Assembly (NCBI GenBank): GCA_963791065.1
Contig: CAWBQN010000020.1
Span: 44,347 to 108,346 of the forward strand
Direction of reading: 5' to 3'
DNA length: 64,000 nucleotides
Source: an uncultured Bacteroidales bacterium
Lineage (GTDB): Bacteria > Bacteroidota > Bacteroidia > Bacteroidales > VadinHA17
Shown: in pieces, positions 1 to 64,000 of the stretch
Position numbering within the stretch: position 1 is the stretch's first letter
How the letters are laid out: the number at the start of each line of letters is the position of its first letter
Notes under the pieces: generated by a model
What the model saw: only the letters and a program-made list of their open reading frames with translations
Databases searched by the model: none
What the model was told of the DNA's origin: nothing
Made by a program: the position numbers and the translations under genes

Positions 1-1
1 G

Positions 2-232
2 TACATCATCTCGGATGATGGCAGCAGATTGACTATCGAAGGAACTGAACCCGTTGACAATGACGGGATCCATGGGATGAAAGAAGAAGGAAGGAGTTTT
101 CCTTTAGCCAAAGGATATCATAAATTAAAAATTGAATATTTTCAGCGTACAGGCGGTATAGGTCTTGAGTTCCTTGTTGAAGCGCCGGGGAAACCAAAAG
201 AATTTGTTCCAGCCAGCTGGCTATTTTATTAA
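2..232 (+). CDS. C-terminal fragment of a PA14-domain protein (5' end outside window)
   Basis: The frame is open from the window edge (YIISDDGSRLTIEG...). The SDDGSRL..., KLKIEYFQRTGG and GLEF pattern is typical of PA14 beta-barrel domains. Stop codon at 230-232. Confidence 0.55.
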   Translation, partial: YIISDDGSRLTIEGTEPVDNDGIHGMKEEGRSFPLAKGYHKLKIEYFQRTGGIGLEFLVEAPGKPKEFVPASWLFY

Positions 233-334
233 CCGCAAAGCACGCAACCGCTGCCGCTGAATCTCAATATTTTAATACCAAATTTTTCAATATCATAACT
301 TCTTCCATCGTCATACTCATTAACCTCTTTTTTT

Positions 335-440
335 CAAGCCCCTTTTAGGGGGTTGGGGGTAAAAAGATAGAATGAGAAACCTCCTCGGATACAGTCAAGA
401 TGTGTATAAAGATTAGCCTTTAGGGGGTAAGGGGGGCGCG
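335..440. repeat. Two copies of a C4-5/G5 palindromic motif family (ccccttttaggggg-ttgggggtaa; cctttaggggg-taaggggg)
   Basis: The core resembles the arms of the element at 50424-50549 (ccccccttgggggg-tttgggagtaa). Confidence 0.5.
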
Positions 441-459
441 TTAATTGATTTGGATTTTA

Positions 460-1011
460 CTAAACAATCAGTCTGCTTTTGAACGGCAGGAAAGTCATGA
501 AGTCGGCATGATGAACAATATATGCCTCAGTGGTTCTTTTTACCAGATCTCCTTCATGCGCATGAGCCGCTATAATATGACAAACTTCCGGAGGTACTCC
601 GCACTCTTCAGCCAGTGAAACTCCTGAAAAAGGGTGCCTGAGATACTGGCCGTATATTCCCTGTACAGCGATACCGTTTTTATCAAGTTCATATTCAAGC
701 AATTTACCGACATCCGCAAGGATAGCTCCCGAAATCAGTACATCCATATTAACTGAAAGGTCGGCGCCCAAGAACTCATTCATCTTCTCACCGCTTTCCC
801 TGGCAATATGTACTACACATCTTTTATGAGCCATGAAACTTACTTTAAGATCGGGGCCGCATAAGAGCGTAAATGGGATTTTTTCAAGGTCAGCTGCTTT
901 CAGGACACTCCTGGCAAGTGCCGTTTCCCAGGTTTTGGCCGTTTTCTCCCTGAGCGAATCGTCCCCAATCCATTCAAGTTCCGGCCATAGTCGTTTAACT
1001 ACCTCAGTCAT
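460..1011 (-). CDS. HD-superfamily-like phosphohydrolase domain protein
   Basis: 183-aa ORF with an ATG start. It has His/Asp-rich motifs (MAHKRCVVHIA, ILADVGK, AAHAHEGD, VHHADF) resembling HD-domain metal ligands. The canonical HD dipeptide reads AD, so the domain may be degenerate. Confidence 0.45.
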   Translation of the reverse strand: MTEVVKRLWPELEWIGDDSLREKTAKTWETALARSVLKAADLEKIPFTLLCGPDLKVSFMAHKRCVVHIARESGEKMNEFLGADLSVNMDVLISGAILADVGKLLEYELDKNGIAVQGIYGQYLRHPFSGVSLAEECGVPPEVCHIIAAHAHEGDLVKRTTEAYIVHHADFMTFLPFKSRLIV

Positions 1012-1022
1012 AAGTATCTATA

Positions 1023-2219
1023 TTACTTTAATCTGGCTATTATTGCATCAGTCATCTGTGATGTGGAAGCTGCACCATTCTTAATAACTTCAGGTCTTCC
1101 TGTCATTTTCATCATATCATAGGTCCTTACTTTGCCTTCTTCAATGACCTCAGCTACTGCTTTGCGGATTCTGGATGAAATGTTTTTCTCATCAAGATAA
1201 TCAAGCATCATACAGGCTGATTCGATCATCGCAATGGGATTTACAATAGAGACTTCATAGTCCGCATACTTCGGGGCTGAACCATGGGTAGGTTCAAAAA
1301 CTGCTATCCCGTCCGATGAAAACTGGGCACTGCAGGCAAAACCTAAACCACCTATAAGGCCAGCAAAAGCATCAGAAGCAATATCACCGAACATATTACC
1401 TGCCACAATGACACCGTAATCTTCAGGATTTTTTGTTAGCCACATCATTTGCGCATCGATATTCGTATTAAGAAGCTTTATTCCGGGAAAGGGTTTTTCT
1501 GAATTTCTTTAGCCAGCTTCCACATTAATCCGGAAGTTTCTCTGATAACATTAGGCTTTTCACATACTGTAACTGATTTATATCCATTTTCCCTGGCATA
1601 TTCAAAAGCAGCTGCAAGAATCCTGTATGTTGCCTTCCTGGTAAATATTCTTGTGGAAATCGAAAGTTCATCAACCGGTACTTTACCAAAGTTTTGAACA
1701 AATTTCGGATGAGTCATGAAAGCCTGATAAACCTTTGCAGGAGGATTTGTCCACTCAACTCCCGAATACAAACATTCAGTGTTCTGCCGGAAAATTACTG
1801 CATCGACAATTGGTTCATCAATAGTATTTCCTTTCCCTCGCCTGACGAAATTGAGAGGATTGCCTTTATATGACTTGCATGGCCGTGACACAAATATCAA
1901 GATTAAAGAGCTGTCTGAGACCAACAATAGGGCTTGAGTAGGTAAAGCCTTTCCCCTGAAGTTCCGGAGAAAGTTCTGCTTTTGCTTCATCAATAGGTTT
2001 TGAGGTTATTGCTCCAAACAGGGCAATTTTATGTTTTTCAATCAGATCAATAGTTCTTTGCGGTAATGGATTGCCTTCCTTGCACCAGAATTCCCATCCA
2101 ATATCTCCATGAATATAATCAGCATTAAATCCTGCGGCATCAAGTACTCTGATTGCCTGTTCGAGAACAATGGATCCTATCCCATCTCCGGGTAATGTAA
2201 CTATTGTACGTTTTGACAT
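1023..2219 (-). pseudogene. Isocitrate/isopropylmalate dehydrogenase-family enzyme, split by two frameshifts (about 1885 and about 1490)
   Basis: Three consecutive ORFs (1866-2219, 1478-1993, 1023-1448) read as N-terminal, middle and C-terminal parts of one beta-decarboxylating dehydrogenase. The pieces are TLPGDGIG...ALFGAITSKP, then VRPCKSYKGNP...IFRQNTECLYSG, then NMFGDIASD...EPTHGSAPK. The second shift lies in the run aaaaaccctttccc, where both frames encode PFP. Confidence 0.75.
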
Positions 2220-2333
2220 ACGATTTTATTTGGTTTAGCTTATGGCTTACTATTTGTAAAAATAGTCAAATTTTGTTACGACTTAAAGCCTAACTATAAT
2301 TTGGCACTTGCAATAAAAAATGAAAAAAAATAG

Positions 2334-2341
2334 TATTTTTG
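2334..2341 (+). promoter_or_regulatory. Candidate Bacteroidota -7 promoter box (TAttTTTG) for pepD
   Basis: Exact TAnnTTTG match 27 nt upstream of the pepD ATG. No well-spaced -33 TTTG was seen. Confidence 0.3.
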
Positions 2342-2367
2342 CGGCATGTTAGCACATTATTCCAGGT

Positions 2368-3827
2368 ATGAGCATTTTAAGTCAGTTAAATCCGGAACCA
2401 CTCTGGATCTATTTTGAAGAGATATGTAACATTCCGCGTCTGTCAAAGAATGAAGGAAAAATCAGACAATATCTTCTAGAGTTTGCCAAGAAACACAATC
2501 TTGAATCGAAAGAAGATGAAGTTGGGAACATATTGATTGTCAAACCGCCTGCAGACGGAATGGAGAACAGGAAAACAGTGGTTCTTCAGAGCCATATGGA
2601 TATGGTGGGAGAAAAAAATGCAGATTATCCTCATAACTGGAAAACTGATCCAATAATCCCAGCAATCAGGGAAGGATGGGTCACTGCAACAGGAACCACC
2701 CTTGGAGCTGATGATGGAATTGGTATTGCATCGCAGCTGGCGATCCTCTCTGATAAAAACCTGAAAGCTGGAGAAATTGAATGTCTTTTCACGGTAGATG
2801 AAGAATCGGGTATGACAGGTGCTATTAATCTTAAATCTGATTTTTTCACCGGAAGAACACTTCTTAATCTTGATTCTGAAGACGAAGGAATACTTTTTAT
2901 AGGTTGTGCAGGAGGGATGGATACTGTTGGAACAATGAATTATAAGCCGTTCCTGTAAAGGAAAATTCAGTTGCACTTGATATATCAGTTACAGGTCTGC
3001 ATGGTGGTCATTCGGGCGATGAAATTCACAAAGGGTATGGCAATGCAGTAAAAATAATGAACAGAATACTCTGGAATCTTTCGAATGAGTTCAATATTTC
3101 AGTAGCCGATTTCAATGGAGGAAATCTCCGGAATGCAATTCCCCGGGAGGCTTTTTCAACAATTGTATTTGACAAAACAGCAGTTGTTGCGGTAAAAAGC
3201 TGGATAGACAATTTCTACACAACCCTTAAAGACGAATTCGGAGATCTGGAGAAAGATATTAAGATCTCGTGCAAAGGAACTGATATCCCTGCATTTGTGA
3301 TGGATGAGGAGAGTAAGAAAAAGTTTCTTAATGCATTGACCTGTTGTCCCCATGGCGTAATAGCCTGGTCAAAAGATATGGAGGATCTTGTTGAAACATC
3401 AACGAATCTTGCATCAGCAAAATTCAGTGAGAATAATACAATAAGAATAATTACCACCCAGCGAAGTTCTGTAGAATCGGCAAAGATAAATGCAGGTGCA
3501 ATGGTTGAATCATGTCTCAAACTTGCAGGAGCAGAAGTGGTACATTCAAACGGTTACCCCGGATGGAAACCAAATCTGACTTCAGAAATACTTAAGATAA
3601 CCCGTAAATCATACGTTAATCTATTCGGGAAAGAGCCATCAGTGAGGGCAATACATGCTGGTCTGGAATGTGGTCTGGTATATGAAAAAATAAAGGGTAT
3701 TGATATGATATCTTTTGGACCGACAATAAAAGGCGCTCATACTCCTGAAGAGATGATTGAAATCAGAACTGCTCAGATGTTCTGGGATCTCCTTATTGAT
3801 GTGGTGCAAAAGATGCCGGTAAAATAA
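2368..3827 (+). pseudogene. pepD: Aminoacyl-histidine dipeptidase (PepD, M20 family) with one frameshift near 2946
   Basis: ORF 2368-2958 carries HMDMV and GADDGIGIA...FTVDEESGMTGA. The next frame is open from 2946 and continues VPVKENSVALDISVTGLHGGHSGDEIHKGYGNAVK through to 3827. Together they form a full-length PepD. Confidence 0.8.
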
Positions 3828-3859
3828 GGGTTCTCTTCTGAGGAAATCAGAATTACAGG

Positions 3860-4021
3860 TTATTCATACTTTTCAAACTCAGATTTGCCTGCTCCGCATA
3901 CCGGACAGATATAATCATCAGGCAGATCGTTGAATGGCGTACCTGGTGCGATACCTCCGGAAGGATCACCTTCTGCAGGATCATAGATATAGCCGCAAAC
4001 AACGCATTTGTATTTATCCAT
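3860..4021 (-). CDS. Rubredoxin (53 aa; below the ORF-track length cutoff)
   Basis: Hand translation of the reverse strand gives [53 protein letters not shown]. It has two CxxCG knuckles and the conserved YxYDP, GTxF and DDW/Y motifs. The start lies 9 nt after the citF stop. Confidence 0.9.
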
Positions 4022-4030
4022 AGTGCAGGG

Positions 4031-5587
4031 TTACCTTGTTTTGATTTTCCTTACCACATCGATCACAGTTCCGTCAACCCATTTAATAGCAGCAACGATC
4101 TCATCTTCAAATTCAGGCTTTTTTGGTACTCCGCAAATTTTTTCTGCTTCATCTTTAAGCTCCTTGATAGTTTTAAGAGGAAGTCCGCTGCCTTTTACGC
4201 TTTCAATCAGATCGGTCCTTAAAGGATTAATGGCAATTCCTCTTTCTGTTATTATTACATCAATCAGTTCGCCCGGGCCGCAAAGTGTGGTGACCTCATC
4301 CACTATAACCGGTATCCTGTCGCGAAACAAAGGAATAGGAAGAATTACATTCCTTGCATGAAGGCAATTTTGCCAGCCGCCTATGCCATGAAGAAGATAT
4401 CCGTCTGAATGAGTAACTACGTTGCCGTTAAAATTCAAGTCGACCTCCGTGGCACCAAGGATCATAATATCCATCATACTTGTCAGATTTCCCTTCGAAT
4501 GATAGTTATAGGCATTGAACACAGAGTATGGAACATGATTGATATTATTCTCAATTGACTTCACAGATTCAAGATCAAATACTTGTGCATCAAGTATAAA
4601 GCCCATCTGGCCCTCCTCGAGCATCTTTACCATATATTTTGTACTGCCTCCGAATCCAAATTTCGATTTCCATCCTTTCTTCTTAAGTATCTGATGAACG
4701 AAGACAGCAATTGCCAGCGATGTTCCGCCTGCCCCGGCCTGCATGGTCACTCCATCCTGCAAAATACCTGATTTTTCAAGAAATGAAGCAGTCAATTCTG
4801 CAATCAAAAGTCTGTCAGGGCTTTTTGTAATTTGTGTAGTGCCGCTTACTATTTTTTCGGGTATTCCAATTTTGTCCACAACTACCACATAATCAACATA
4901 ATTTCCTTCTATTTCCATCGGGAAGCATGGAAAATCAATAAGATTATCAGTCACCACAATCACCTTTTCTGCATAAATGGAATCAGCTTTAGCATAACCT
5001 AATACGCCGCAGGCTGATGTACCGCTTGTTCCTTTTGCATTGCCGAACGAATCGGCTGTGGGAGCTGCAAGAACTGCTATATCTATTTTAACCTCGCCAT
5101 CCTGAATGGCCTGGACCCTACCTCCATGTGACCTGAGGACAGCAGTTCCTTTCATTTTGCCTTCTGAGACATATCGTCCAAGCGGTCCGTTCATACTTCC
5201 TTCAATTCTGTTTATGGTACCATTATCAAGATACTTGATTAACGGATCATTGCAGGGAAACGAGGCAGAAGGGAACCAGATCAGATCTTTTACTCCCATT
5301 GAGTAAGCAATTTCAAATACTTTATTGCTGACCAGGTCTCCATCACGAAGATGATGATGTGTTGAAATAGTCATCCCATCCTTTAGTCCGCATTTTCTCA
5401 GAGCTTCCTCAAGTGAACCGAGAACTTTATTGCCGTCACCGGGATAATCGGAACATGTAGGAATCAATGGTGAGTACTTTCTTCCTTCCGGTTTGTGCTT
5501 ACCGACTCCTTTAAAGGGAATAACCGGCTGACCATTGATCTCCATGGGGACAGACCTCCCTGCGGCATTTATCACAGTTTTCATCAT
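4031..5587 (-). CDS. citF: Citrate lyase alpha subunit (citrate CoA-transferase)
   Basis: 518-aa ORF whose length and sequence fit CitF throughout (TISTHHHLRDGD, GSMNGPLG, AGAGGTSLAIA, ATEVDLNFNGNV). It lies directly downstream of citD-citE. Confidence 0.85.
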   Translation of the reverse strand: MMKTVINAAGRSVPMEINGQPVIPFKGVGKHKPEGRKYSPLIPTCSDYPGDGNKVLGSLEEALRKCGLKDGMTISTHHHLRDGDLVSNKVFEIAYSMGVKDLIWFPSASFPCNDPLIKYLDNGTINRIEGSMNGPLGRYVSEGKMKGTAVLRSHGGRVQAIQDGEVKIDIAVLAAPTADSFGNAKGTSGTSACGVLGYAKADSIYAEKVIVVTDNLIDFPCFPMEIEGNYVDYVVVVDKIGIPEKIVSGTTQITKSPDRLLIAELTASFLEKSGILQDGVTMQAGAGGTSLAIAVFVHQILKKKGWKSKFGFGGSTKYMVKMLEEGQMGFILDAQVFDLESVKSIENNINHVPYSVFNAYNYHSKGNLTSMMDIMILGATEVDLNFNGNVVTHSDGYLLHGIGGWQNCLHARNVILPIPLFRDRIPVIVDEVTTLCGPGELIDVIITERGIAINPLRTDLIESVKGSGLPLKTIKELKDEAEKICGVPKKPEFEDEIVAAIKWVDGTVIDVVRKIKTR

Positions 5588-5601
5588 CGTCTCTTTTATG
5601 C

Positions 5602-6831
5602 TTAATTCTCAAAAGGAGGAATTTCCATGAGCCATCCGGTTGATAAAAGCCCCAGTCTGATTGCAAGATCAATAATTTTTTGCGAACGCGCAACCACTGG
5701 TGGATCAATCATTTTTGAACCGAGGGCTACAACACCTGAGCCATTTCGTTTTGCGGTTTCAAATGCCTGAACAATCTTTTTCGACTTTTCAATTTCAGCC
5801 TCATCAGGAGCGAATCCCTGTTTTATGACTTTAATCTGTCGGGGATGAATACAGCCCATACCTTCAAATCCAAGGGATTTTGATGCAAGTACTGTCTGTC
5901 TGAGCGATTCCATATCGGCAACATCAGAAAACACTGAATCAATGGCTTGAATACCGGCAGCCCTGGCAGCAACCACAAGCCGTGTTCTGGCATAAAACGA
6001 TTCCATGCCTTCAGCTGTCCTGGCGACGCCAAGATCAGCTGTATAATCTTCGAGGCCGATTGCGACAGCAACAACATCTTCAGATCCGCTGACAATCGCG
6101 AAAGAGTTCTCAATTCCAAGTGCGCTTTCAATAATTGGCATCAGGAACACCTGGTTATTTAAACTGGTCTTTCTTTTAATTTCCGCTATCTCGTGTTCGA
6201 CCAGTTTGATATAATCTGCATTCTCACATTTTGGTATCAGTATAAGGTTGACATTATGGGGAATAACAAAATGCAGGTCGTCCAAACCTCTTTCCCCCTG
6301 ATTTATTCTTACCATCCTTTCGGCTCCGTAGAAATTTATCTGCCTTAAAGCATTCCTGACCAGTATCCTGGCTTCATCTTTTTTTCCCGGCGCTACAGAA
6401 TCTTCAAGATCAAGAATTATCCCATCAGCCGAGTGGAGCCCTGCATTTATCATAAGTCCCGGATTATTGCCAGGCAAATATAACCTTGAGAAGCGAAATC
6501 TGTCGCGGGTTGTTGAGTACATGTTCTCTTCAGGAAACTCAGGAAGGAACTCAAGATCAGTACTGATCAATTGCTTAACAGCCGATTCCATACGGGCAGC
6601 AATGACAAATGGGAGTGCTCCTGAGTCATTGATCTTTACTTCAGCATGTTTAATTCCAAAAAAATCAAGTTCTTCTGTGATGAGATTATTTATCGAATCA
6701 CCATAAAGAGCTTTGACTTTGGAGGTAAGATCGATTTTAATTTTACCCTCTGTCTTTAATTCCAGAAAAATTTCGCAATCAGATCTGATCTTTGGGCCAG
6801 AGTTACCAGCGACTGCCACATATTTATTCAT
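5602..6831 (-). CDS. citE: Fused citrate lyase acyl-carrier (CitD-like, residues 1 to about 95) and citryl-CoA lyase beta subunit (CitE)
   Basis: The N-terminus (VAVAGNSG...RSDCEIFLE...INDSGALPFVIAARMESAV) resembles CitD. The remainder (RLYLPGNNP..., ILDLEDSVAP, IPKCE, AIGLEDY, GCIHPRQI) is a typical HpcH/CitE lyase. Confidence 0.75.
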   Translation of the reverse strand: MNKYVAVAGNSGPKIRSDCEIFLELKTEGKIKIDLTSKVKALYGDSINNLITEELDFFGIKHAEVKINDSGALPFVIAARMESAVKQLISTDLEFLPEFPEENMYSTTRDRFRFSRLYLPGNNPGLMINAGLHSADGIILDLEDSVAPGKKDEARILVRNALRQINFYGAERMVRINQGERGLDDLHFVIPHNVNLILIPKCENADYIKLVEHEIAEIKRKTSLNNQVFLMPIIESALGIENSFAIVSGSEDVVAVAIGLEDYTADLGVARTAEGMESFYARTRLVVAARAAGIQAIDSVFSDVADMESLRQTVLASKSLGFEGMGCIHPRQIKVIKQGFAPDEAEIEKSKKIVQAFETAKRNGSGVVALGSKMIDPPVVARSQKIIDLAIRLGLLSTGWLMEIPPFEN

Positions 6832-6857
6832 TTTGCCATATGATTGGTAATGTTATA

Positions 6858-6865
6858 CAAACCTA
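6858..6865 (-). promoter_or_regulatory. Candidate -7 promoter box (TAggTTTG on the minus strand) for citDE-citF-rubredoxin
   Basis: The reverse complement reads TAGGTTTG, 27 nt upstream of the citDE ATG at 6831. Confidence 0.35.
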
Positions 6866-6907
6866 GTGATTTTTTCAAACATGTATCACATCAGTCAGTT
6901 AAGAGAT

Positions 6908-7330
6908 TCAAGGCATTTTTCCGGCTGCTTTTTTCTCGCATAGTTCAATCAGAACTCCCGATGTAGCTTTTGGGTGTAAAAATGCGATATCAAGCCCTTC
7001 TGCACCTTTCCGGGGTTTGCAATCAATGAGGGTTATGCCCATGTCGGCGGCATGCAGCAACTGCTCCTCAATTCTTTCAACAGAAAAAGCTATATGATGA
7101 ATACCTTCCCCTTTCTTTTCAATGAATTTTCCTATTGGTCCTTCCGGATCCGTCGATTCGAGGAGTTCTATCTTTGTTTGCCCCACCTTGAAGAAAGCGG
7201 TCCTGACTTTCTGATCGGGTACCTCTTCAATATTATAACACGTCAGGCCTAAAACCTTTTCATAGAAACTTATTGCATCAGCGAGGCAGCTGACAGCGAT
7301 CCCAATATGTTCAATATGTGATGGCTTCAT
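6908..7330 (-). CDS. mce: Methylmalonyl-CoA epimerase (VOC/glyoxalase-fold)
   Basis: 140 aa. IEHIGIAV...KIELLE...GEGIHHIAF...GVLIEL is the classic epimerase pattern. Confidence 0.8.
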   Translation of the reverse strand: MKPSHIEHIGIAVSCLADAISFYEKVLGLTCYNIEEVPDQKVRTAFFKVGQTKIELLESTDPEGPIGKFIEKKGEGIHHIAFSVERIEEQLLHAADMGITLIDCKPRKGAEGLDIAFLHPKATSGVLIELCEKKAAGKMP

Positions 7331-7371
7331 TCGTATAGGAATAAATATGATTACTGATAAATAAAGGGTTG

Positions 7372-8934
7372 TTAAAATGGAAATTCTACGGGTGTTTTAA
7401 TCTCTGACTGTACATTTTCAGGTTTTTTTGCCGCAACATGAACAGGATTCCCATCCACAAAAATTGCTTTATAAGGAGAAGCCGGACAAGCATATTCACA
7501 ATGACCGCAACCTATGCAGATATCTTCGGTAACCTCCGGGATTACAAGGTTGCCTTCATACGGGATCATATGACATGCTTTAGTCGGGCAGGCCTCCGAG
7601 CATGCTCCGCATGCAGTTTTTTCAGTCTTAACAATACAGTTATCTTTTATAAATTTTGCTTTCCCCAGCTGGGTAAGCTTCTTTGCTTCAAGAAGCAGGG
7701 GATGCAATGCATTAGTTGGACAAATCTCAGTGCATTTTGTACAATTATATGTGCAGAAGCTTTTGTGATAATCCATTACAGGCTGCATGATCCCTGCAAG
7801 TCCATATTGCATGTAAGCCGGTTGCAAAACATTATTCGGACAAACATTTATGCACAGGGAACAGGCAATGCAATCCTTGTTAAAATCTGCAATCCCTACT
7901 CCTCCCGGAGGACAAACCGGAAAGGTCCTGTTTTCCTTTACAGTCGATTCTTTTTTAGGTTTTGGTGCTTTTTTGTCCTGACCGCTGGTAACACGTGATA
8001 AGCCAAAGAACAAAAGAAGAGTACCCAGTATCACCTTACGCTTGCTCTCATCAGTTTCATGAACTTTCTTTTTGAACCTTACAAGACCATAAGAAATAGC
8101 ATTATCCTGGCACGTGTGTATGCAGTTGAAGCAGCTGACGCATCTTGAGAGATCGACTTCAGGCTTGAGAAAATCAATGCAGGAAGATTTGCACCTCATC
8201 GAACATCTTCCACACCTGGTGCACGCACCTTCATTAAATTTTATCCTGAAAAGTGAAATTTTTGAGATCAGACCAAGAAGCGTACCTACCGGGCAGAACA
8301 TATTACAATAAAGACGACCTTTAGTCAGTGAAAGACCTTCTATGAGAAGAAAGAATACTGCAGGAATGGAATAAACAATTAGCGGAAATCCTTTAACAGG
8401 AACATTACTAAGGGTATAGATATCAAATTTTCCTAGTATTCCGGCCAGAAAGTTATTTATCACAATAACAACCGGTTTTGCTAAATAGGTCATGAACCTT
8501 GCGAAAATGCTATAGGGATCAAGCAAAGTGATCATATAAACACCCCATATCATTGTAACAATCAGAGTGATTGCGAGAAGCGTATACCGGAGTATAGTGA
8601 ATGGTCTTTTATACCCGTATCTGCGGAACTTTTTCCTTATCCTTCCCCCTATCCTGCTGTTCAGGTCCTGTCCAATTCCAAGCGGACACAGGAATGAACA
8701 GTATGTACGACCTGTTATTAAAGTCAATATCAGAATGAAAACAAAACCGGCTGCAGCTAATGTTTTGAGATCAAAGAACTTCATTACTGAAGGAATGAAC
8801 TGCAAGAACATTAATGTGTTGACGAATTTTGCCGGAATAATTGATTTGAAATCAACAAAGACCAGGATAAAAAAGATAAGAACCAGGGTTGAAAAAACGA
8901 TGCGGATCCTTCTCAGAACAGATGAACTCATCAA
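7372..8934 (-). CDS. Integral-membrane polyferredoxin (NapH/YccM-like N-terminal half plus multiple 4Fe-4S ferredoxin motifs)
   Basis: 520 aa. The N-terminal half has hydrophobic helices with CSFLCPLG and CNMFCPVG motifs. These are followed by CTRCGRCSMRC, CVSCFNCIHTC, a further hydrophobic segment (VILGTLLLFFGLS), then CIACSLCINVCP, CTKCTEICP, CGACSEACP and CIGCGHCEYACP. Confidence 0.75.
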   Translation of the reverse strand: MMSSSVLRRIRIVFSTLVLIFFILVFVDFKSIIPAKFVNTLMFLQFIPSVMKFFDLKTLAAAGFVFILILTLITGRTYCSFLCPLGIGQDLNSRIGGRIRKKFRRYGYKRPFTILRYTLLAITLIVTMIWGVYMITLLDPYSIFARFMTYLAKPVVIVINNFLAGILGKFDIYTLSNVPVKGFPLIVYSIPAVFFLLIEGLSLTKGRLYCNMFCPVGTLLGLISKISLFRIKFNEGACTRCGRCSMRCKSSCIDFLKPEVDLSRCVSCFNCIHTCQDNAISYGLVRFKKKVHETDESKRKVILGTLLLFFGLSRVTSGQDKKAPKPKKESTVKENRTFPVCPPGGVGIADFNKDCIACSLCINVCPNNVLQPAYMQYGLAGIMQPVMDYHKSFCTYNCTKCTEICPTNALHPLLLEAKKLTQLGKAKFIKDNCIVKTEKTACGACSEACPTKACHMIPYEGNLVIPEVTEDICIGCGHCEYACPASPYKAIFVDGNPVHVAAKKPENVQSEIKTPVEFPF

Positions 8935-8937
8935 TAA

Positions 8938-9858
8938 TTACATTTTAATTCTTTTAATATTCAGGGAATCCAGATTCATGTTTCCAAGTCCCATTTTATG
9001 TGCAATGGGGATATACTCAATTTTCTCAACTGCAACTCCCAGCATTTTCGCTGCAGCAGCATCGCCGGCTACCCAGTCGGTAGTGATTATCTGCGACTTC
9101 ATTGGAACAATGTCTTCCTTAGATACGCCCTGGGGGCCATGCTTAACCATAACATTGTAACAATCAATGACATTAAGAGCCGGCTTCTTCGTATAAAGAG
9201 CATAATCAGCGATACACTGGTTAAGGTCATTTGAATGCCAGTAGCCTCTGTCCCAGACAATTCCCATAGAATTTTTGAGACAAGCGGTCATCCTTGTCGA
9301 ATTATGATCTTTTAAAATCGGGACATTTATAAAAACATCTGTCTCGAGTAAAAGCTGATGAACTTTAGCTTTTTGAAGCTTTATACCGCCGGGGATCTCA
9401 ATTTCATGGTAATAGCTTTCCGAATTGGCGGGTACCACCTTTGCTCCAGCCGATTTTGCAATTCTCTCTATCCCGGAATTACTGTAACAATTTACCCAAT
9501 TATCGCAGGTATGATCAAATATGTAAACTTCTTTGGCTCCTGCCTTGAAACAATGTTCAATAATCCTTTTTACAAGCAACGGATTTGTATTGGCAGCAAG
9601 TTCAGGGATTACGTCCCAGCCAATATTAGGTTTGATCAGCACTTTTTGTCCTTTCTTGACAAAAGTGCCCATTCCGCCTAATTCCTGTATACCCAGGTCA
9701 AACATGGCATCGGGGTTACCACCCATAATTGCAACCATGTCATAAATTGGTGCAGGTTTTGTCGATGACCCCAGTTTATCAAATCCTCCAATTTTCAAAG
9801 CTGCACCGGCTGCAAGACTGCCTCCAATCGATGTTTTAAGAAAATCCCTTCTTTTCAT
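8938..9858 (-). CDS. DUF362-domain protein with twin-arginine (Tat) signal peptide
   Basis: The start is placed at MKRRDFLKTSIGGSLAAGAA, an exact S/T-RRxFLK-type Tat motif. The track ORF extends to 9924. The body (KVLIKPNIGW..., KDHNSTRMT, ADW/DWVAGDAA) matches DUF362. The stop is 3 nt from the polyferredoxin start. Confidence 0.7.
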   Translation of the reverse strand: MKRRDFLKTSIGGSLAAGAALKIGGFDKLGSSTKPAPIYDMVAIMGGNPDAMFDLGIQELGGMGTFVKKGQKVLIKPNIGWDVIPELAANTNPLLVKRIIEHCFKAGAKEVYIFDHTCDNWVNCYSNSGIERIAKSAGAKVVPANSESYYHEIEIPGGIKLQKAKVHQLLLETDVFINVPILKDHNSTRMTACLKNSMGIVWDRGYWHSNDLNQCIADYALYTKKPALNVIDCYNVMVKHGPQGVSKEDIVPMKSQIITTDWVAGDAAAAKMLGVAVEKIEYIPIAHKMGLGNMNLDSLNIKRIKM

Positions 9859-9947
9859 ATTTGTAATAAACTGGTTAAATAACTTGATTTTTAAAGAGTG
9901 CCGAAAATTACAATTTTTTTTCATTATTCAGTCAAGATTGTAAATAG

Positions 9948-9955
9948 TATATTTG
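9948..9955 (+). promoter_or_regulatory. Candidate -7 promoter box (TAtaTTTG) for larC-larB-wbqC
   Basis: Exact TAnnTTTG match in the divergent intergenic region, about 80 nt upstream of the larC ATG at 10036. Confidence 0.3.
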
Positions 9956-10035
9956 CAGACTAAAATTATTGCAGATTCCGCAAGGAGCTAGAATTGCATT
10001 TAGTGGTTTTGTTGTTGCACTTTATACTCTGGATT

Positions 10036-11214
10036 ATGAAAATTATCAGCTATGATTGCTTCTCAGGTATCAGTGGAGACATGAATCTCGGTGCAATGAT
10101 CGATCTCGGAGTCGACAAAATTTTCCTGATTGATGAATTAAAAAAACTTAACCTTCCCGGGTGGCAGCTTATTGCAGAGAAAGATCAGCGACATGGTATT
10201 ACCGGGACTAAGGTAACAGTGAATCAGACCAGGCATGAACATGCCCACCGGCATCTTTCAGATATTCAAAAAATTATAAATGAATCAGCACTAGACAATA
10301 AAACCAGGGAATTAAGCAATAAAATATTTCTGAAGATTGCACATGCTGAAGCAACAGTTCATGGAACCTCAATTGATCAGATACATTTTCATGAGATTGG
10401 AGCAGTTGATTCGATTATTGATGTCGTTGGCGCAGCTATATGTTTTAACGCTTTAAAAGCTGATGAAGTTCATGTTTCACCGGTGGAACTTGGTGGTGGT
10501 TTTGTTTTATGCGATCATGGCAGACTTCCTGTTCCTGCTCCTGCAACTGCCGAACTTATTAAGGGTATACCCGTAAAAAAGGGAGGTGTCGACTTTGAAG
10601 CCACAACTCCGACAGGTGCAGCAATACTGGCTTCACTGGTAACTAATACTGACCCTGAACTGTCTTTTAAAATTGAAAGAACAGCATATGGTGTGGGCCA
10701 GAAAGACCCTTCGGATGTGCCTAATATTCTCAGGGTATTCATTGGTGAAAAAAATTTAAACACAGGATCCGGACATGATGCCATTCAGATAGAATGTAAC
10801 ATTGACGATATGAACCCTGAGTTTTTTGAATATATTTCCGAGAGGCTCTTCAAGGCAGGGGTGTCGGATGTCTTCTTTTCAAATATAATGATGAAGAAAA
10901 GCCGTCCCGGAATTTTGCTCAATGTTATATGTGAAGCCGGATTAGCTGATATAGTCAAAAATATCATTTTTACCGAATCTACCTCGCTGGGAATAAGGAC
11001 ATTCCCTTTCAGAAAGGATACGCTGACCAGAAAATTCGAAACTATTATGACAGTTTATGGCGAAATAAGCATAAAGCGTTCCTATTACAACGGAATAGAG
11101 GTATCCTGCAAACCCGAATATGAAGAATGTAAACATATTGCGGCCGATAAGCAGATTCCGGTCAAAGAGGTTTACAATAATGTTTTGGCACAAGTGGTAA
11201 GAAATAAAAAATAA
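10036..11214 (+). CDS. larC: Nickel-pincer cofactor biosynthesis protein LarC (nickel insertion, DUF111)
   Basis: MKIISYDCFSGISGDMNLGA is a typical LarC N-terminus. There is a His-rich segment (TRHEHAHRH) and HFHEIGAVDSIIDVVG. It is one continuous ORF; the track start at 9994 is probably an upstream extension. Confidence 0.85.
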   Translation: MKIISYDCFSGISGDMNLGAMIDLGVDKIFLIDELKKLNLPGWQLIAEKDQRHGITGTKVTVNQTRHEHAHRHLSDIQKIINESALDNKTRELSNKIFLKIAHAEATVHGTSIDQIHFHEIGAVDSIIDVVGAAICFNALKADEVHVSPVELGGGFVLCDHGRLPVPAPATAELIKGIPVKKGGVDFEATTPTGAAILASLVTNTDPELSFKIERTAYGVGQKDPSDVPNILRVFIGEKNLNTGSGHDAIQIECNIDDMNPEFFEYISERLFKAGVSDVFFSNIMMKKSRPGILLNVICEAGLADIVKNIIFTESTSLGIRTFPFRKDTLTRKFETIMTVYGEISIKRSYYNGIEVSCKPEYEECKHIAADKQIPVKEVYNNVLAQVVRNKK

Positions 11215-11216
11215 TT

Positions 11217-11966
11217 ATGAATGCTCTCGAAGTAGAAAAGATTCTTATTGATGTTAAGAACGGGAAAACCAGCATTGAAGAGGCCCTGGCCACTCTTAAG
11301 AATTTCCCGTATACTGATCTGGGTTTCGCAAGAATTGATCATCACCGTGAAATGAGGACAGGGTATCCTGAGATAATCTACTGCGCCGGGAAATCAATTG
11401 AGCAGGTCAGGGAGATCTTCAGAGTAATGTCAGAGAAGGAAACCAATGTCATTGGGACAAGGGCAAATGACGAAATGTACGAAGCAGTCAGAAGCCTTTC
11501 TTCTGAAGCTGTATATTATCCGGTCGCCAGAATTATCTCAATGCAAAGGAAAAAACCTAAGGTTCCTATGACGCGGATTGCAATCATTACAGCCGGAACT
11601 TCAGATATGCCGGTAGCAGAAGAAGCTGCAATAACTGCTGAGCTCCTGGGAAATAATGTCTTAAGGATTTATGATGCAGGTGTCGCAGGTATTCACCGGC
11701 TTGTTGATAAATTACCTGAAATACGAAACTGCAGGGTGATAATAGTTATTGCAGGTATGGAAGGTGCTCTAGCCAGTGTGGTCGGGGGATTAGTCGATAA
11801 ACCGGTAATTGCTGTGCCTACCAGCGTTGGCTACGGCGCCAATTTCGGAGGTATTTCCGCGCTTCTGGCCATGCTGACCAGCTGTTCAACAGGGGTCACA
11901 GTCGTGAATATTGACAATGGATTCGGTGCCGCTTTTGCTGCCAGTATGATTAATAAGATGGAGTGA
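11217..11966 (+). CDS. larB: Nickel-pincer cofactor biosynthesis protein LarB (AIR-carboxylase-like)
   Basis: 249 aa. The PurE-like C-terminal half (IAIITAGTSDMPVAEEA...AGMEGALASVVGG...PTSVGYG) and the DxHR N-terminal region fit LarB. It starts 3 nt after the larC stop. Confidence 0.85.
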   Translation: MNALEVEKILIDVKNGKTSIEEALATLKNFPYTDLGFARIDHHREMRTGYPEIIYCAGKSIEQVREIFRVMSEKETNVIGTRANDEMYEAVRSLSSEAVYYPVARIISMQRKKPKVPMTRIAIITAGTSDMPVAEEAAITAELLGNNVLRIYDAGVAGIHRLVDKLPEIRNCRVIIVIAGMEGALASVVGGLVDKPVIAVPTSVGYGANFGGISALLAMLTSCSTGVTVVNIDNGFGAAFAASMINKME

Positions 11967-11977
11967 TTCATTTTACG

Positions 11978-12583
11978 ATGTCAGGGAAAATATTACTCTC
12001 CACGGCATACTTGCCACCGGTAGAATACTTCTCCTTCATTTTACAGGCTGATGAGGTATATGTTGAAAAGGAAGAAAATTACTTAAAGCAGTCCTACAGG
12101 AACAGATGCTATATATTGTCTGCACATGGACCGCATCTTTTATCTGTTCCGGTTTATCTTGGCAGCCTGCACAAAACACCAATAAAAGAAATCAGGATAG
12201 ACTACTCCAAGAGGTGGCAGCAAGTGCATCTGAGAGCTATCACGGCTGCTTATGGCTCATCTCCTTTTTTTCAATTTTATTTTGAGTATATTGAAAAAGT
12301 TATCTCAAAGAAGACAGAATTTCTCCTTGACCTGAACATGGAACTTACTGAGTCCGTGCTGAAAATGCTCAATATAAAAATTAAACTCCTTTATACTGTT
12401 GAATTTGAACCTGCCGGAGGATCAGAAAATGATCTCAGATATAAAATATCACCAAAAGGATCTTCCCTATCCGCCTCCAAAGAATACCTGCAGGTTTTTA
12501 AAACAAGCGGTCAATTTGTTGGAGGGTTGAGTATTATAGACCTGATCTTTAATACAGGGCCGGAAGCGGGTGATTACCTGTAA
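11978..12583 (+). CDS. WbqC-family protein (function unknown)
   Basis: LLSTAYLPPVEYF...QSYRNRC...RWQQVHLRAI...SIIDLIFN matches WbqC-like family signatures. The start is either ATG at 11978 or GTG at 11963, which overlaps the larB stop. Confidence 0.65.
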   Translation: MSGKILLSTAYLPPVEYFSFILQADEVYVEKEENYLKQSYRNRCYILSAHGPHLLSVPVYLGSLHKTPIKEIRIDYSKRWQQVHLRAITAAYGSSPFFQFYFEYIEKVISKKTEFLLDLNMELTESVLKMLNIKIKLLYTVEFEPAGGSENDLRYKISPKGSSLSASKEYLQVFKTSGQFVGGLSIIDLIFNTGPEAGDYL

Positions 12584-12631
12584 AGTTGAGCATACTACCC
12601 AGGCAGTATTACCTAAGAAAGGCCAAAAAAA

Positions 12632-12655
12632 AGGCTGCCTCAAAAGAGGCAGCCT
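12632..12655. terminator. Bidirectional stem-loop terminator between convergent wbqC and the OM barrel gene
   Basis: Perfect 10-bp GC-rich stem aggctgcctc/gaggcagcct with loop aaaa. An A-run lies upstream and the hairpin sits between two convergent stop codons. Confidence 0.7.
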
Positions 12656-12679
12656 CAACTGTAGGAAGTCATCAAAGTA

Positions 12680-14176
12680 TCAAATACCAAATTTGTAACC
12701 GAAAGTCAGAGTGAACATATTTTTTATCGTATTCAGATTAGCGAGTGCCGGATCAATTCCTGTTTCCACAGGGTACAGAAAATACTTCTGGGAATATTTA
12801 TAATTGGTGAAAGCAAAGTCGATGGATAAGTTCTGTTCCCTTACGCCAACCCCGAATGATAAAGTATTATAGTCAAGGTTTGCATTATCCTGGTCCGATT
12901 TAAATGATTTTCCATAAAATCCGTAACCTGCTCTCAGGTAGAGGTTATTCAATCTGAACTCACCGCCAAGCCTTATGTTGCTTGTTGGTTTCAGACTATT
13001 TTTTATTGCTTGATTTTCCGGTTGGTAGTCATGGTTATCACCTGTCTGATAAAAATTTGCAGAACTATAATCAACAAATTCATAATCAGCGCTGAGGATT
13101 GCCAGTTTTTGAACCTGTACGCCTACTCCTGCCAATAGCCTGAAAGGTGTTGCCAGTCCATAATTATACCTTGAGGGGTTATTGGAGGATTCATACTGGT
13201 TGCCATCAGTGAAGTGTGATGTTATGTCATTGTAATAATATTCATCGATCTTATACCAGGTAGGAGAATGGAATGCCAGGCCTATGCGGACAGCGTCAAC
13301 AGGTTTGTAAATGGCTCCCAGCTTAAGTGAATATCCGGTTCCTCTATCTTCAAAATGATCAGTATAGGTAAAATCCTGGAATTGGGAGGGAAGCGTTGTA
13401 TTGGTCGACTCGAGATGTTCAAAGTGACTGGTGAATCTCAGAACAGAGACACCAAATGTAGCACCAAAGAAGATCTTATTTGAATAATTACCTCCAATAG
13501 AGAACGCATGTTCAGCAGTATATCCATCATTGGTAATAATACGCTTTACTGTCTGACCATATCTCGACGGAGGAGTATCGCCATAATTTGAATAGGTTGT
13601 TGCATAACGATTTCCACCTGACCCGGTAATTGTATCAATTACATAGGTATCCCAGGCAATTCTTTCAGCGCCCTGAAGATTATTAAAATTCGTTCCGACT
13701 CCCTGGTTTCCCAGGGCAGCCCAATAATCAGCCATGGAACTTGAGTTACTGACTCCCTGAATCACAATACTTTGACTCAGATTATTTGTTTTATTGAACG
13801 AATAACCGAGATTAAGTGTAATCAGTCCTGATTCTTTGTTATTCGAAATAATATTACCGACTATACCGATCTGACCCAGATTAAAATTATAGAGATAGTC
13901 TGTTGAGTTTCCGTTGAAGCCGGCAGTTGTTTTAATATGAAATAACTGAGGCGTAATTGTCAGTTCAGAGGATCTGAAGACACCAAGTCCTGCCGGGTTC
14001 TGACTCAAAGATGATATATCTCCTCCAAGGGCTGTGAAGGCACCTCCCATAGACATGAATCTGGCAGTTCCTCCATAAAATATCTGGGAATATCTTAATG
14101 CATCATCTACATTCTGAGCATTGACTCCGACAGCTACAGATATTAGTGCGAATATTAATAAGCTAATTCTTTTCAT
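12680..14176 (-). CDS. FadL/PorV-like outer-membrane beta-barrel protein
   Basis: It has a signal peptide (MKRISLLIFALISVAVGVNAQ), an N-terminal GGTARFMSMGGAF...NPAGLG motif typical of FadL-family barrels, alternating amphipathic strands, and a C-terminal FTLTFGYKFGI ending in an aromatic-containing strand. Confidence 0.6.
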   Translation of the reverse strand: MKRISLLIFALISVAVGVNAQNVDDALRYSQIFYGGTARFMSMGGAFTALGGDISSLSQNPAGLGVFRSSELTITPQLFHIKTTAGFNGNSTDYLYNFNLGQIGIVGNIISNNKESGLITLNLGYSFNKTNNLSQSIVIQGVSNSSSMADYWAALGNQGVGTNFNNLQGAERIAWDTYVIDTITGSGGNRYATTYSNYGDTPPSRYGQTVKRIITNDGYTAEHAFSIGGNYSNKIFFGATFGVSVLRFTSHFEHLESTNTTLPSQFQDFTYTDHFEDRGTGYSLKLGAIYKPVDAVRIGLAFHSPTWYKIDEYYYNDITSHFTDGNQYESSNNPSRYNYGLATPFRLLAGVGVQVQKLAILSADYEFVDYSSANFYQTGDNHDYQPENQAIKNSLKPTSNIRLGGEFRLNNLYLRAGYGFYGKSFKSDQDNANLDYNTLSFGVGVREQNLSIDFAFTNYKYSQKYFLYPVETGIDPALANLNTIKNMFTLTFGYKFGI

Positions 14177-14253
14177 ACGTTTCTTTTTTTGTAAGACTTT
14201 CCCTGCACTCTTTATTTAGAATGAACTTTTTAACTGCTATTTTATTGTTTAAA

Positions 14254-15657
14254 TTATCTTCTTCCGGAAGAGGAGCCACCACCACCTGAAGACCTGCCGC
14301 CACCCGATGAAGAACCTGAGGAATATGAACCGCTTGATCCTGAACTGGATGATCCGCTGCTATAGGATCTGCTGCTGCCGGAAGAAGCACCACTGTAAGA
14401 ACCTGAGGAATAACTGCCTCTCGATACACTGCTTCTCGACGGAACAGAATAGCTTCCCGAACTTCTGTAAGAATTTGATCTGACCTGGTTTGAGGGAGAA
14501 TATCCTGACGGTGATTCGCTTCTCCGTACACTGCTTCCTGAGGAACCACTTCTGACATTATTATACGTCCGCTGATACGAACCCTGAGACCCGCCGTTAT
14601 AAATCCTCGTATTATTAGTTGCACCCTGGTTTACTCTGCTATTGTTATAAGAGGGCCTGGTTGACATTCTTGGATTATTGTAACTTGGAGTATAAGTCCG
14701 GTTAACATTATTGTATGCCGGCTTCGTATTTGCCGGGCTTCTCTGGACGGAGGTGGAATTGTAAGGTACCTTCGACTGAACCTGTGCAGATCTTCTGTTA
14801 ACCTGACTGACAGTTTGTTGCTGGGAACTAACGCCTGATGTAACAGTCCTTCTCTGATTAGTACTCTGTGTTGCAGTTCCGGAAGTTCTTCGAGCTGAGG
14901 AACTAGCGTGGTACAGGTACGAATCCCTTCTTGAAGAACCAATACCGCCAACAGAGCTATTCCAGCTTGAGGAAAGATTGCTCGGTTTTGCCTGTCTCCC
15001 ATAGGTAACCTTATTATCACCATAGGAACGGTTATATCCATTATTAAATATTCCGCCATAATAACCACCATAATAACCTAAACCTCCATAATACCCTCCA
15101 TAAAAACCAGGATAATAACCCGGGTAGCCATATCCGTAATAATCACCATAGTATCCTCCATATCCATATCCATAAGGATTCATGAAATAGGAATTGCCAA
15201 ATCCATAGTATGGAAAACCTCCGTAGCCAAAACCATATCCGAATGAAGGATAGCCAAAGTCAAAATAGAATGGATCTCTCCAGTAAGGATCAAAATAGTT
15301 ACCATAAAACATTCTTAATCTTGAAGAATACGGAACCTGATCGTAATAATCATATCCTTCATTGTTATTATAGTAATTATTATCGACTACAGTGTCATAA
15401 TTAACTGCACCTGAATACTGGTCCGAAACCAGGGTATCTTGTGCATATTTATTATCATAGTAGTCTTTATTCTTTAAACTGCTTGTTGGGGCTTGTTCAT
15501 TAACAGGAGCGTTGTTCCTGGCAACCGGCTGATCTGAAGGTAAATAATAAAGATCATCGTACTCTGCTCCTGTATAAAGGCTTGATGTACAGGAGCTAAG
15601 AGCAAATAGAGCAAGGACTAATATTTGAGATAATGTTTTCATTTTAATTTCCCCCAT
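14254..15657 (-). CDS. Secreted lipoprotein with extreme low-complexity Tyr/Gly/Phe core and Ser/Arg/Asn-rich tail
   Basis: Lipobox LALFALSSC follows MKTLSQ (alternative start at 15642). The core has runs such as GYGFGYGGFPYYGFG and GYYGDYYGYGYPGYYPGFYGGYYGGLGYYGGYYGG. The C-terminal half is S/R/N/T/Q-rich and ends SSGGGRSSGGGGSSSGRR. Confidence 0.6.
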   Translation of the reverse strand: MGEIKMKTLSQILVLALFALSSCTSSLYTGAEYDDLYYLPSDQPVARNNAPVNEQAPTSSLKNKDYYDNKYAQDTLVSDQYSGAVNYDTVVDNNYYNNNEGYDYYDQVPYSSRLRMFYGNYFDPYWRDPFYFDFGYPSFGYGFGYGGFPYYGFGNSYFMNPYGYGYGGYYGDYYGYGYPGYYPGFYGGYYGGLGYYGGYYGGIFNNGYNRSYGDNKVTYGRQAKPSNLSSSWNSSVGGIGSSRRDSYLYHASSSARRTSGTATQSTNQRRTVTSGVSSQQQTVSQVNRRSAQVQSKVPYNSTSVQRSPANTKPAYNNVNRTYTPSYNNPRMSTRPSYNNSRVNQGATNNTRIYNGGSQGSYQRTYNNVRSGSSGSSVRRSESPSGYSPSNQVRSNSYRSSGSYSVPSRSSVSRGSYSSGSYSGASSGSSRSYSSGSSSSGSSGSYSSGSSSGGGRSSGGGGSSSGRR

Positions 15658-15748
15658 TGTTTTCTAAATAACACGCAAATATTGTACCAAAGAAACAAAT
15701 TAAATTAACTAAGTGTTATGAATCACTAAATATAATATTTTTTAATTT

Positions 15749-17040
15749 CTATCTCCTTCCTGATGATCTCCCCTTGGAGGAACCTGAACCGGATCCGGAG
15801 GATCTTGTACCTGATGATCTTGAAACGGATGATCTGGAACCGGATGATCTGGAAATACTGTGCGAGGAGCTGCTTCTGATCCCTGATCCTGAGCCGGACG
15901 GCCTGGAATAAGACGACCGTACCTGTGAAGAGTGTACTGCCCCGGATGAACGTGTGCCTACAGATGAATTAAGATGCGAAGTCCTGCTCGTGTTAGCGCT
16001 GTGTGTTACATAGTTGTTGTAACGGTTATTATTCGAATTGGATGTAACAGTTCTTGAATTGCCCGCATTATTGGCATATGAGTAACTAGTGCTCCTGGTA
16101 CCCAGGCTGCGGCCACCACCATTATTGTTACGGTTATTAATGCTATTTACGTTATTTCCGTTGTTGCTGTTGTGGCTGTTGTTACCATTATTTACACTGT
16201 TCACATTGTTTCCATTATTTCTGTTATTGCTGTGATTTCCGTCAATTACACTATTGATATTGTTCCCGTTATTTGTATGTATCCGGTTATAAGTGTGATT
16301 GCCATTGTTGCTGTTGTTGCCGTTGACATTGCCTGCTCCCCTGTTGCCTGTGTTCCTTGTATTAGTTCCATTGCGGAAATTATTGCCGGATGAATTATTT
16401 CTATTATAGGCATAAGATCCTGAATTGTTCCCCGGATTCCTTCTTGAAGGAGAAACCGAGTTTGAGTATCTGTCTGAGTTATACCTGTTATATCTGTTAT
16501 ACCTGTTATAATCATTATGTGCGTAGTAGGAATTCCTGTAGCCGTTGTAACCATAGCCATGGTCAAACCTGTTCCATCCAAAATAATCGTTGTGCCATCT
16601 GTAACCGAAATTAAAGTTAAAGTATTACAGGAAAGTACCAGTTGTTGTAATAATAAGGATCATACCCACCATAATAGCTTCCGTAGTAAGGATCATATCC
16701 ATAATAGCCTCCATAACCATAATCATATGAAAGGGTAGTTAAATGCCAATCCCAATCCGAAACCTCCGCCAAATAAATCCTAATCCCCACGAAAAAGGCT
16801 GGTAATCATACCAGTAAGGATCGGTAAATACCGGCGAGTAATAATCGAATGCTGCATATGATCTGTGAAACCTGTTAATCCTTGATGCAAAGTAATAAAT
16901 CATAATCATTATAATAATTATTTACGACCAGTTTGGCATCATCATTCCTGTTGTATCCGGAATCAGTCTCTCTGAGCATTTACAGTTGAAGCACCAAGCA
17001 GAAGTACTGATAAAATTCCGATGTAGTATTTTGCTTTCAT
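15749..17040 (-). pseudogene. Paralog of the 14254-15657 low-complexity secreted protein, interrupted by several frameshifts
   Basis: The ATG at 17040 gives signal peptide MKAKYYIGILSVLLLGASTVNAQ. Successive frames then read NNYYNDYD..FASRINRFHRSYAAFDYYSPVFTDPYWYDYQPF, YDYGYGGYYGYDPYYGSYYGG, and GYRWHNDYFGWNRFDHGYGYNGY..., followed by an N-rich tract and an S/R tail ending SKGRSSGRR. It is alignable with the neighbour at YSSRLRMFYGNYFDPYW. Confidence 0.55.
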
Positions 17041-17141
17041 GATGAACCTCCCTTTCTTTTTTGAGTAATAACTGATCTTTTTATTTATTTTTACGCAATC
17101 TATTTCTTTAAAATAAATGAAACAAATACCATACCAAAAAA

Positions 17142-18617
17142 ATGGCGAAGTTTTTAACTAACAGGGACGAGAATTATTCACAATGGTATAACGATCTGGT
17201 TATCAAGGCTGATCTGGCAGAAAATTCGGCTGTTCGCGGATGCATGGTTATTAAACCTTACGGGTATGCAATCTGGGAAAAGATACAGGCCGAACTCGAC
17301 AGACTATTTAAAGCTACCGGTCATGTAAATGCATATTTTCCTTTATTTATACCAAAATCATTCTTCAGCAAAGAGGCAGCCCATGTAGAAGGATTTGCAA
17401 AAGAGTGTGCAGTGGTTACTCATTATCGTCTCAAAAATGATGAAAACGGCAAAGGGATTGTTGTTGATCCGACTGCAAAACTTGAAGAAGAACTAATTAT
17501 CCGGCCTACTTCAGAAACCATCATCTGGCATTCATATAAAAACTGGATCCATTCATACAGGGATCTTCCAATTCTCATCAATCAATGGGCAAATGTTGTC
17601 AGATGGGAAATGAGGACCAGGCTTTTTCTCAGAACGACGGAATTTCTGTGGCAGGAAGGACATACGGCACATGCGACCAGAGAAGAAGCAATCGAAGAGA
17701 CCGAAAAGATGATCAAAGTTTATGCAGGCTTTTCGGAAAACTCAATGGCTCTGCCTGTTATTAAAGGATATAAGACTGAAAATGAACGTTTTGCAGGAGC
17801 CATCGATACATATGCCATTGAAGCACTTATGCAGGATGGAAAAGCATTGCAGGCAGGAACGAGCCATTTTCTGGGACAAAACTTTGCTAAAGCATTCGAA
17901 GTTCAGTTTACTGACAAAACAGGTAAGCTTGATTATGTCTGGGCAACCTCCTGGGGTGTTACAACCAGGCTTATAGGTGCTATAATCATGGGTCATGCCG
18001 ATAACCATGGCCTGATTTTGCCTCCGAAACTCGCACCGATCCAGGTTGTGATAATACCTATTTATAAAAATATTGAGCAGATAGGGGCATTGTCCGACAC
18101 AGCAATAAAAATCAAATCCGGACTGGAAGCTCTTGGCATATCAGTTAAATATGATGACAGGGATAATAATAAGCCCGGATGGAAATTTGCTGATTATGAA
18201 CTGAAAGGAGTTCCGGTGCGACTGGCGATAGGACCGCGTGATCTTGAAAATAAAACAATTGAGGTAGCCAGAAGGGATAATCTGACGAAAGAGACAATAC
18301 CTGTTGACAAGATAAATGAACATATCCCAGAGCTTCTTGAGGAAATTCAGACCAATATTTATAATAAGGCTCTGAATTTCAGAAAGGAAAATACTTTTTA
18401 TGTTGATAAATGGGACGATTTTCTGAAAGTTCTTGATAATCAGGGTGGATTTATTATGGCTCACTGGGACGGAACAGTTGAGACAGAAGAGAAAATTAAA
18501 GAGGAGACAAAAGCCACAATCAGATGTATTCCTTTTGACAGTCCTGAAGAAGGGGTAAATGTGTTTATTCAGGAAAACCATCCAAACAGAAGAGTCCTTT
18601 TTGCAAGATCCTATTAA
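17142..18617 (+). CDS. proS: Prolyl-tRNA synthetase (archaeal/eukaryote-like class II form)
   Basis: 491 aa. NYSQWYNDL..., [38 protein letters not shown] and C-terminal VLFARSY are ProRS signatures. Confidence 0.9.
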
Positions 18618-18723
18618 TTAATAATTACACTCCGTTAAATATTCACCCGGGATATGATTGTTTTAATTCCGCTGAATAATTCTTACTTTAGATGCCAATA
18701 TTTCACTTAATACGACGTTTACC

Positions 18724-19434
18724 ATGACAGATCAGAATGATAAAAAACTGGCAATAATCGGAACACTGAAAGAAAAATCACTTCTGAAACAAAAAGTATT
18801 TGATAATACACTTGAATCATTTTGTCATTGTAAAGGAGGTTCTTAAAAATTTTCCAAAGAGATAAATGCCAGTTTGAGCGGAATGGATTCAAGGATCAGG
18901 CTGGAATATACTGACAGAAGTAATTTTGATGCCCAGATCAAGGTTGCAGGGGATATATTGCTTTTCAGCATGCACTCCAACATTTTTCAGTTCGACAGGG
19001 AGCATCCTGCCTGGAAAACAGCATATATCCAGAAAAACAAATACAATGCATATTCGGGAATGATCAATATTTACAACTATCTCAGCGATTCATTCAAATA
19101 TTCACGGTTGGATGATCTCGGATATCTGATAGCCAGGATCTTTATAAACCATGAGAAACAATATTTTGTTGAAGGAAAAAGACAGATGGGAATGTTGTTC
19201 ACAAATTATGGCAATGAAGAGATAAGCAAACAATCATTACAACTTATAATTTCAACTGCAATTCAATATGCACTTGAATTTGATCTTCTTGTACCACCAT
19301 ACGATACAGTCAAAATTGCAACCGTAGGTCAGGCAGAAGCGAAGATCCAGCATTCAAGAGTGATCACTGGGAAACGCCTTGGATTCCAGTTTAATTCCGA
19401 TGATGTTTTGATAAGCAATCCTCAGAAAACCTGA
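18724..19434 (+). pseudogene. Conserved hypothetical protein, two frameshifts (about 18822 and about 18860)
   Basis: The ATG at 18724 gives MTDQNDKKLAIIGTLKEKSLLKQKVFDNTLESF. The reading then continues in other frames as VIVKEVLKNFPK and EINASLSGMDSRIRLEY..., joining the 186-aa ORF at 18874-19434. Confidence 0.4.
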
Positions 19435-19435
19435 T

Positions 19436-21363
19436 GTGCAAAATACGGAGAAATACAGGAATTGGTTAGGGCCAGGAATCTTACTGGCTCTTCTCTTCTC
19501 ATGTAACATTGCCAGTTCCCAAAATTATTCCCAGAGTGACACGATAAATAAGATTTCTCCCGCCATAATTAAAAAGATCAGAGACAATCTCATTATCTGT
19601 CATAATGAATTTTCTTTTAACAATGTCCCACTCACCTGCTGTCGTCAGAGACAGAAATCATCTTTTCTTCGACTCCCTGAAAGTAAAAGCTTCAAAAAAT
19701 AATCTGACCAGGAAATTATATGATTTTCTGGTAATTACTCCGCGACACTATATTTAAAAAACAGTTCACAGGTACAAGTGATGCCAACTATATAATCTAT
19801 TCAGGAAAAAAGATCAGAAAAATTACTGTAAAAAGACTAAATGTTTTCGGAGCAAATATAAATAATCCGGATTCGGAAAATCCTAATAAGATTGAAAATA
19901 TATTGAATAAAACCCATTTTAACACCAATGAAAATATAATCAGAAAAAACCTTCTTTTTTCGGAAGGTGATACAATCTCTCCCCTGATACTAAGTGACAA
20001 CGAAAGGATATTACGGCAACTTCCCTATATAGATGATGCCAGAATAATTGTTGTTCCTGTATCTGATGACGAAGCTGATATTGTGGTATATACAAAAGAT
20101 GTTTATTCTCTGGGTGGCTCATTCACTTACAACGGACTTAAAAAAGGAAACGTTTCGGTTTTTGATAAAAATATTTCGGAATCGGACATGAATTTGGGTT
20201 AGATATTCCCTATAATAATACTTTACCCGATTCGCCTGGCTTTGGAGTACACTATATTGCTGATAATATTGCAAAATCGTTTATAAATCTGAATGTTTAC
20301 TATCTTCATGGCCTGGGAGAAAAGACTTATGGATTTAACATAAGCCGTAAGCTGGTCAGCTCAACCACAAAATATGCCGGAGGAATTTCCATCCGTCAGA
20401 TGTACACAACTCAACTCTCGATACTCTCATAATCCCGGCGCCTCTGAAATATAATTTACAGGATTACTGGCTGTCGAGATCATTTCTTATCAATAAAGAA
20501 TCAGTGTCAAGAATAATAATTGGTGTCCGCTATACTAATAATAATGTTTTTGACCATCCGGTTATACTTCCGGAATCTTACTATAACCTGCAGAGATACA
20601 AGATTTTCCTTGCATCGGCTGCCTTGTCCGTTCAGAAATATACTAAAACCAATCTTATATATAGTTATGGCCGTACTGAAGATATCCCATATGGATCGAT
20701 GCTAAAGTTTACTACCGGCAGGGAATTTAATGAGTTTAAGCAAAGGACATATCTTGGAGGTGAGGTATCATTCAGCGTATCGAGTCCAATCCCTTGGATA
20801 TTTTTATTCCTATACCGGATTTTCAACTTATCTGAATAAGAATAAAACGGAACAAGGTGTACTATCTCTGGGACTAAATTATTTTTCAAACCTTGTGAAT
20901 CTGAGAAATTCCAAAATCCGGAATTTTGTTAATATTAATTATACCAGAGGATTTGGCAGATATACCAATGAAAACCTGCGATTCATTACTAATAATGGAT
21001 TCTCGGGATTTAGCCAATGATTCTGTAAACGGAACTCAAAGATTAACATTGAGTCTTGAATCTGTGCTGTTCAGCCCGATAAATCTCTACGGTTTCAGAT
21101 TCGCTTTTTTCGGTTTTGCTGATTTTTCTTTTCTTTCAGCTACGAACCAAATCGTGGGAAACGGATATTCACTTTCAAGTATTGGAGTAGGCATAAGGAT
21201 CCGAAATGATAACCTGGTATTTAATACCTTTCAGCTGAGGATTGGTTATTTTCCCAATTACCCGCCCTATTCGACAATATCCCCGGTAACTGTTTCCGGA
21301 GAACAATTATTACATCCGGCTAATTTTGATCCGGGCCCCCCGTCTGTCATCCCTTACAGGTAA
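19436..21363 (+). pseudogene. POTRA-containing BamA/surface-antigen (D15)-like outer-membrane protein, fragmented by at least 6 frameshifts
   Basis: The signal peptide is followed by fragments in rotating frames. These are FFDSLKVKASKNNLTRKLYDFLV, YSGKKIRKITVKRLNVFGANI...NIIRKNLLFSEGD (POTRA-like), GFGVHYIADNIAKSF, IIIGVRYTNNNVF..., and the C-terminal barrel part GFRFAFFGFADFSF...FQLRIGYFPN. Confidence 0.55.
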
Positions 21364-21420
21364 TGATCGATACAATTATTCAGTCAGCTTTTTCTATTTT
21401 TACATCCTAAGCTTATCATT

Positions 21421-22758
21421 ATGACTGATGAATTTAAAAAGTTTATTTCAGAGAACAAGATTTTAAAACAGGGTGATAAAATTTTACTCACAGTCAGTGG
21501 CGGCATAGATTCAATGGTGATGGCTCACCTGTTCCTTAAACAGAATTATAAGATAGGTATAGCTCACTGCAATTTCTCGCTGAGAGACGGAGAATCAGAT
21601 ATGGATGAGGAACTGGTCCGTAAGTTTGCATCTGATCATGGTATTCCATTCTTTAACATCAGGTTTGAAACAAAAACATATGCAAAAAAGAAGCGGGTTA
21701 TCAGTGCAAATGGCAGCCAGGGACCTAAGATACAAATGGTTCGAAGAGGTGCGAGAAAATAACGGATATGATTCTATAGCCGTTGCTCATAACCTTAATG
21801 ATAATATTGAAACCCTTCTGATAAACCTGATCAGGGGAACCGGAATAACCGGAATGACAGGAATGAAACCTGTAAGCAAAAGGATTATAAGACCATTGCT
21901 GTTCGCAACCAGACAGGAAATAACTGCATTATTGCAAAAAACATAGAATAACATTTCGTGAGGACAGATCAAATGCTGATACAAAATATACCAGGAACAA
22001 AATCAGGCACCTGGTAATTCCGGTTCTTAAGGAGATCAATCCCTCAATTGAACTGACACTAAATGAAACAGCAGAAAGATTTTCAGGGTATAATGAAATC
22101 ATATCGGGTTACATTTCAAATTTGAGGAAAACTATTTCCTCAGAGAAAGAAAAATTCATCACATTTAATATCAGCCAGCTGAAACCATATCTGCATAATA
22201 AGTCAGTATTATTCGAGCTGTTTAAGCCATACGGAATGTCCAATGCACTGTTGACTGACCTGATTAAAGTAATTGATGGTAACACAGGTGGTCAGGTCAT
22301 TACGGGCACTCACAGAATGATTAAAAACAGGAAGGAGATAATTGTTTCCGAAAAAGAAATCACGAGTGACAAGGAGTATACCATAAATAAGTTACAGGAC
22401 TTTATCAGCGTCCCTGGCATCAGATCAGCTAAAATTGTCAGAATCACAGAGACTTATTCAATACCATCCGATCCATCAATTGCTTGTATTGATTATGAAA
22501 AAGTGATTTTCCCCCTGACAATCAGAAAATGGAAGAGCAGGAGATCACTTTTACCCTCTGGGAATGAACAGGAAGAAAAAGCTCAGTGATTATTTCATTG
22601 ATAACAAGTATTCGAAACTTGACAAAGAAAACATATTCATTCTAGAATCGGACGGAAAAATTGCCTGGATCATCGGGGACAGGATTGACGACAGGTTCAA
22701 AATAACCAGTTCAACAACAAGAGGTCTTCTGATCAAATCCAATACTAAACCTTTATGA
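21421..22758 (+). pseudogene. tilS: tRNA(Ile)-lysidine synthetase TilS with three frameshifts (about 21687, about 21926, about 22535)
   Basis: The PP-loop LLTVSGGIDSMVMAHL is present. The reading then runs AARDLRYKWFEE...AHNLNDNIETLLINLIRGTG, then HYCKKHRITFREDRSNADTKYTRNKIRH, and the C-terminal part is KKKLSDYFIDNKYSK. The first shift sits in an A6 run. Confidence 0.85.
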
Positions 22759-22783
22759 ACCTTAGTGCCAGAAACAAGCCCAT

Positions 22784-23790
22784 TTAAACACTTCGTCCGA
22801 TATTTCTTTGACCATGAATTCCTCTGTCAATTAGGATCAGGTCAGCCATTGCAATCGCTGTAGCGGCTTCGACAATAACAGGCATTCTTAAAGCAATACA
22901 GGTATCATGCCTGCCTTTTACCTTGAGGGTAGTCATCTCTCCTGTTTTAAAATTAAATGTAGTCTGATCCACTCCTGTTGATGAGGTTGGTTTTACCACA
23001 ATTCTGAAAATGATCTCATTTCCGTTAGTTATACCTCCATTAATTCCGCCCGCATTATTCGTGGCGGTCTTGCCGTCTGATCAATAAAAGGATCATTATG
23101 TTCCGAACCTTTCATTGCTGCTGCTGCAAAACCTGAACCAAATTCAATTCCCTTGATTGCAGGAATTGAAAATATCATATGACTGACAGCAGATTCAAAA
23201 GAGTAAAAAAATGGTTCTCCTACTGCCAGAGGCGGGTTCTTAACCCTGCATTCAATGATACCACCAATTGTATCATTCAATGCTATTGCCTCATTAATTG
23301 CTTTCTCAATATCAGCCGATCCCCCAGCAGAGATTAATTTGGCTTGAATGTCGGCCGGTCCTGATATTTTTTTCGCCATCACCCCTGCTGCAACCAGTCC
23401 CCATGTTATCCTTCCCGAAAAATGACCGCTTCCCCGCATATCGGAAAATCCTGAGTGTTTTATACGTGACACAAAATCAGCATGCCCGGGCCTTGGGATA
23501 TTTTTAAATTCATCATAATCAGAAGAAATTTTATTGCTGTTTTTTGTAAGAAGAGCAACAGGAGCACCTGTGGTCGTACCCTTGAAAACACCACTCAGTA
23601 TTTCAGGAAGATCCGGCTCTAGCCGTGTTGTAGTTCCCTTACTCCCGCTTTGACGTCGCCTGAGATCAGGTAGAAAATCGTCCGACTTAACAGGTATCCC
23701 TGGAGGACAACCGTCTATGATCACGCCAATAGACGGGCCATGTGACTCACCAAAAAGTGTGACTCTGAAAACTACTCCGAATGAATTCAT
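22784..23790 (-). pseudogene. aroC: Chorismate synthase AroC with a single-base deletion near 23077
   Basis: FRVTLFGESHGPSIGVIIDGCP and RPGHAD are present. After ...HNDPFIDQ the correct frame reads DGKTATNNAGGINGGITNGNEIIFRIVVKPTSS...GRHDTCIALRMPVIVEA. The observed cagacggc would be cag gac ggc if one g were restored. Confidence 0.9.
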
Positions 23791-24833
23791 AACTCTTTAT
23801 TTTTGTCTCTGAATCTTTTATAAAATCCGAGAACTTCCTTAACCGGCACCTTTTCAACAATCGCTTTTCCAATACCCCGGGTGAAGACAAAATTAATATC
23901 CTCACCAGTCTTCTTTTTATCATGAAGAACATACATTTCCATTTGATTATCAGTCATATCCAGTTTCTCAACCAGTCTGAATCTCTTTAACAGGGTAATA
24001 ATTCTTTCTTTTTCCTCCCGGCTTATATATTCTTTTTCAAACGAAAATTCAGTAGCCAGTACCATCCCGGAGGCAACTGCAAAACCATGTTTTACAGCTT
24101 TCTGCAACTCAACAGCATGGCCGAAGGTATGTCCGAAATTAAGGATCCGTCTTAACCCTTTCTCCATTTCATCCTCAGATACCACCAGTCCTTTAATTCT
24201 TACAGATCTTGCCACAAGGCGGGAAAGTAATTCTGGGTTCCTTGCCCCGATTTCATTAAAGCTTTGCTCGATGGTATCAAATAATTCTTTATCGCCTATA
24301 ATTGCTGTTTTAATCAATTCAGCAAGACCTGATAAATATTCTTCGTCGGGCAGAGTCTGAAGCATTGCAGGATCACATATAACGAACTCAGGCTGCCTGA
24401 TAGTTCCGAGAATATTTTTTATATGTCCGAGGTTAACTCCGTTTTTCCCGCCTGTACTGGCGTCGACCTGTGACAATAAAGAAGTTGAAACATATCCGCA
24501 CCTGATGCCTCTCATGTATATTGAGGCAAGAAAACCTGCAATATCACATACCACACCTCCTCCAATTCCAAGGACAATTCCTGAGCGATCGATACCCGCA
24601 TCCAGGAGTTGTCCGGCCAATGATTCTATAACTTTAAATTTCTTACTTTCTTCTCCGGGAGTAACAGAAATAACCGGGAACTTTGGAAATTTCCTGCCAT
24701 ATAAATTCCTTACATTATCATCGGTAATTATTACCACACCCTTTTCAGGCAGCAGATCCGATACTGCTTCCCATGGTTCCCCCACCAATATGTCCGATCT
24801 GAAACCTGGTGTTTTTATAGTTATTTTTTCCAA
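23787..24833 (-). CDS. aroB: 3-dehydroquinate synthase
   Basis: 348 aa. GGGVVCDIAGF, STSLLSQVDASTGGKNG and NFGHTFGHA are AroB motifs. It overlaps the aroC start by 4 nt. Confidence 0.9.
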   Translation of the reverse strand: MEKITIKTPGFRSDILVGEPWEAVSDLLPEKGVVIITDDNVRNLYGRKFPKFPVISVTPGEESKKFKVIESLAGQLLDAGIDRSGIVLGIGGGVVCDIAGFLASIYMRGIRCGYVSTSLLSQVDASTGGKNGVNLGHIKNILGTIRQPEFVICDPAMLQTLPDEEYLSGLAELIKTAIIGDKELFDTIEQSFNEIGARNPELLSRLVARSVRIKGLVVSEDEMEKGLRRILNFGHTFGHAVELQKAVKHGFAVASGMVLATEFSFEKEYISREEKERIITLLKRFRLVEKLDMTDNQMEMYVLHDKKKTGEDINFVFTRGIGKAIVEKVPVKEVLGFYKRFRDKNKEL

Positions 24834-24912
24834 AAGCGTAACCTATTGATTGCTAAAGTTAAATAATCTGACCTAATTCAACACTCTTTACTGTAAAATT
24901 GAGAGTTTTAGT

Positions 24913-26787
24913 TCATTTCTCACTCAATTCAAGCCATCGTAACTCTTTTTCATCCAGGATTTTCATTATTTCACCGTGTCTTTTAGATTTTGACATTAAG
25001 TCATCATTACCAAGCGCTCCGCTACTCATTTCTGTTTCGATTCGCTTTTTTTCTGATTCGAGATCCTCAATTTCCCCTGAAAGAATTTCAAATTCCCTCT
25101 TTTCTTTAAATGTCAGTCCCTGTCTTTTCTCCTTTTTAAGTATTACTTCAATTGATCCGGCAGATTCTGAGCCTTTTGCGGACCTTAAAGCGGGAACAAT
25201 CCTTTCAGATTCTCTTTGTTGATCCCTGAGTTGTGTATAATTACCCGGGAAATCCTTTATAATTCCTTCACCCTTGTATTCAAAAATATGATCAACTACT
25301 TTGTCCATAAAATATCTGTCGTGCGATACTACGATTACACACCCTTTAAAGCCGGCCAGATATTCCTCCAGAACGTTAAGTGTAAGGATGTCAAGATCAT
25401 TGGTCGGTTCATCAAGGATCAGAAAATTAGGATTTCTCATAAGCACCGTCAGCAGATAAAGACGTCGTTTTTCACCGCCCGATAGTTTTCTTATCAATGT
25501 GTGTTGTTTTTCAGGAGGAAAAAGGAAATAGTTCATGAACTGGGTTATTGAAAGCACATGCCCGTCACTGATCGAAACCTTTTCCGCAATATCCTTTACA
25601 GCATCTAACACAGTCATATCATTATCAAATTCGATGCCCTGCTGCTGGTAATAACCGAAGACTATTGTTTCTCCCCGTTCTACTGTTCCCTCATCAGGTT
25701 CAGTCAAACCAGTGATTATGTTGAGCAATGTTGTTTTCCCAGTGCCATTCCTGCCGATTAGTCCTGCTTTTTCATACCGGTTGAAGAGATATGTAAAGTC
25801 TTTTAAGATCACCTTGTCGCCGTAAGATTTACTGATGTTTTTTATCTCAAGGATCTTGCTGCCCATTCTGGAGATATTTACATTTATGCTGATGCTTTTT
25901 TCCTCAGGTCTGTTCGCGGCTTTTTCCTTTAGATCATAAAACGATTCAATCCTCGATTTCGCTTTATGCCGTCGTGCCTTTGGCATCCTTCTCATCCAGT
26001 CGAGTTCTGTTTTTAAAAGATTTTTAGCTTTTTCGGAATTTAACTTTTCAGAGTACTCCCTGCTCTGTTTTTTTTCCAGAAAATATTCATAATTTCCTTC
26101 ATATCTGAATAATTCATTGCCCGACAGTTCCAGTATCACATTACAAACCCTGTCGAGAAAATACCTGTCGTGAGTTACCATTAAAAGGGTCTTTTTGGAC
26201 TTCATCAGATACTCTTCGAGCCATTCTATCATATCAAGGTCAAGATGGTTTGTAGGTTCATCAAGGATGAGAAGGTCAGACTCTTCAACCAGGACCTTTG
26301 CCAGTGCTATCCGTTTCTTTTGGCCGCCCGAAAGCGTCGCAATAACTGCATTAAGATCGGTAAGCTTAAGTTTAGAGAGTATCTGCCTGACTGCAACTTC
26401 ATAATCCCACGCTTTATGATCATCCATCTTCTGGATCATTTGCTGAAGCATTTCGGGAGAACCGTTGAGAATGCAGCTTTCATATTCCCTTATAACATTT
26501 ACAAGCTCACTATCGGTGCAGAAAAGTTCATCGATTATTTTGTTCGATTCATTGAGAACAGGAGATTGCTGAAGGTATGCAATCCGCAAATCGCGTTTAA
26601 TACTCAGTGATCCATTGTCAGGATTTTCTTTTCCTGCCAGAATATCCAGCAAAGAGGATTTACCTGCCCCATTGATTGCTATCAGTGCAACTTTATCATC
26701 CTTGTTAATATTAAAACTAATATTATCGAACAGGAGATTGTCTCCGATCCGCCTCGCAACACTATCTGCCTGCAGGTAACTTATCAT
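24913..26787 (-). CDS. ABC-F family ATPase (two ABC cassettes, no transmembrane domain)
   Basis: It has two Walker A sites (GINGAGKSS, GRNGTGKTT), two LSGG signatures (LSGGQKKR, LSGGEKRR) and a charged coiled-coil C-terminus. ATG at 26787; the track's TTG start is at 26796. Confidence 0.85.
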   Translation of the reverse strand: MISYLQADSVARRIGDNLLFDNISFNINKDDKVALIAINGAGKSSLLDILAGKENPDNGSLSIKRDLRIAYLQQSPVLNESNKIIDELFCTDSELVNVIREYESCILNGSPEMLQQMIQKMDDHKAWDYEVAVRQILSKLKLTDLNAVIATLSGGQKKRIALAKVLVEESDLLILDEPTNHLDLDMIEWLEEYLMKSKKTLLMVTHDRYFLDRVCNVILELSGNELFRYEGNYEYFLEKKQSREYSEKLNSEKAKNLLKTELDWMRRMPKARRHKAKSRIESFYDLKEKAANRPEEKSISINVNISRMGSKILEIKNISKSYGDKVILKDFTYLFNRYEKAGLIGRNGTGKTTLLNIITGLTEPDEGTVERGETIVFGYYQQQGIEFDNDMTVLDAVKDIAEKVSISDGHVLSITQFMNYFLFPPEKQHTLIRKLSGGEKRRLYLLTVLMRNPNFLILDEPTNDLDILTLNVLEEYLAGFKGCVIVVSHDRYFMDKVVDHIFEYKGEGIIKDFPGNYTQLRDQQRESERIVPALRSAKGSESAGSIEVILKKEKRQGLTFKEKREFEILSGEIEDLESEKKRIETEMSSGALGNDDLMSKSKRHGEIMKILDEKELRWLELSEK

Positions 26788-26803
26788 AAATATCAATATT
26801 GTG

Positions 26804-26811
26804 CAAAGATA
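26804..26811 (-). promoter_or_regulatory. Candidate -7 promoter box (TAtcTTTG on the minus strand) for the ABC-F gene
   Basis: The reverse complement reads TATCTTTG, 17 nt upstream of the ATG at 26787. This implies a very short leader. Confidence 0.25.
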
Positions 26812-26849
26812 AAAAGTGTTACCTTACCTGCACTATTAATTTCAGACCT

Positions 26850-27491
26850 ATGACAATCAAGGAAAGATTTGATCGTACAATAATCTATTTTCAGGCAACC
26901 TTTCCGGAAGCAGTAACTGAATTGGAATACAAAAGTCCCTTTGAGCTGCTTGTGGCAGTGATATTGTCAGCACAATGCACCGATAAAAGAGTAAATATGA
27001 TAACCCCTTCTCTGCTTGAAAAATATCCGGATGCTGAATCGATGGCCAAAGCTGGTCCGGATGAGATCTTCGAATACATTAAATCATGTACTTTCCCGAA
27101 TAATAAGGCAAAACATCTATCGGGAATGTCACGTATGCTTATATCCGACTTTGGCGGAAAAGTACCCTCTGAACCGGATGTTCTGCAACGTTTACCGGGA
27201 GTGGGGAGAAAAAGTGCTAATGTTGTGGCTTCAGTTATCTACAAAAAACCTGTTATGGCTGTTGATACTCATGTTTTCAGGGTTGCGCACAGGATAGGTC
27301 TGGTAAAAAATGCCAAAACTCCGCTGGCTGTCGAATTACAGCTGACAAGACATATTCCTGTTGAGCTCATTCATGAAGCACATCACTGGCTGCTCCTGCA
27401 TGGACGGTATGTTTGCAAAGCCAGAAATCCGTTATGCGCAAATTGTGGTCTGTCTGAATTCTGCGATTATTACAGGAAAACCAGGAAATAA
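26850..27491 (+). CDS. nth: Endonuclease III
   Basis: The HhH-GPD pattern is present (LPGVGRKSANVV, DTHVFRV), with a C-terminal CX6CX2CX5C cluster (CKARNPLCANCGLSEFC). The start is placed at MTIKERFD. Confidence 0.9.
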   Translation: MTIKERFDRTIIYFQATFPEAVTELEYKSPFELLVAVILSAQCTDKRVNMITPSLLEKYPDAESMAKAGPDEIFEYIKSCTFPNNKAKHLSGMSRMLISDFGGKVPSEPDVLQRLPGVGRKSANVVASVIYKKPVMAVDTHVFRVAHRIGLVKNAKTPLAVELQLTRHIPVELIHEAHHWLLLHGRYVCKARNPLCANCGLSEFCDYYRKTRK

Positions 27492-27608
27492 GTGAACCCT
27501 GGCAGTACGAAGATTATGGAATTAATGGAAAGAAGGAAATCAAATTCATAAAACCGGAATTATATCAATATTTGCTATTTTTAAAATGTAATTGAAACTG
27601 TCAGATTG

Positions 27609-30600
27609 ATGGATTATAAAGAGAGTTATATTGAGCTGCTGGAAACAAATAAAAAGCTGGAGAAGGAACTTGAGTTGATCCGTTCAAAAAGCCTTGAAAA
27701 ATCCGAAATCTCCAGGGAAATGATTTTCAGGATTTTTCACTCGGCCAACTACTTAATGGCAATCAGCAAGTTAGATACAGGTCAGTATGTCGATGTTAAT
27801 GAATCTTTTTATAAAGCACTTGGTTATTCTAAAGGAGATATTATAGGCCATACATCAGATGAAATCCGGATCTTTGCGGATTTCGAAGACAGCAATAAAT
27901 ATATTAAGCTTATCTCGCGGCTAAAAAGTATCAAAGGTTATCCTGTAACACTGAAAACCAAGTCGGGTGAAGAGAAGCCTTATCTCTTTTCAGCCGATAC
28001 GGTACAACTTGAAAGTGACATCTATCTGCTTACTATATTTACTGAAGTTAAAGCGCAGAAGAACACAAAGATAAAAGATAACCACGGAAGCTTGCTTAAA
28101 GAAATTTTCGAAACAGTCGGCAGTTACCTGGCTTTGTTCAGTGTCGATATTAATAACATGTTTTATGTTATTGATATAAACAGTAAAGCTGAAGAAGTAG
28201 AACATGTTCACAGGAGTGAAGTTGTCGGAAAGTGTATTGAAGAAACTCCATTAGTTAACAGGCTAAAGCTGATTGAGCTTCTGAAGAATATTCATCTCAC
28301 AGGTGATAGTCAAAAAGTGGCAGCATCACCTGATGGCGATGATGCCGGCGGATATTATTCGGGATTTCATCTTACCTCAGGAAATTTTGTAATTACCTGG
28401 GAACCCGGGGCACAGAAGATGTTAAAGGAAGTACAGAATAATTCCGGACTTATCTTTGAGAAATTTGCTGATCTGCTGCCTGAAATGGTGTATGAAGTGG
28501 ATCTGACCGGAAAAATATTATATGCCAATCGTCAGGGAATGAGCTTTTTCGGATATTCTAACGAAGATTTGGAAAGAGGCGTTTACCTTTCAGAAATATT
28601 CCCTGAACGATATCAGGAAATGATTGAAAACCTCAAGGGTCTGACATCCCCCGGACAAATATCAAGCAATGAATATTATGCGAAAAAAAGGGATGGAACC
28701 GTTGTTCCCATAGTAACTCACTCATTTGCACTTTTCTTTAATGACCGGATCATCGGTTACAGGGGAGTAGTTACTGATATCAGCAAACAAAAAGAATTTG
28801 AAAATCAGATTACGAGAGAAAAAGCATTCCTGGAACATTTATATAATTCGACGCCGGCGGCTATAGTAATAACAAACCCTGCCGGGACTATTTCAATGAT
28901 TAACCGTGAATTCACAAATCTCTTTGGTTATACCTCCGAGGAGGCTGTTAATAAGAATATTAACGACCTGGTTGTTCCTGATTATCTTAAGGAAGAAGCT
29001 GTTAAAATCGATTACCTGGCTTCATTGAACCGGAAGGAGGTCAGACAGACCATCAGAAAAGATAAACAAGGAAATAATATTCATGTCACCCTTGTAGCGA
29101 CAGCAGTAGTCATTAATAATGAAAAAGTTGCCAACCTCGGTATCTACAGGGATATTACAACCGAAAGGAAAAATCAGCTCCTGCAGGAAGTACTTTTTAA
29201 TATTTCAACTGCAGCGCTTAAACAATATGACATCAAAGAAATTTATCCCATTATTGTTCAGGAACTGAGCAAGATATGGGATACTAATAATTTTTTTATA
29301 GCACTCTATGATAAAAATAAAGAAACCTTGTCACTGCCTTTTTTTGCCGATGAAAAGGATAACTTCTATGAGATACCAACTAAAAAGACTATAACCGGAT
29401 GGGTAATCAAAAATAATAAGTCTGTTCTTCTGAAGGAGAAAGATCTGAAGCTTCTCGAGGAATCAGCTGATATTGATCTGGTCGGAACTCCATGCAAAGT
29501 CTGGATGGGCGTTCCGCTGAAAGTTGAAAATGAAACTATCGGGGTAATGTGTCTGCAGGATTATTATAATGAGGAAAAATTTTCCCCGGATGACCTCTAT
29601 ATCATGGATTTTATTGCAAACCAGATCGCTATAGCTATTCAGCGGAGAATGATGCTGGATAACATTATCCTGGCCCGACAAAAGGCTGAAGAAGCAGCAC
29701 GATCCAAGCAGCAATTCATGTCGACCATGAGTCATGAGATCAGGACACCTCTGAATGAAGTTATAGGAATAACCAATCTTCTACTCCAGGGTGGTCCGCG
29801 TGAAGATCAAATGGATTATATTAAAGCCCTGAAGTTTTCGGGAAATCATCTTCTTACCCTGGTAAATGATGTCCTCGATTACAACAAAATGGAATCGGGC
29901 AAAATAATTTTCGAACAGACACAATTCAATCTCAGTGACTTTCTGAATGAGATCCTCAGGTCATATTCATTCAGATCAAGGGCAAAGAACCTGGCTTTCG
30001 ATATTAAAAAAGCAAGTAATCTGCCGGTTGAGGTCATTGGCGATCCGATCAGGCTTAATCAGATCCTGTCCAACCTGCTTTCAAATGCTCTTAAATTTAC
30101 AATTCATGGAAGTATCCAGGTCCTGGTAAGGGAATTAAGCCGGACATACAATCAGTCGAAAATAGAGTTTACTGTCACCGATACAGGCATAGGCATACCG
30201 AAAGATAAGCACTCTGTCATTTTTGACAGTTTCACTCAGGCTTCATCAGATACGACAAGACATTTCGGTGGTACAGGGCTTGGCCTTGCAATTTGTAAGA
30301 AACTGATTGAATTACAGGGAGGTACAATAATGTTGGAAAGTGAGCCCGAAAAAGGATCAACTTTTAAATTCGCTATCAGTTTTGGAATCTCAGAAAAAGC
30401 CGGACAGTCTCAGGTTATAGAGGTACCCGAGAATTATTCTGGACTTGAAGGGAAGAAGATACTGGTTGCAGAGGATAACAAAATAAACTTTTTTGTTGCC
30501 AATAAATTTCTGATTGGCTGGGGAATAATTGTTACACATGCTGAGAATGGTCAGATAGCTCTTGATATACTTGAAAAAGAGGATTTTGATCTTATTCTGA

Positions 30601-30818
30601 TGGATTTGCATATGCCTGTTATGGATGGTATCGAAGCTACACGTGTGATCAGGAAGTCCGATAATCCAAAGATCAGGAATATTCCTATCGTTGCTCTTAC
30701 AGCTGCGATAATGTCAGAAAGCCATGACAAAATTGAGGATCTGAAAATAAATGATTATGTCCTCAAACCTTTTAAGCCTCACGATCTTTTCGACAGGATA
30801 TTAAAGCATGTAAGGTAG
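27609..30818 (+). CDS. Hybrid sensor histidine kinase (PAS x several, GAF, HisKA, HATPase_c, receiver)
   Basis: H-box FMSTMSHEIRTPLN, N/G boxes LLSNALKFT, DTGIGI and GGTGLGLAICKKLIE, and a C-terminal receiver (ILVAEDN...LILMDLHMPVMDG...KP). Upstream are PAS-like repeats and a GAF-like region. Confidence 0.85.
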   Translation: MDYKESYIELLETNKKLEKELELIRSKSLEKSEISREMIFRIFHSANYLMAISKLDTGQYVDVNESFYKALGYSKGDIIGHTSDEIRIFADFEDSNKYIKLISRLKSIKGYPVTLKTKSGEEKPYLFSADTVQLESDIYLLTIFTEVKAQKNTKIKDNHGSLLKEIFETVGSYLALFSVDINNMFYVIDINSKAEEVEHVHRSEVVGKCIEETPLVNRLKLIELLKNIHLTGDSQKVAASPDGDDAGGYYSGFHLTSGNFVITWEPGAQKMLKEVQNNSGLIFEKFADLLPEMVYEVDLTGKILYANRQGMSFFGYSNEDLERGVYLSEIFPERYQEMIENLKGLTSPGQISSNEYYAKKRDGTVVPIVTHSFALFFNDRIIGYRGVVTDISKQKEFENQITREKAFLEHLYNSTPAAIVITNPAGTISMINREFTNLFGYTSEEAVNKNINDLVVPDYLKEEAVKIDYLASLNRKEVRQTIRKDKQGNNIHVTLVATAVVINNEKVANLGIYRDITTERKNQLLQEVLFNISTAALKQYDIKEIYPIIVQELSKIWDTNNFFIALYDKNKETLSLPFFADEKDNFYEIPTKKTITGWVIKNNKSVLLKEKDLKLLEESADIDLVGTPCKVWMGVPLKVENETIGVMCLQDYYNEEKFSPDDLYIMDFIANQIAIAIQRRMMLDNIILARQKAEEAARSKQQFMSTMSHEIRTPLNEVIGITNLLLQGGPREDQMDYIKALKFSGNHLLTLVNDVLDYNKMESGKIIFEQTQFNLSDFLNEILRSYSFRSRAKNLAFDIKKASNLPVEVIGDPIRLNQILSNLLSNALKFTIHGSIQVLVRELSRTYNQSKIEFTVTDTGIGIPKDKHSVIFDSFTQASSDTTRHFGGTGLGLAICKKLIELQGGTIMLESEPEKGSTFKFAISFGISEKAGQSQVIEVPENYSGLEGKKILVAEDNKINFFVANKFLIGWGIIVTHAENGQIALDILEKEDFDLILMDLHMPVMDGIEATRVIRKSDNPKIRNIPIVALTAAIMSESHDKIEDLKINDYVLKPFKPHDLFDRILKHVR

Positions 30819-30853
30819 GGCGCAACGGCACAACGAGCCAGCTGTAATTTAAG

Positions 30854-30903
30854 CTCTTTGCGCATTTGCGAAACTTTGCGCACTTTGCGGTTAACGGATT
30901 TCG
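30854..30903. repeat. Four tandem TTTGCG motifs at 8-10 nt spacing followed by GCGGTTAACGGATTTC
   Basis: ctcTTTGCGcaTTTGCGaaacTTTGCGcacTTTGCGgttaacggatttc. It lies between the convergent kinase and TPR genes. Confidence 0.6.
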
Positions 30904-30907
30904 AAGA

Positions 30908-32110
30908 TTATTTGATGCAATTCCTGCCGATATAGTCACTTACTCTCTTATTTCCAAGGCTCAATGCCCTTCTGAAATCATGACAGGCGTCCTCCACATC
31001 ACCCGAATTCAGAAGAGCGATCCCCTTATTCAGCCAGACATCAGAATTAGCAGGTTTAAGATCAAGCGACATACTATAATCATTTATTGCCATATTCCAC
31101 GACCTTGAGACGAAGTAGGCATTTGCCCGGTCAATATAGCATTCGGGATCGTTGGGATGAAGTTTCAGATTCTTTGAGAAATATTCAAGGGCTTTCAGGT
31201 TGTCACCTGATTTAGCCGCTATTTTACCGGCAATGCTCAAAGCTGTACTGTTATCAGGATAGATCTCAAGATATTTCCCGATATCTTTCAATGCCTTATC
31301 GGTCTCGCCGGTCTTGCTGTAACAATCTGCTCTAAGTATAAGCAGGTTGGCATCGGCGACCCCCGCATCAATAAGCCGCGAATAAGTTGTAGAAGCGCCA
31401 GCCGGATCAGAAGCACCGGTCTGGGCCCTGGCAAGAAGTCGCAGATATTTTTCGTTCCCCGGTCGTAAATCATTCAGACCTGTCATAACTTTCATAACCT
31501 CAGTGTATTTTCCCGAAGCCAGGTTGATTAATGCTTCGGCATAAAGAATGTCATCACCAGTTTCACCGCTTTTTTTGAGTTCTGCCAGGACCTCTTTTGA
31601 ATCATCTGTCTTTCCGGCAGAGATATAATATTCAATTTCAGAAATACTCTTTTCAGTTACACTATACCATTCCTTTTTCCAGAACTGACGCCATTCCTGC
31701 CTGTTTTCAATACCACCGAATGCCGGATCGAGAAGTATCTCTTTTTCACCTTTCTTAAAGGGAGAGTTCATTGTTAATTCCAGATGATAAATTGCCGTAC
31801 CGGCATCTCCTTTCAGGGCGTAGATCCTTGCAAGTCCGTATTCCCCTGAGAAAGGAGTTAATTTATTAGCTTCATTCAGATCAACAATAGCATTTGAATA
31901 GTCCTTATTCAGAATGTCTGCCTCTGCCCTTTCAGTATAAAGTCTGCTTACCTTATTTTCGCCAATTGCCACACTTAACAGACTTGCGGCCTGCACAGGT
32001 TTTCCTGCCTCTCTGAGTGCTCTGGCTTTAAGGATATAATCAACGGTCTGCTGACCATATAGTGTGCCTGCACCCATCAAAATCCAAAACAGAATTATAA
32101 TCTTCTTCAT
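30908..32110 (-). CDS. Secreted TPR-repeat protein
   Basis: It has a signal peptide (MKKIIILFWILMGAGTLYGQ) followed by repeated about 34-aa A/Y/L-patterned TPR-like units. Confidence 0.6.
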   Translation of the reverse strand: MKKIIILFWILMGAGTLYGQQTVDYILKARALREAGKPVQAASLLSVAIGENKVSRLYTERAEADILNKDYSNAIVDLNEANKLTPFSGEYGLARIYALKGDAGTAIYHLELTMNSPFKKGEKEILLDPAFGGIENRQEWRQFWKKEWYSVTEKSISEIEYYISAGKTDDSKEVLAELKKSGETGDDILYAEALINLASGKYTEVMKVMTGLNDLRPGNEKYLRLLARAQTGASDPAGASTTYSRLIDAGVADANLLILRADCYSKTGETDKALKDIGKYLEIYPDNSTALSIAGKIAAKSGDNLKALEYFSKNLKLHPNDPECYIDRANAYFVSRSWNMAINDYSMSLDLKPANSDVWLNKGIALLNSGDVEDACHDFRRALSLGNKRVSDYIGRNCIK

Positions 32111-32128
32111 CGTATTTATCCCTCAATA

Positions 32129-34765
32129 TCATTTTGTGGTCTGTGGAGTAACCTTGGAATTTAGTTCGGTAATAACATGAACAAAACCCGAAAGATGGAA
32201 TTGATGAAGCCCTGAAAGACGATTTTCAAATACATCGCATTCATAAAAATAGACACCCGGAGAAACAATTCTGCCTTTGTAGGTTCCATCCCATTCTATC
32301 TTTGGATTTTCAGTTCTGAATAACATCAAACCGTTCCTGTTAAAGAGTTTGAATTCAATTTTTTGAATTAGTCCCGTAGTTTTTGCAACGAGTCTGTCAT
32401 TTATATTATCCCCGTTTGGAGTAAAAACATTCGGGATCTCATAAAAGTTGCACGAGTCTACACATATCATTGGTGACTGGCTGCTCTCATTGCCGATGGA
32501 ATCAAAAGCTGAAACTGCATAACATCCTGAAACTGTTTCACCCGGAAAGTGCTTGTAGGTAAATACATTCCTGTCGTTGATAGTCAGCAGAAGTGCAAGA
32601 TTCTCATCGGTAGTCAGCTTGGTATAAATTTTATAACCGGCAATATCGGAATTGCAGGTAGAGTCGCTTACAGACCATGTAAGAGTATTGTATAAACTAT
32701 CGCAGCTGCTTGTCACATTCAGTGCCGGAGCGCAGGGAGGTTCATTATCAACAGGTGTTGTACAGGTAATTTCAGAAAGATTTATAAGGTTCTTTGGCAT
32801 ATCATTTCCCAGGTAACCACCGACCGATTTGACATAATAGCAATATTGCTTTCCATTTACGAGACCGTAATCGATAAATGTCAGCTGATTTGTAGTACCA
32901 ACTGAATCATAGACATTTGTGGTTCCATTCAGTCTGTAAAAGTCGTACCTGGTATTGATCCAGGGAACATTACGGGTAATAGTGAAACGAGCTTTTTTGT
33001 CTCCGGGTGTGATTACAAGGTAAATGGACGATGCATAACCCGGATCGCCTACGAGAAATCTGTTACCTGCAGCATTATTCCATAATTCAATCCTGTATAT
33101 ATAGCCGGTCGTCGAAGTATTTATTAAAGTATCTACATAGACCGTATCATTTAAATCGGTTGTCTCAATTGCTTTAATCTGCTGAAAATCAGTTCCACTC
33201 ACTCCTGTTGCCCTGTATATCAGGTACTCATAGGGACCGAGAGCAGGAATAGTGTCGAGTCTCTGTGGCTTTTTCCAGGAAAGAAAAATCGATCCGTTGA
33301 CTGCATCCGTATTAGTAACGCTGACATTCTTTATAACAGGTATTCCGGAAACGAGTGTGGATGTAATCTCATTTGAAGCCTTGCTTTCTGCCCCATTTGG
33401 ATAAACAGCAACTATCCTGTATGTGTATTCCTTGCCGAATAACAAGCCCTGCCCGTTATCATTATCGGAAAAGGTTACAGTCGAGGCGCCAGCTATATAT
33501 CCTACTTTAACAAAACCTGTAGATGCAGGAATACCTGAAGTGCATGAGTCGGGTTTGAATGTGGATGCTCCTTCTCTTCTGTAAATATTAAATCCCGTTA
33601 TGTAGTTGGTAATGTAGGGCGCCCATGACAGCCTTATAGTTTTTCCTTCCGGCACAGCATTTATTAGATTAGGTGCCGGACCCAGTACCCGGATATTGAT
33701 ATTGCTTATGGCAGCAAGCCTCACATCGGGAGCGGAATCATCCACTTTAAAGATCACATTATATGGTTGTTTTCTTACAGCCTCAAAACATGGTTTCCAC
33801 TGGAACCGGGATGATGCAAATCCCGCTATAGAATCAACCTTTGTAAACAAGGCGGAACATGAAGCCAGGATGTAGACTCCTGAAGTTGAGTGAAGCGTCA
33901 AAAAATCCTGATCCGAGTCAGTTGCGGTATACAGGAAATCTATCGAATCACCTGCCTCAACGCAATAGTCTTTAAGAGGACCGTTTACCGGGGGTTTGTT
34001 ATTGGTATTGAAGACCTCTATCTGCATATCGCGTTCTACGACTCCGATTTTTTTCCCGTTTCTCCATTTATTAATATCCATGGCCACGTTGAATTTCCCG
34101 GTATCGGCAGGAGTATCCCAGATAAGGTCTCCACTTATAGAATCAACTCTGATCGTCCGGGTGGCGGGAGGTAATGTATAACCTACAATTGGCCTTGCAT
34201 CCTCACGTGTACAGACAGTGATGTTATAGGACAGGCTATCGCCGTCAGGATCAAAAGCGGAGGGATTATGGATAAATAAATGGTGATAAGCCGCTTTATC
34301 ATATGGCGGGTTAAGAAGCACGGGTGAATTGTCGTGCCCCATTGCAGGGTTAACTGTAAGAATTGTGGATATTGAAAAAATCACATTGACTGAATTAGGA
34401 ATATTCAGAACTCCTGCATTTCTGTTCGGGTCCTGAACGATTATCTTGTAAATACCCGGACCCGGGTATGTATGGATAATTTTATAAATGTTTTTTTTGT
34501 AAAAATTCGCAAGGACCTCACCCATCTGGCTTGGTCCGTTTATTCTTGGAGCAGTTGCAACTGAGTTATCGCCGAACTCGACATTCAGAGTTTGCCTGTC
34601 TGCTAAACTTAAGGTATACGTAAAAGTTGTCACTGTGATCTCAAACGAAAGATCCGATAATTGGACATAAGTTATTTCACCAGCCCTGTTATGGGTTGCA
34701 TTCAAACTGGCAAAGCAAAATGATAGCAGTGCAAGTAAAAAAAATTTCTTTCCGGGATTTTTCAC
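32129..34765 (-). CDS. Large cell-surface protein with T9SS type-B (gliding-motility-associated) C-terminal sorting domain
   Basis: The C-terminus IPNVFTPNGDNINDRLV...FNRNGLMLF...WDG...PGVYFY is the CHU_C/type-B sorting signature. The N-terminus has a signal peptide and a THNRAGEITY motif. Internal Ig/FN3-like repeats are present. GTG start. Confidence 0.75.
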   Translation of the reverse strand: MKNPGKKFFLLALLSFCFASLNATHNRAGEITYVQLSDLSFEITVTTFTYTLSLADRQTLNVEFGDNSVATAPRINGPSQMGEVLANFYKKNIYKIIHTYPGPGIYKIIVQDPNRNAGVLNIPNSVNVIFSISTILTVNPAMGHDNSPVLLNPPYDKAAYHHLFIHNPSAFDPDGDSLSYNITVCTREDARPIVGYTLPPATRTIRVDSISGDLIWDTPADTGKFNVAMDINKWRNGKKIGVVERDMQIEVFNTNNKPPVNGPLKDYCVEAGDSIDFLYTATDSDQDFLTLHSTSGVYILASCSALFTKVDSIAGFASSRFQWKPCFEAVRKQPYNVIFKVDDSAPDVRLAAISNINIRVLGPAPNLINAVPEGKTIRLSWAPYITNYITGFNIYRREGASTFKPDSCTSGIPASTGFVKVGYIAGASTVTFSDNDNGQGLLFGKEYTYRIVAVYPNGAESKASNEITSTLVSGIPVIKNVSVTNTDAVNGSIFLSWKKPQRLDTIPALGPYEYLIYRATGVSGTDFQQIKAIETTDLNDTVYVDTLINTSTTGYIYRIELWNNAAGNRFLVGDPGYASSIYLVITPGDKKARFTITRNVPWINTRYDFYRLNGTTNVYDSVGTTNQLTFIDYGLVNGKQYCYYVKSVGGYLGNDMPKNLINLSEITCTTPVDNEPPCAPALNVTSSCDSLYNTLTWSVSDSTCNSDIAGYKIYTKLTTDENLALLLTINDRNVFTYKHFPGETVSGCYAVSAFDSIGNESSQSPMICVDSCNFYEIPNVFTPNGDNINDRLVAKTTGLIQKIEFKLFNRNGLMLFRTENPKIEWDGTYKGRIVSPGVYFYECDVFENRLSGLHQFHLSGFVHVITELNSKVTPQTTK

Positions 34766-34834
34766 GCCTCAGATTATTTTATTTATTTGATTTACCTTGA
34801 AATAAGTGGATTACATATATTATTTTCAGTTTCA

Positions 34835-34863
34835 GGTCTGATTTAATCATCAAAAATCAGACC
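34835..34863 (-). terminator. Stem-loop downstream of pyk
   Basis: 10-bp stem ggtctgattt/aaatcagacc with a 9-nt loop, 10 nt past the pyk stop on the minus strand. No strong U-tract. Confidence 0.4.
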
Positions 34864-34872
34864 AATTATTGG

Positions 34873-36303
34873 TTAATCTTTAATACTAACCCGATCTTCA
34901 AGATACTGTACCGAACCAACCTCGATAAATGAAAAACCTGAACCTGCAGAAAAGTTGCCTGCAAGTACCACAACGATATCGTCACCCTTAAGATTATGCG
35001 CTTTAGAAAGATTTTTTAAGGCGATATGAATAAACTCATCAATTGACTTTTTCCGTTCCTGTAAACTAGGATATACACCATAGGAAAGAGCCAGTTCACG
35101 CATTGTTCTCTCAGAATAGCACTGCGCCATTATCAGTTTTATGCCCCGGTAAGATGCCATATCCCTTATTGTCCTCCCTCCGACTGTGTCTGCAATTATT
35201 CCGCGTGCACCAATTCTGAAAGCAGTTTTTACAGCAACTTTTGCCAGGTATGCTGATACCTCCCCCGTAACGTTAAGATAAGGAATATTCATAAATTTCT
35301 CCTTATTCTTCTCGACCTCCAGAGCAACCTTAGTCATCGTTTTTACAGATTCCACCGGATATTTACCGTTTGCCGTTTCACCGCTGAGCATAATTGCATC
35401 GGTCTGGGAATAAATTGCACTGGCAATATCGCTTACTTCTGCTCTGGTTGGCCGCGGATTGTTTATCATCGAGTGAAGCATCTGAGTTGCAACAATTACC
35501 GGTTTACGGGTTATTATGCACTTTGTAATGATCATCTTCTGTATACCGGGAATTTGTTCATATGGAATTTCAATACCCAGGTCACCCCTGGCCACCATGA
35601 TACCATACACATTTTCAAGAATATCATCAATATTTTCGACACCTTCCTGATTTTCGATCTTTGCTATTATCTTAACAGGACTATTATATGAGTTCAGGAC
35701 CGCCTGAACATCAAGCACATCCTGCTTTGATCTGACAAATGAATGGGCAATAAAATCCACATCATTCTCTGTCGCCATCTTAATAAAAGCTCTGTCCTTA
35801 TCAGTGAGGGATGGAAGCATAATCTTAACACTTGGAATGTTAACACTTTTCCGTGATCCCAGAACCCCGTCATTTTCAATAGTACAGATCAATGCACTTC
35901 CATTTTTTCGTGATACCCTGAACTCCAGCTCACCATCATCCATAAGAATAAGCGACCCAAGAGGAATGTCTGAAGAAAAAGATGCATAAGAAACATAGAT
36001 TGCTTCCGGGGAACTCTTTTTAGTCGGGTCACCGATAATATTTATTGTTGTTCCTTTTTTAAGCGGAATGGGAGCATCACAGATCGTAGTGCGTATTTCA
36101 GGCCCCTTGGTATCAAGAAGAATTGCAATTTTGTCTGATACTTCCCTTGTATTTTTTATTATCCGGAGCGCACCTTCAATATCAAGGTGTGCAGAATTGA
36201 TCCTGATGACATCCATTCCGGCTTCATAAAGTTCCCTGATAAATCGCGGATCACAGTTTTTATCAGAAATGGTGGCAACAATCTTGGTCCTTTTGGAATC
36301 CAT
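34873..36303 (-). CDS. pyk: Pyruvate kinase
   Basis: 476 aa. KIVATI, RINSAH, DTKGPEIRT, MVARGDLGIEIP and MLSGETA motifs. Confidence 0.9.
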   Translation of the reverse strand: MDSKRTKIVATISDKNCDPRFIRELYEAGMDVIRINSAHLDIEGALRIIKNTREVSDKIAILLDTKGPEIRTTICDAPIPLKKGTTINIIGDPTKKSSPEAIYVSYASFSSDIPLGSLILMDDGELEFRVSRKNGSALICTIENDGVLGSRKSVNIPSVKIMLPSLTDKDRAFIKMATENDVDFIAHSFVRSKQDVLDVQAVLNSYNSPVKIIAKIENQEGVENIDDILENVYGIMVARGDLGIEIPYEQIPGIQKMIITKCIITRKPVIVATQMLHSMINNPRPTRAEVSDIASAIYSQTDAIMLSGETANGKYPVESVKTMTKVALEVEKNKEKFMNIPYLNVTGEVSAYLAKVAVKTAFRIGARGIIADTVGGRTIRDMASYRGIKLIMAQCYSERTMRELALSYGVYPSLQERKKSIDEFIHIALKNLSKAHNLKGDDIVVVLAGNFSAGSGFSFIEVGSVQYLEDRVSIKD

Positions 36304-36306
36304 AAG

Positions 36307-36744
36307 TTATTTCTTCTTTGAATGAATTATTTCGATAAGCGCCTCAAGAGCCAGCCGGTAACTATCCAGACCAAATCCGGATATGCTTCCTGCGCAGTTT
36401 CTTCCGATAAGACTTGTGTGACGAAACTCCTCCCTGGCCAGCAGATTAGTGAGATGAACTTCAACGACCGGTGAGGGTACCGCAGCTATTGCATCGGTAA
36501 TGGCAACTGAAGTATGAGTATAGCCGCCTGCATTAAGAATTATACCGTCGCACGAAAAACCAGTGTTTTGAATTTCACTGACGATCTCACCTTCTACGTT
36601 CGACTGATAATAATTGAAGATAATATCGGGATACCGCGATTCGAGAACCGGAAGATACTCTTCAAAAGAAGAATGTCCATACTTTTCAGGTTCTCTCCTG
36701 CCGAGGAGATTCAGATTTGGACCGTTGATAATCTGTACATGCAT
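36307..36744 (-). CDS. aroQ: Type II 3-dehydroquinate dehydratase
   Basis: 145 aa. INGPNLNLLGRREP, QSNVEGE, NAGGYTHTSVA and EVHLTN motifs. Confidence 0.9.
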   Translation of the reverse strand: MHVQIINGPNLNLLGRREPEKYGHSSFEEYLPVLESRYPDIIFNYYQSNVEGEIVSEIQNTGFSCDGIILNAGGYTHTSVAITDAIAAVPSPVVEVHLTNLLAREEFRHTSLIGRNCAGSISGFGLDSYRLALEALIEIIHSKKK

Positions 36745-37014
36745 CAGATTTTGAATTTATTATGGTAATAATATTTACCACAAGGGGACACTAGGTACAA
36801 CGCAAAGGATCATAATGGGAAACCCTGGCGCCAGCCGTGTTAAATTACAGTAAAAATAATTAAAAAATTGATGAGTACCACATTTTTCCTTTTTCCAGTT
36901 GATCCCGGAAATCTGCTTCCCGGCAGTCAGGCTGAATCTTGATGCCTTTGCACCTTGGCAGCATAATTCTTTTGACTACTTTTATCAAATTATCAGATGT
37001 TGGAATAAGAATAA

Positions 37015-37914
37015 ATGAGCTTAACCTGGAAACAGTCATTCAGAAATTTTGAAACCTATCTCAGGCTTGAGAAATCATTATCGGACAATAGTATCGAAGC
37101 CTATTTGAATGATGTTGGTAAACTTGAAAAATATTTTATAGAAACCGGAAAAGATATTTCACCAATAAATGTATCATATCCGGATCTTAAAGCTTTTCTG
37201 TCCTGGTATGGCATTAATAATAAAAACACACGTACACAATCAAGAGTGCTTTCGGGTATCAGAGCTTTTTTCAGATTCCTTCTGATAGAAGGAGAAATTG
37301 ATGAAAATCCATCATCACTAATAGAATCTCCAAAAATCGGACTTAAACTTCCCGAGGTGCTGTCAATAGGTGAGATAGACAGGATCATCGGTGAAATTGA
37401 TCTCAGCAAGCCGGAAGGACACAGGAATAAAGCAATTATTGAAACACTTTACGGGTGCGGATTGAGAGTCTCGGAACTGGTAAATCTCCATCTGACTGAC
37501 ATACATTATAATGAAGAATTTGTTGTTGTGACAGGAAAGGGTAATAAGCAGAGGCTTGTTCCGGTGAGCGGCAAAGCATTAAAGGAGATAGATCTTTATA
37601 AACAGGACAGGAACAGACTCCCTGTCATCAGGGATCAGAATATCCTATTTCTGAATCGACGCGGGGGCCACCTGACCCGTGCTATGATATTCACTATAAT
37701 CAAGGATCTGGCAGCAAAGGCAGGAATAAAAAAGAATATAAGCCCACACACTTTCAGACATTCCTTTGCTACTCATATGATCGAAGCAGGTGCCGATCTC
37801 CGGGCTGTTCAGGAAATGCTTGGACATGAGTCAATACTCACCACCGAGATCTATACGCATATCGACAGGAGTTACCTCCGCGATACTCTTATAATGTTCC
37901 ATCCGCGTGCATAG
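37015..37914 (+). CDS. xerD: Tyrosine site-specific recombinase XerD-like
   Basis: 299 aa. It has an N-terminal SAM-like core-binding domain and catalytic R...HTFRHSFATHM...GHESILTTEIYTH residues. Confidence 0.8.
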   Translation: MSLTWKQSFRNFETYLRLEKSLSDNSIEAYLNDVGKLEKYFIETGKDISPINVSYPDLKAFLSWYGINNKNTRTQSRVLSGIRAFFRFLLIEGEIDENPSSLIESPKIGLKLPEVLSIGEIDRIIGEIDLSKPEGHRNKAIIETLYGCGLRVSELVNLHLTDIHYNEEFVVVTGKGNKQRLVPVSGKALKEIDLYKQDRNRLPVIRDQNILFLNRRGGHLTRAMIFTIIKDLAAKAGIKKNISPHTFRHSFATHMIEAGADLRAVQEMLGHESILTTEIYTHIDRSYLRDTLIMFHPRA

Positions 37915-37940
37915 ACGCTAGTTATTGTATTGTGATTCAA

Positions 37941-38009
37941 TTCTTTGCGGTCATTATGCTAAATCTTTGCGTTCCGATAGCTATCGGAATTAGCGGTTAA
38001 TGGATTTCT
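37941..38009. repeat. TTTGCG motifs, an 18-nt perfect palindrome, and a GCGGTTAATGGATTTC copy
   Basis: ttcTTTGCGg...atcTTTGCGttccgatagctatcggaattaGCGGTTAATGGATTTC. The last 16 nt match 30887-30902 with one transition. Confidence 0.55.
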
Positions 38010-38013
38010 TTAT

Positions 38014-38021
38014 TAACTTTG
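38014..38021 (+). promoter_or_regulatory. Candidate -7 promoter box (TAacTTTG) for ppdK
   Basis: Exact TAnnTTTG match 54 nt upstream of the ppdK ATG at 38075. Confidence 0.35.
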
Positions 38022-38074
38022 CCGCTTATTTTGCAAAACCTATAATTTTATACTCATCTCAAATCAATAAAACT

Positions 38075-40801
38075 ATGTCAAACGTTAAAAGAGTCTACTC
38101 CTTCGGAAAGAAAGCTGCAGAAGGTAAAGCTGACATGAAAAACCTTCTCGGAGGTAAAGGTGCTAACCTTGCTGAAATGTGTTTGCTGGGTTTGCCAGTT
38201 CCTGCTGGTTTCACAATTACAACTGAGGCCTGTAATGAATATTATAAGAACAATTGTACTCTTCCGGAAGGATTGATGCCTGAGGTTTGGGCTGCTATGA
38301 AGAAGACTGAAGAAACAATGAATATGAAATTTGGAGATGCTCAGAATGCCTTACTTGTCTCGTGCCGTTCAGGAGCCAGGAGCTCAATGCCCGGAATGAT
38401 GGATACCGTCCTTAATATTGGTCTTTGTTCTGCAACAATCCCCGGATTTCTTAAAAAAACCAACAATCCCCGTTTTGTCTGGGATTCCTATCGTCGTTTA
38501 ATAATGATGTATGCCGACGTTGTTATGGAAAAAGCAGAAGGTATTGAACCTGGTGAAGGCAAAGGGATACGCAAGCTGCTCGATGAAAAACTTGATGAGT
38601 TTAAGAAACAGAAAAGATACAAATCTGATACTGAAATCAAAGCTGACGAGCTTAAAGAGCTTTCTGACGAATTTAAGAATATAGTTAAAAAAACGCTTGG
38701 AAAACCTTTCCCTGATGATGCTAGAGATCAGCTTGAGGGAGGTATTAAAGCTGTATTCAAGAGCTGGAATGGCAAGAAGGCCGTTTCCTACCGTCGCATA
38801 GAAGGGATACCTGATGATTGGGGAACAGCTGTGAGCGTACAATCAATGGTATTCGGTAATATGGGAGATTCATCAGCTACAGGCGTTGCTTTCACACGTA
38901 ACCCGGCAACCGGAGAGAACCTGTTCTATGGTGAGTGGCTCGTGAACGCCCAGGGGGAAGACGTAGTTGCCGGCATCCGCACACCGAGCCCTCTTAATGA
39001 CGATACAAAAAATGATCAGAACCAGCATCTTCACAGTATGCAGGAAGCAATGCCTGGCACTTACAAGGAGCTTTGGGATATCCGCAATATTCTTGAGAAA
39101 TCATTCCACGATATGCTGGATATTGAATTCACTATCCAGGAAGGAACTCTTTACATGCTGCAATGCCGCACAGGCAAAAGAACCGGTACAGCAGCCCTTA
39201 ACATGGCTATGGATATGCTTCACGAGAAACTGATTGATGAAAAAACTGTTGTTCTGCGTGTCGATCCCGCACAGCTCGATGAGCTACTGCACCCAATCTG
39301 TGATCCGAATGCTGAGAAAAAGGTAAAGGCGGTAGTAAGAGGTTTGCCGGCAGGACCAGGAGCAGCAGTCGGAAAAGTTGTCTTCAACGCTGAAGATGCT
39401 GTTGCATGGTTCCGTAAGGGTGAAAAAGTCATTCTTGTACGTGAAGAAACTAACCCTGAAGATGTTGAAGGTATGCGTGCAGCAGAAGGTATACTTACCG
39501 CCCGGGGAGGTATGACATCGCATGCAGCTCTGGTTGCACGCGGATGGGGAAAATGCTGTATAGTCGGTGCAGGTGCCCTTCATGTCGACGCTTCAAAAAA
39601 GATTGCAAAAATAACGGGATCTGATATAGTTATTAAAGAGGGTGATGTCCTTACTCTGAACGGTACAAAAGGAAATGTATATACCGGCGCCATAAACCTT
39701 ATGGATGCAACAGAAAATCCCCGCTTCAAGGAATTCATGATCATTGTTGATAAATATCGTAAAATGGGGGTCCGTACCAACGCTGAAACACCTGAAGATG
39801 CAATAATTGCAAGAAACTATGGTGCTGAGGGGATCGGCCTTTTCCGTACCGAGCATATGTTTTACGGCAAAGGATCAGAGACTCCGTTATTCCTTCTTCG
39901 TAAAATGATCCTGAGCGCAAATGAAACAGAGCGCCGGAAAGCTCTTAATGAACTTTTCGCACATGTCAAAAAAGATATGAAAGAGACTATGTCTGCAATG
40001 GATGGTCTGCCTGTCACATTCAGGCTGCTTGATCCTCCTCTTCATGAATTTGTACCCCAGGGTGCTGATAAACAGGAAGAGCTCGCAAAATCTCTGGGCA
40101 TTAAAAAAGAAGATGTTGCCAAACGAGGTGAGGCTCTGCATGAATCAAACCCGATGATGGGACATCGTGGAGTACGTCTTGGTATCACTTACCCTGAAAT
40201 TTCTGAAATGCAGGTACGCGCAATTTTCGAATCAGCACTGGAACTCATAAAAGAAGGGAAGAAACCACATCCTGAAATAATGGTTCCGGTTACCGGTGAG
40301 GTTAACGAACTCGACTTCACAAAAAAAGTTGTTGACAGAGTATATGACGAAGTCTGCAAAAAATTTGGTGTAAAAAATATTGAGTATAAATACGGTACAA
40401 TGATTGAGATCCCGCGCGCATGTCTTCTCTCCGATCGAATGGCAAAAAGCGCAGAATTTTTCTCATTCGGGACAAACGACCTTACACAGATGACCTTCGG
40501 CTTCAGCCGTGATGATACAGGCGGATTCCTGCATGATTATCTTGACAAGAAGATCCTGACGGCTGATCCATTCCAGACTATTGATCAGGATGGCGTTGGC
40601 CAGCTTATTAAAATGTCGGTTGAGAAAGGGCGCGCTACGAGGCCAAACCTCAAGGTTGGCATCTGCGGCGAACAGGGTGGTGATCCGGCTTCAGTTGAAT
40701 TTTGTTTCAAAACAGGTTTGACTTATGTAAGCTGTTCTCCTTTCAGAGTGCCAATTGCACGGCTTGCAGCTGCCCAGGCATCGATAAGATTCGGTAAATA
40801 G
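38075..40801 (+). CDS. ppdK: Pyruvate, phosphate dikinase
   Basis: The start is placed at MSNVKRVYSFGKK. GGKGANLAEM, the catalytic-His loop GGMTSHAALVARG, and C-terminal PEP-utilising TIM-barrel motifs (FFSFGTNDLTQ, CGEQGGDP) are present. The track ORF start at 38000 is an upstream extension. Confidence 0.92.
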   Translation: MSNVKRVYSFGKKAAEGKADMKNLLGGKGANLAEMCLLGLPVPAGFTITTEACNEYYKNNCTLPEGLMPEVWAAMKKTEETMNMKFGDAQNALLVSCRSGARSSMPGMMDTVLNIGLCSATIPGFLKKTNNPRFVWDSYRRLIMMYADVVMEKAEGIEPGEGKGIRKLLDEKLDEFKKQKRYKSDTEIKADELKELSDEFKNIVKKTLGKPFPDDARDQLEGGIKAVFKSWNGKKAVSYRRIEGIPDDWGTAVSVQSMVFGNMGDSSATGVAFTRNPATGENLFYGEWLVNAQGEDVVAGIRTPSPLNDDTKNDQNQHLHSMQEAMPGTYKELWDIRNILEKSFHDMLDIEFTIQEGTLYMLQCRTGKRTGTAALNMAMDMLHEKLIDEKTVVLRVDPAQLDELLHPICDPNAEKKVKAVVRGLPAGPGAAVGKVVFNAEDAVAWFRKGEKVILVREETNPEDVEGMRAAEGILTARGGMTSHAALVARGWGKCCIVGAGALHVDASKKIAKITGSDIVIKEGDVLTLNGTKGNVYTGAINLMDATENPRFKEFMIIVDKYRKMGVRTNAETPEDAIIARNYGAEGIGLFRTEHMFYGKGSETPLFLLRKMILSANETERRKALNELFAHVKKDMKETMSAMDGLPVTFRLLDPPLHEFVPQGADKQEELAKSLGIKKEDVAKRGEALHESNPMMGHRGVRLGITYPEISEMQVRAIFESALELIKEGKKPHPEIMVPVTGEVNELDFTKKVVDRVYDEVCKKFGVKNIEYKYGTMIEIPRACLLSDRMAKSAEFFSFGTNDLTQMTFGFSRDDTGGFLHDYLDKKILTADPFQTIDQDGVGQLIKMSVEKGRATRPNLKVGICGEQGGDPASVEFCFKTGLTYVSCSPFRVPIARLAAAQASIRFGK

Positions 40802-40823
40802 CCCGATAACATTTATTTATAGT

Positions 40824-40851
40824 AAAGGGTTCCGCTTTTGCGAAACCCTTT
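40824..40851 (+). terminator. Intrinsic terminator after ppdK
   Basis: aaagggttccgc-tttt-gcgaaacccttt hairpin with one mismatch, followed by the T-rich ttccttttc. Confidence 0.65.
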
Positions 40852-41055
40852 TCCTTTTCATGGCAAAATGATCTAACCTGGTAGAAAACTAGTAAATCCT
40901 TCTAACTTGCATATGACCCTTAGGAAGTAATATACCCTATGCACTTCCTCTAGAATTATTAAAAAAAATGAACTAAATTTGAATTCATTAAGTCGAAGTT
41001 AAATTAACCATGTAATAGTAACTTGCATTTGAAGGTATAATTTTATTATTGTAAA

Positions 41056-42675
41056 ATGTTTGAACCCAGCGAATTATCAGTTTATGGCATTGAGGATATA
41101 AAAGAGATTATCTATAATCCATCCTATAATATCTTATTTGCGGAGGAGACAAAACCCGGGCTCGATTCATATGAAAAGGGAACTATTACCCGGTCAGGAG
41201 CAGTTTCTGTTGATACCGGGATATTTACGGGCCGTTCACCCAATGACAAATATGTAGTTCTCGACAACACGACAAGAGATACAGTCTGGTGGAAATCGGA
41301 CAAGGGGAAAGTATCTGATAACAAACCACTTTCAGTTGAGATATGGAACCATTGCAAAAACCTTTCAGCGAAACAACTTTCAGGGAAAAGACTGTTTGTG
41401 GTAGACTGTTTTTGCGGTGCAAATAAAAATTCGCGGTTAAGAGTGAGATTTGTACTTGAGGTTGCCTGGCAGGCTCATTTTGTAAAAAATATGTTCATAA
41501 GACCTGAACCTGATGAACTGATTGACTTCAAACCCGATTTTGTGGTGCTTAATGCTTCCAAGGCAAAAAATCCCGACTGGAAACAGCAGGGTCTCAATTC
41601 TGAAAATTTTATTCTATTTAATCTTACCGAAGGCATGTCGGTCATCGGAGGAACATGGTATGGCGGCGAGATGAAAAAGGGGATCTTCTCTGTTATGAAC
41701 TATTTCCTGCCACTCAAGGGAATAGCCTCAATGCATTGCTCTGCGAATGTTGGTAAAAATGGTGATACTGCTATCTTCTTCGGACTTTCAGGAACAGGAA
41801 AAACGACACTCTCCGTCGATCCTGAAAGAGCTCTGATCGGCGATGATGAACACGGCTGGGACGATGAAGGTGTTTTCAATCTTGAAGGAGGATGCTATGC
41901 GAAATGTATCAAGCTGAGCAGGAATAATGAACCTGATATCTATTGTGCTATAAAACGTGATGCCCTTTTGGAGAATCTTGTGGTTTTACCTGACGGGACA
42001 ATTGATTTTAACAGCAGTTCAAAAACTGAAAATACCCGGGTTTCATATCCAATTTACCACATTCATAATATAGTAAAACCTGTTTCAAAGGCAGGTCATG
42101 CTAAAAAAGTTATCTTCCTCACTGCAGATGCATTCGGTGTTCTGCCTCCTGTAAGCCGTCTGACTGAGGAGCAGACAAGGTATTATTTCCTTAGCGGATA
42201 TACGGCAAAGGTTGCAGGAACAGAGCGGGGAATTATTGAACCAGTTCCCTCATTCTCTGCTTGTTTTGGTGCCGCATTTCTGATGCTCGATCCTATTATA
42301 TATGCTAACGAGCTTACCAGAAAAATGAAAATGCAAAGTGCTGAGGCCTGGTTGGTAAATACGGGCTGGTTGGGAGGCCCGTATGGAATAGGTAATCGTA
42401 TTGCTCTTCCTGTTACCCGAATGATAATAAATGCGATTCTTGATGGCTCACTTACCGAGAGTGAATTTGTAAACCTTCCTGTTTTCAATTTAAGTATCCC
42501 TACAGGAATCAAAGGAATTGATGAGAATATTCTGGACCCCGGAAAAGCATGGGAATCTCAGTCCAGATGGCGTGTTGCTGCAACTGATCTGGCTCTGAAA
42601 TTCATTAATAACTTCAGTAAGTTTACAGTAAACAAAGAGACAGCTAAACTGGTGAGCTCCGGTCCTGTTATCTGA
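41056..42675 (+). CDS. pckA: Phosphoenolpyruvate carboxykinase (ATP)
   Basis: 539 aa. RSPNDKY, the kinase-1a loop [19 protein letters not shown], and GGCYAK motifs. Confidence 0.92.
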
Positions 42676-42727
42676 TCTGTCAGGGGTATATTTTAATTAT
42701 TATATTTGCCTTCTGAAATTTTCTGGT

Positions 42728-43372
42728 ATGAATCTTCTTAATGCAGTGCTCTCCTCAGTACTGGCTTACCTCCTTGGATCAATTCCATCTGCAGTATGGA
42801 TCGGGAAACGATTTCACAATATTGATGTGAGAGAACATGGCAGTGGAAACGCGGGAACTACAAATACTATCAGAGTACTTGGCTGGACGACCGGCATTCC
42901 GGTGTTGATTATCGATATAGCCAAGGGATGGCTGGCAGCAACGTTACCTGTTTGGTTTCATCTGGCTGATCCAGGGAGCGCCCTGCTTATAAATCTGCAG
43001 ATTATGGCAGGTATTATTGCTATTATAGGCCATGTTTTCCCCGTTTTTGCAGGTTTCAGGGGAGGCAAAGGTGTTGCAACAGTTTTCGGGGTTTTTCTTG
43101 CACTTCAGCCCCTGCTTACTATATGCTGTATGGGGGTTTTTCTTTTCATATTATTCACAACGGGTATTGTATCGATCTCATCAATGCTAGCCGGAATTGC
43201 CTTCCCATCTTTCCTCTTTCTGTTTTTTGATACTCCTTCGGTTTTGTTCAGAATATTTGCAATAATTGTGGGTATTTCCCTGCTGGTTACACACAGAAAA
43301 AACATCGGCAGGATCTGGAGAGGAGAAGAGACAAAAATTCTAAAATTGAGAAGAAAACCAAAAAATCCTTAG
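42728..43372 (+). CDS. plsY: Acyl-phosphate:glycerol-3-phosphate acyltransferase PlsY
   Basis: 214 aa and polytopic. GSGNAGTTN, FRGGKGVAT and HRKNI motifs. Confidence 0.88.
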   Translation: MNLLNAVLSSVLAYLLGSIPSAVWIGKRFHNIDVREHGSGNAGTTNTIRVLGWTTGIPVLIIDIAKGWLAATLPVWFHLADPGSALLINLQIMAGIIAIIGHVFPVFAGFRGGKGVATVFGVFLALQPLLTICCMGVFLFILFTTGIVSISSMLAGIAFPSFLFLFFDTPSVLFRIFAIIVGISLLVTHRKNIGRIWRGEETKILKLRRKPKNP

Positions 43373-43381
43373 ATAAAAAAC

Positions 43382-43420
43382 CACAAAGGATCACAAAGTG
43401 CATCACCAGGGAACACAAAG
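43382..43420. repeat. Three CACAAAG motifs (reverse complement CTTTGTG) in the plsY / M48-protease intergenic region
   Basis: cCACAAAGgatCACAAAGtgcatcaccagggaaCACAAAGg between convergent stops. Confidence 0.5.
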
Positions 43421-43449
43421 GAAAACCCGGAAGTTTCAGTGACCTCGCT

Positions 43450-44391
43450 TTAAAACTGTTCTAAAATCTGAATTCTCTTGCCGATGGGCGGATGTGTTGC
43501 GAACAGTGATGCTACCGAAAAAGAGGATTTCTTATCCCTGACCTGAGGATTTTCAATAAACATCTGGGCAATATCTTTTCTTTTTACTGCTTCAATTGTC
43601 GGATCATCTGATATTTTTCTTAGCGCCGATGCCAGGGCAAGCGGCCTGTGTGTAAGTTCAGCAGAGCCCGCATCTGCCAGATATTCACGCTTTCTCGATA
43701 GAGCAAACCTGAAAAGAGTCGAGATCAGGAATCCTACCAGGGCAAGCAAAAGAGCAATGATGATTGCTGCGCCTCCATCTTTCTTCCCCCTTCCGATCCT
43801 TCCAAACTGAATTGTTCTGAAAATCGCCTGCGAGATGAAAGCAAATATCCCGACGAAAATTATTGAGATTATCAGTAACCTGACATCCCGGTTCCTGATG
43901 TGAGTCAGTTCATGTGCAATTACTGCTTCGAGCTCCTCATCGTTCAGTTTTTCAATTATCCCTTTTGAAAGCGATATAGAAAATGTTTTTGTACTGATGC
44001 CGCTTGCAAAGGCATTTAAAGAATCATCATCTATAATGTTGATCTTCGGAGTAGTCATGCCAGTTGCAATGCACAGATTTTCAACGAGATTATAGACTCT
44101 TTTGTTTTCGTTTCTTTCAAGCGGTTTTGAGTCAGTGGCTGAATTAATCATAGCGGTATGTGAGAACCATGCTATGGTAAACCAGATCACAATGCCTATA
44201 ATTATAAAAGGCGCAGTTGTAGCAAAGCTCTGGTTTATCTGGCTTATCGTCCTGTGTTCTTCTGAGTTGAAGGACAGGAAAAAAAAGAAGAGCCAGGTAA
44301 GAACAAAAAAAACGACGGGGAACAGCACCAATAAAATGATGGAATTGGTATTATTCCTCCAGATCTGCTTCTGCAAACCAAAATACCTCAT
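43450..44391 (-). CDS. M48-family zinc metalloprotease (HtpX-like), membrane-bound
   Basis: HELTHIRNRD (HExxH) is flanked by hydrophobic helices. The start is placed at MRYFGLQKQ, 5 nt after the lemA stop. Confidence 0.75.
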   Translation of the reverse strand: MRYFGLQKQIWRNNTNSIILLVLFPVVFFVLTWLFFFFLSFNSEEHRTISQINQSFATTAPFIIIGIVIWFTIAWFSHTAMINSATDSKPLERNENKRVYNLVENLCIATGMTTPKINIIDDDSLNAFASGISTKTFSISLSKGIIEKLNDEELEAVIAHELTHIRNRDVRLLIISIIFVGIFAFISQAIFRTIQFGRIGRGKKDGGAAIIIALLLALVGFLISTLFRFALSRKREYLADAGSAELTHRPLALASALRKISDDPTIEAVKRKDIAQMFIENPQVRDKKSSFSVASLFATHPPIGKRIQILEQF

Positions 44392-44395
44392 AATG

Positions 44396-44956
44396 TCAGA
44401 ACTGTATTTTTGGAGGTGTTTCAGCTTCGGCCCGCTGGGTACCCAGTTCAAACATCGGTTCACGTTTGAAATTAAAGAGGGTAGCAATCAGGTTCGAAGG
44501 GAATAATTCGGTTGCGACATTCAGTTCTTTAGTAGCCGAGTTAAAGAAGCGGCGTGCTGCAGCAATCTTGTTCTCAACATCTGCAATCTCATTTTGCAGT
44601 TCCATAAAGTTCTGGCTGGCCTTCAGATCAGGATAGGCTTCTACAGATACTTTCAATCCGTCAAGAGCAGCCGATAATTTATTTTCAGCATCTATCTTCT
44701 CATTAATCGTGGTGGCTTTCATTGCATTGGCGCGAGCATCTGTAATCGCTGTAAGCACTCCTCTTTCATGACCCATATAACCTTTTACTGAATCAACCAG
44801 CTGAGGTATAAGATCATGTCTTAGTTTAAGCTGAACATCCACATCTGCAAAGGCTTGTTCCCTGTTATTTCTAAGCCTTACCAGCCTGTTGTATAATGAA
44901 ACAGCCATCAGGACTAAAATAAAAATGATTGCGAGAAATAATAGTACAATTATCAT
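44396..44956 (-). CDS. lemA: LemA family protein
   Basis: 186 aa with an N-terminal transmembrane helix. YNRLVRLRN..., ERGVL..., YPDLKA... and ARRFFN... are LemA signatures. Confidence 0.85.
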   Translation of the reverse strand: MIIVLLFLAIIFILVLMAVSLYNRLVRLRNNREQAFADVDVQLKLRHDLIPQLVDSVKGYMGHERGVLTAITDARANAMKATTINEKIDAENKLSAALDGLKVSVEAYPDLKASQNFMELQNEIADVENKIAAARRFFNSATKELNVATELFPSNLIATLFNFKREPMFELGTQRAEAETPPKIQF

Positions 44957-45021
44957 CTTAGTACGGTTTTAAATTAAATTGGAACGACATTCAAATTGAA
45001 TTATTTGATAATAAAGATAGT

Positions 45022-45029
45022 TATATTTG
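45022..45029 (+). promoter_or_regulatory. Candidate -7 promoter box (TAtaTTTG) for rubrerythrin
   Basis: Exact TAnnTTTG match 70 nt upstream of the rbr ATG. Confidence 0.3.
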
Positions 45030-45098
45030 CTTTAATAATCTTTCCTGAAACAACAATTTAAAGTTCACAAATTTTCAATTTTATTAAACTAATCTGAT

Positions 45099-45677
45099 AT
45101 GGAAAAGAGTTTAAAAGGATCAAAAACAGAACAGAACCTGCTGAAAGCCTTCGCAGGAGAATCACAGGCTAAGAATAGATACGAATTTGCCGCAAAGGTT
45201 GCAAAGGAAGAAGGTTTTGAACAGATTTCCGGAATCTTTACTGCAACTGCATTACAGGAACAACAGCATGCCAAAAGATTCTTCAAATTCCTTGAAGGCG
45301 GGATGGTTCAAATAACAGCAGCATATCCTGCCGGTAAAACTGAGACTACAAAGGATAATCTCTTTGCAGCAGCCGAGGGTGAACACGAAGAATGGAGCAT
45401 TCTGTATCCCGCCTTTGCATTAACTGCAGAAGAAGAAGGATTTAAGAGTATTTCGGCAGCATTTAAAGCAATAGCTGTAGCAGAAAAGACCCATGAAGAC
45501 AGATACAGAAAGTTACTTGAGAATGTGATGAAGGATAAGGTATTCCAGCGTGACGAAAAGGTGTTCTGGTATTGCAGAAAATGCGGCTATATTCACTTCG
45601 GGACAAAACCACTTAAAAATTGTCCGGCATGTCTGCACCCGGAGGCATATTTTGAACTCCTTCCAAATAATTATTAA
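45099..45677 (+). CDS. rbr: Rubrerythrin
   Basis: A ferritin-like diiron domain (GESQAKNRY, EQQHAKRF, EGEHEEW, EKTHEDRY) is joined to a C-terminal rubredoxin-like CRKCG...CPAC. Confidence 0.9.
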   Translation: MEKSLKGSKTEQNLLKAFAGESQAKNRYEFAAKVAKEEGFEQISGIFTATALQEQQHAKRFFKFLEGGMVQITAAYPAGKTETTKDNLFAAAEGEHEEWSILYPAFALTAEEEGFKSISAAFKAIAVAEKTHEDRYRKLLENVMKDKVFQRDEKVFWYCRKCGYIHFGTKPLKNCPACLHPEAYFELLPNNY

Positions 45678-45679
45678 TA

Positions 45680-46231
45680 ATGGCTGACGGAAAAAGCATC
45701 CTTGATCTGATAATAAGTCGTCAGAGCGACAGAAAATACGACATCAAACCTGTTGAGAAGGAAAAGCTTGAAAGGATAGTCGAAGCCGGCAGGATGGCTC
45801 CATCTGCATGCAATGCCCAGCCGTGGAAATTCATTGTTGTGACTGATAACCAACTTATTGTGAAGATTGCAGAGGCAGCCTCTGCAAAACTTATCGGGAT
45901 GAATGGCTTCGTTGCCCAGGCACCTGTTATCCTGGTTATTATAAGAGAACAGCCAAATATGTCATCTAAAGTGGGCGGAACGATCAAGAAGAAGGATTAT
46001 TCCCTGATTGACATAGGCATAGCTGCTGAAAACATATGTCTTCAGGCAAGAGCGGAAGGTATCGGATCGTGTATTATCGGCTGGTTTGATGAGAGGCAGC
46101 TTAAGAAGCTTCTCTCGATCCCTAAACCAAAACGGGTGGAACTTATAATTACTTTAGGATATTCGTTAAGCCAGCCAAGGGAGAAGAAACGGAAGCCCGC
46201 AAAGGAGACTGTTTCGTATAATAAATACTAA
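45680..46231 (+). CDS. Nitroreductase-family protein
   Basis: 183 aa. RQSDRKY, APSACNAQPWKFIVV and a GIGSCIIGWF-type core. Confidence 0.75.
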   Translation: MADGKSILDLIISRQSDRKYDIKPVEKEKLERIVEAGRMAPSACNAQPWKFIVVTDNQLIVKIAEAASAKLIGMNGFVAQAPVILVIIREQPNMSSKVGGTIKKKDYSLIDIGIAAENICLQARAEGIGSCIIGWFDERQLKKLLSIPKPKRVELIITLGYSLSQPREKKRKPAKETVSYNKY

Positions 46232-47421
46232 CCAAGTCTCTCAAGTGCATTCTTTATTCTCTTCACAGCCTCAACGAGCAGTTCATCTGAATTTGCATAT
46301 GAGATCCGTATGCATTCCGGCGCCCCGAATGCATCGCCGCCAACAGTTGCGACCTGTGCCTTATCGAGGAGGTAAAGAGCTAATTCATCGGAGTTAGTGA
46401 TCAGTGTTTCACCATCCGATTTACCAAAGTAGAAGCTTATATCAGGCATCACGTAGAAGGCACCCTGTGGTATACCGACCTTAACTCCTTTCACATCTTT
46501 AAGCAATCCGCATATCAGGTCGCGCCTTCTTAAAAACGCATCTCTCATTATCTTACGGGAATCACCTTTTCCCTGTATTGCTGCAAGGGCTGCACGCTGG
46601 GCTATTGAGCAGACACCCGAGGTGAACTGACCCTGTAATTTATTGCATGCTTTTACGATCCACAATGGTGCCCCGATATATCCAATCCTCCAGCCTGTCA
46701 TCGCATATCCTTTAGATACACCATTGACAGTAATGACTCTGTCGTAGATAAAATCAAATGATGCCATGCTTATGTGTTCGCCGGTAAAAATAATGTGCTC
46801 GTAAATCTCATCAGAGATTATGAATAGCCCTTCATGCTTTTCGACTATCCTGGCAATTTTCTCCATCTCCTTCCGGTCGTAAACCATCCCGGTGGGGTTT
46901 GAGGGTGAATTGAAAATTACCAGCCTGGTCTTACTTGTGATTGCATTCTCAAGCTGTTCGGGACTGATCTTGAAATCGTTTTCCAGTTTAGCCTTGATTA
47001 TCACTGGTTTACCCTCTGCAAGGATTATCTGATCGTAATAGCTTACCCAGTATGGGGCAAGAATGATTACCTCATCACCGGGATTGACTATCGATAAAAT
47101 TACATTAATCAGAGAATGCTTCCCTCCTGCCGATACAATGATCTGATCGGGAGAATAATTGATGCCATTTTCCTCTTTAAACTTCCTGGAAATGGTTTCC
47201 CTCAGATCAGCATAGCCGGGTACCGGAGGATATTTGGAATAATTATCGTCAATTGCCTTCTTGGCAGCTTCTTTTATATAATCAGGAGTATTGAAGTCAG
47301 GTTCCCCCAGGCTCAGGCTTATTATGTCAATACCTTTTGCCTTTAGTTCCCTGCTCTTCTGAGCCATTGCAAGTGTCTGCGAGACTGATAATGACTTAAT
47401 TCTGTCGGATAGATATTCCAT
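46228..47421 (-). CDS. Class-I PLP-dependent aminotransferase (aspartate aminotransferase-like)
   Basis: 397 aa. NSPSNPTG and the SKGYAMTGWRIGY lysine motif. It has a 4-nt convergent overlap with the nitroreductase gene. Confidence 0.85.
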   Translation of the reverse strand: MEYLSDRIKSLSVSQTLAMAQKSRELKAKGIDIISLSLGEPDFNTPDYIKEAAKKAIDDNYSKYPPVPGYADLRETISRKFKEENGINYSPDQIIVSAGGKHSLINVILSIVNPGDEVIILAPYWVSYYDQIILAEGKPVIIKAKLENDFKISPEQLENAITSKTRLVIFNSPSNPTGMVYDRKEMEKIARIVEKHEGLFIISDEIYEHIIFTGEHISMASFDFIYDRVITVNGVSKGYAMTGWRIGYIGAPLWIVKACNKLQGQFTSGVCSIAQRAALAAIQGKGDSRKIMRDAFLRRRDLICGLLKDVKGVKVGIPQGAFYVMPDISFYFGKSDGETLITNSDELALYLLDKAQVATVGGDAFGAPECIRISYANSDELLVEAVKRIKNALERLG

Positions 47422-47513
47422 AAATTAAGTATTATAATCGAGGATGAAATATACACACTAAATGTATGAAGTAAAATTGAAATATAAACGATAGCCTGCT
47501 TTCACCATTTTTA

Positions 47514-47607
47514 CTTTGTATCACTTTGTGTTTTCCTTAGGGTTCCTTAGTGGTAAAAAAATTCTTTGCCACAAAGGGACACAAAGATTTTCATAGAGGT
47601 ATACAAA
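47514..47607. repeat. Cluster of CTTTGTR / CACAAAG motifs, including the inverted pair ctttg-cca-caaag
   Basis: taCTTTGTAtcaCTTTGTGttttcc...attCTTTGccaCAAAGggaCACAAAGatt...taTACAAAGga, in the 274-nt intergenic region upstream of two divergent genes. Confidence 0.5.
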
Positions 47608-47663
47608 GGAATAAGTATTATTCAGATCTGGGTAAATCAGATTGAAAATAAAAAAGAAAAACT

Positions 47664-47671
47664 TAAGTTTG
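47664..47671 (+). promoter_or_regulatory. Candidate -7 promoter box (TAagTTTG)
   Basis: Exact TAnnTTTG match 25 nt upstream of the ATG at 47696. Confidence 0.4.
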
Positions 47672-47695
47672 TATATAAATCTAAAATACAAGACA

Positions 47696-48217
47696 ATGGA
47701 TTTACTGGCAGATATTTTAAAAATTACTATACCGGCGCTGATCGTTTTCTTCACGGTATGGGTCCTTATCAGAAATATGATCCGGAACGATCAGGACAAG
47801 CGAAGACAGGAGCTTATTCTGCAGAATAGCCGGACAGTCACTCCTATAAAGCTGCAGGCCTATGAAAGGATTGTTCTGTTTCTCGAAAGAATCTCCCTCG
47901 AATCGCTGCTGGTAAGAGTTAGTTCGGCGGATATGACTGCGGCCCAGCTTCATTCGGCTATCCTTAATGCGATCCGCAGTGAATTTGAACATAACCTGTC
48001 GCAACAGATCTATATGAGCCCCCAGGCCTGGGAGGTAGTAAAGAACGCCCGGTCCAACATGATTAAAATAGTTAATACAGAAGTTGAAAAGCTTCCGCCC
48101 GGTTCATCCGGGATGTCTCTCAGTAAACAGCTCCTTGAAAAAATCATGGAACTCGAGAAGGAGCCAACACGGGCAGCGATTGATTACGTTAAGAATGAGA
48201 TTGCTGCCATGATGTGA
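47696..48217 (+). CDS. Hypothetical membrane-anchored protein
   Basis: The start is placed at MDLLADILKITIPALIVFFTVWVLI (one N-terminal transmembrane helix). The remainder is predicted helical with no motif I recognise. Confidence 0.45.
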   Translation: MDLLADILKITIPALIVFFTVWVLIRNMIRNDQDKRRQELILQNSRTVTPIKLQAYERIVLFLERISLESLLVRVSSADMTAAQLHSAILNAIRSEFEHNLSQQIYMSPQAWEVVKNARSNMIKIVNTEVEKLPPGSSGMSLSKQLLEKIMELEKEPTRAAIDYVKNEIAAMM

Positions 48218-48250
48218 CTATTTCTCACTTTAGCATCTCTACGGTTCTGA

Positions 48251-50296
48251 TCAGAGAAGGTCGACGCTCCGTTTCACAAACGTACTCAGCTCTTCACCCC
48301 TGAGCATATTATTTGCAAGTAATGCCAGATCAATAAGTTGTTTCACTATTTTATTGGCAGCACCAAACGATTCCAGAATGTCTTTCCTGGCATTTTCAAC
48401 ACCGGAAAGTTCTTTACGCAGATTTTCAAGATCATCTTTCTCCACCTGGCTGATCTCATCAGCCTTCTTTTTCTTATGGTCCTGTTCCATAAAGGCAATT
48501 TCCTCCCTGATCCGCTTTCTCGCCTTATCGTTCTCAGTCAGCCGTGTTCCTTCCTGTGTCTCAAGGTCGGCAGCTATTTTGTTAACAATCTGATGGTTCG
48601 GATTGACAACCAGGTTATAGCTATCAGGTAATTCACCATAAAAGTTCATGCCTCCTCCCATCTGCGACATATCCTTCATACGGCGCATGAATTCTGACTG
48701 TGTAATAATAACCGGGGCCTCATTTTCGTCAAGTGTCTCAAATACTACATTATATATCTCTTTCGTTTTAACCTTGACATTGAAAACACTCTTCAGATCC
48801 TCTTTTTGATCAGAAGTTAATTTTGACTCCCGGGTTTCTTCTTTCTGAATGAGTTTGTCCACAACATCCGAATCGACCCGTACGAATCTTGTATCCTTTA
48901 ATTTTGTTTCCAGCTGATTAATCAGATGAACATCGAGCTGCCCGTCCAGAAGTAATACGTCGTAGCCTTTACTTTTTGCTTTATCGATGTAGGTGAACTG
49001 ATCTGTTTTATTTGTTGAGTATAAATAAATAAGGGTTTTGTTTTTATCTGTCTGGTTTTCCTTTATTATCTTCTCATACTCTTCAAATGTGAAATACTTG
49101 TCTTCGGTGTTTTTGAGAAGAGCGAACTTTGAAGCTTTTTCATAGAACTTCTCTTCGGTAATCATACCATACTCGATAAACAGTTTGAGATTGTCCCACT
49201 TCTTTTCAAACTCCTCCCTGTTATTTTTAAATATATCATTCAACCTGTCCGCAACTTTTTTAGTTATATGGCTTGAGATCTTCTTCACGTTTGAATCGCT
49301 CTGAAGATAACTTCTTGATACATTAAGCGGTATATCGGGTGAATCGATGACGCCGTGCAAGAGGGTAAGAAACTCAGGAACAATACCCTCTACTGAATCT
49401 GTTACAAATACCTGATTACAATAAAGCTGGATCTTATTCTTCTGTATCTCAATATTGCTCTTGATCTTTGGAAAATAAAGAATGCCAGTGAGCTTAAACG
49501 GGTAGTCAACATTCAGGTGAATATAAAACAACGGATCATCACCTGAAGGATACAGCTCCCTGTAAAATTTATTATAATCATCTTCTTTCAGCTCAGCCGG
49601 TTTAAGTGTCCATGCAGGCTTTGTGTTATTTATAATCTTGTCCTTGCCTGTTTCAACGGATTTTCCGTCTTTCCATTCCTTTTCTTTCCCGAATGCTATT
49701 TCAACGGGAAGAAACTTGCAGTACTTCTTCAACAGCTGTTCAACCTTACCCTCTTCAAGGAAATCCTTTGATTCCTTATCGATATATAATATAACATCGG
49801 TGCCAATTTTGGTCCTCTCGACCTCTTCAATTGAAAACTCAGGACTGCCGTCGCAGGTCCATTTAACAGCCTGGGCTCCATCCTGATATGATTTGGTGAT
49901 AACTTCAACCTTATCAGACACCATGAAGGAAGAATAAAAGCCCAGACCAAAGTGACCGATTATTGCACCTGACTGGTCCTTATATTTATCGAGAAAATCA
50001 TTAGCACTTGAAAAAGCGATCTGATTAAGATATTTATCCAGTTCTTCCTTGGTCATACCAATACCACTATCGGTAACTGTTATCGTTTTTTTCTTCTTAT
50101 CAACCGACACTCTGATAGTTACATCACCGATCTCACCCTTATAATCACCTGCAGCAGCCATAGTCTTCAGCTTCTGTGTTGCGTCGACTGCATTTGAAAT
50201 AAGCTCACGCAGGAAAATCTCATGATCAGAATAAAGGAATTTTTTTATTATCGGGAAAATGTTCTCAGTTGTTACTCCAATCTTTCCGGTTTCCAT
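48251..50296 (-). CDS. htpG: Molecular chaperone HtpG (Hsp90)
   Basis: 681 aa. The N-terminal FLYSDHEIFLRELISNAVDA and GIGMTKEE..., HFGLGFYS Bergerat ATPase motifs are present. Confidence 0.92.
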   Translation of the reverse strand: METGKIGVTTENIFPIIKKFLYSDHEIFLRELISNAVDATQKLKTMAAAGDYKGEIGDVTIRVSVDKKKKTITVTDSGIGMTKEELDKYLNQIAFSSANDFLDKYKDQSGAIIGHFGLGFYSSFMVSDKVEVITKSYQDGAQAVKWTCDGSPEFSIEEVERTKIGTDVILYIDKESKDFLEEGKVEQLLKKYCKFLPVEIAFGKEKEWKDGKSVETGKDKIINNTKPAWTLKPAELKEDDYNKFYRELYPSGDDPLFYIHLNVDYPFKLTGILYFPKIKSNIEIQKNKIQLYCNQVFVTDSVEGIVPEFLTLLHGVIDSPDIPLNVSRSYLQSDSNVKKISSHITKKVADRLNDIFKNNREEFEKKWDNLKLFIEYGMITEEKFYEKASKFALLKNTEDKYFTFEEYEKIIKENQTDKNKTLIYLYSTNKTDQFTYIDKAKSKGYDVLLLDGQLDVHLINQLETKLKDTRFVRVDSDVVDKLIQKEETRESKLTSDQKEDLKSVFNVKVKTKEIYNVVFETLDENEAPVIITQSEFMRRMKDMSQMGGGMNFYGELPDSYNLVVNPNHQIVNKIAADLETQEGTRLTENDKARKRIREEIAFMEQDHKKKKADEISQVEKDDLENLRKELSGVENARKDILESFGAANKIVKQLIDLALLANNMLRGEELSTFVKRSVDLL

Positions 50297-50423
50297 ATCA
50301 GATAGTTTTTTAGTTTAACATGAATAATCTGCCGATCACTTTCAAAAGTTGTGCCGTTAGTTTTTCACTGCCAAATAGTCACCTTAATAAACGTTTCCTT
50401 GAAGGATACTTCCCACCATTACG

Positions 50424-50549
50424 GGTGTCTCAAAAGTTCTCTCTTAAACATTTACCCCTAAATCCCCCAAGGGGGACTTACTGAATATCAGATAGTTTCA
50501 TATCCCCCCTTGGGGGGTTTGGGAGTAATAAAGTAACTTTTGAGACACC
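50424..50549. repeat. 126-nt nested inverted-repeat element (MITE/REP-like) upstream of htpG
   Basis: Perfect 15-nt terminal inverted repeats are present: ggtgtctcaaaagtt at 50424-50438 and aacttttgagacacc at 50535-50549. Each arm contains its own palindrome: cccccaaggggg at 50464-50475 and ccccccttgggggg at 50504-50517. Confidence 0.65.
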
Positions 50550-50642
50550 TTCTAGGGAGGAGCCTGAATGCAGCGGTGGCAGAGGAGGATTAAAAGGGGT
50601 GAGTACATTAGGTACAGTTAATATGACAGGCACTGGTTTTAT

Positions 50643-51158
50643 CTAAAAATACTGCGGGAGCCTGAAAAAGGCCAGAATTAAAAGTATCACAGATAATAAA
50701 AGGAATCCCAGCAGGACATAGATTGAAAAATGACTTTTTTTTCTGAAGATCCCCAGGCTATGTTCACTGATAAGTTTCTTGACAGTATTGTGGATCCTGA
50801 GAATTGAGTTGCCATTCCTGGGTATGTAAGCATCAATATTAAATTTCAGAGTCTTCTTTATAGCATCCATCTTATCAGGAGGACCAAGCAGGATGAGACC
50901 GGTCCGCCGGTCAATTTTTTTTATATCCAATGTGAGATGTTCGATCATTTCAAACTGCTCAATGGTATCATGCAGACCAAGAATAGCGATCTTACAATAA
51001 TTATGCTCCTTTTCTGCCTCAAGCTGATTAATGAATTCCTCACGGGTTGGGAAAGAGTAGACAGTGTACCTGGTGAGGTCAGCAAACCTTTTCTTCACAT
51101 CCTCAGAGAATCCCCTGTGGTCGTCATAACAGTAAAGGTGAGTTTTGATATTCTTAGC
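50643..51158 (-). CDS. Receiver-like (possibly pseudo-receiver) domain protein with C-terminal transmembrane anchor
   Basis: The start is placed at MAKNIKTHLYCYDDHRG. It has a CheY-like beta-alpha pattern (CYDD..., AILGLHD, LLGPPD), but the conserved Lys position reads AYIPRN. The C-terminal hydrophobic helix is IYVLLGFLLLSVILLILAFF. Confidence 0.35.
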   Translation of the reverse strand, partial: AKNIKTHLYCYDDHRGFSEDVKKRFADLTRYTVYSFPTREEFINQLEAEKEHNYCKIAILGLHDTIEQFEMIEHLTLDIKKIDRRTGLILLGPPDKMDAIKKTLKFNIDAYIPRNGNSILRIHNTVKKLISEHSLGIFRKKSHFSIYVLLGFLLLSVILLILAFFRLPQYF

Positions 51159-51232
51159 CATAACAGAGTTAAAGGTAAGGAAAGTTTGCACTACTTAATG
51201 TTGGCTTGTTAAATAATCGAATAGTTGAATGG

Positions 51233-52063
51233 CTATTCCTGATTTCTTGCATCGACGTTAATAGTCAGCTGCCATAATCCGTCTTTATAATTATAAGCAT
51301 CGAATGAATAATCAGGACCATAATACTGATGATCGTCTTTATGTGAAGAAGAGAATGGAACCAGGTGATCAAAGATGATTGAACTGTCTGATCTGAAACG
51401 GAGAGACATCATTGCATTTGATGCGTATTCAAATACAGCTCTGTATTGCAGATTTCCTCCTGACGCAAACCACTTTTTGCCAAAAATAATGGAACCTTCA
51501 GGCGAAAAAGTCAACACATCTATTATTTTTCTGGTGATGAAAGCATTGCCATAATCTATACCAAGCAAAACCCAGCAGCGCTGTTTGTCAATAATATATG
51601 GTCTTAAATCATAATATAGTGCTCCATACCAGTCTGATTCTTTATATGTGCTATCTGTCCTGACGGGATCTTCATTGTAACCAACTGATAATCTGTATAT
51701 TTTGTTACTTTGGCCCGGCGACTCCTTTCTGATAAAATAACAATAGTACCTGCCGGGTTCATTTTCCAGAACAAGGTTCCAGGTAATAATTTTAAGCAGA
51801 GAATCAGGTGACATTATCTGACCCAGATATCTTAGATTAGTGAATCTGTGTTTAAAAACGGAATCTGACTTAACATAGCTGTCGAGAATTATCCTGATCG
51901 AATCGTTGATCCTTATCCTTTCAGCATCATTATAATTCCCGGTGAGCCGGTCAAAGAGCTCTTCGAGCACCTGGGACGTATCCCCGGGAGATCCCTGGCC
52001 ACTTGCAAAACCTGAGGATATAAGGAGTAATAGGAATATAAGGTGTAAGCTATGATGCTTCAT
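51233..52063 (-). CDS. Secreted hypothetical protein
   Basis: 276 aa with signal peptide MKHHSLHLIFLLLLISSGFASGQ. No recognisable motif. The start overlaps the upstream aminotransferase stop by 4 nt. Confidence 0.4.
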   Translation of the reverse strand: MKHHSLHLIFLLLLISSGFASGQGSPGDTSQVLEELFDRLTGNYNDAERIRINDSIRIILDSYVKSDSVFKHRFTNLRYLGQIMSPDSLLKIITWNLVLENEPGRYYCYFIRKESPGQSNKIYRLSVGYNEDPVRTDSTYKESDWYGALYYDLRPYIIDKQRCWVLLGIDYGNAFITRKIIDVLTFSPEGSIIFGKKWFASGGNLQYRAVFEYASNAMMSLRFRSDSSIIFDHLVPFSSSHKDDHQYYGPDYSFDAYNYKDGLWQLTINVDARNQE

Positions 52064-53265
52064 TTTTCCTTAAAGTTATGTTGTGCATCATTTAATAGCT
52101 CATTAATCAGCCCTGTGGCGGTTAATACCTCTTCTTTGGTTATAATTAACGGAGGTGCTATCCTGAATGAGTCATTACAGAAAAGAAAATAGTCAAGGAC
52201 GAGTCCATATTCAGGAGCATGTGCAATAACATACCTGATAAGTTCCGGATCAGTAAGTTTTACTGCAAGCAGGAGACCTTCTCCCCTCACTCCGGATATT
52301 AAAGGGTGCACCAGTTCCTTCCTGAAAATGGCCGACAGTGAATTACAGCTCTCCGCCAGTTTGTCATCAATGATCACATTCAGTGAAGCCAGTCCGGCTG
52401 CACAACTGACCGGATGCCCTCCGAAAGTGGTTATATGGCCAAGTGAAGGATTTGTAACAAGAGATGACATGATCTCACGGGAAGAGATAAATGCTCCAAG
52501 AGGCATTCCTCCGCCCAGAGCTTTTGCCAGAAGCAGGATATCGGGAACCACTCCGAACCTGTTGATGGCAAACATGTGCCCTAACCTGCCAAAACCAGTT
52601 TGTATCTCATCAAAGATCAGCAACGCACCGGTTAAACTGCAGCGGTCCTTCAGCCTGACAAGAAAATCATTCCCGGGAAAGATTATCCCGGCCTCACCCT
52701 GTACCGGTTCAACAATCACGCATGCTGTTTTGCTGTCAATGAATTTCAGCGATTTTTCATCGTTAAAAGGAACCTGGAAAGTATCCGGCAGCAATGGCCT
52801 GAACGAATTCCTGTAAACTTCACTTCCCTGAATACTCAAGGCACCATGTGTACTACCATGATAGGAATTCGTGAATGAAATAATACGGCTTCTCCCGGTA
52901 TATCTTTTAGCTAGCTTCAGTCCTCCCTCAACAGCTTCGCTGCCTGAATTTACAAAATAGCACGAATCCAGAGCCGGAGGAAGAAGCTCTGTGAGACGCT
53001 CCGCATATTTTACCTGTGGTGACTGGATCAGCTCACCATATACCATGAGGTGCGAATAAAGATCCACCTGGTTTTTGATTGCTTCGACTACTCTGGGATG
53101 ACAATGGCCGGTATTGCTGACCGAGACACCCGATATAAGATCGATATATTTTTCCCCATCGGGTCCGTACATGTAGACGCCTTCAGCTCTTACTATTTCA
53201 AGCATCAATGGTGAAACCGAAGTTTGTCCCAGGTGACTCAGGAACAATTGGCGATTTGTAAGCAT
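52060..53265 (-). CDS. Class-III PLP aminotransferase (acetylornithine/ornithine aminotransferase-like)
   Basis: 401 aa. NSGSEAVEGGLKLAK, FDEIQTGFGRLG, LAKALGGGMPLGA, and TFGGHP motifs. Confidence 0.8.
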   Translation of the reverse strand: MLTNRQLFLSHLGQTSVSPLMLEIVRAEGVYMYGPDGEKYIDLISGVSVSNTGHCHPRVVEAIKNQVDLYSHLMVYGELIQSPQVKYAERLTELLPPALDSCYFVNSGSEAVEGGLKLAKRYTGRSRIISFTNSYHGSTHGALSIQGSEVYRNSFRPLLPDTFQVPFNDEKSLKFIDSKTACVIVEPVQGEAGIIFPGNDFLVRLKDRCSLTGALLIFDEIQTGFGRLGHMFAINRFGVVPDILLLAKALGGGMPLGAFISSREIMSSLVTNPSLGHITTFGGHPVSCAAGLASLNVIIDDKLAESCNSLSAIFRKELVHPLISGVRGEGLLLAVKLTDPELIRYVIAHAPEYGLVLDYFLFCNDSFRIAPPLIITKEEVLTATGLINELLNDAQHNFKEK

Positions 53266-53280
53266 GAGAAGGCTTTGTGA

Positions 53281-53994
53281 TTATCTGGCCATCACATTAA
53301 TGTCATTCAGAAGTGAATCCCTGAACGATTTCCCAACGGGAATGCTTTTTACAGATCCTCCTACCATCAGGTCGAGTGTGTTCTCCTTAATTGTCTGTAT
53401 CCTGCTTTTGTTGATTATGAATGACCTGTGTACTCTGATAAAAACTCCTGAAGGCAGCTGATTTTCGATCGCTTTCATTGTAAAATGAATAGTAAATCTG
53501 TCATCATTGGTATTCAGAGTGACATAGTTTTCAAGAGCTTCGATATATATGATCTCCGTGAGCTTCAGTTTTACCAGTGAGGATCCCTTTTTAATGAAAA
53601 TTTCCTCATCACCGCTGTTAGTTACTTCTTTCCGAGCAAAATACCTTATTGTTTTATCAATAGCTTTACAAAACCGTCCATATGTCACCGGTTTAAGCAG
53701 GTAATCGACTACATTGAAGTCAAATGCTTTCAAGGCAAATTCCTCTGCAGACGATACAATAATGATATTCGGAGGGAAATCGAGACTCCGGATAAAATCA
53801 AATCCATTCATTTCCGGCATCTGGATATCAAGTATAACAAGGTCAATATCCTGTCGTTTTGTTAAAACATCCCTGGCTGCAACTGAATCACTGAATACAC
53901 CAACCAGGTTAAGGGAAGTGGATTTACTTGCATACCCTTCAAGGATTTTGCAGGTTAAAAGGTCATCGTCGACAATAATGCAATTCATGTGCAA
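53281..53994 (-). CDS. LytTR-family response regulator
   Basis: The receiver domain (IIVDDD...DLVILDIQMPEMNG...KP) is followed by a C-terminal LytTR DNA-binding domain (IYIEALENYV...FIRVHRSFIIN). Confidence 0.85.
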   Translation of the reverse strand: MHMNCIIVDDDLLTCKILEGYASKSTSLNLVGVFSDSVAARDVLTKRQDIDLVILDIQMPEMNGFDFIRSLDFPPNIIIVSSAEEFALKAFDFNVVDYLLKPVTYGRFCKAIDKTIRYFARKEVTNSGDEEIFIKKGSSLVKLKLTEIIYIEALENYVTLNTNDDRFTIHFTMKAIENQLPSGVFIRVHRSFIINKSRIQTIKENTLDLMVGGSVKSIPVGKSFRDSLLNDINVMAR

Positions 53995-54023
53995 ATTGTT
54001 GTTTTGGCAAAGTATTTCTCGAT

Positions 54024-54031
54024 CAAAATTA
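54024..54031 (-). promoter_or_regulatory. Candidate -7 promoter box (TAatTTTG on the minus strand) for the LytTR regulator gene
   Basis: The reverse complement reads TAATTTTG, 30 nt upstream of the ATG at 53994. Confidence 0.3.
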
Positions 54032-54269
54032 GTAAATAATTTTCAAGATATTTTAAGATTAATACTAAAGTTGAAAATCTTTTATCATTTTGTTCGAAAA
54101 TATTTCTTAACTCAATCAGTTACAATACCTAACATATTCTAATAATAATTCAGAATTAACTTGACTCTGGAATTATTTATTGCATAGATAAGCAATTTTT
54201 AAATACCGGCCATCATAGTCAGGGCTCGCAAGTGCAATGCACGATTCGCTTGTACACAGCAGATGACAC

Positions 54270-54707
54270 CTAACGACTGCTAAATCCTTTAAAGAAATAA
54301 TCTGGTTTTCCGGTTACATCTTCATACTCCGGCATCATGATAAGATTAAACGGAATATCCATGACCAGTGAAATTTTTTCACCATGCGCAAGGATATCGT
54401 CATCATCTTCTTCATAATACCAGTTGATTACAAGCTGTTTATTCGTCAATTTGAGATTTGAGATTTTCCTCAGAAGAGCAATCAATACTAATGAATTGGC
54501 GCTATTTAAGTACTCCAGATAAAAACAAATGCAAGTCAGATCAGCAGGATTAATAATATATAAATCAATCCATTTCTCTACCTGTGAATAAAATCCGGCT
54601 GCATTTTTGGCCATGGATCTTCCTTTTATTCTTATGACACCGTTTGGATCGAGTACAACCTCAGGGGTACTTTCAGTAGCCTCAATATTCTTCCCCGTTA
54701 ATAACAT
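54270..54707 (-). CDS. DUF1987 (SiaC-like) domain protein
   Basis: 145 aa. TPEVVLDPNGVIRIKGRSMAKNAAGFY...FYLEYLNSANS...INWYYEEDDDD matches the DUF1987/SiaC family pattern. Confidence 0.65.
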   Translation of the reverse strand: MLLTGKNIEATESTPEVVLDPNGVIRIKGRSMAKNAAGFYSQVEKWIDLYIINPADLTCICFYLEYLNSANSLVLIALLRKISNLKLTNKQLVINWYYEEDDDDILAHGEKISLVMDIPFNLIMMPEYEDVTGKPDYFFKGFSSR

Positions 54708-54909
54708 CTTTGTGGTAACTATTATTATTCAAATTCCCATACTGGTTCCCTACCGTATTATACGGACGCACAAAGAAAAGGATATGTTTCTTTCAGGTGA
54801 TTTTGATTAACGAGCCCATATCATGGATGTATGGGGTAACAGGAGTGATTAAATAAATTTGTTGAAGTAAAAAGGAATATCAGTATTGTACCGGAGGTTG
54901 TTTTAATTA

Positions 54910-55326
54910 TTACAGATATTTTTTGTATTCCTCAGGAACATCAAAATATTTATCATAATTCTCAACATCGGGACCGATCTTCTCTTCAACAATATTTTCC
55001 CTTAGCTTATAAGTACATTTTTCTCCCGCTATGCCAGAAAAGTAAATATTATATTCCTTTCCATTCTCATCAATCATTATGATCCTAACCAGGTGCTTAT
55101 ACTTGGTACTATTTAACTGTGAGTGGCAGATAGGGCAATTATAGATATATTCTTCCCCTTCTTTAAGTTGAAAGGAAGAATGTGTGGTTACTGAATAGTT
55201 CCCAATCTCAGGATTCAGGAATACCAATCCTCTCTTGGAACTGTGAAGCTTTGAAGCAGCAAGGACTATAGAAGTCTTCACATTAAGATGGCCCCTGCAA
55301 ATTTTACAAATATATTCTACTGCCAT
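54910..55326 (-). CDS. Hypothetical protein with two CxxC knuckles (putative zinc ribbon)
   Basis: 138 aa. CKIC at residues 7-10 and CPIC at residues 64-67. No other motif recognised. It is a monocistronic-looking gene flanked by intergenic regions of about 200 nt. Confidence 0.4.
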   Translation of the reverse strand: MAVEYICKICRGHLNVKTSIVLAASKLHSSKRGLVFLNPEIGNYSVTTHSSFQLKEGEEYIYNCPICHSQLNSTKYKHLVRIIMIDENGKEYNIYFSGIAGEKCTYKLRENIVEEKIGPDVENYDKYFDVPEEYKKYL

Positions 55327-55535
55327 GGTTCACCTCCTGTTTAATAATTTGTTTAATAATTCAATCAGCAACGTCCTTAACAAGGTACGAAATATTTTCT
55401 TTTCATCCAATTTTTTAAGGCTTATTTAACTGTAAAACATGAAAGCCTGTTTAACCGTGACTGAATCTCCTGATTTGTCGGAAAATTGCGAGCTTTTACA
55501 TGAAAAATACCTACTTTTAATTAAAATTTTTATTG

Positions 55536-55877
55536 ATGCACGAACTATCAATAGCCAGGAACATTATTGATATAGCTTCTGAGCAGGCGAAAATAAATAA
55601 TCTTACCGAAGTCAATGAAATTGAAATTGAGGTCGGGTCATTATCCGGAGTTGAAATTGAAGCGCTTGAATTTGTATTGGAGATAGTAACAAAAAAGACG
55701 ATACTTGAAAATTCCAGAACAATACTTACGCTGATTCCTGGAATGGCCCGGTGTTTGATCTGCTCCAATGAATTCGGGACTAACAGTTTTATTGCACAAT
55801 GCCCTGAATGCAAAGGATTTAATTTTCAGATTATTCAGGGGCAGGAATTAAGAGTAAAATCGTTGAATGTTTATTAA
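55536..55877 (+). CDS. hypA: Hydrogenase nickel-insertion protein HypA
   Basis: The MHELSIA N-terminus (Ni site) plus the CLIC...CPEC zinc motif; 113 aa. Confidence 0.9.
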   Translation: MHELSIARNIIDIASEQAKINNLTEVNEIEIEVGSLSGVEIEALEFVLEIVTKKTILENSRTILTLIPGMARCLICSNEFGTNSFIAQCPECKGFNFQIIQGQELRVKSLNVY

Positions 55878-55948
55878 ATGAACTTTCGCAAAATCTTTGG
55901 TCGGAATAATGTGTATACTCGGATTTAAATTAACACTCTGAAAAAATT

Positions 55949-56758
55949 ATGTGTGACACCTGTGGTTGTGGTCAAAGCAGTAATTCATATTCAATAATAA
56001 AACCCGGTGAAGAAATTCATCATCAAAAGGAGGATGGCCTTCAGTACAGTCATCATCATGACCATGATAACGAAAACGGACATCATTCTCATAAAATCAT
56101 TATTGAACAGGATATTCTTCAAAAGAATAACCTCATTGCTGAAAGGAACAGGGGTTATCTTGTCGCAAAAAATATTTTAACATTAAATTTGGTCAGTTCA
56201 CCCGGATCAGGAAAGACAAGTCTTATCGAAAGAACAATTAAAGATCTGGGCAAGGAACTGGATTTTTTTGTAATCGAAGGTGATCAGCAAACATCGCTTG
56301 ATGCCGAACGTATTCAAAATGCAGGCTGTCCGGTTGTTCAGATAAATACCGGGAATGGATGCCATCTGGATGCAGAAATGATAAACAGGGCCATTACAAA
56401 ACTTAAGATCACTGAACGTTCAATATTGATCATAGAAAATGTCGGTAATCTGGTGTGTCCGTCGTTGTTTGATCTTGGGGAATCATTCCGGGTTGTAATT
56501 ATCAGTGTTCCGGAGGGAGAAGACAAGCCACTCAAGTATCCGACAATGTTTCATACTTCAGATCTGTGTCTTATCAATAAGACAGATTTACTGCCATACG
56601 TTGATTTTAATGTTAGTAAGTGTAAAGAGTATGCATTAAGAATAAATCATCATTTACAGTTTTTTGATATGTCAGCAAAATGCGGAGAAGGACTTGAAAA
56701 CTGGTACAACTGGTTAAGAGAGGGTTGCAGAAAACTCCAATTCTCAAACCAGGAATAA
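55949..56758 (+). CDS. hypB: Hydrogenase nickel-incorporation GTPase HypB
   Basis: N-terminal MCDTCGCG (CxxCGC high-affinity metal site), a His-rich stretch (HHHDHDNENGHHSH), P-loop SSPGSGKTSL, ENVGNLVCP and NKTDL. Confidence 0.92.
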   Translation: MCDTCGCGQSSNSYSIIKPGEEIHHQKEDGLQYSHHHDHDNENGHHSHKIIIEQDILQKNNLIAERNRGYLVAKNILTLNLVSSPGSGKTSLIERTIKDLGKELDFFVIEGDQQTSLDAERIQNAGCPVVQINTGNGCHLDAEMINRAITKLKITERSILIIENVGNLVCPSLFDLGESFRVVIISVPEGEDKPLKYPTMFHTSDLCLINKTDLLPYVDFNVSKCKEYALRINHHLQFFDMSAKCGEGLENWYNWLREGCRKLQFSNQE

Positions 56759-58486
56759 TCCTTCAACCTGCGCAATTAACTGCTGGTCTGTAAAGTGCCT
56801 TCCCTTGATTGCCGATGATGGGCAGGCAGCGACGCATACCCCACAACTTTTACATAAAGCATTGATAATATGACTTTGCTTTTTATCTTCATCGAATTCT
56901 ATGGCACTATAGGGACAAAGCTGGTTGCAGAACCGGCAACCTGAACATAATTCCTCAATTACTTCCGAATAAACAGCATCTACTTCTATCTTCCCTTTTG
57001 CAATTCGTGCCAGAATTCGTGCCGCTGCTGCTCTTGCCTGGGCAACAGAATCAGGAATATCCTTTGGAGCAACACAGGTCCCTGCAATAAATATTCCGTC
57101 AGTTGTTGTTGCTACAGGTTCGAGCTTTGGATGACTCTCTATGAACCACCCATCCTTGTCCTGACTGATGTTCACCAGGCGGGCTATTTCGTTGGAATCT
57201 TCGCGGGCTTCCATCCCTACCATCAGTACTACAAGGTCGGCCGGGATTTCAATAAGTTCACCTGAAAGTTTCTCGTTGACTTCAATAAGCATTTCACAGT
57301 CATCTTTCGGAGTTGCTTTATGAATTACCGGTCTGTCACCTTTTTCATACATCAGGAACAGTGTTTTCGCTTCGGACGACTTGCGGTAGAAATCTTCATG
57401 ACCCTTTCCGAAGGCATGCATATCAATATAGATATCTGATATATAACAATCGGGATTTGCAGATTTGATCTCGGAAGCGTATTTTAATGCTGTCATGCAA
57501 CAAACCCTTGAACAGTAGGAATGAAATTCCTTATTCCGGCTTCCCACACAGTGAATAATAGCAACATATTTGGGGATCTTACCCTCCTTTGTTTCAATAC
57601 TTCCTGAACGAATCATCTTTTCCAGCTCGAAAGATGTAATGACATTGGGCAATTTTCCGTATCCGTAGTGAACAATACGTGATGCATCGAATTCCTTATA
57701 TCCTGTGCAAACAACAATATTTCCAATCTTCACATTTATCTTCCAGCCACTATCTGAATTTTTGTCTGACGTTTGTATCCTGGCTTTGAAATTGCCAATA
57801 AACCCCGTTACTTCAGTTACTTTTGATTCAAGGTATACTACAACTTTTCTGTTTTCCTTGATACGCACTATTTTTTCAGTAATAAGGTCGCGTGCAGAAT
57901 ACAGATAAGGTGCCGTAAGATCAAGACGCGCAAGGTTACCTCCGAGATGGTCATCTTTCTCAACCAGGTAGACAATATTACCTGCATCGGCCAGTTCTAG
58001 AGCAGCAGTCATACCGGTAATGCCACCCCCGATTACAAGTACATTTGGACACATATCAACCGACATGTTTTCAAGCGGCTCATGGAGCTCAACACGGCAA
58101 ATGGCTGCACAGACCAGAGCTTTGGCTTTTTCAGTTGCCGCTACCGTGTCAGTATGCACCCAGCTGCATTGCTCACGTATATTAGCCATCTCGAGCAGAT
58201 ACTGATTCAGTCCGGCTGACCTCAAAGCGTTACGAAAAGTCCGCTCATGCATATTCGGACTGCAGGCAGCGACGACCACACGGTCAAGCTTGTGCTCCCT
58301 GATATCCTGTGTGATCATTTCCTGACCCGGATTGGAGCACATATATTTATAGCTTTTGGCAAGAACAACGTTCGGCAGACTGGATGCGAATCCGGCAACT
58401 GCTTCCACATCAACAACTTTTGCTATGTTAGTCCCGCACCAGCATATATACACTCCTATTCTTGGTAATGTTTTTTTATCAGTCAT
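56744..58486 (-). CDS. HdrA/QmoA-B-like FAD/FeS oxidoreductase, paralog 2 (Cys-rich N-terminal domain and C-terminal 2x[4Fe-4S] ferredoxin domain; no inserted ferredoxin)
   Basis: N-terminus RIGVYICWCGTNIA...YMCSNPG...VAACSP...REQCSWVH; FAD fold VIGGGITGMTAALELA; HdrA signature HCVGSRNKEFHSYCSRVCCM; C-terminal CSGCRFCNQLCP and CKSCGVCVAACP. Confidence 0.8.
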   Translation of the reverse strand: MTDKKTLPRIGVYICWCGTNIAKVVDVEAVAGFASSLPNVVLAKSYKYMCSNPGQEMITQDIREHKLDRVVVAACSPNMHERTFRNALRSAGLNQYLLEMANIREQCSWVHTDTVAATEKAKALVCAAICRVELHEPLENMSVDMCPNVLVIGGGITGMTAALELADAGNIVYLVEKDDHLGGNLARLDLTAPYLYSARDLITEKIVRIKENRKVVVYLESKVTEVTGFIGNFKARIQTSDKNSDSGWKINVKIGNIVVCTGYKEFDASRIVHYGYGKLPNVITSFELEKMIRSGSIETKEGKIPKYVAIIHCVGSRNKEFHSYCSRVCCMTALKYASEIKSANPDCYISDIYIDMHAFGKGHEDFYRKSSEAKTLFLMYEKGDRPVIHKATPKDDCEMLIEVNEKLSGELIEIPADLVVLMVGMEAREDSNEIARLVNISQDKDGWFIESHPKLEPVATTTDGIFIAGTCVAPKDIPDSVAQARAAAARILARIAKGKIEVDAVYSEVIEELCSGCRFCNQLCPYSAIEFDEDKKQSHIINALCKSCGVCVAACPSSAIKGRHFTDQQLIAQVEGLFLV

Positions 58487-58494
58487 TGCTCTTA

Positions 58495-59646
58495 TTAATT
58501 CATTTTATATGATTTGTTCTTTTTTCCCTCAATCTGTACGGATTTTTTTAATTCCGCGAAATAAATGGCGAAAGGTCTGTAGGCAAGGTGAGACCATTTG
58601 GAGAACGGAACTTCTACACAAAGCATCGGAACAAGCACTGCCATATGAATTATGTACATATAATATGTTGCAGCCGGCATACCTCCGATTCTGAATATAT
58701 GCAAAAGTATCCCTGAAACAGTTGTTGCCATTAAAAGAATGATAAAAATCCAGTCACTGAAATGTGAAAATTTGAATTTCTGTCCTGCTTTCCTGATCCG
58801 TCCCCAGCTGAAAAAGATCAGTCCGATAAATAAGCCAAAGGTTGCATAATAACCAAGTATCCTTTGAGGTTCATACCAGGAATAGGTTTTATCAGTCTGG
58901 AACCATTTCAGGTTCCCAACGATGAGGACAAACATCAGGACATAACCCGACATCAGCATCCAGTGAAAGAACCAGTAATTTCTGTCTTTGCATTTGCTGA
59001 ATTGTTTCTGGGTGACGAAATGCACAATAACCTGATAGAAATTAACCACATACATCCTGAAAGGTATCTTTAAGGATTTATCCTTCAGTATCGTCAGATA
59101 CCACATCCTTATTATATTTGAAATCAGGAAGCATGCTATAGAAATCAGCATTATATGTGCCCCAATATTCACTGTTTCTACCGGGAACATTTCGTTTACT
59201 TTCACTCCGCCATCGGGTGTAAGCGAGGTCACTATTCCATGAGGATTGAAAACAGAGAACAGCAAAGTTATTAAAACGCCTATAATCATGATAGCGCCGA
59301 ATTCCCACCAGTGTGTGGTATAAAATTTCTTTGACAATCCTGTCCAGTCATAAACTGACGTCAGGTACCTCCTTAAAATCATCATAGTGTCACCCGGATC
59401 AGCATCCCTGGGGCATAAATCTGAGCAGTCGCCGCAATAATAGCATAACCAGGGTTCAAGTGTGGTCTCTAACTTCTTTTCCAGTCCCATCTGCAGCAGC
59501 CTGATAGGTTTACGCGGGAACCTGTTAAATTCGTCAGCATGCGGACAAACAGCCGAACAATCACCGCATTGATAGCACAGTTGTATATTTTCCTTGCCAA
59601 AGCGATCCAATGCATTTATAAATCCGGGATTAACTCTGATTGCCAT
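58495..59646 (-). CDS. QmoC-like fusion: HdrC-type 2x[4Fe-4S] N-terminal domain plus NarI/HdrE-type multi-helix (putative di-heme b) membrane domain
   Basis: The start is placed at MAIRVNPGF (the GTG at 59697 would overlap the upstream gene by 41 nt). CYQCGDCSAVCP and CYYCGDCSDLCP are present. At least 5 hydrophobic helices carry conserved-looking His (AHIML, VIVHFV, FFHWML, LLHIF, IIHMAV), and the terminal motif is PFSKWSHLAYRP. Confidence 0.7.
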   Translation of the reverse strand: MAIRVNPGFINALDRFGKENIQLCYQCGDCSAVCPHADEFNRFPRKPIRLLQMGLEKKLETTLEPWLCYYCGDCSDLCPRDADPGDTMMILRRYLTSVYDWTGLSKKFYTTHWWEFGAIMIIGVLITLLFSVFNPHGIVTSLTPDGGVKVNEMFPVETVNIGAHIMLISIACFLISNIIRMWYLTILKDKSLKIPFRMYVVNFYQVIVHFVTQKQFSKCKDRNYWFFHWMLMSGYVLMFVLIVGNLKWFQTDKTYSWYEPQRILGYYATFGLFIGLIFFSWGRIRKAGQKFKFSHFSDWIFIILLMATTVSGILLHIFRIGGMPAATYYMYIIHMAVLVPMLCVEVPFSKWSHLAYRPFAIYFAELKKSVQIEGKKNKSYKMN

Positions 59647-59656
59647 AGTAAAAATT

Positions 59657-61459
59657 TTAAATTGTTTGAATACTCTTGGCTTTTGCTTCAATTTCACTGA
59701 GCGGAATGCTGCTCATATGTCCGATGCCTCTTTTGGTTGTGAGACTTTTAAGTACGCCAGCTGCGACAGCAGAAGCCTGAGCCACTGTATCCGGTATGTC
59801 TTTTGGGCCCTGGCACATCCCAGCTACATATATACCTCCTCTTTCAGTATCTGTCGGGCTGCCGTTATAATTCAATTCTGAAAACCATCCGTCCGAATCT
59901 CTGCTGACATCCAGCATTTTGATCAGATCACCTGTTCCGGAGGAAGGAATAAGACCGACTGCAAGAACTACCATATCAACCTCAAATTCAGCTAATCTGT
60001 CATTAATGATATCCTCGCCGCGTACAACCATCTGGTCATTATGCATTGTAACTTTAGCCGAATGTCCGCGAATTATTAAAGTACCTTCCTCCTTGATGCG
60101 ATCTGCAAATTCCTCATAACCTTTTCCGAAAGCCCGCATATCGATATAAAACTCATATACAGTTACATCAGGGATCTTCTCTCTGATCAGATGGGCAAAT
60201 TTCAGGGAATACATACAGCAGACCCTGGAGCAGTAGGAATTGTACTTTTTATTCCTTGATCCTACACAGTGGATAATGGCGACACTTTTAGGCGGTATGC
60301 CCTCCGGCAGAAAAACCCATTCATCCTTTTCTGTTTTTTTATTAAATCGTTTGGTTTTAGTGACAATTTTTCCACCCGTGGTTCCGGAAGCATTCGTCAG
60401 ACGCTCAAATTCGAGAGAGGTCAGTACGTTAGGATATACGCCATAACCATACTGCTCTATTTTGCTGACATCGAGCAGTTCATATCCTATTGCGAGAATG
60501 ATATTTCCCACCTCAATATCGATAAAATGATCGGTTTCATTCAGGTTAATGCATTCCTTAGGACATTTTTTAACACAAACGCCACATTTTTTTCCACCGG
60601 AAAGGATATAGGTACATTTTGTCTCATCTACTAGGTATGCATTTGGCACCGCCTGTGGAAAAGGGATATAAATTGCTTTCCTCAGTGATATTCCTGCATC
60701 GAATTCACTCTCAACTTTAACAGGACATACTTCTACGCACTGATTACATGCAACACATGATTTGACATCAACGAACCTTGCACTTTGTTTAATCTTCACA
60801 TGGTATGCTCCGGGCTTACCCGTAACAGCTGCCACCTTCGACTTGGTCAGCAGTTGGATCATTTCATGCTGTCCGACTGAAACCATTTTAGGAGTGAGGA
60901 TGCAGGCAGCGCAATCCAATGTAGGGAACGTTTTATCAAACATGGCCATATGACCGCCAATAGTGCCGGTTTGCTCAATGAGATAAACCTGTTTGCCTGC
61001 ATTTGCTATCTCGAGGGCAGCCTGTATTCCGGCTATACCCCCTCCGATAATAAGTGTCGAGTGATGGACCGGATTTCCAACCGGGATAGCAGCAAGCGGG
61101 AAAGGAACAGCCATTGTTGCACAGGCTATTATAGCTTTAGCCCGATCCATCGCATTTTCTCCTCTTGCACCATGTTCCATGAAAGAAGCCAGTCGTATTT
61201 CTTCCGTGCTCGCTCCTGCCAATGCCATGGCTTTTGTAAAAGCCGGTTTAAAATAACCAGGCATATCTCCTGCAATAACTATCCTTCCCAGGTTGTTAGT
61301 TTTGATCAGATCGCTAAGGATATTCACATCAAGCTGAGGTTTTGTACCCAGGATCTGCACAGTGTCAACATTCGGAAGATTTGCAGCATACTTCGCTATG
61401 GAATCAAGATTAAGATCCGCGTTCACTTCGATCTGGCAGAAAAAGACTCCTATTCGCAT
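59657..61459 (-). CDS. HdrA/QmoA-B-like FAD/FeS oxidoreductase, paralog 1 (Cys-poor N-terminal domain, inserted 2x[4Fe-4S] ferredoxin; no C-terminal ferredoxin)
   Basis: FAD fold LIIGGGIAGIQAALEIA, TFPTLDCAACILTPKM, inserted CVACNQCVEVCP and CGVCVKKCPKEC, and HdrA signature HCVGSRNKKYNSYCSRVCCM. The N-terminal 130 aa align to the HdrA N-domain but lack its cysteines. Confidence 0.8.
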   Translation of the reverse strand: MRIGVFFCQIEVNADLNLDSIAKYAANLPNVDTVQILGTKPQLDVNILSDLIKTNNLGRIVIAGDMPGYFKPAFTKAMALAGASTEEIRLASFMEHGARGENAMDRAKAIIACATMAVPFPLAAIPVGNPVHHSTLIIGGGIAGIQAALEIANAGKQVYLIEQTGTIGGHMAMFDKTFPTLDCAACILTPKMVSVGQHEMIQLLTKSKVAAVTGKPGAYHVKIKQSARFVDVKSCVACNQCVEVCPVKVESEFDAGISLRKAIYIPFPQAVPNAYLVDETKCTYILSGGKKCGVCVKKCPKECINLNETDHFIDIEVGNIILAIGYELLDVSKIEQYGYGVYPNVLTSLEFERLTNASGTTGGKIVTKTKRFNKKTEKDEWVFLPEGIPPKSVAIIHCVGSRNKKYNSYCSRVCCMYSLKFAHLIREKIPDVTVYEFYIDMRAFGKGYEEFADRIKEEGTLIIRGHSAKVTMHNDQMVVRGEDIINDRLAEFEVDMVVLAVGLIPSSGTGDLIKMLDVSRDSDGWFSELNYNGSPTDTERGGIYVAGMCQGPKDIPDTVAQASAVAAGVLKSLTTKRGIGHMSSIPLSEIEAKAKSIQTI

Positions 61460-61505
61460 AATTTATCTTTATTTATTATCTTATATATCTTACCGCCAAC
61501 GCTTA

Positions 61506-62969
61506 TTAATTTCTGACTACGCTCTGAACCAACTGACCACTGGCATCACGAATTTCAAGAATCATCGGCATCTGCCCCGGAAGACGATGAGTAGCGCATG
61601 AAAAACATGGGTCATATGCCCTGAAAGCCATTTCGATCATGTTCAGGGTGCCCTCGGTAACCTCGACCCCTTTTTTAATAAGACCTTTCGCAGCCTTTTT
61701 CAACGACATACAGATCGCTGCATGATTATTTGTAGTTCCGACAATAATATTGACCTTGGTAACAATTCCCCTGTTGTCTGTCTGATAGTGGTGCGTAAGT
61801 GTACCTCTCTGTGCTTCAACGATTCCGACACCTTCACCATGAATTTGTCCAAGCTGTGCCTGTAATTCTTTGCCAGTAATATCATTATCCATAGCAAGCT
61901 CCAGGCATCTTTCGGCAGAATACAATAGTTCCACAAGACGTGCCCAATGCATGGCGAGTGTTGCATGAACGGGTTTAGCTCCGAGAGTGCTGTACATACG
62001 TTCATACTCTGCCTGTGCAAGTGGAGTTGCCATTCCATCTGAGGCATTTAATCTCGATAGTGGAGTAGCCTGGTAAACACCTGAATTCTGCCCTTCGATA
62101 AATCCTTTCCAGCCGATCTTTTTAAGATATGGAAACTTAAGATAAGTCCAGGGTTCAACGTGTTCGGCTACATAATTGAGATATTCGTTAGGAGCGTATT
62201 TGTATAACTCTTTTCCTTCAGTATCGACGACCCTTACTTTTCCGTCATAAAAGTTAACTTTATTGTTTGCATCAACAAGTCCCATCGAGTGAAGCTTAAG
62301 AGAATATGGTCCGTTAAGAATAATGTCGACATACTTTTTATTATCAAGCACAAAATCCTGAAAAATTTTTAGAGAGAATTTGGCGAATTCCACAAAGCCT
62401 TTTGCTTTCTCAACGATATCATCGCGTTCTTTTTCGGAGAGTCCTTTTCGTACACCACCCGGGATATTCATTACCACAAAAGTCTGGTGGCCGCCAAGCA
62501 GAGCCTGTATCTCCTGAGCTATACGACGCTGTTTAATTACTTCCGTTCCTATCTCCCTGCCGACCTTTTCAATTACTCCCAGGATGTTACGCTTAGAAGC
62601 CGGAGCGTCAGGACCAACAACAAAATCAGGCGCTGCAAGAGCATAAAAATGGGCTGTATGACTATGTACAAAATGTGCCATGTAGAAAAGCTCCCTGAGC
62701 TTTCTTGCTGTTGGTGTAGGTACGACGCCGAACACCGCATCAACAGCTTTTCCGGAGGCCATATGATGACAGCCGGGGCATACTCCGCATATTTTCGCAA
62801 CGATAGAAGGAAGTTCTTCCACAGGTCTCCCCTCACAGAATTTTTCAAAACCTCTCAGTTCCGGTACCTGAAAATATACATTATCAACTTCTCCGTCGTC
62901 ATTCAGGAAAATTTCGATTTTACCATGACCCTCGAGTCGTGTAATCGGATCAATAGTGATTCTTTTCAT
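61506..62969 (-). CDS. [NiFe]-hydrogenase large subunit, group 3 (Mvh/Vhu-like by context)
   Basis: N-terminal ITRLEGHGKI and Ni-binding L1 motif KICGVCPGCH; C-terminal DPCFSCATH followed by a 26-aa extension (a substrate for a maturation endopeptidase). 487 aa. Confidence 0.88.
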   Translation of the reverse strand: MKRITIDPITRLEGHGKIEIFLNDDGEVDNVYFQVPELRGFEKFCEGRPVEELPSIVAKICGVCPGCHHMASGKAVDAVFGVVPTPTARKLRELFYMAHFVHSHTAHFYALAAPDFVVGPDAPASKRNILGVIEKVGREIGTEVIKQRRIAQEIQALLGGHQTFVVMNIPGGVRKGLSEKERDDIVEKAKGFVEFAKFSLKIFQDFVLDNKKYVDIILNGPYSLKLHSMGLVDANNKVNFYDGKVRVVDTEGKELYKYAPNEYLNYVAEHVEPWTYLKFPYLKKIGWKGFIEGQNSGVYQATPLSRLNASDGMATPLAQAEYERMYSTLGAKPVHATLAMHWARLVELLYSAERCLELAMDNDITGKELQAQLGQIHGEGVGIVEAQRGTLTHHYQTDNRGIVTKVNIIVGTTNNHAAICMSLKKAAKGLIKKGVEVTEGTLNMIEMAFRAYDPCFSCATHRLPGQMPMILEIRDASGQLVQSVVRN

Positions 62970-63940
62970 GAGATCTTTCTCCTTATAAGTGAGACTGGCA
63001 GACTAAAACGATAAAATAACCCGGCCGGGTCAACAATATCATCAATGACCCTGTTAATTTCTTCAGGTTCTTTTTCATCTATAATACTCGCGATTGCTGA
63101 CATCATTTTAGCACCAGGGTCAGTTACTCCGGGAGTTGGTCCGTAACAGCCGCGACAGGGAGCATTTCCTTTAATACAGCGATAACCACATCCCTCCCTG
63201 GTGGTTGGACCCATGCATATGATACCCTGCTCCATAAAGCATGTTTCCTTATCATCTGTTATCTCCCATGGACGGTAAAACTTTTTAATTCGTTTGTTTT
63301 CCGATCTCTTCCTGGTACATTCATCACACTGAGCCCTGGTCCCTGCTCCAATGACGGATCCTTTTGGAGGAAGCTCAGCATCACTGACTATAGCAACAAA
63401 TACCTCAAGAAGCCTCTCGGTTTGAGGGGGACAACCCGGGAAAAAATAATCTACATCCACACTCTGTGATAGCGGACGTACATCATTATAAAAAGCAGGT
63501 ATTTCGAGCATGCCCTCCGGCATTTTATTTTCAGTTAAAGGCCTTACTTTTTCAGGGTTAACTGTTGATTCACTTTCCTCATAAATTCTTCGGAATATTT
63601 CCTCTTTTGTTGAAAAATTAGCCAGTCCGGGAATACCACCCATATGTGAACAACTGCCATAAGCAATGAGAATTTTGCTTTTTTTTCGTAAAAGAACTGC
63701 CATACGTTCGTTCTCGCTGTTCCTGATCGCTCCACTAAAAAGTGTAACATCGATGTTTCCGTCAGGCATCTCTTCAACATCTTTATATTTTATATCCAGG
63801 GCAATGGGCCAGAATACAAAATCTGCTGCGTCTATAACATCAAAAAGCTTTTCGTGTACATCCAGGACTGATACACAACAGCCACCACAGGCAGAACCCC
63901 AATAAACGGCAAGTTTCAGTTTAGGCTTTGATCCTTTCAT
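62966..63940 (-). CDS. [NiFe]-hydrogenase small subunit, MvhG/VhuG-like (three-cluster type)
   Basis: The proximal-cluster motifs are WGSACGGC and YGSCSHMGGIPG. Extra Cys groups (CDEC, CFMEQGIICMGP, GCGYRC, CRGCYGP) supply the medial and distal clusters. The stop overlaps the large-subunit start by 4 nt. ATG at 63940; the track's TTG start is at 63949. Confidence 0.8.
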   Translation of the reverse strand: MKGSKPKLKLAVYWGSACGGCCVSVLDVHEKLFDVIDAADFVFWPIALDIKYKDVEEMPDGNIDVTLFSGAIRNSENERMAVLLRKKSKILIAYGSCSHMGGIPGLANFSTKEEIFRRIYEESESTVNPEKVRPLTENKMPEGMLEIPAFYNDVRPLSQSVDVDYFFPGCPPQTERLLEVFVAIVSDAELPPKGSVIGAGTRAQCDECTRKRSENKRIKKFYRPWEITDDKETCFMEQGIICMGPTTREGCGYRCIKGNAPCRGCYGPTPGVTDPGAKMMSAIASIIDEKEPEEINRVIDDIVDPAGLFYRFSLPVSLIRRKIS

Positions 63941-64000
63941 GATAAACAATTAAATATCTATGTTAAAATATCCAGAGTTTCTTTTATTTTACATGGACCC

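Follow-up and report, generated by a model that had tools for sequence, protein, structure and literature searches.

In this study, a conserved pair of genes encoding a lipoprotein and a beta-barrel was characterised within a 64,000-nt stretch of DNA (the window, to which all coordinates refer; features lie on the minus strand unless marked). We assign a probability of roughly 40% to the reading that the pair is a two-gene outer-membrane module of the Bacteroidota, in which a disordered, lipid-anchored polymer self-associates and docks on its own FadL-like barrel. The lipoprotein, YG1, is exported by the Sec/SPII route, is N-terminally lipidated and has no predicted fold. The pair is uncharacterised. 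The locus is laid out as follows:

12631-12656, minus strand: terminator-like hairpin just past the barrel stop codon (11-bp stem with 7 GC pairs, then a T-run)
12680-14176, minus strand: FadL-fold outer-membrane beta-barrel, 498 aa, signal peptide ...GVNA/QN
14177-14253, minus strand: YG1-barrel gap, 77 nt, with both genes on the same strand
14254-15642, minus strand: YG1, 462-aa lipoprotein, predicted fully disordered
15749-17040, minus strand: YG2, signal-peptidase-I type leader ...STVNA/QR, 428 aa after frame correction
17142-18617, plus strand: proS (prolyl-tRNA synthetase), divergent from the module and its neighbour in every locus examined

The minus-strand order is thus YG2, YG1 and barrel. 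The hairpin after the barrel likely marks the end of the transcription unit; the two intergenic gaps, YG1-barrel and YG2-YG1, were inspected and hold no comparable hairpin. YG1 and the barrel are apparently co-transcribed. The features noted in a preliminary description of this DNA were all recovered in place, including the 77-nt spacing between the YG1 stop codon and the barrel start, the strings YSSRLRMFYGNYFDPYW and GYYGDYYGYGYPGYYPGFYGGYYGGLGYYGGYYGG, the end ...SSSGRR, and signal peptides on both YG proteins with a lipobox on one, YG1.

That description also knew of no characterised bacterial family with this layout, and searches of Pfam, NCBIfam and PDB sequences gave no match to the YG proteins; a cultured YG member is labelled 'hypothetical protein' in RefSeq. 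At E<=1e-10, a YG profile search returned 1,422 clusters formed at 50% identity; every one consists of hypothetical proteins from Bacteroidota. YG1 has more than 248 homologs and YG2 has 84; the best HMMER matches reach E=5e-143, with the motifs conserved. Against L002, a 95%-identical relative, dN/dS was 0.13 for YG1 and likewise for the barrel, and 0.12 for YG2 in the corrected frame. YG1 and the barrel are under purifying selection, and the YG genes are real and selected, beyond chance or composition. These homologs, motifs and ratios dispose of two outcomes that had been named as fatal to the earlier proposal, namely that there would be no homologs or conservation at the level of nucleotide composition only. 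The pair was found in class Bacteroidia, in uncultured Bacteroidales and one cultured Marinilabiliales strain; one of the distant loci is from cultured Gaoshiqia, whose YG lipoprotein is WP_423128144.1.

The true start of YG1 is the ATG at 15642 (MKTLSQ..., as in all homologs) rather than the upstream ATG at 15657. An AF2 model built on a 42-sequence alignment had a pLDDT of 42 and no secondary structure past the signal peptide. Despite this predicted disorder, about eight short motifs are conserved. The N-terminal block is acidic and rich in aromatic residues and Gly, the C-terminal block is basic and rich in Ser and Arg, and the chain ends in ...GRR. The main elements, all on the minus strand, are:

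15589-15642, minus strand: signal peptide and lipobox, residues 1-18, ...ALSSC
15532-15564, minus strand: EYDDLYYxPSD box, 9-19 residues past the lipidated Cys; D29, D30 and Y32 invariant
15415-15462, minus strand: YYDNxYAxDTLVSDxY box; N64, D69 and T70 invariant
15265-15381, minus strand: NNYY...YxxR(L/I)xRF(Y/H)...Y(F/Y)xPYWxDPFY box, the best conserved of the family, common to YG1, YG2 and distant members
15052-15264, minus strand: aromatic/Gly core, residues 127-197
14632-14724, minus strand: box KPAYNNVNRTYTPSYNNPRMSTRPSYNNSRV, three PxYNNxR-like units
14257-14451, minus strand: YSVPSRSS box and Ser-rich basic tail, ending ...SSSGRR-COOH

The YG1 lipobox is LSSC, and Cys18 is invariant in the family alignment. 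Of 211 full-length family members, 174 have a lipobox and 190 an RR-type C-terminus. The DD[LVIM][YF] box, a candidate docking motif, is found in 168 of the 174 lipoprotein members and in all distant members aligned. F112 of the NNYY...PYW box is invariant in 38 YG1-type and YG2-type sequences, and in the KPAYNNVNRTYTPSYNNPRMSTRPSYNNSRV box P308, Y310, R315, Y317, P319, Y321, P324, P330, Y332 and N333 are invariant, leaving a trace in distant members as R.YTP.Y..PR...RP.YN. The D-T-L of the YYDNxYAxDTLVSDxY box is a putative match to the O-glycosylation motif of Bacteroidota, D-(S/T)-(A/I/L/V/M/T). Residues 121-180 hold 28 Y/F/W and 17 Gly in 60, a core that has become W/Y/S/P-rich in distant members. 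The composition follows a 'sticker' pattern of Tyr and Arg: YG1 has 63 Tyr and 32 Arg, its acidic aromatic block giving way to a basic S/R block. Distant members have 41-64 Tyr and 26-54 Arg, with a net charge of -2 to -22 in the N block and +19 to +37 in the C block. Tyr/Gly-rich and Arg-rich segments in one chain are the sticker composition that drives phase separation.

The signal peptides, the prion-like composition (Y/G, N-rich and S-rich) and the dedicated barrel downstream would suit the extracellular matrix or amyloid first proposed, in which YG1 and YG2 would leave the cell by way of the barrel and polymerise there like curli or Fap. Several observations weigh against it. FadL-type barrels serve as plugged channels for small molecules and do not act as pores for protein secretion, and this barrel has the FadL fold with an N-terminal plug rather than a CsgG/FapF-type channel. 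AF2, which usually models CsgA/FapC-type solenoids, gave YG1 no beta structure and no beta-solenoid, and no curli- or Fap-like imperfect repeats were found, TRF showing short DNA repeats only. Moreover, YG1 is lipid-anchored, and the acidic surface-export signal, by the criterion of PMC12578637, was found in 0 of 174 lipoprotein members. A curli-like amyloid secretion system is unlikely, and secretion and polymerisation of both YG proteins in this manner are highly improbable. The lack of an acidic surface-export signal points instead to the periplasmic face for YG1, although a non-canonical export signal may lie in the conserved DD box at +9 to +12.

YG2 has the FASRINRF...VFTDPYW block and a core rich in N; its S/R tail ends in SSGRR. 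YG1 and YG2 are true paralogs with a common layout, as had been proposed. Reading YG2 requires five shifts of frame, each in the one direction, and alignment to L002 locates them:

16624-16964, minus strand: frame-breaking stretch in YG2, five single-base insertions at about 16964, 16899, 16778, 16728 and 16624

Five such insertions inside 340 nt might mark a decaying pseudogene, with the tandem paralog as a relic; L002, the closest relative, also has one YG2 indel directly after the signal peptide, and about one third of related loci have no YG2. Decay is nevertheless very unlikely. All five changes are +1 insertions with no stop-gain substitution, their deletion gives an uninterrupted 428-aa protein, and the corrected frame keeps its dN/dS of 0.12 over 396 codons. 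In the same window, at least three frameshifts split the essential tilS and at least four split a neighbouring gene, and L002 itself has a broken proS. The insertions are most likely assembly errors. Furthermore, intact orthologs are common, including one of 378 aa in locus L001. The N-rich core is partly made of DNA tandem repeats (TRF: 54 nt x2.4, 9 nt x3.7 and 15 nt x4). About 49 of the 73 close loci carry YG2 and the others lack it; it is a lineage-specific extra copy of the lipoprotein-type gene.

The barrel had been described as FadL/PorV-like. The FadL part stands, with a match to Pfam PF03349 (Toluene_X/FadL) at E=3.9e-10, above the curated cut-off, whereas the PorV-like part fails, with a PorV_fam score of 30.9 against a cut-off of 90. 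The barrel had no PDB sequence match even at E<=10. Foldseek searches with its AF2 model (pLDDT 72) gave BtBamG, TodX, PgBamG and FadL as best matches (E 1e-15 to 1e-11, TM 0.5-0.6, 12-14% identity). The N-terminal hatch region holds an invariant NPA motif (N59 P60 A61), which fits an ordinary small-molecule channel needing no protein partner. With such a channel, the aromatic-rich lipoprotein might act as a 'sponge' passing hydrophobic or aromatic compounds (fatty acids, lignin-derived aromatics or polyphenols, for example) to or from the barrel, the coupling being functional and its purpose transport. The family match, the FadL/TodX fold and the NPA motif agree with this, as do the retention of the pair as an operon-like unit, the many family members from fen, peat and sediment MAGs, and the pairing of barrels with lipoproteins for transport that is so characteristic of Bacteroidota (PMC12578637). 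Known FadL channels, however, function without a lipoprotein partner; a periplasm-facing lipoprotein would be unable to take external substrate; and the highly conserved basic Ser/Arg half with its GRR end has no obvious role with hydrophobic ligands. The module is also found in gut or termite-type MAGs and, by gene order, in Flavobacterium johnsoniae, and is therefore not habitat-specific. Substrate capture is thus considered rather unlikely.

Docking of YG1 on the barrel draws on the conservation of gene order. Among close loci extending far enough, an orthologous barrel followed the lipoprotein within 10-119 nt in 77/77. In seven distant loci (proS 66-74% identical, barrel 27-37%), the lipoprotein was followed by the orthologous barrel on the same strand in every case, with gaps of 10-119 nt, although the outer flanks differed in each. 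Across comparisons, the barrel orthologs behind the lipoprotein in distant loci shared 27-48% identity. The synteny check proposed earlier thus showed the barrel to be co-conserved with the lipoprotein far beyond the source clade. The lipoprotein was, however, also divergent from proS in all 7 distant and all 77 close loci, and as proS is linked as tightly as the barrel, adjacency could partly be inherited gene order. The pair might then have no functional coupling, the YG proteins acting alone as disordered proteins of the envelope, for instance as peptidoglycan-mesh sensors, spacers or hydration buffers. It fits this view that proS, without any plausible functional link, is an equally invariant neighbour, that the whole 10-kb neighbourhood is syntenic in close relatives, and that P0119, a distant homolog of SPI type, has no barrel beside it. 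Such independence is unlikely, given that the distant pairs held together amid reshuffled flanks and that the strong terminator-like hairpin follows the barrel only. In addition, the barrel and the YG1 N-terminus correlated in their pairwise distances at r=0.67, a descriptive value since fast-evolving genes tend to correlate anyway, and the partial correlation controlling for proS, likewise descriptive, was 0.54, the highest among the gene pairs tested.

A counterpart matched by gene order has been reported in F. johnsoniae, where Fjoh_4939 (proS), Fjoh_4940 (lipoprotein) and Fjoh_4941 (FadL homolog) lie in order (PMC12045153). Both loci have proS, an SPII lipoprotein without an annotated domain and a Toluene_X/FadL barrel, but no YG2-type second copy was reported in F. 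johnsoniae (PMC12045153). Fjoh_4940 was classed as a periplasm-facing SPII lipoprotein, which argues against the extracellular placement first proposed. Both Fjoh_4940 and Fjoh_4941 were detected by mass spectrometry and rose on TamL depletion, and the authors proposed a functional link (PMC12045153). The preliminary description had asked for evidence of expression; proteomics supplies it for these positional counterparts only. Their rise when TamL is depleted suggests a role in outer-membrane homeostasis or in the buffering of stress.

This response, together with BtBamG as best Foldseek match, PgBamG and FjBamG inside the top 8, and the encoding of BamG2-BamH2 in a putative operon (PMC12578637), could be read as a diverged BamG/BamH-like or TAM-linked accessory of outer-membrane biogenesis that associates with an Omp85 insertase. 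We regard this as distinctly unlikely. Neither single-sequence nor profile searches at E<=10 matched the barrel to a solved BamG chain, its BamG Foldseek scores were no better than those for TodX or FadL, and it is about 90 residues longer than BamG. The YG profile matched no BamH chain in the PDB, and published pull-down lists name neither the proS-linked barrel nor the lipoprotein.

In the preferred module, YG1 would be anchored in the outer membrane, most likely at the periplasmic face, and would dock on its cognate barrel through the short conserved DDLYY and NNYY...RIxRFH...PYW boxes towards its N-terminus. The remainder would form a diblock polymer of an acidic aromatic/Gly block (net -10) and a basic Ser/Arg/Asn block (net +29). 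Through Tyr-Arg contacts and attraction between the oppositely charged blocks, the chains may self-associate, giving a gel-like or condensate-like layer tethered to the barrel, as their composition alone suggests. YG2, which keeps the aromatic box, core and basic tail and has lost the lipid anchor and DDLYY box, may join the same assembly as a soluble periplasmic co-polymer.

Several known systems share parts of this arrangement. PorV/PorQ, the T9SS shuttle, are also FadL-superfamily barrels of Bacteroidota that bind protein partners, and the NCBIfam match is weak (PorV2 32 against a cut-off of 325); the YG proteins lack a T9SS C-terminal domain, and PorV is absent among the top 25 structural matches. 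E. coli FadL and Pseudomonas TodX share the Pfam family, the fold and the NPA-bearing hatch, but the YG-locus barrel is some 60-90 residues longer, has larger loops and is always paired with a disordered lipoprotein. FUS-family prion-like and RGG proteins likewise combine Tyr/Gly-rich and Arg-rich segments, a likeness of composition without homology, and CsgF, with its surface condensate, sets a precedent for bacterial condensates located in the envelope (bioRxiv 10.1101/2022.10.20.513119); unlike the FUS family, YG proteins are exported, and YG1 is lipid-anchored. RcsF is a lipoprotein whose disordered, positively charged segment is gripped by a beta-barrel OMP or passes through it (PMC9907809), which resembles the proposed docking of YG1 on its barrel; RcsF has a folded signalling domain, uses general porins and shows neither homology nor a Tyr/Gly core. 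In BamG-BamH, a FadL-fold 14-stranded barrel holds the conserved lipidated N-terminal tail of its partner lipoprotein (PMC12578637, PMC12611786). BamG-BamH and BamG2-BamH2 are like the YG pair in combining such a barrel with a lipoprotein. The lipoproteins differ: BamH folds into a scaffold that is exposed at the surface and bears an acidic export signal, and YG1 is disordered throughout and has none. BamG-BamH and RcsF/OMP are nevertheless precedents for lipoproteins held by barrels, and they support the docking of YG1 on its own barrel.

The segment between positions 12680 and 17040 carries three consecutive minus-strand genes, YG2, YG1 and a barrel gene. The best-supported reading is that the Tyr/Gly-rich lipoprotein YG1 and the barrel form a conserved two-gene outer-membrane module, consisting of a lipid-anchored disordered polymer and a cognate FadL-like barrel. 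In the proposed mechanism, the disordered diblock lipoprotein would dock by its N-terminal motifs on the barrel, and the soluble paralog YG2 would accompany the pair in this clade. The features of the locus are as follows:

12631-12656: strong terminator-like hairpin, present after the barrel only
12680-14176, minus strand: barrel gene, 498 aa, with a signal peptide and a Pfam Toluene_X/FadL match
14254-15642, minus strand: YG1, 462 aa, lipobox LSSC, start ATG at 15642 (MKTLSQ...) as in all homologs
15749-17040, minus strand: YG2, with a signal-peptidase-I type leader, upstream of YG1
17142-18617: proS, divergent from the YG genes

The YG1 stop codon and the barrel start are separated by 77 nt, and every string quoted in the preliminary description of this DNA was found in the sequence. 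An Rfam scan of the whole window returned no RNA family. A sigma-70 promoter scan performed no better than on shuffled sequence, and the Bacteroides -7 motif TAnnTTTG was not matched in any of the three intergenic gaps and was not enriched in the window; therefore, no promoter was assigned. Likewise, the region between YG2 and proS (17041-17141) and its equivalents of 85-134 nt in seven related loci (L088-L094) contained neither an Rfam element nor a recognisable promoter motif. ORFs in other frames overlap YG1 and YG2 (14163-14624, 14631-15071 and 16246-16581 on the minus strand; 16172-16738 on the plus strand) and are a potential trap for gene callers. They were rejected as genes and regarded as by-products of repetitive low-complexity codon usage, all homology being in the YG frames. 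On the other side of the barrel (9994-12583, plus strand), larC (Ni_insertion) lies directly beside larB (AIRC), and a WbqC-like gene follows them; a LarE-like ATP-pyrophosphatase gene lies between larB and larC in the more distant relatives L001 and L086 and is absent there in the window and in its closest relative, L002.

At least 248 homologs of similar length were found for YG1 (best E=5e-143), all of them hypothetical and none with a Pfam domain. The alignments placed the invariant positions of YG1 in short boxes, listed here in order:

Box 1: lipobox Cys (Cys18, invariant)
Box 2: EYDDLYYxPSD
Box 3: YYDNxYAxDTLVSD
Box 4: NNYY...YSxRLRRFYGNYFxPYWRDPFY
Box 5: aromatic/Gly core
Box 6: YGRRERPSxLSSRWN
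Box 7: SSRRDSY
Box 8: RPEYNSVNRTYTPSYNNPRMSTRPSYNNSRV
Box 9: YSVPSRRS
Box 10: poly-Ser tail with terminal GRR

An AF2 model built on a 42-sequence alignment reached a pLDDT of 42, with the signal peptide as the sole predicted structure. Taken together, the invariant short boxes and this structureless model indicate that YG1 is, on prediction, an intrinsically disordered protein with conserved linear motifs. Its charge is segregated, with a net charge of -10 over residues 1-180 and +29 over residues 181-462, and its composition is dominated by Ser (20%), Tyr (14%, 63 residues), Gly (13%), Asn (8%) and Arg (7%, 32 residues), with 15 [GS]-aromatic-[GS] triplets. YG1 thus shows the Tyr/Gly/Ser/Asn-rich low complexity, Arg-rich partner segments and predicted disorder of prion-like or phase-separating low-complexity domains, which constitute a functional class and not a homology family. 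In the proposed mechanism, such chains would self-associate through Tyr-Arg and opposite-charge contacts. Furthermore, an invariant D-T-L lies within AxDTLVSD (residues 61-76; 15415-15462) and fits the general Bacteroidota O-glycosylation sequon, so this position may be a conserved glycosylation site in the disordered chain.

A bolder reading, which we regard as improbable, is that a condensate or hydrogel, extracytoplasmic and tethered to the membrane, is built by many Bacteroidota from a lipoprotein with Tyr/Gly and Arg/Ser blocks in a FUS-type sticker pattern, nucleated on a dedicated FadL-type barrel, with a soluble paralog added in some lineages. If this reading were true, the Bacteroidota envelope would have a structural or stress-buffering layer that had not been recognised before.

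For YG2, 84 homologs were found; about 49 of 73 close loci carry the gene and the remainder lack it. The NNYY...SRINRFH...DPYW box, the core and the S/R tail are common to YG1 and YG2, and neither the lipid anchor nor the DDLYY box occurs in YG2. DNA tandem repeats make up part of its N-rich core, and the following in-frame repeats were located in the gene:

15795-15854: 15 nt x4
16143-16273: 54 nt x2.4
16478-16510: 9 nt x3.7

Between the window and L002, in-frame indels of 9 nt and 3 nt occur at these repeats, so the low-complexity parts of YG2 change length quickly.

The YG2 of the window is readable only through five frame changes, all in the same direction. The closest relative found, L002, is a Microflora Danica long-read MAG with 95% DNA identity over YG2, and its alignment with the window revealed three in-frame indels and five extra single bases in the window, at about 16964, 16899, 16778, 16728 and 16624. 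Removal of the five bases restores an open YG2 of 428 aa ending in SSGRR. The dN/dS relative to L002 was 0.12 for the corrected YG2 (396 codons), 0.13 for YG1 and 0.13 for the barrel. Moreover, the essential gene tilS (21421-22758, plus strand) is divided into at least four ORFs with at least three frame changes relative to its Gaoshiqia ortholog, a split that indicates local indel errors in the assembly, and the adjoining 649-aa gene (19436-21363, plus strand) consists of many ORFs with at least four frame changes. L002 itself carries a broken proS and one YG2 indel, and intact YG2 orthologs are common. Considering the low dN/dS, the frameshifted tilS and 649-aa genes, the breaks in L002 and the common intact orthologs, the single-base insertions in YG2 are most likely assembly errors. 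YG2 was rejected as a pseudogene on its dN/dS and the frameshifts in tilS. The 649-aa gene has a lipobox-like leader (…LLFSC) and POTRA-like sequence, and its position between tilS and proS is kept in related genomes, where intact orthologs occur (for example, L086:186-2135). Pfam scans of the neighbouring 649-aa protein, including its intact orthologs, and of a 230-aa protein gave no match.

Of 81 loci from a single clade of uncultured Bacteroidales, 77 extend far enough, and in all of these the barrel follows YG1. That this adjacency is mere inherited synteny ranks roughly second in plausibility among the four rival explanations, and the same clade also keeps the whole neighbourhood (proS, wbqC, larB, larC) in order. 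Since the entire neighbourhood is conserved, synteny among close relatives was insufficient, and distant loci were therefore sampled, comprising seven family members whose proS is only 66-74% identical. All seven showed the order proS (minus), lipoprotein (plus), barrel ortholog (plus), with full-length barrels of 27-37% identity and lipoprotein-barrel gaps of 10-119 nt, and the outer flanks differed in every case (NDH2, S26 peptidases, ccm genes, LpxK, infB and others). The divergent neighbour of the lipoprotein was proS in every locus examined and, judged by gene order, in F. johnsoniae. In addition, pairwise distances of the barrel and of the YG1 N-terminus were correlated (r=0.67), and the partial correlation given proS, 0.54, was the highest of the gene pairs tested, which is suggestive only as a sign of coupling. 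The interpretation in the preliminary description is supported in part, and its dedicated barrel partner held up.

The barrel matched PF03349 (FadL/TodX/OMPP1) over residues 36-463 with a score of 39.2 bits, the cut-off being 29.7 (E=3.9e-10). Its AF2 model (pLDDT 72) and the Foldseek comparison agree with a FadL fold, a 14-stranded barrel with an N-terminal hatch or plug; residues 1-66, the hatch region, were poorly modelled (pLDDT <50). The top 25 Foldseek matches in the PDB were all FadL-fold proteins (BamG, TodX, FadL, CymD; E from 6e-15 to 2e-8), led by BtBamG (E=6e-15) and followed by TodX, PgBamG, a P. aeruginosa FadL homolog, E. coli FadL and FjBamG, with TM scores of 0.5-0.6 and 12-14% identity. 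The structural similarity to BamG is no better than that to TodX or FadL. The hatch motif N59-P60-A61 is invariant in 30 close and eight distant barrel orthologs. Phmmer and profile hmmsearch against all PDB chains, including 9hiv_F, 9hjm_F and 9n2d_B, gave no match at E<=10, so that an assignment to BamG or PorV was rejected. Specifically, the barrel has no recognisable sequence homology to BamG from B. thetaiotaomicron, P. gingivalis or F. johnsoniae, and published pull-downs identified BamG as Bt4367 and Fjoh_1412, not as the proS-linked FadL homolog (PMC12578637, PMC12611786). The PorV-like character suggested earlier for the barrel did not survive profile scoring, with 30.9 bits against a cut-off of 90 for PorV/PorQ (NF033709) and 32.3 against 325 for PorV2. 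On the basis of the FadL-fold-only structural matches, the lack of sequence matches, the low PorV scores and the invariant NPA motif, we assign the barrel to a separate branch within the FadL family, neither BamG nor PorV. The foremost rival explanation, that the YG lipoprotein is a substrate-capture accessory for an ordinary FadL channel, agrees with this fold. If the module works as proposed, it would represent a new type of barrel-lipoprotein pair in the Bacteroidota outer membrane, the lipoprotein being a conserved, fully disordered block polymer where other pairs would have a folded scaffold or ligand binder. The module would then also offer a bacterial, extracytoplasmic test case, of a rare kind, for phase-separation sequence rules derived from eukaryotic proteins.

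A search profile was made from sequences of the YG1 and YG2 types and run against 1.84 billion cluster representatives; it matched 3,174 proteins at E<=1e-3, of which 1,422 (clusters at 50% identity) reached E<=1e-10 and 134 reached E<=1e-30. Distant members have 440-580 aa and 25-30% identity and keep both the N-terminal layout (lipobox, DD(L/V/I)YY box, acidic linker and (V/I)INNYY...SR(I/L)xRFH...YYDPFY box) and the C-terminal layout (W/Y/G core, YGxR, R.YTP.Y..PR...RP.YN, YSxPSRS and a Ser tail ending in GGRR). A lipobox was present in 174 of 211 full-length members, the DD box in 168 of these 174, and an RR-type C-terminus in 190 of the 211. A distant member, P0119 (L082:1314-2654), lacks a lipobox and has an SPI-type signal; the DDLYY box, the RLSRFH box and the RR-type end are all conserved in it. 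Its gene has no barrel or proS nearby and adjoins genes for an HNH-like protein and a DEAD-box helicase. Neither Pfam nor NCBIfam returned a match for YG1, YG2 or any of 30 family members, the family profile found only noise among PDB sequences (E>=0.2), and nothing relevant was found in the literature on Tyr/Gly-rich Bacteroidetes envelope proteins; the earlier remark that no characterised family is known for this layout therefore holds, and the family is large and absent from Pfam and NCBIfam. The named members are all hypothetical proteins of Bacteroidales/Bacteroidota MAGs, with the exception of WP_423128144.1 from the cultured Gaoshiqia hydrogeniformans (Prolixibacteraceae, Marinilabiliales). 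This cultured member, together with an expressed positional equivalent in the genetic model F. johnsoniae, makes the family directly testable.

Comparison with curli and Fap bears on the fourth rival, curli-like amyloid secretion. These systems use a CsgG- or FapF-type secretion channel, whereas the barrel here has a FadL fold. No protein-level repeat units of the imperfect curli/Fap amyloid type were found in YG1, and AF2 predicted no strands; short DNA tandem repeats occur, most of them in YG2, and the YG1 core contains two arrays of roughly two copies each. Secretion of this kind is the least likely explanation, because the lipoprotein has a lipid anchor, the FadL fold is plugged, and neither amyloid repeats nor predicted beta structure were found. 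The extracellular amyloid or matrix suggested in the preliminary description is not supported.

Surface export of Bacteroidota lipoproteins has been judged by two or more acidic residues not further than about six residues after the Cys (PMC12578637). This signal was found in none of the 174 lipobox-bearing members, in which the acidic DD pair lies at +9 to +12. Unlike surface-exposed lipoproteins, such as those of SusCD and BamH pairs, the YG lipoprotein therefore has the lipobox Cys without the export signal, and a periplasmic topology would be expected.

In Bacteroidota, the lipoprotein BamH has a conserved, lipidated N-terminal tail that is held by the FadL-like barrel BamG (2025; PMC12578637, PMC12611786), and BamG2 and BamH2 are encoded together (PMC12578637). 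In F. johnsoniae, the lipoprotein gene Fjoh_4940 adjoins the FadL homolog Fjoh_4941; upon TamL depletion they rose 2.6-fold and 5.6-fold, respectively, and a functional link was suggested (PMC12045153). Fjoh_4939 is a proline-tRNA ligase, Fjoh_4940 is listed as an SPII "periplasm-facing lipoprotein" of unknown function that has no domain, and mass spectrometry detected Fjoh_4940 as well as Fjoh_4941 (PMC12045153 supplement). Fjoh_4939-4941 is thus the same triad as proS, lipoprotein and barrel in the window, Fjoh_4940 being likened to YG1 by gene order alone. This TamL response is the setting for the third rival, a BAM/TAM-linked accessory pair, which in rough order ranks below inherited synteny and above curli-like secretion. 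Among the known systems, the module is a new form of the barrel-lipoprotein theme of Bacteroidota, and at its centre is a widespread, uncharacterised family of disordered proteins.

Follow-up and report, generated by a model that had tools for sequence, protein, structure and literature searches.

Introduction

In the HdrABC-MvhAGD complex of methanogens (5ODC, 7BKB, 8RVU), HdrA is a homodimer in which each chain carries all four domains, and in the solved dimer the N-domain cluster of one protomer takes Cys197 of its neighbour as a ligand (Chadwick 2022, PMC9012536). The high-potential branch of this complex ends in HdrB, with its CCG clusters and the heterodisulfide. [quoted passage not shown] These systems are soluble, work with HdrBC or other partners and in some cases have both halves fused into one polypeptide. 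The NADH-dependent FlxABCD-HdrABC of Desulfovibrio works with HdrBC and DsrC, not with QmoC and quinone.

In sulfate reducers and green sulfur bacteria, the canonical (type I) QmoABC likewise comprises two HdrA-like flavoproteins and QmoC; after purification QmoABC contained both the A and the B subunit together with two FAD and two hemes b that quinols can reduce (Ramos 2012, PMC3333476). An HdrA-like "type II Qmo" has also been recognised, described in archaeal thermophiles and found without Apr or Dsr, and its function has been stated as unknown (PMC10504309). A highly expressed cluster of the same type in Ca. [quoted passage not shown] In the literature on type II Qmo and on this cluster we found no analysis of complementary cofactor sites.

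Gene organization of the locus

The window, the whole stretch of 64,000 nucleotides analysed, comes from an uncultured soil Bacteroidales and contains an operon with the order mvh(D)GA-hdrA(A)-qmoC-hdrA(B), encoding an A-type HdrA paralog (P1) and a B-type paralog (P2) (Table 1). The gene inventory is the same as that of the Ca. Methanoglobus cluster, compared by its published description, in a mesophilic host. The operon runs on upstream past the window end; in locus L003 (94.5% identical) the upstream region holds mvhD, hycI and a Rex-like regulator, and we infer from L003 and L001 that mvhD of the present operon lies beyond the window. The hydrogenase maturation genes hypAB, hycI and hypCDEF adjoin. 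MvhA carries CGVCxxxH near its N-terminus (aa 59-69) and DPCFSCATH near its C-terminus (aa 453-461). ORF translations and Pfam revealed neither an HdrB/CCG protein nor a ferredoxin gene within the operon, and no Flx module was found in the window, the hydrogenase input being Mvh. The window also encodes PEPCK, PPDK, pyruvate kinase and citrate lyase, which points to a fermentative, fumarate-type central metabolism of the host.

As in canonical Qmo, the QmoC-like subunit fuses an HdrC-like 2x[4Fe-4S] domain to a membrane domain of the cytochrome-b type, a fusion that distinguishes it from methanogen HdrABC-MvhAGD. The first domain covers the N-terminal ~95 aa (match to HdrC 7BKB_C, E 1e-13; Cys 41, 44, 47, 51, 85, 88, 91 and 95, ORF numbering), and alignments and hydropathy gave ~6 helices for the C-terminal part. 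His 245, 351 and 370 are conserved, with His 226, 312 and 333 additionally in Bacteroidota; the wider QmoC-like family shares only three invariant histidines. Translation likely starts at the ATG at 59646 (383 aa) rather than at the GTG at 59697 chosen by the ORF finder.

Table 1. Coordinates of the operon genes, P1 domains and neighbouring maturation genes in the window.
Feature	Position	Strand	Size, residues and basis
HypA nickel metallochaperone	55533..55877	+	Pfam HypA, E 3e-31
HypB nickel-insertion GTPase	55949..56758	+	Pfam cobW/HypB; convergent with the operon end; syntenic in L001-L005
HdrA paralog 2 (P2), B-type/QmoB-like subunit	56744..58486	-	580 aa; motifs, HdrA alignment
QmoC-like subunit, between the P1 and P2 genes	58495..59646	-	NCBIfam qmoC NF038018 over full length, 204.5 bits (cut-off 300)
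HdrA paralog 1 (P1), A-type/QmoA-like subunit	59657..61459	-	600 aa; motifs, HdrA alignment
Inserted ferredoxin domain of P1	60530..60778	-	aa ~228-310, 2x4 Cys; Pfam and HdrA alignment
TFPTLDCAAC motif of P1	60902..60931	-	aa 177-186; Cys183/Cys186 equivalent to HdrA Cys194/197
Vestigial N-terminal (MvhD-like) domain of P1	61085..61459	-	aa 1-125; HdrA alignment
MvhA/VhuA-like group-3c-type [NiFe]-hydrogenase large subunit	61506..62969	-	487 aa; Pfam NiFeSe_Hases; NCBIfam VhuA 388 bits
MvhG/VhuG-like [NiFe]-hydrogenase small subunit	62966..63949	-	327 aa; Pfam Oxidored_q6; NCBIfam VhuG 224 bits; L003 and L001 context

P1 and P2 carry complementary HdrA cofactor sites

The initial annotation had read complementary subsets of the HdrA domains from the two translations, and each motif that it quoted was located. 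P1 combines a FAD/thioredoxin-reductase (TrxR) fold with an inserted 2x[4Fe-4S] ferredoxin domain and a C-x11-C-x3-CC cluster, its cluster motifs being CVACNQCVEVCP (aa 235-246), CGVCVKKCPKEC (aa 292-303) and HCVGSRNKKYNSYCSRVCCM (aa 397-416). P1 aa 2-568 aligned with HdrA 5ODC_A residues 5-560 as a single block (E 5e-132), which spans the inserted ferredoxin domain and ends ahead of the C-terminal ferredoxin. Cys186 corresponds to HdrA Cys197, which serves in trans as a ligand of the N-domain cluster in the partner protomer. The N-domain of P1 itself reads FFCQIE (aa 6-11), ILGTKP (aa 36-41) and IAGDMP (aa 62-67). Ligand calls on a MAFFT alignment with HdrA gave C,I,G,D in this domain, C,C at Cys194/197, eight Cys in the inserted ferredoxin, CCCC in the TrxR-domain cluster and GxGxxG kept, with the C-terminal ferredoxin absent.

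P2 has a Cys-rich N-domain, with Cys 15, 17, 50 and 75 in YICWCG (aa 13-18), MCSNPG (aa 49-54) and AACSP (aa 73-77), and in its FAD/TrxR fold it reads LDLTAPYLYSA (aa 188-198), APYLYSA replacing DCxxC. Besides the C-x11-C-x3-CC cluster it has a 2x[4Fe-4S] ferredoxin at the C-terminus (aa ~505-565), and it is without the inserted ferredoxin; its cluster motifs are HCVGSRNKEFHSYCSRVCCM (aa 312-331), CSGCRFCNQLCP (aa 514-525) and CKSCGVCVAACP (aa 545-556). Its alignment with HdrA 8RVU/8RVV (E 1e-152) is split into one block of aa 7-240 and another of aa 246-576, covering the C-terminal ferredoxin and skipping HdrA residues ~245-320, the inserted ferredoxin. The corresponding ligand calls were C,C,C,C in the N-domain, S,D at Cys194/197, eight Cys in the C-terminal ferredoxin, CCCC in the TrxR-domain cluster and GxGxxG kept, the inserted ferredoxin being absent. 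The FAD and C-x11-C-x3-CC motifs are thus retained in both paralogs. In agreement with the loss of ligands read by the initial annotation, the MAFFT alignment showed no replacement cysteines at shifted positions in either chain.

One of the four N-domain cluster cysteines is left in P1 (Cys8), and none in more distant A-types. The domain evolves with omega 0.07-0.16, compared with 0.03-0.04 for the core, and in an AF2 model of P1 alone (pLDDT 56) it was the best-predicted part, with beta-alpha-beta topology and pLDDT 72-90. Retention of this vestigial domain by the A-type is a new observation; in ANME-1 and Moorella, by contrast, the Cys197 copy is without any N-domain.

The partition is conserved across QmoC-linked loci

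We scored 94 loci, among them the canonical sat-aprBA-qmoABC ones and about 90 further loci linked to QmoC. Of the 134 intact HdrA-like genes adjoining QmoC, 68 were A-type and 66 B-type, none being a full HdrA, and both types were present in all 58 loci complete enough to judge. Across the whole set, Cys197 and the inserted ferredoxin sit on one chain, and the N-domain cysteines and the C-terminal ferredoxin on the other. Orthologues of P1 and P2 share 51-99% identity across more than 60 loci, and the occurrence of this Qmo-type complex widely in Bacteroidales is new. Since the partition is invariant in every orthologue of 11 genome loci and in metagenome loci, and both genes are under purifying selection (omega 0.03-0.16 over all domains), the pattern is not one of chance or decay.

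The input side varied. In L012, flxDCBA takes the place of mvh beside the entire A-QmoC-B core, and in L011 a second B-type gene is grouped with flxDCBA; both flxDCBA-like sets encode FlpD, two Fer4 proteins and a protein with NAD_binding_1 and DHODB_Fe-S, of the type known from Desulfovibrio. Hence the core stays constant and the input module is either Mvh or Flx, an interchangeability not described before.

Relation to canonical Qmo and to HdrA

The initial annotation had named an identical split in QmoA and QmoB as the sign that the arrangement is ordinary Qmo architecture. QmoA and QmoB of the Archaeoglobus and Dissulfurispira sat-aprBA-qmoABC loci do partition the sites in the same way: QmoA has Cys197 and the inserted ferredoxin without N-domain cluster or C-terminal ferredoxin, QmoB has the N-domain cysteines and the C-terminal ferredoxin without Cys197 or inserted ferredoxin, and both keep FAD and the TrxR-domain cluster. 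Because the partition is the same and a qmoC homologue lies between P1 and P2, the pair follows the usual arrangement of the known Qmo family of membrane-bound redox complexes, with a hydrogenase as its partner here.

There are genuine differences from canonical Qmo, though of secondary weight. The N-domain is gone entirely from canonical QmoA but present, if almost Cys-less, in P1; MvhD is fused at the QmoB C-terminus there and a separate gene here; canonical QmoA has CxxxC (CPPYC) where P1 has DCxxC; the gene order is A-B-C instead of A-C-B; and the linkage is to sat-aprBA (partner AprAB) instead of mvhDGA and hyp (partner Mvh). Identity to canonical Qmo is 27-36%, and the QmoC-like score is under the NCBIfam cut-off (204 vs 300 bits). 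Canonical QmoA and QmoB grouped together in an NJ tree (60/60), apart from P1 and P2, both of which are nearer methanogen HdrA, as are the type II Qmo A and B subunits. Both paralogs matched methanogen HdrABC-MvhAGD best (41-46% identity, E 1e-132 to 1e-152), which shares the MvhAGD input, FAD, TrxR-domain cluster, ferredoxin domains and HdrC-like domain; P1 and P2 nevertheless score far under the NCBIfam HdrA cut-offs (516 and 601 vs 1100 bits).

Proposed mechanism and alternative readings

With the Cys197 equivalent on P1 and the N-domain cysteines on P2, the hybrid cluster is possible only in a P1:P2 dimer, and only as one unit. Together with the strict co-occurrence of A- and B-types, this makes the heterodimer of the initial annotation most likely; the pair would be an obligate heterodimer with one functional unit, each paralog probably working only when paired. 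This idea has been published for the tandem HdrA of ANME. The argument that a bifurcating site with two exits needs such asymmetry fails, since a symmetric homodimer already offers each FAD two exits. What the heterodimer would do is leave one of two intertwined functional units, in line with the single QmoC and the single hydrogenase.

Building on the observed gene content, site partition, homologies, conservation and co-occurrence, we favour, with moderate confidence, a membrane-bound Qmo-type MvhADG-HdrA(A)-HdrA(B)-QmoC complex in which the P1:P2 heterodimer bifurcates electrons from H2 to menaquinone and ferredoxin, a function already proposed for the cluster of this type in Archaeoglobi. 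The heterodimer would be built like the methanogen homodimer, with one of the two units left. [quoted passage not shown] P1 would contribute the trans ligand Cys186, the adjacent FAD and the inserted ferredoxin domain. The NiFe site of MvhA would oxidise H2, with electrons passing via the MvhG clusters to the MvhD [2Fe-2S] and entering through the P2 arm to the bifurcating FAD, most likely that of P1. The low-potential electron would then travel over the hybrid P2/P1 N-domain cluster to the inserted ferredoxin domain, the presumed exit to soluble ferredoxin, and the high-potential electron over a TrxR-domain cluster and the HdrC-like clusters of QmoC to putative hemes b and menaquinone; quinone, not disulfide, is the likely high-potential acceptor because the operon is without an HdrB/CCG protein, unlike in methanogens. 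With acceptors at a mean potential of about -260 mV, above that of H2 (-414 mV), the net reaction 2 H2 + MK + 2 Fd(ox) -> MKH2 + 2 Fd(red) is exergonic.

The same heterodimeric complex could run in reverse, confurcating reduced ferredoxin and menaquinol to H2 for reductant disposal in a fermenter, a reading that we regard as possible but rather unlikely. For canonical QmoABC, confurcation is the preferred model (PMC3333476), flavin-based bifurcating enzymes are in principle reversible, and both the inferred host metabolism and the Rex-type regulator upstream in relatives would fit a redox-balancing, H2-evolving role. However, with donors at a mean of about -260 mV, ~150 mV above H+/H2, H2 could evolve only at about 1 Pa or less, the menaquinol drain would compete with fumarate respiration, and group 3c Mvh enzymes oxidise H2 in their characterised context.

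Bifurcation is not a thermodynamic necessity, as H2 -> MK is exergonic unaided, and the HdrA pair might be a mere wire from Mvh to QmoC in a non-bifurcating H2:menaquinone oxidoreductase that leaves soluble ferredoxin unreduced. The operon without a ferredoxin gene and the description of type II Qmo function as unknown (PMC10504309) would allow this, but we judge it unlikely: 58/58 pairs strictly conserve Cys197, the N-domain cluster and the surface-exposed inserted 2x[4Fe-4S] domain, which form the low-potential branch in HdrA and would be superfluous in a mere wire; conservation extends to two FAD sites; and the Flx-linked variant (NADH, -320 mV) would be no better than ordinary NADH:quinone reductases without a second, low-potential product.

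Finally, it is highly improbable that P1 and P2 are unpaired, as homodimers of their own, as parts of separate complexes or with one a decaying duplicate, for although each has the FAD and TrxR-domain cluster motifs of a possible lone flavoprotein and lone B-types adjoin mvhDGA or flxDCBA in L090 and L011, a P2 homodimer would be without the fifth-position trans ligand and the low-potential exit and a P1 homodimer without the input arm, the co-occurrence, identity and omega values given above speak for two maintained partners, and both lone-B loci also have the A-QmoC-B core.

The cofactor sites of HdrA are divided between P1 and P2

The initial annotation held that the two HdrA paralogs, P1 (A-type, QmoA-like) and P2 (B-type, QmoB-like), carry complementary subsets of the canonical HdrA domains, and this observation was confirmed by motifs, structure alignments, ligand columns and conservation, every quoted motif being found at its place in the translations. 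P1 aligned to the HdrA structure 5ODC_A as a single block (aa 2-568 to residues 5-560), which includes the inserted ferredoxin domain (Fd) and stops short of the C-terminal Fd; P2 aligned to HdrA (8RVU) in two blocks, skipping the inserted Fd and covering the C-terminal one. Ligand columns were called on a MAFFT alignment, with the HdrA sequence rebuilt from the structure-match alignment outputs. The N-domain column reads C/I/G/D in P1 and C/C/C/C in P2, and the Cys194/197 column (methanogen HdrA numbering; Cys183/186 in P1) reads C/C and S/D, respectively. The inserted Fd has its eight Cys in P1 and is absent from P2; the C-terminal Fd is absent from P1 and has eight Cys in P2. Both paralogs share with methanogen HdrA (5ODC and 8RVU alignments) the thioredoxin-reductase (TrxR)-fold FAD domain, with the GxGxxG motif (GGG) and all four Cys (CCCC) of the C-x(11-12)-C-x3-CC [4Fe-4S] cluster. 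However, methanogen HdrA is a homodimer with all four domains and full Cys sets in each chain, and neither P1 nor P2 is so equipped; their scores against the NCBIfam HdrA/HdrA2 model, 516 and 601 bits, do not reach the cut-off of 1100.

All orthologues, drawn from 11 Bacteroidales/Bacteroidota genome loci and reaching down to 51-54% identity, showed the split without exception. No cysteine supplied from a shifted position was found at the N-domain of P1 or at the DCxxC site of P2, either in the two proteins or in any orthologue. The dN/dS ratio was 0.03-0.05 for the P1 and P2 cores and 0.07-0.16 for the Cys-less N-domain of P1, which is relaxed yet still constrained. A reading of P1 and P2 as decaying duplicates was rejected on these values (omega 0.03-0.16). 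The exact P1 sequence gave no record on look-up and close relatives were used in its place. An AF2 model of P1 (30-sequence alignment, 79-92% identity) was poor, with mean pLDDT 56 and pTM 0.46, and its best-predicted part was the N-domain (pLDDT 72-90, beta-alpha-beta), whose confidence and topology alone were drawn upon.

After the NASGTTGGK loop, P1 and the other Bacteroidota A-types also carry a lysine-rich insertion, some 13-17 residues long (TKTKRFNKKTEKDEWVF), which methanogen HdrA and QmoA lack. The B-types and QmoB have a five-residue deletion in this loop, shared by P2 and canonical QmoB (NASGPTGGK).

Gene content of the operon

P1 and P2 lie in a single tight minus-strand operon, from window position 63949 to 56744, with hypB and hypA convergent with its end. 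The window ends 51 bp upstream of mvhG; in a relative locus of 94.5% nucleotide identity (L003) and in a further relative (L001) the operon starts with mvhD (FlpD, a separate gene of 141 aa), which in L003 lies just past the position matching the window end and in both comes after hycI, a Rex-like regulator and hypFCDE. MvhG and MvhA, inside the window, and MvhD, placed from L003 and L001, are thus co-clustered with the HdrA pair and the QmoC-like gene, as in the type II Qmo, or Mvh-2xHdrA-QmoC, cluster. Methanogen HdrABC has HdrB (a CCG disulfide reductase) and a free-standing HdrC, whereas the window operon has neither; no HdrB/CCG gene was present in the operon or its relatives.

Coordinates of the features discussed
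Feature	Locus	Position	Strand
MvhG-like hydrogenase small subunit	window	62966-63949	-
MvhA-like [NiFe] large subunit	window	61506-62969	-
P1, HdrA paralog, 600 aa	window	59657-61459	-
Lysine-rich insertion, P1 aa 367-383	window	60311-60361	-
QmoC-like, 383-400 aa, HdrC-like di-cluster N-terminus and about six-helix membrane domain	window	58495-59646/59697	-
P2, HdrA paralog, 580 aa	window	56744-58486	-
138-aa ORF with two CxxC pairs	window	54910-55326	-
SiaC-family regulatory phosphoprotein	window	54270-54707	-
LytTR-type response regulator	window	53281-53994	-
Metabolic and T9SS genes	window	34873-42675, 4031-5587	
QmoC-like, subtype comparison	L011	3061-4221	
QmoC-like, subtype comparison	L023	2933-4108	
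QmoC-like, subtype comparison	L090	3445-4653	
A-type/QmoC/B-type core with Flx-like module	L012	4516-12407	
Mvh-linked core with second B-type hdrA	L011	6890-11719	
mvhD-A-B-qmoC locus	L032	35-10143	
Window-type and class II modules	L023	1190-14334	
Separate B-type hdrA with mvhD-G-A	L090	8379-13597	

The QmoC-like gene between P1 and P2, on which the initial annotation is silent, is the key to the finding. Its product matched NCBIfam qmoC (NF038018) over model positions 5-360 of 360 (E 3e-60, 204.5 bits), without reaching the equivalog cut-off of 300. The first approximately 90 residues matched HdrC of the solved Hdr complexes (7BKB_C, E 1e-13), and this HdrC-like part is fused to the membrane domain, with no free-standing HdrC in the operon. 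In architecture, a di-cluster domain joined to a multi-span membrane domain, the protein resembles canonical QmoC. Three His are invariant across the family, and heme binding is putative.

The start given by the ORF finder is a GTG at 59697, overlapping the P1 end by 41 nt; most homologues start at the MAIRVNPG methionine, which places the start at 59646 and gives a 383-aa product without overlap. Two QmoC-like subtypes, 79-98% versus only 41-46% identical to the window protein, occur in otherwise similar window-type operons (compared in L011, L023, L084, L086, L090 and L093), and the flanking P1, P2 and MvhA hold 70-87% identity while the subtype differs. From these identities, the membrane subunit seems to be exchanged independently of the flavoproteins.

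The same partition in canonical Qmo

A full HMMER search with the QmoC-like protein over cluster representatives gave 166 clusters at E<1e-30, and among ten representatives only one (P0223) passed the qmoC cut-off. Through named QmoC proteins linked to it we reached canonical (type I) sat-aprBA-qmoABC loci from Archaeoglobus sulfaticallidus (L013) and a Dissulfurispira MAG (L014). In the alignment of both, QmoA has no N-domain and no C-terminal Fd and keeps the Cys197-equivalent (CPPYC) and the inserted Fd, and QmoB has the Cys-rich N-domain, the C-terminal 2x[4Fe-4S] Fd and a fused MvhD domain, with no DCxxC and no inserted Fd. Canonical Qmo therefore partitions its cofactor sites as P1 and P2 do (A-type, Cys197 and inserted Fd; B-type, N-domain cluster and C-terminal Fd), and a special wiring of the window pair was not supported. 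The initial annotation had named an identical split in QmoA/QmoB as grounds for refuting its interpretation and taking the pair as canonical Qmo architecture, and at the cofactor-site level that split is there. The systems differ in that canonical QmoB has MvhD fused at its C-terminus, whereas P2 ends after the C-terminal Fd, and in that canonical Qmo is linked to sat-aprBA, whereas the window operon neighbours mvh and hyp genes and tblastn gave no match to Sat, AprA or AprB within the 64-kb window.

The A/B rule across QmoC-linked loci

A metagenome scan with an alignment of 13 closer QmoC-like sequences confirmed at least 592 stretches and yielded 80 further loci. All 94 loci were annotated by BLAST, and ligand columns were called in all HdrA-like ORFs from 380 aa upwards. 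These comprised 68 A-type, 66 B-type and 6 unclassifiable ORFs, all six cut by contig ends, and none was a full four-domain HdrA; both types were present in 58 loci (one contig having been retrieved twice). The assignment holds in 134/134 intact QmoC-linked HdrA-like genes, canonical Qmo included: in every pair Cys197 goes with the inserted Fd and the N-domain Cys with the C-terminal Fd.

Gene orders of QmoC-linked loci (mvhD-G-A stands for mvhD, mvhG and mvhA; every other A and B is an A-type or B-type hdrA)
Class	Gene order	Occurrence
I	mvhD-G-A-A-qmoC-B	window type
II	A-qmoC-B-mvhD-G-A-hycI	about 22 loci, 51-57% identity; source names again Bacteroidales/Bacteroidota
III	mvhD-A-B-qmoC	no hydrogenase in the vicinity
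IV	canonical qmoABC	with sat/apr
V	A-qmoC-B-flxDCBA	L012; in L011, flxDCBA accompanies a second B-type gene

In L012, from a marine Bacteroidota SAG, the same A-type/QmoC/B-type core precedes flpD, two Fer4 proteins and a NAD_binding_1 and DHODB_Fe-S protein, resembling a FlxDCBA NADH module, and no hydrogenase was seen in this locus; L011 has, after a Mvh-linked core, a flxDCBA set belonging to a second B-type hdrA. This suggests that the input modules are interchangeable and that the B-type subunit is the input adaptor. Some contigs carry two systems: in L023 a class II module with mvhDGA stands back to back with a window-type A-QmoC-B module, and L090 has, besides a window-type operon, a separate B-type hdrA (679 aa) on the other strand with its own mvhD-G-A and neither A-type nor QmoC beside it.

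In the class III architecture, where no hydrogenase was seen, mvhD is followed in turn by an A-type of 432-490 aa without N-domain, a B-type of 644-720 aa that keeps a one-cluster remnant of the inserted Fd, and a QmoC-like gene. It was noted in L032 and also occurs in L026, L031-L035, L052, L062, L064, L072, L074-L077 and L092. Upstream in L032 lie a YeeE-type sulfur transporter, three rhodaneses, two DsrE-like proteins and a Crp regulator, a context that hints at a sulfur-trafficking partner for mvhD-A-B-qmoC.

Relationships and origin of the split

P1 and P2 are each 41-46% identical to methanogen HdrA, 36% to each other and 27-36% to QmoA/B, P1 scoring higher with QmoA and P2 with QmoB. 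They agree in this with type II Qmo, whose QmoA/B-like subunits lie nearer HdrA than those of type I and which can occur without Apr/Dsr. In a neighbour-joining tree (323 shared columns, 60 bootstraps) canonical QmoA and QmoB formed one clade (60/60), as did the Bacteroidota A-types (60/60) and the Bacteroidota B-types (59/60), and monophyly of all A-types or of all B-types was never recovered. These clades agree with published work (Neukirchen et al., 2023, PMC10504309), which gives Qmo assemblies at least two origins and describes type II QmoAB as nearer HdrA, with Dsr/Apr present or absent. Since neighbour-joining on divergent sequences is prone to long-branch attraction, an independent origin of the A/B split in the canonical and type II lineages is only probable.

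A proposed single functional unit across two protomers

In the solved HdrABC-MvhAGD complex, Cys197 of the other HdrA protomer is one ligand of the N-domain cluster (PMC9012536); the low-potential branch runs from this cluster to the inserted Fd, and the high-potential branch from the TrxR-domain cluster to HdrC and HdrB (PMC9012536, PMC13518236). It follows that each functional unit spans two protomers, with the arm of one and the core and exit of the other, and the joint occurrence of sites in QmoC-linked pairs is exactly that expected if one of two units was kept and the other discarded. A single chain-spanning unit would then comprise the B-type arm and the A-type core and exit, with Cys197 bridging to the N-domain cluster. 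The strict A/B rule in about 60 loci provides comparative support for such assembly across two protomers. The fused MvhD of canonical QmoB would mark the B-type chain as the one binding MvhD. A B-type input adaptor with an A-type/QmoC output core also fits the Flx-for-Mvh swaps and the extra B-type genes seen beside other input modules in L011 and L090.

The P1:P2 heterodimer of the initial annotation is well supported but is an inference, as are the identity of the bifurcating FAD, the direction of electron flow and the heme ligation. The heterodimer idea is not new: Chadwick et al. (2022, PMC9012536) described the same complementarity of Cys197, N-domain and C-terminal Fd in tandem and fused HdrA of ANME-1 and Moorella and reached the same conclusion. 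P1 and P2 match their tandem HdrA in having the N-domain cluster and Cys197 on separate copies with complementary C-terminal Fd, with the variation that P1, the Cys197 copy, retains a Cys-less N-domain. The further argument that a bifurcating site needs asymmetry is wrong, as each flavin of the symmetric enzyme has two exits already.

In purified Desulfovibrio Qmo, QmoC is the quinone-interacting subunit, with two hemes b reduced by quinols (PMC3333476). Given this role and the lack of HdrB, the reaction would most likely be H2 to menaquinone and ferredoxin by flavin-based bifurcation, which has already been proposed, as a hypothesis, for Ca. Methanoglobus (Archaeoglobi), whose cluster has an identical gene inventory. 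Already known, then, are complexes of this kind (type II Qmo; Mvh, two HdrA and QmoC), the structural logic of complementary HdrA heterodimers and the function proposed. What is added here is modest: an A/B rule stated explicitly with canonical Qmo covered, a vestigial N-domain, and the swapping of Mvh and Flx modules. We found no description of a Bacteroidales Mvh-HdrA-QmoC complex in the searchable literature.

The proposal as a whole is tentative and leans towards the doubtful: the A/B partition would be universal for QmoC-linked HdrA pairs and would have arisen at least twice independently, in canonical QmoA/B and at least once in the HdrA-like type II lineage to which this operon belongs, and the Bacteroidales complex would be a membrane-bound, H2-driven (with Flx, NADH-driven) bifurcase reducing menaquinone and ferredoxin, very widespread in uncultured anaerobic Bacteroidota. 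If so, the HdrA homodimer is intrinsically two cross-protomer units that readily subfunctionalise into one, an abundant group of "fermenters" gains an unrecognised route from H2 to low-potential ferredoxin, and the complex offers a tractable system in which to study the third partner of Qmo, an open question, like the role of QmoB, since 2003-2012 (Ramos, 2012, PMC3333476). With a hydrogenase (in relatives, an NADH module) hard-wired to a Qmo-type core, bifurcation or confurcation could be tested without the complication of APS reductase.

Distribution and neighbouring genes

The Bacteroidales version is found very often: 600-aa P1 homologues (79-92% identity) occur in over 120 clusters at 90% identity, and the class II QmoC-like protein matched 4292 proteins at E<=1e-40, the homologues of both being all generically annotated. 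Soil, peat, lake and sediment Bacteroidales contain thousands of near-identical operons labelled merely "HdrA family", "ferredoxin" or "4Fe-4S protein", and H2-dependent reduction of ferredoxin and menaquinone may be overlooked in their metabolic reconstructions because of such annotation.

The 138-aa ORF beyond the operon (CKIC...CPIC, no Pfam match) is syntenic with it in six loci (L001/L006, L002, L003, L004 and L011), flanked in L011 by the first and second B-type hdrA, and may encode an accessory protein of the Mvh-HdrA-QmoC system. Directly downstream of the hyp genes are the LytTR-type regulator and the SiaC-family phosphoprotein; a LytTR regulator and a His_kinase sensor occupy the matching neighbourhood in L001. 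Elsewhere in the window are genes for pyruvate kinase, pyruvate phosphate dikinase, ATP-dependent PEP carboxykinase, citrate lyase alpha subunit and a T9SS (CHU_C) cargo protein, a set that fits a PEPCK/fumarate-type, menaquinone-using metabolism of anaerobic Bacteroidota.
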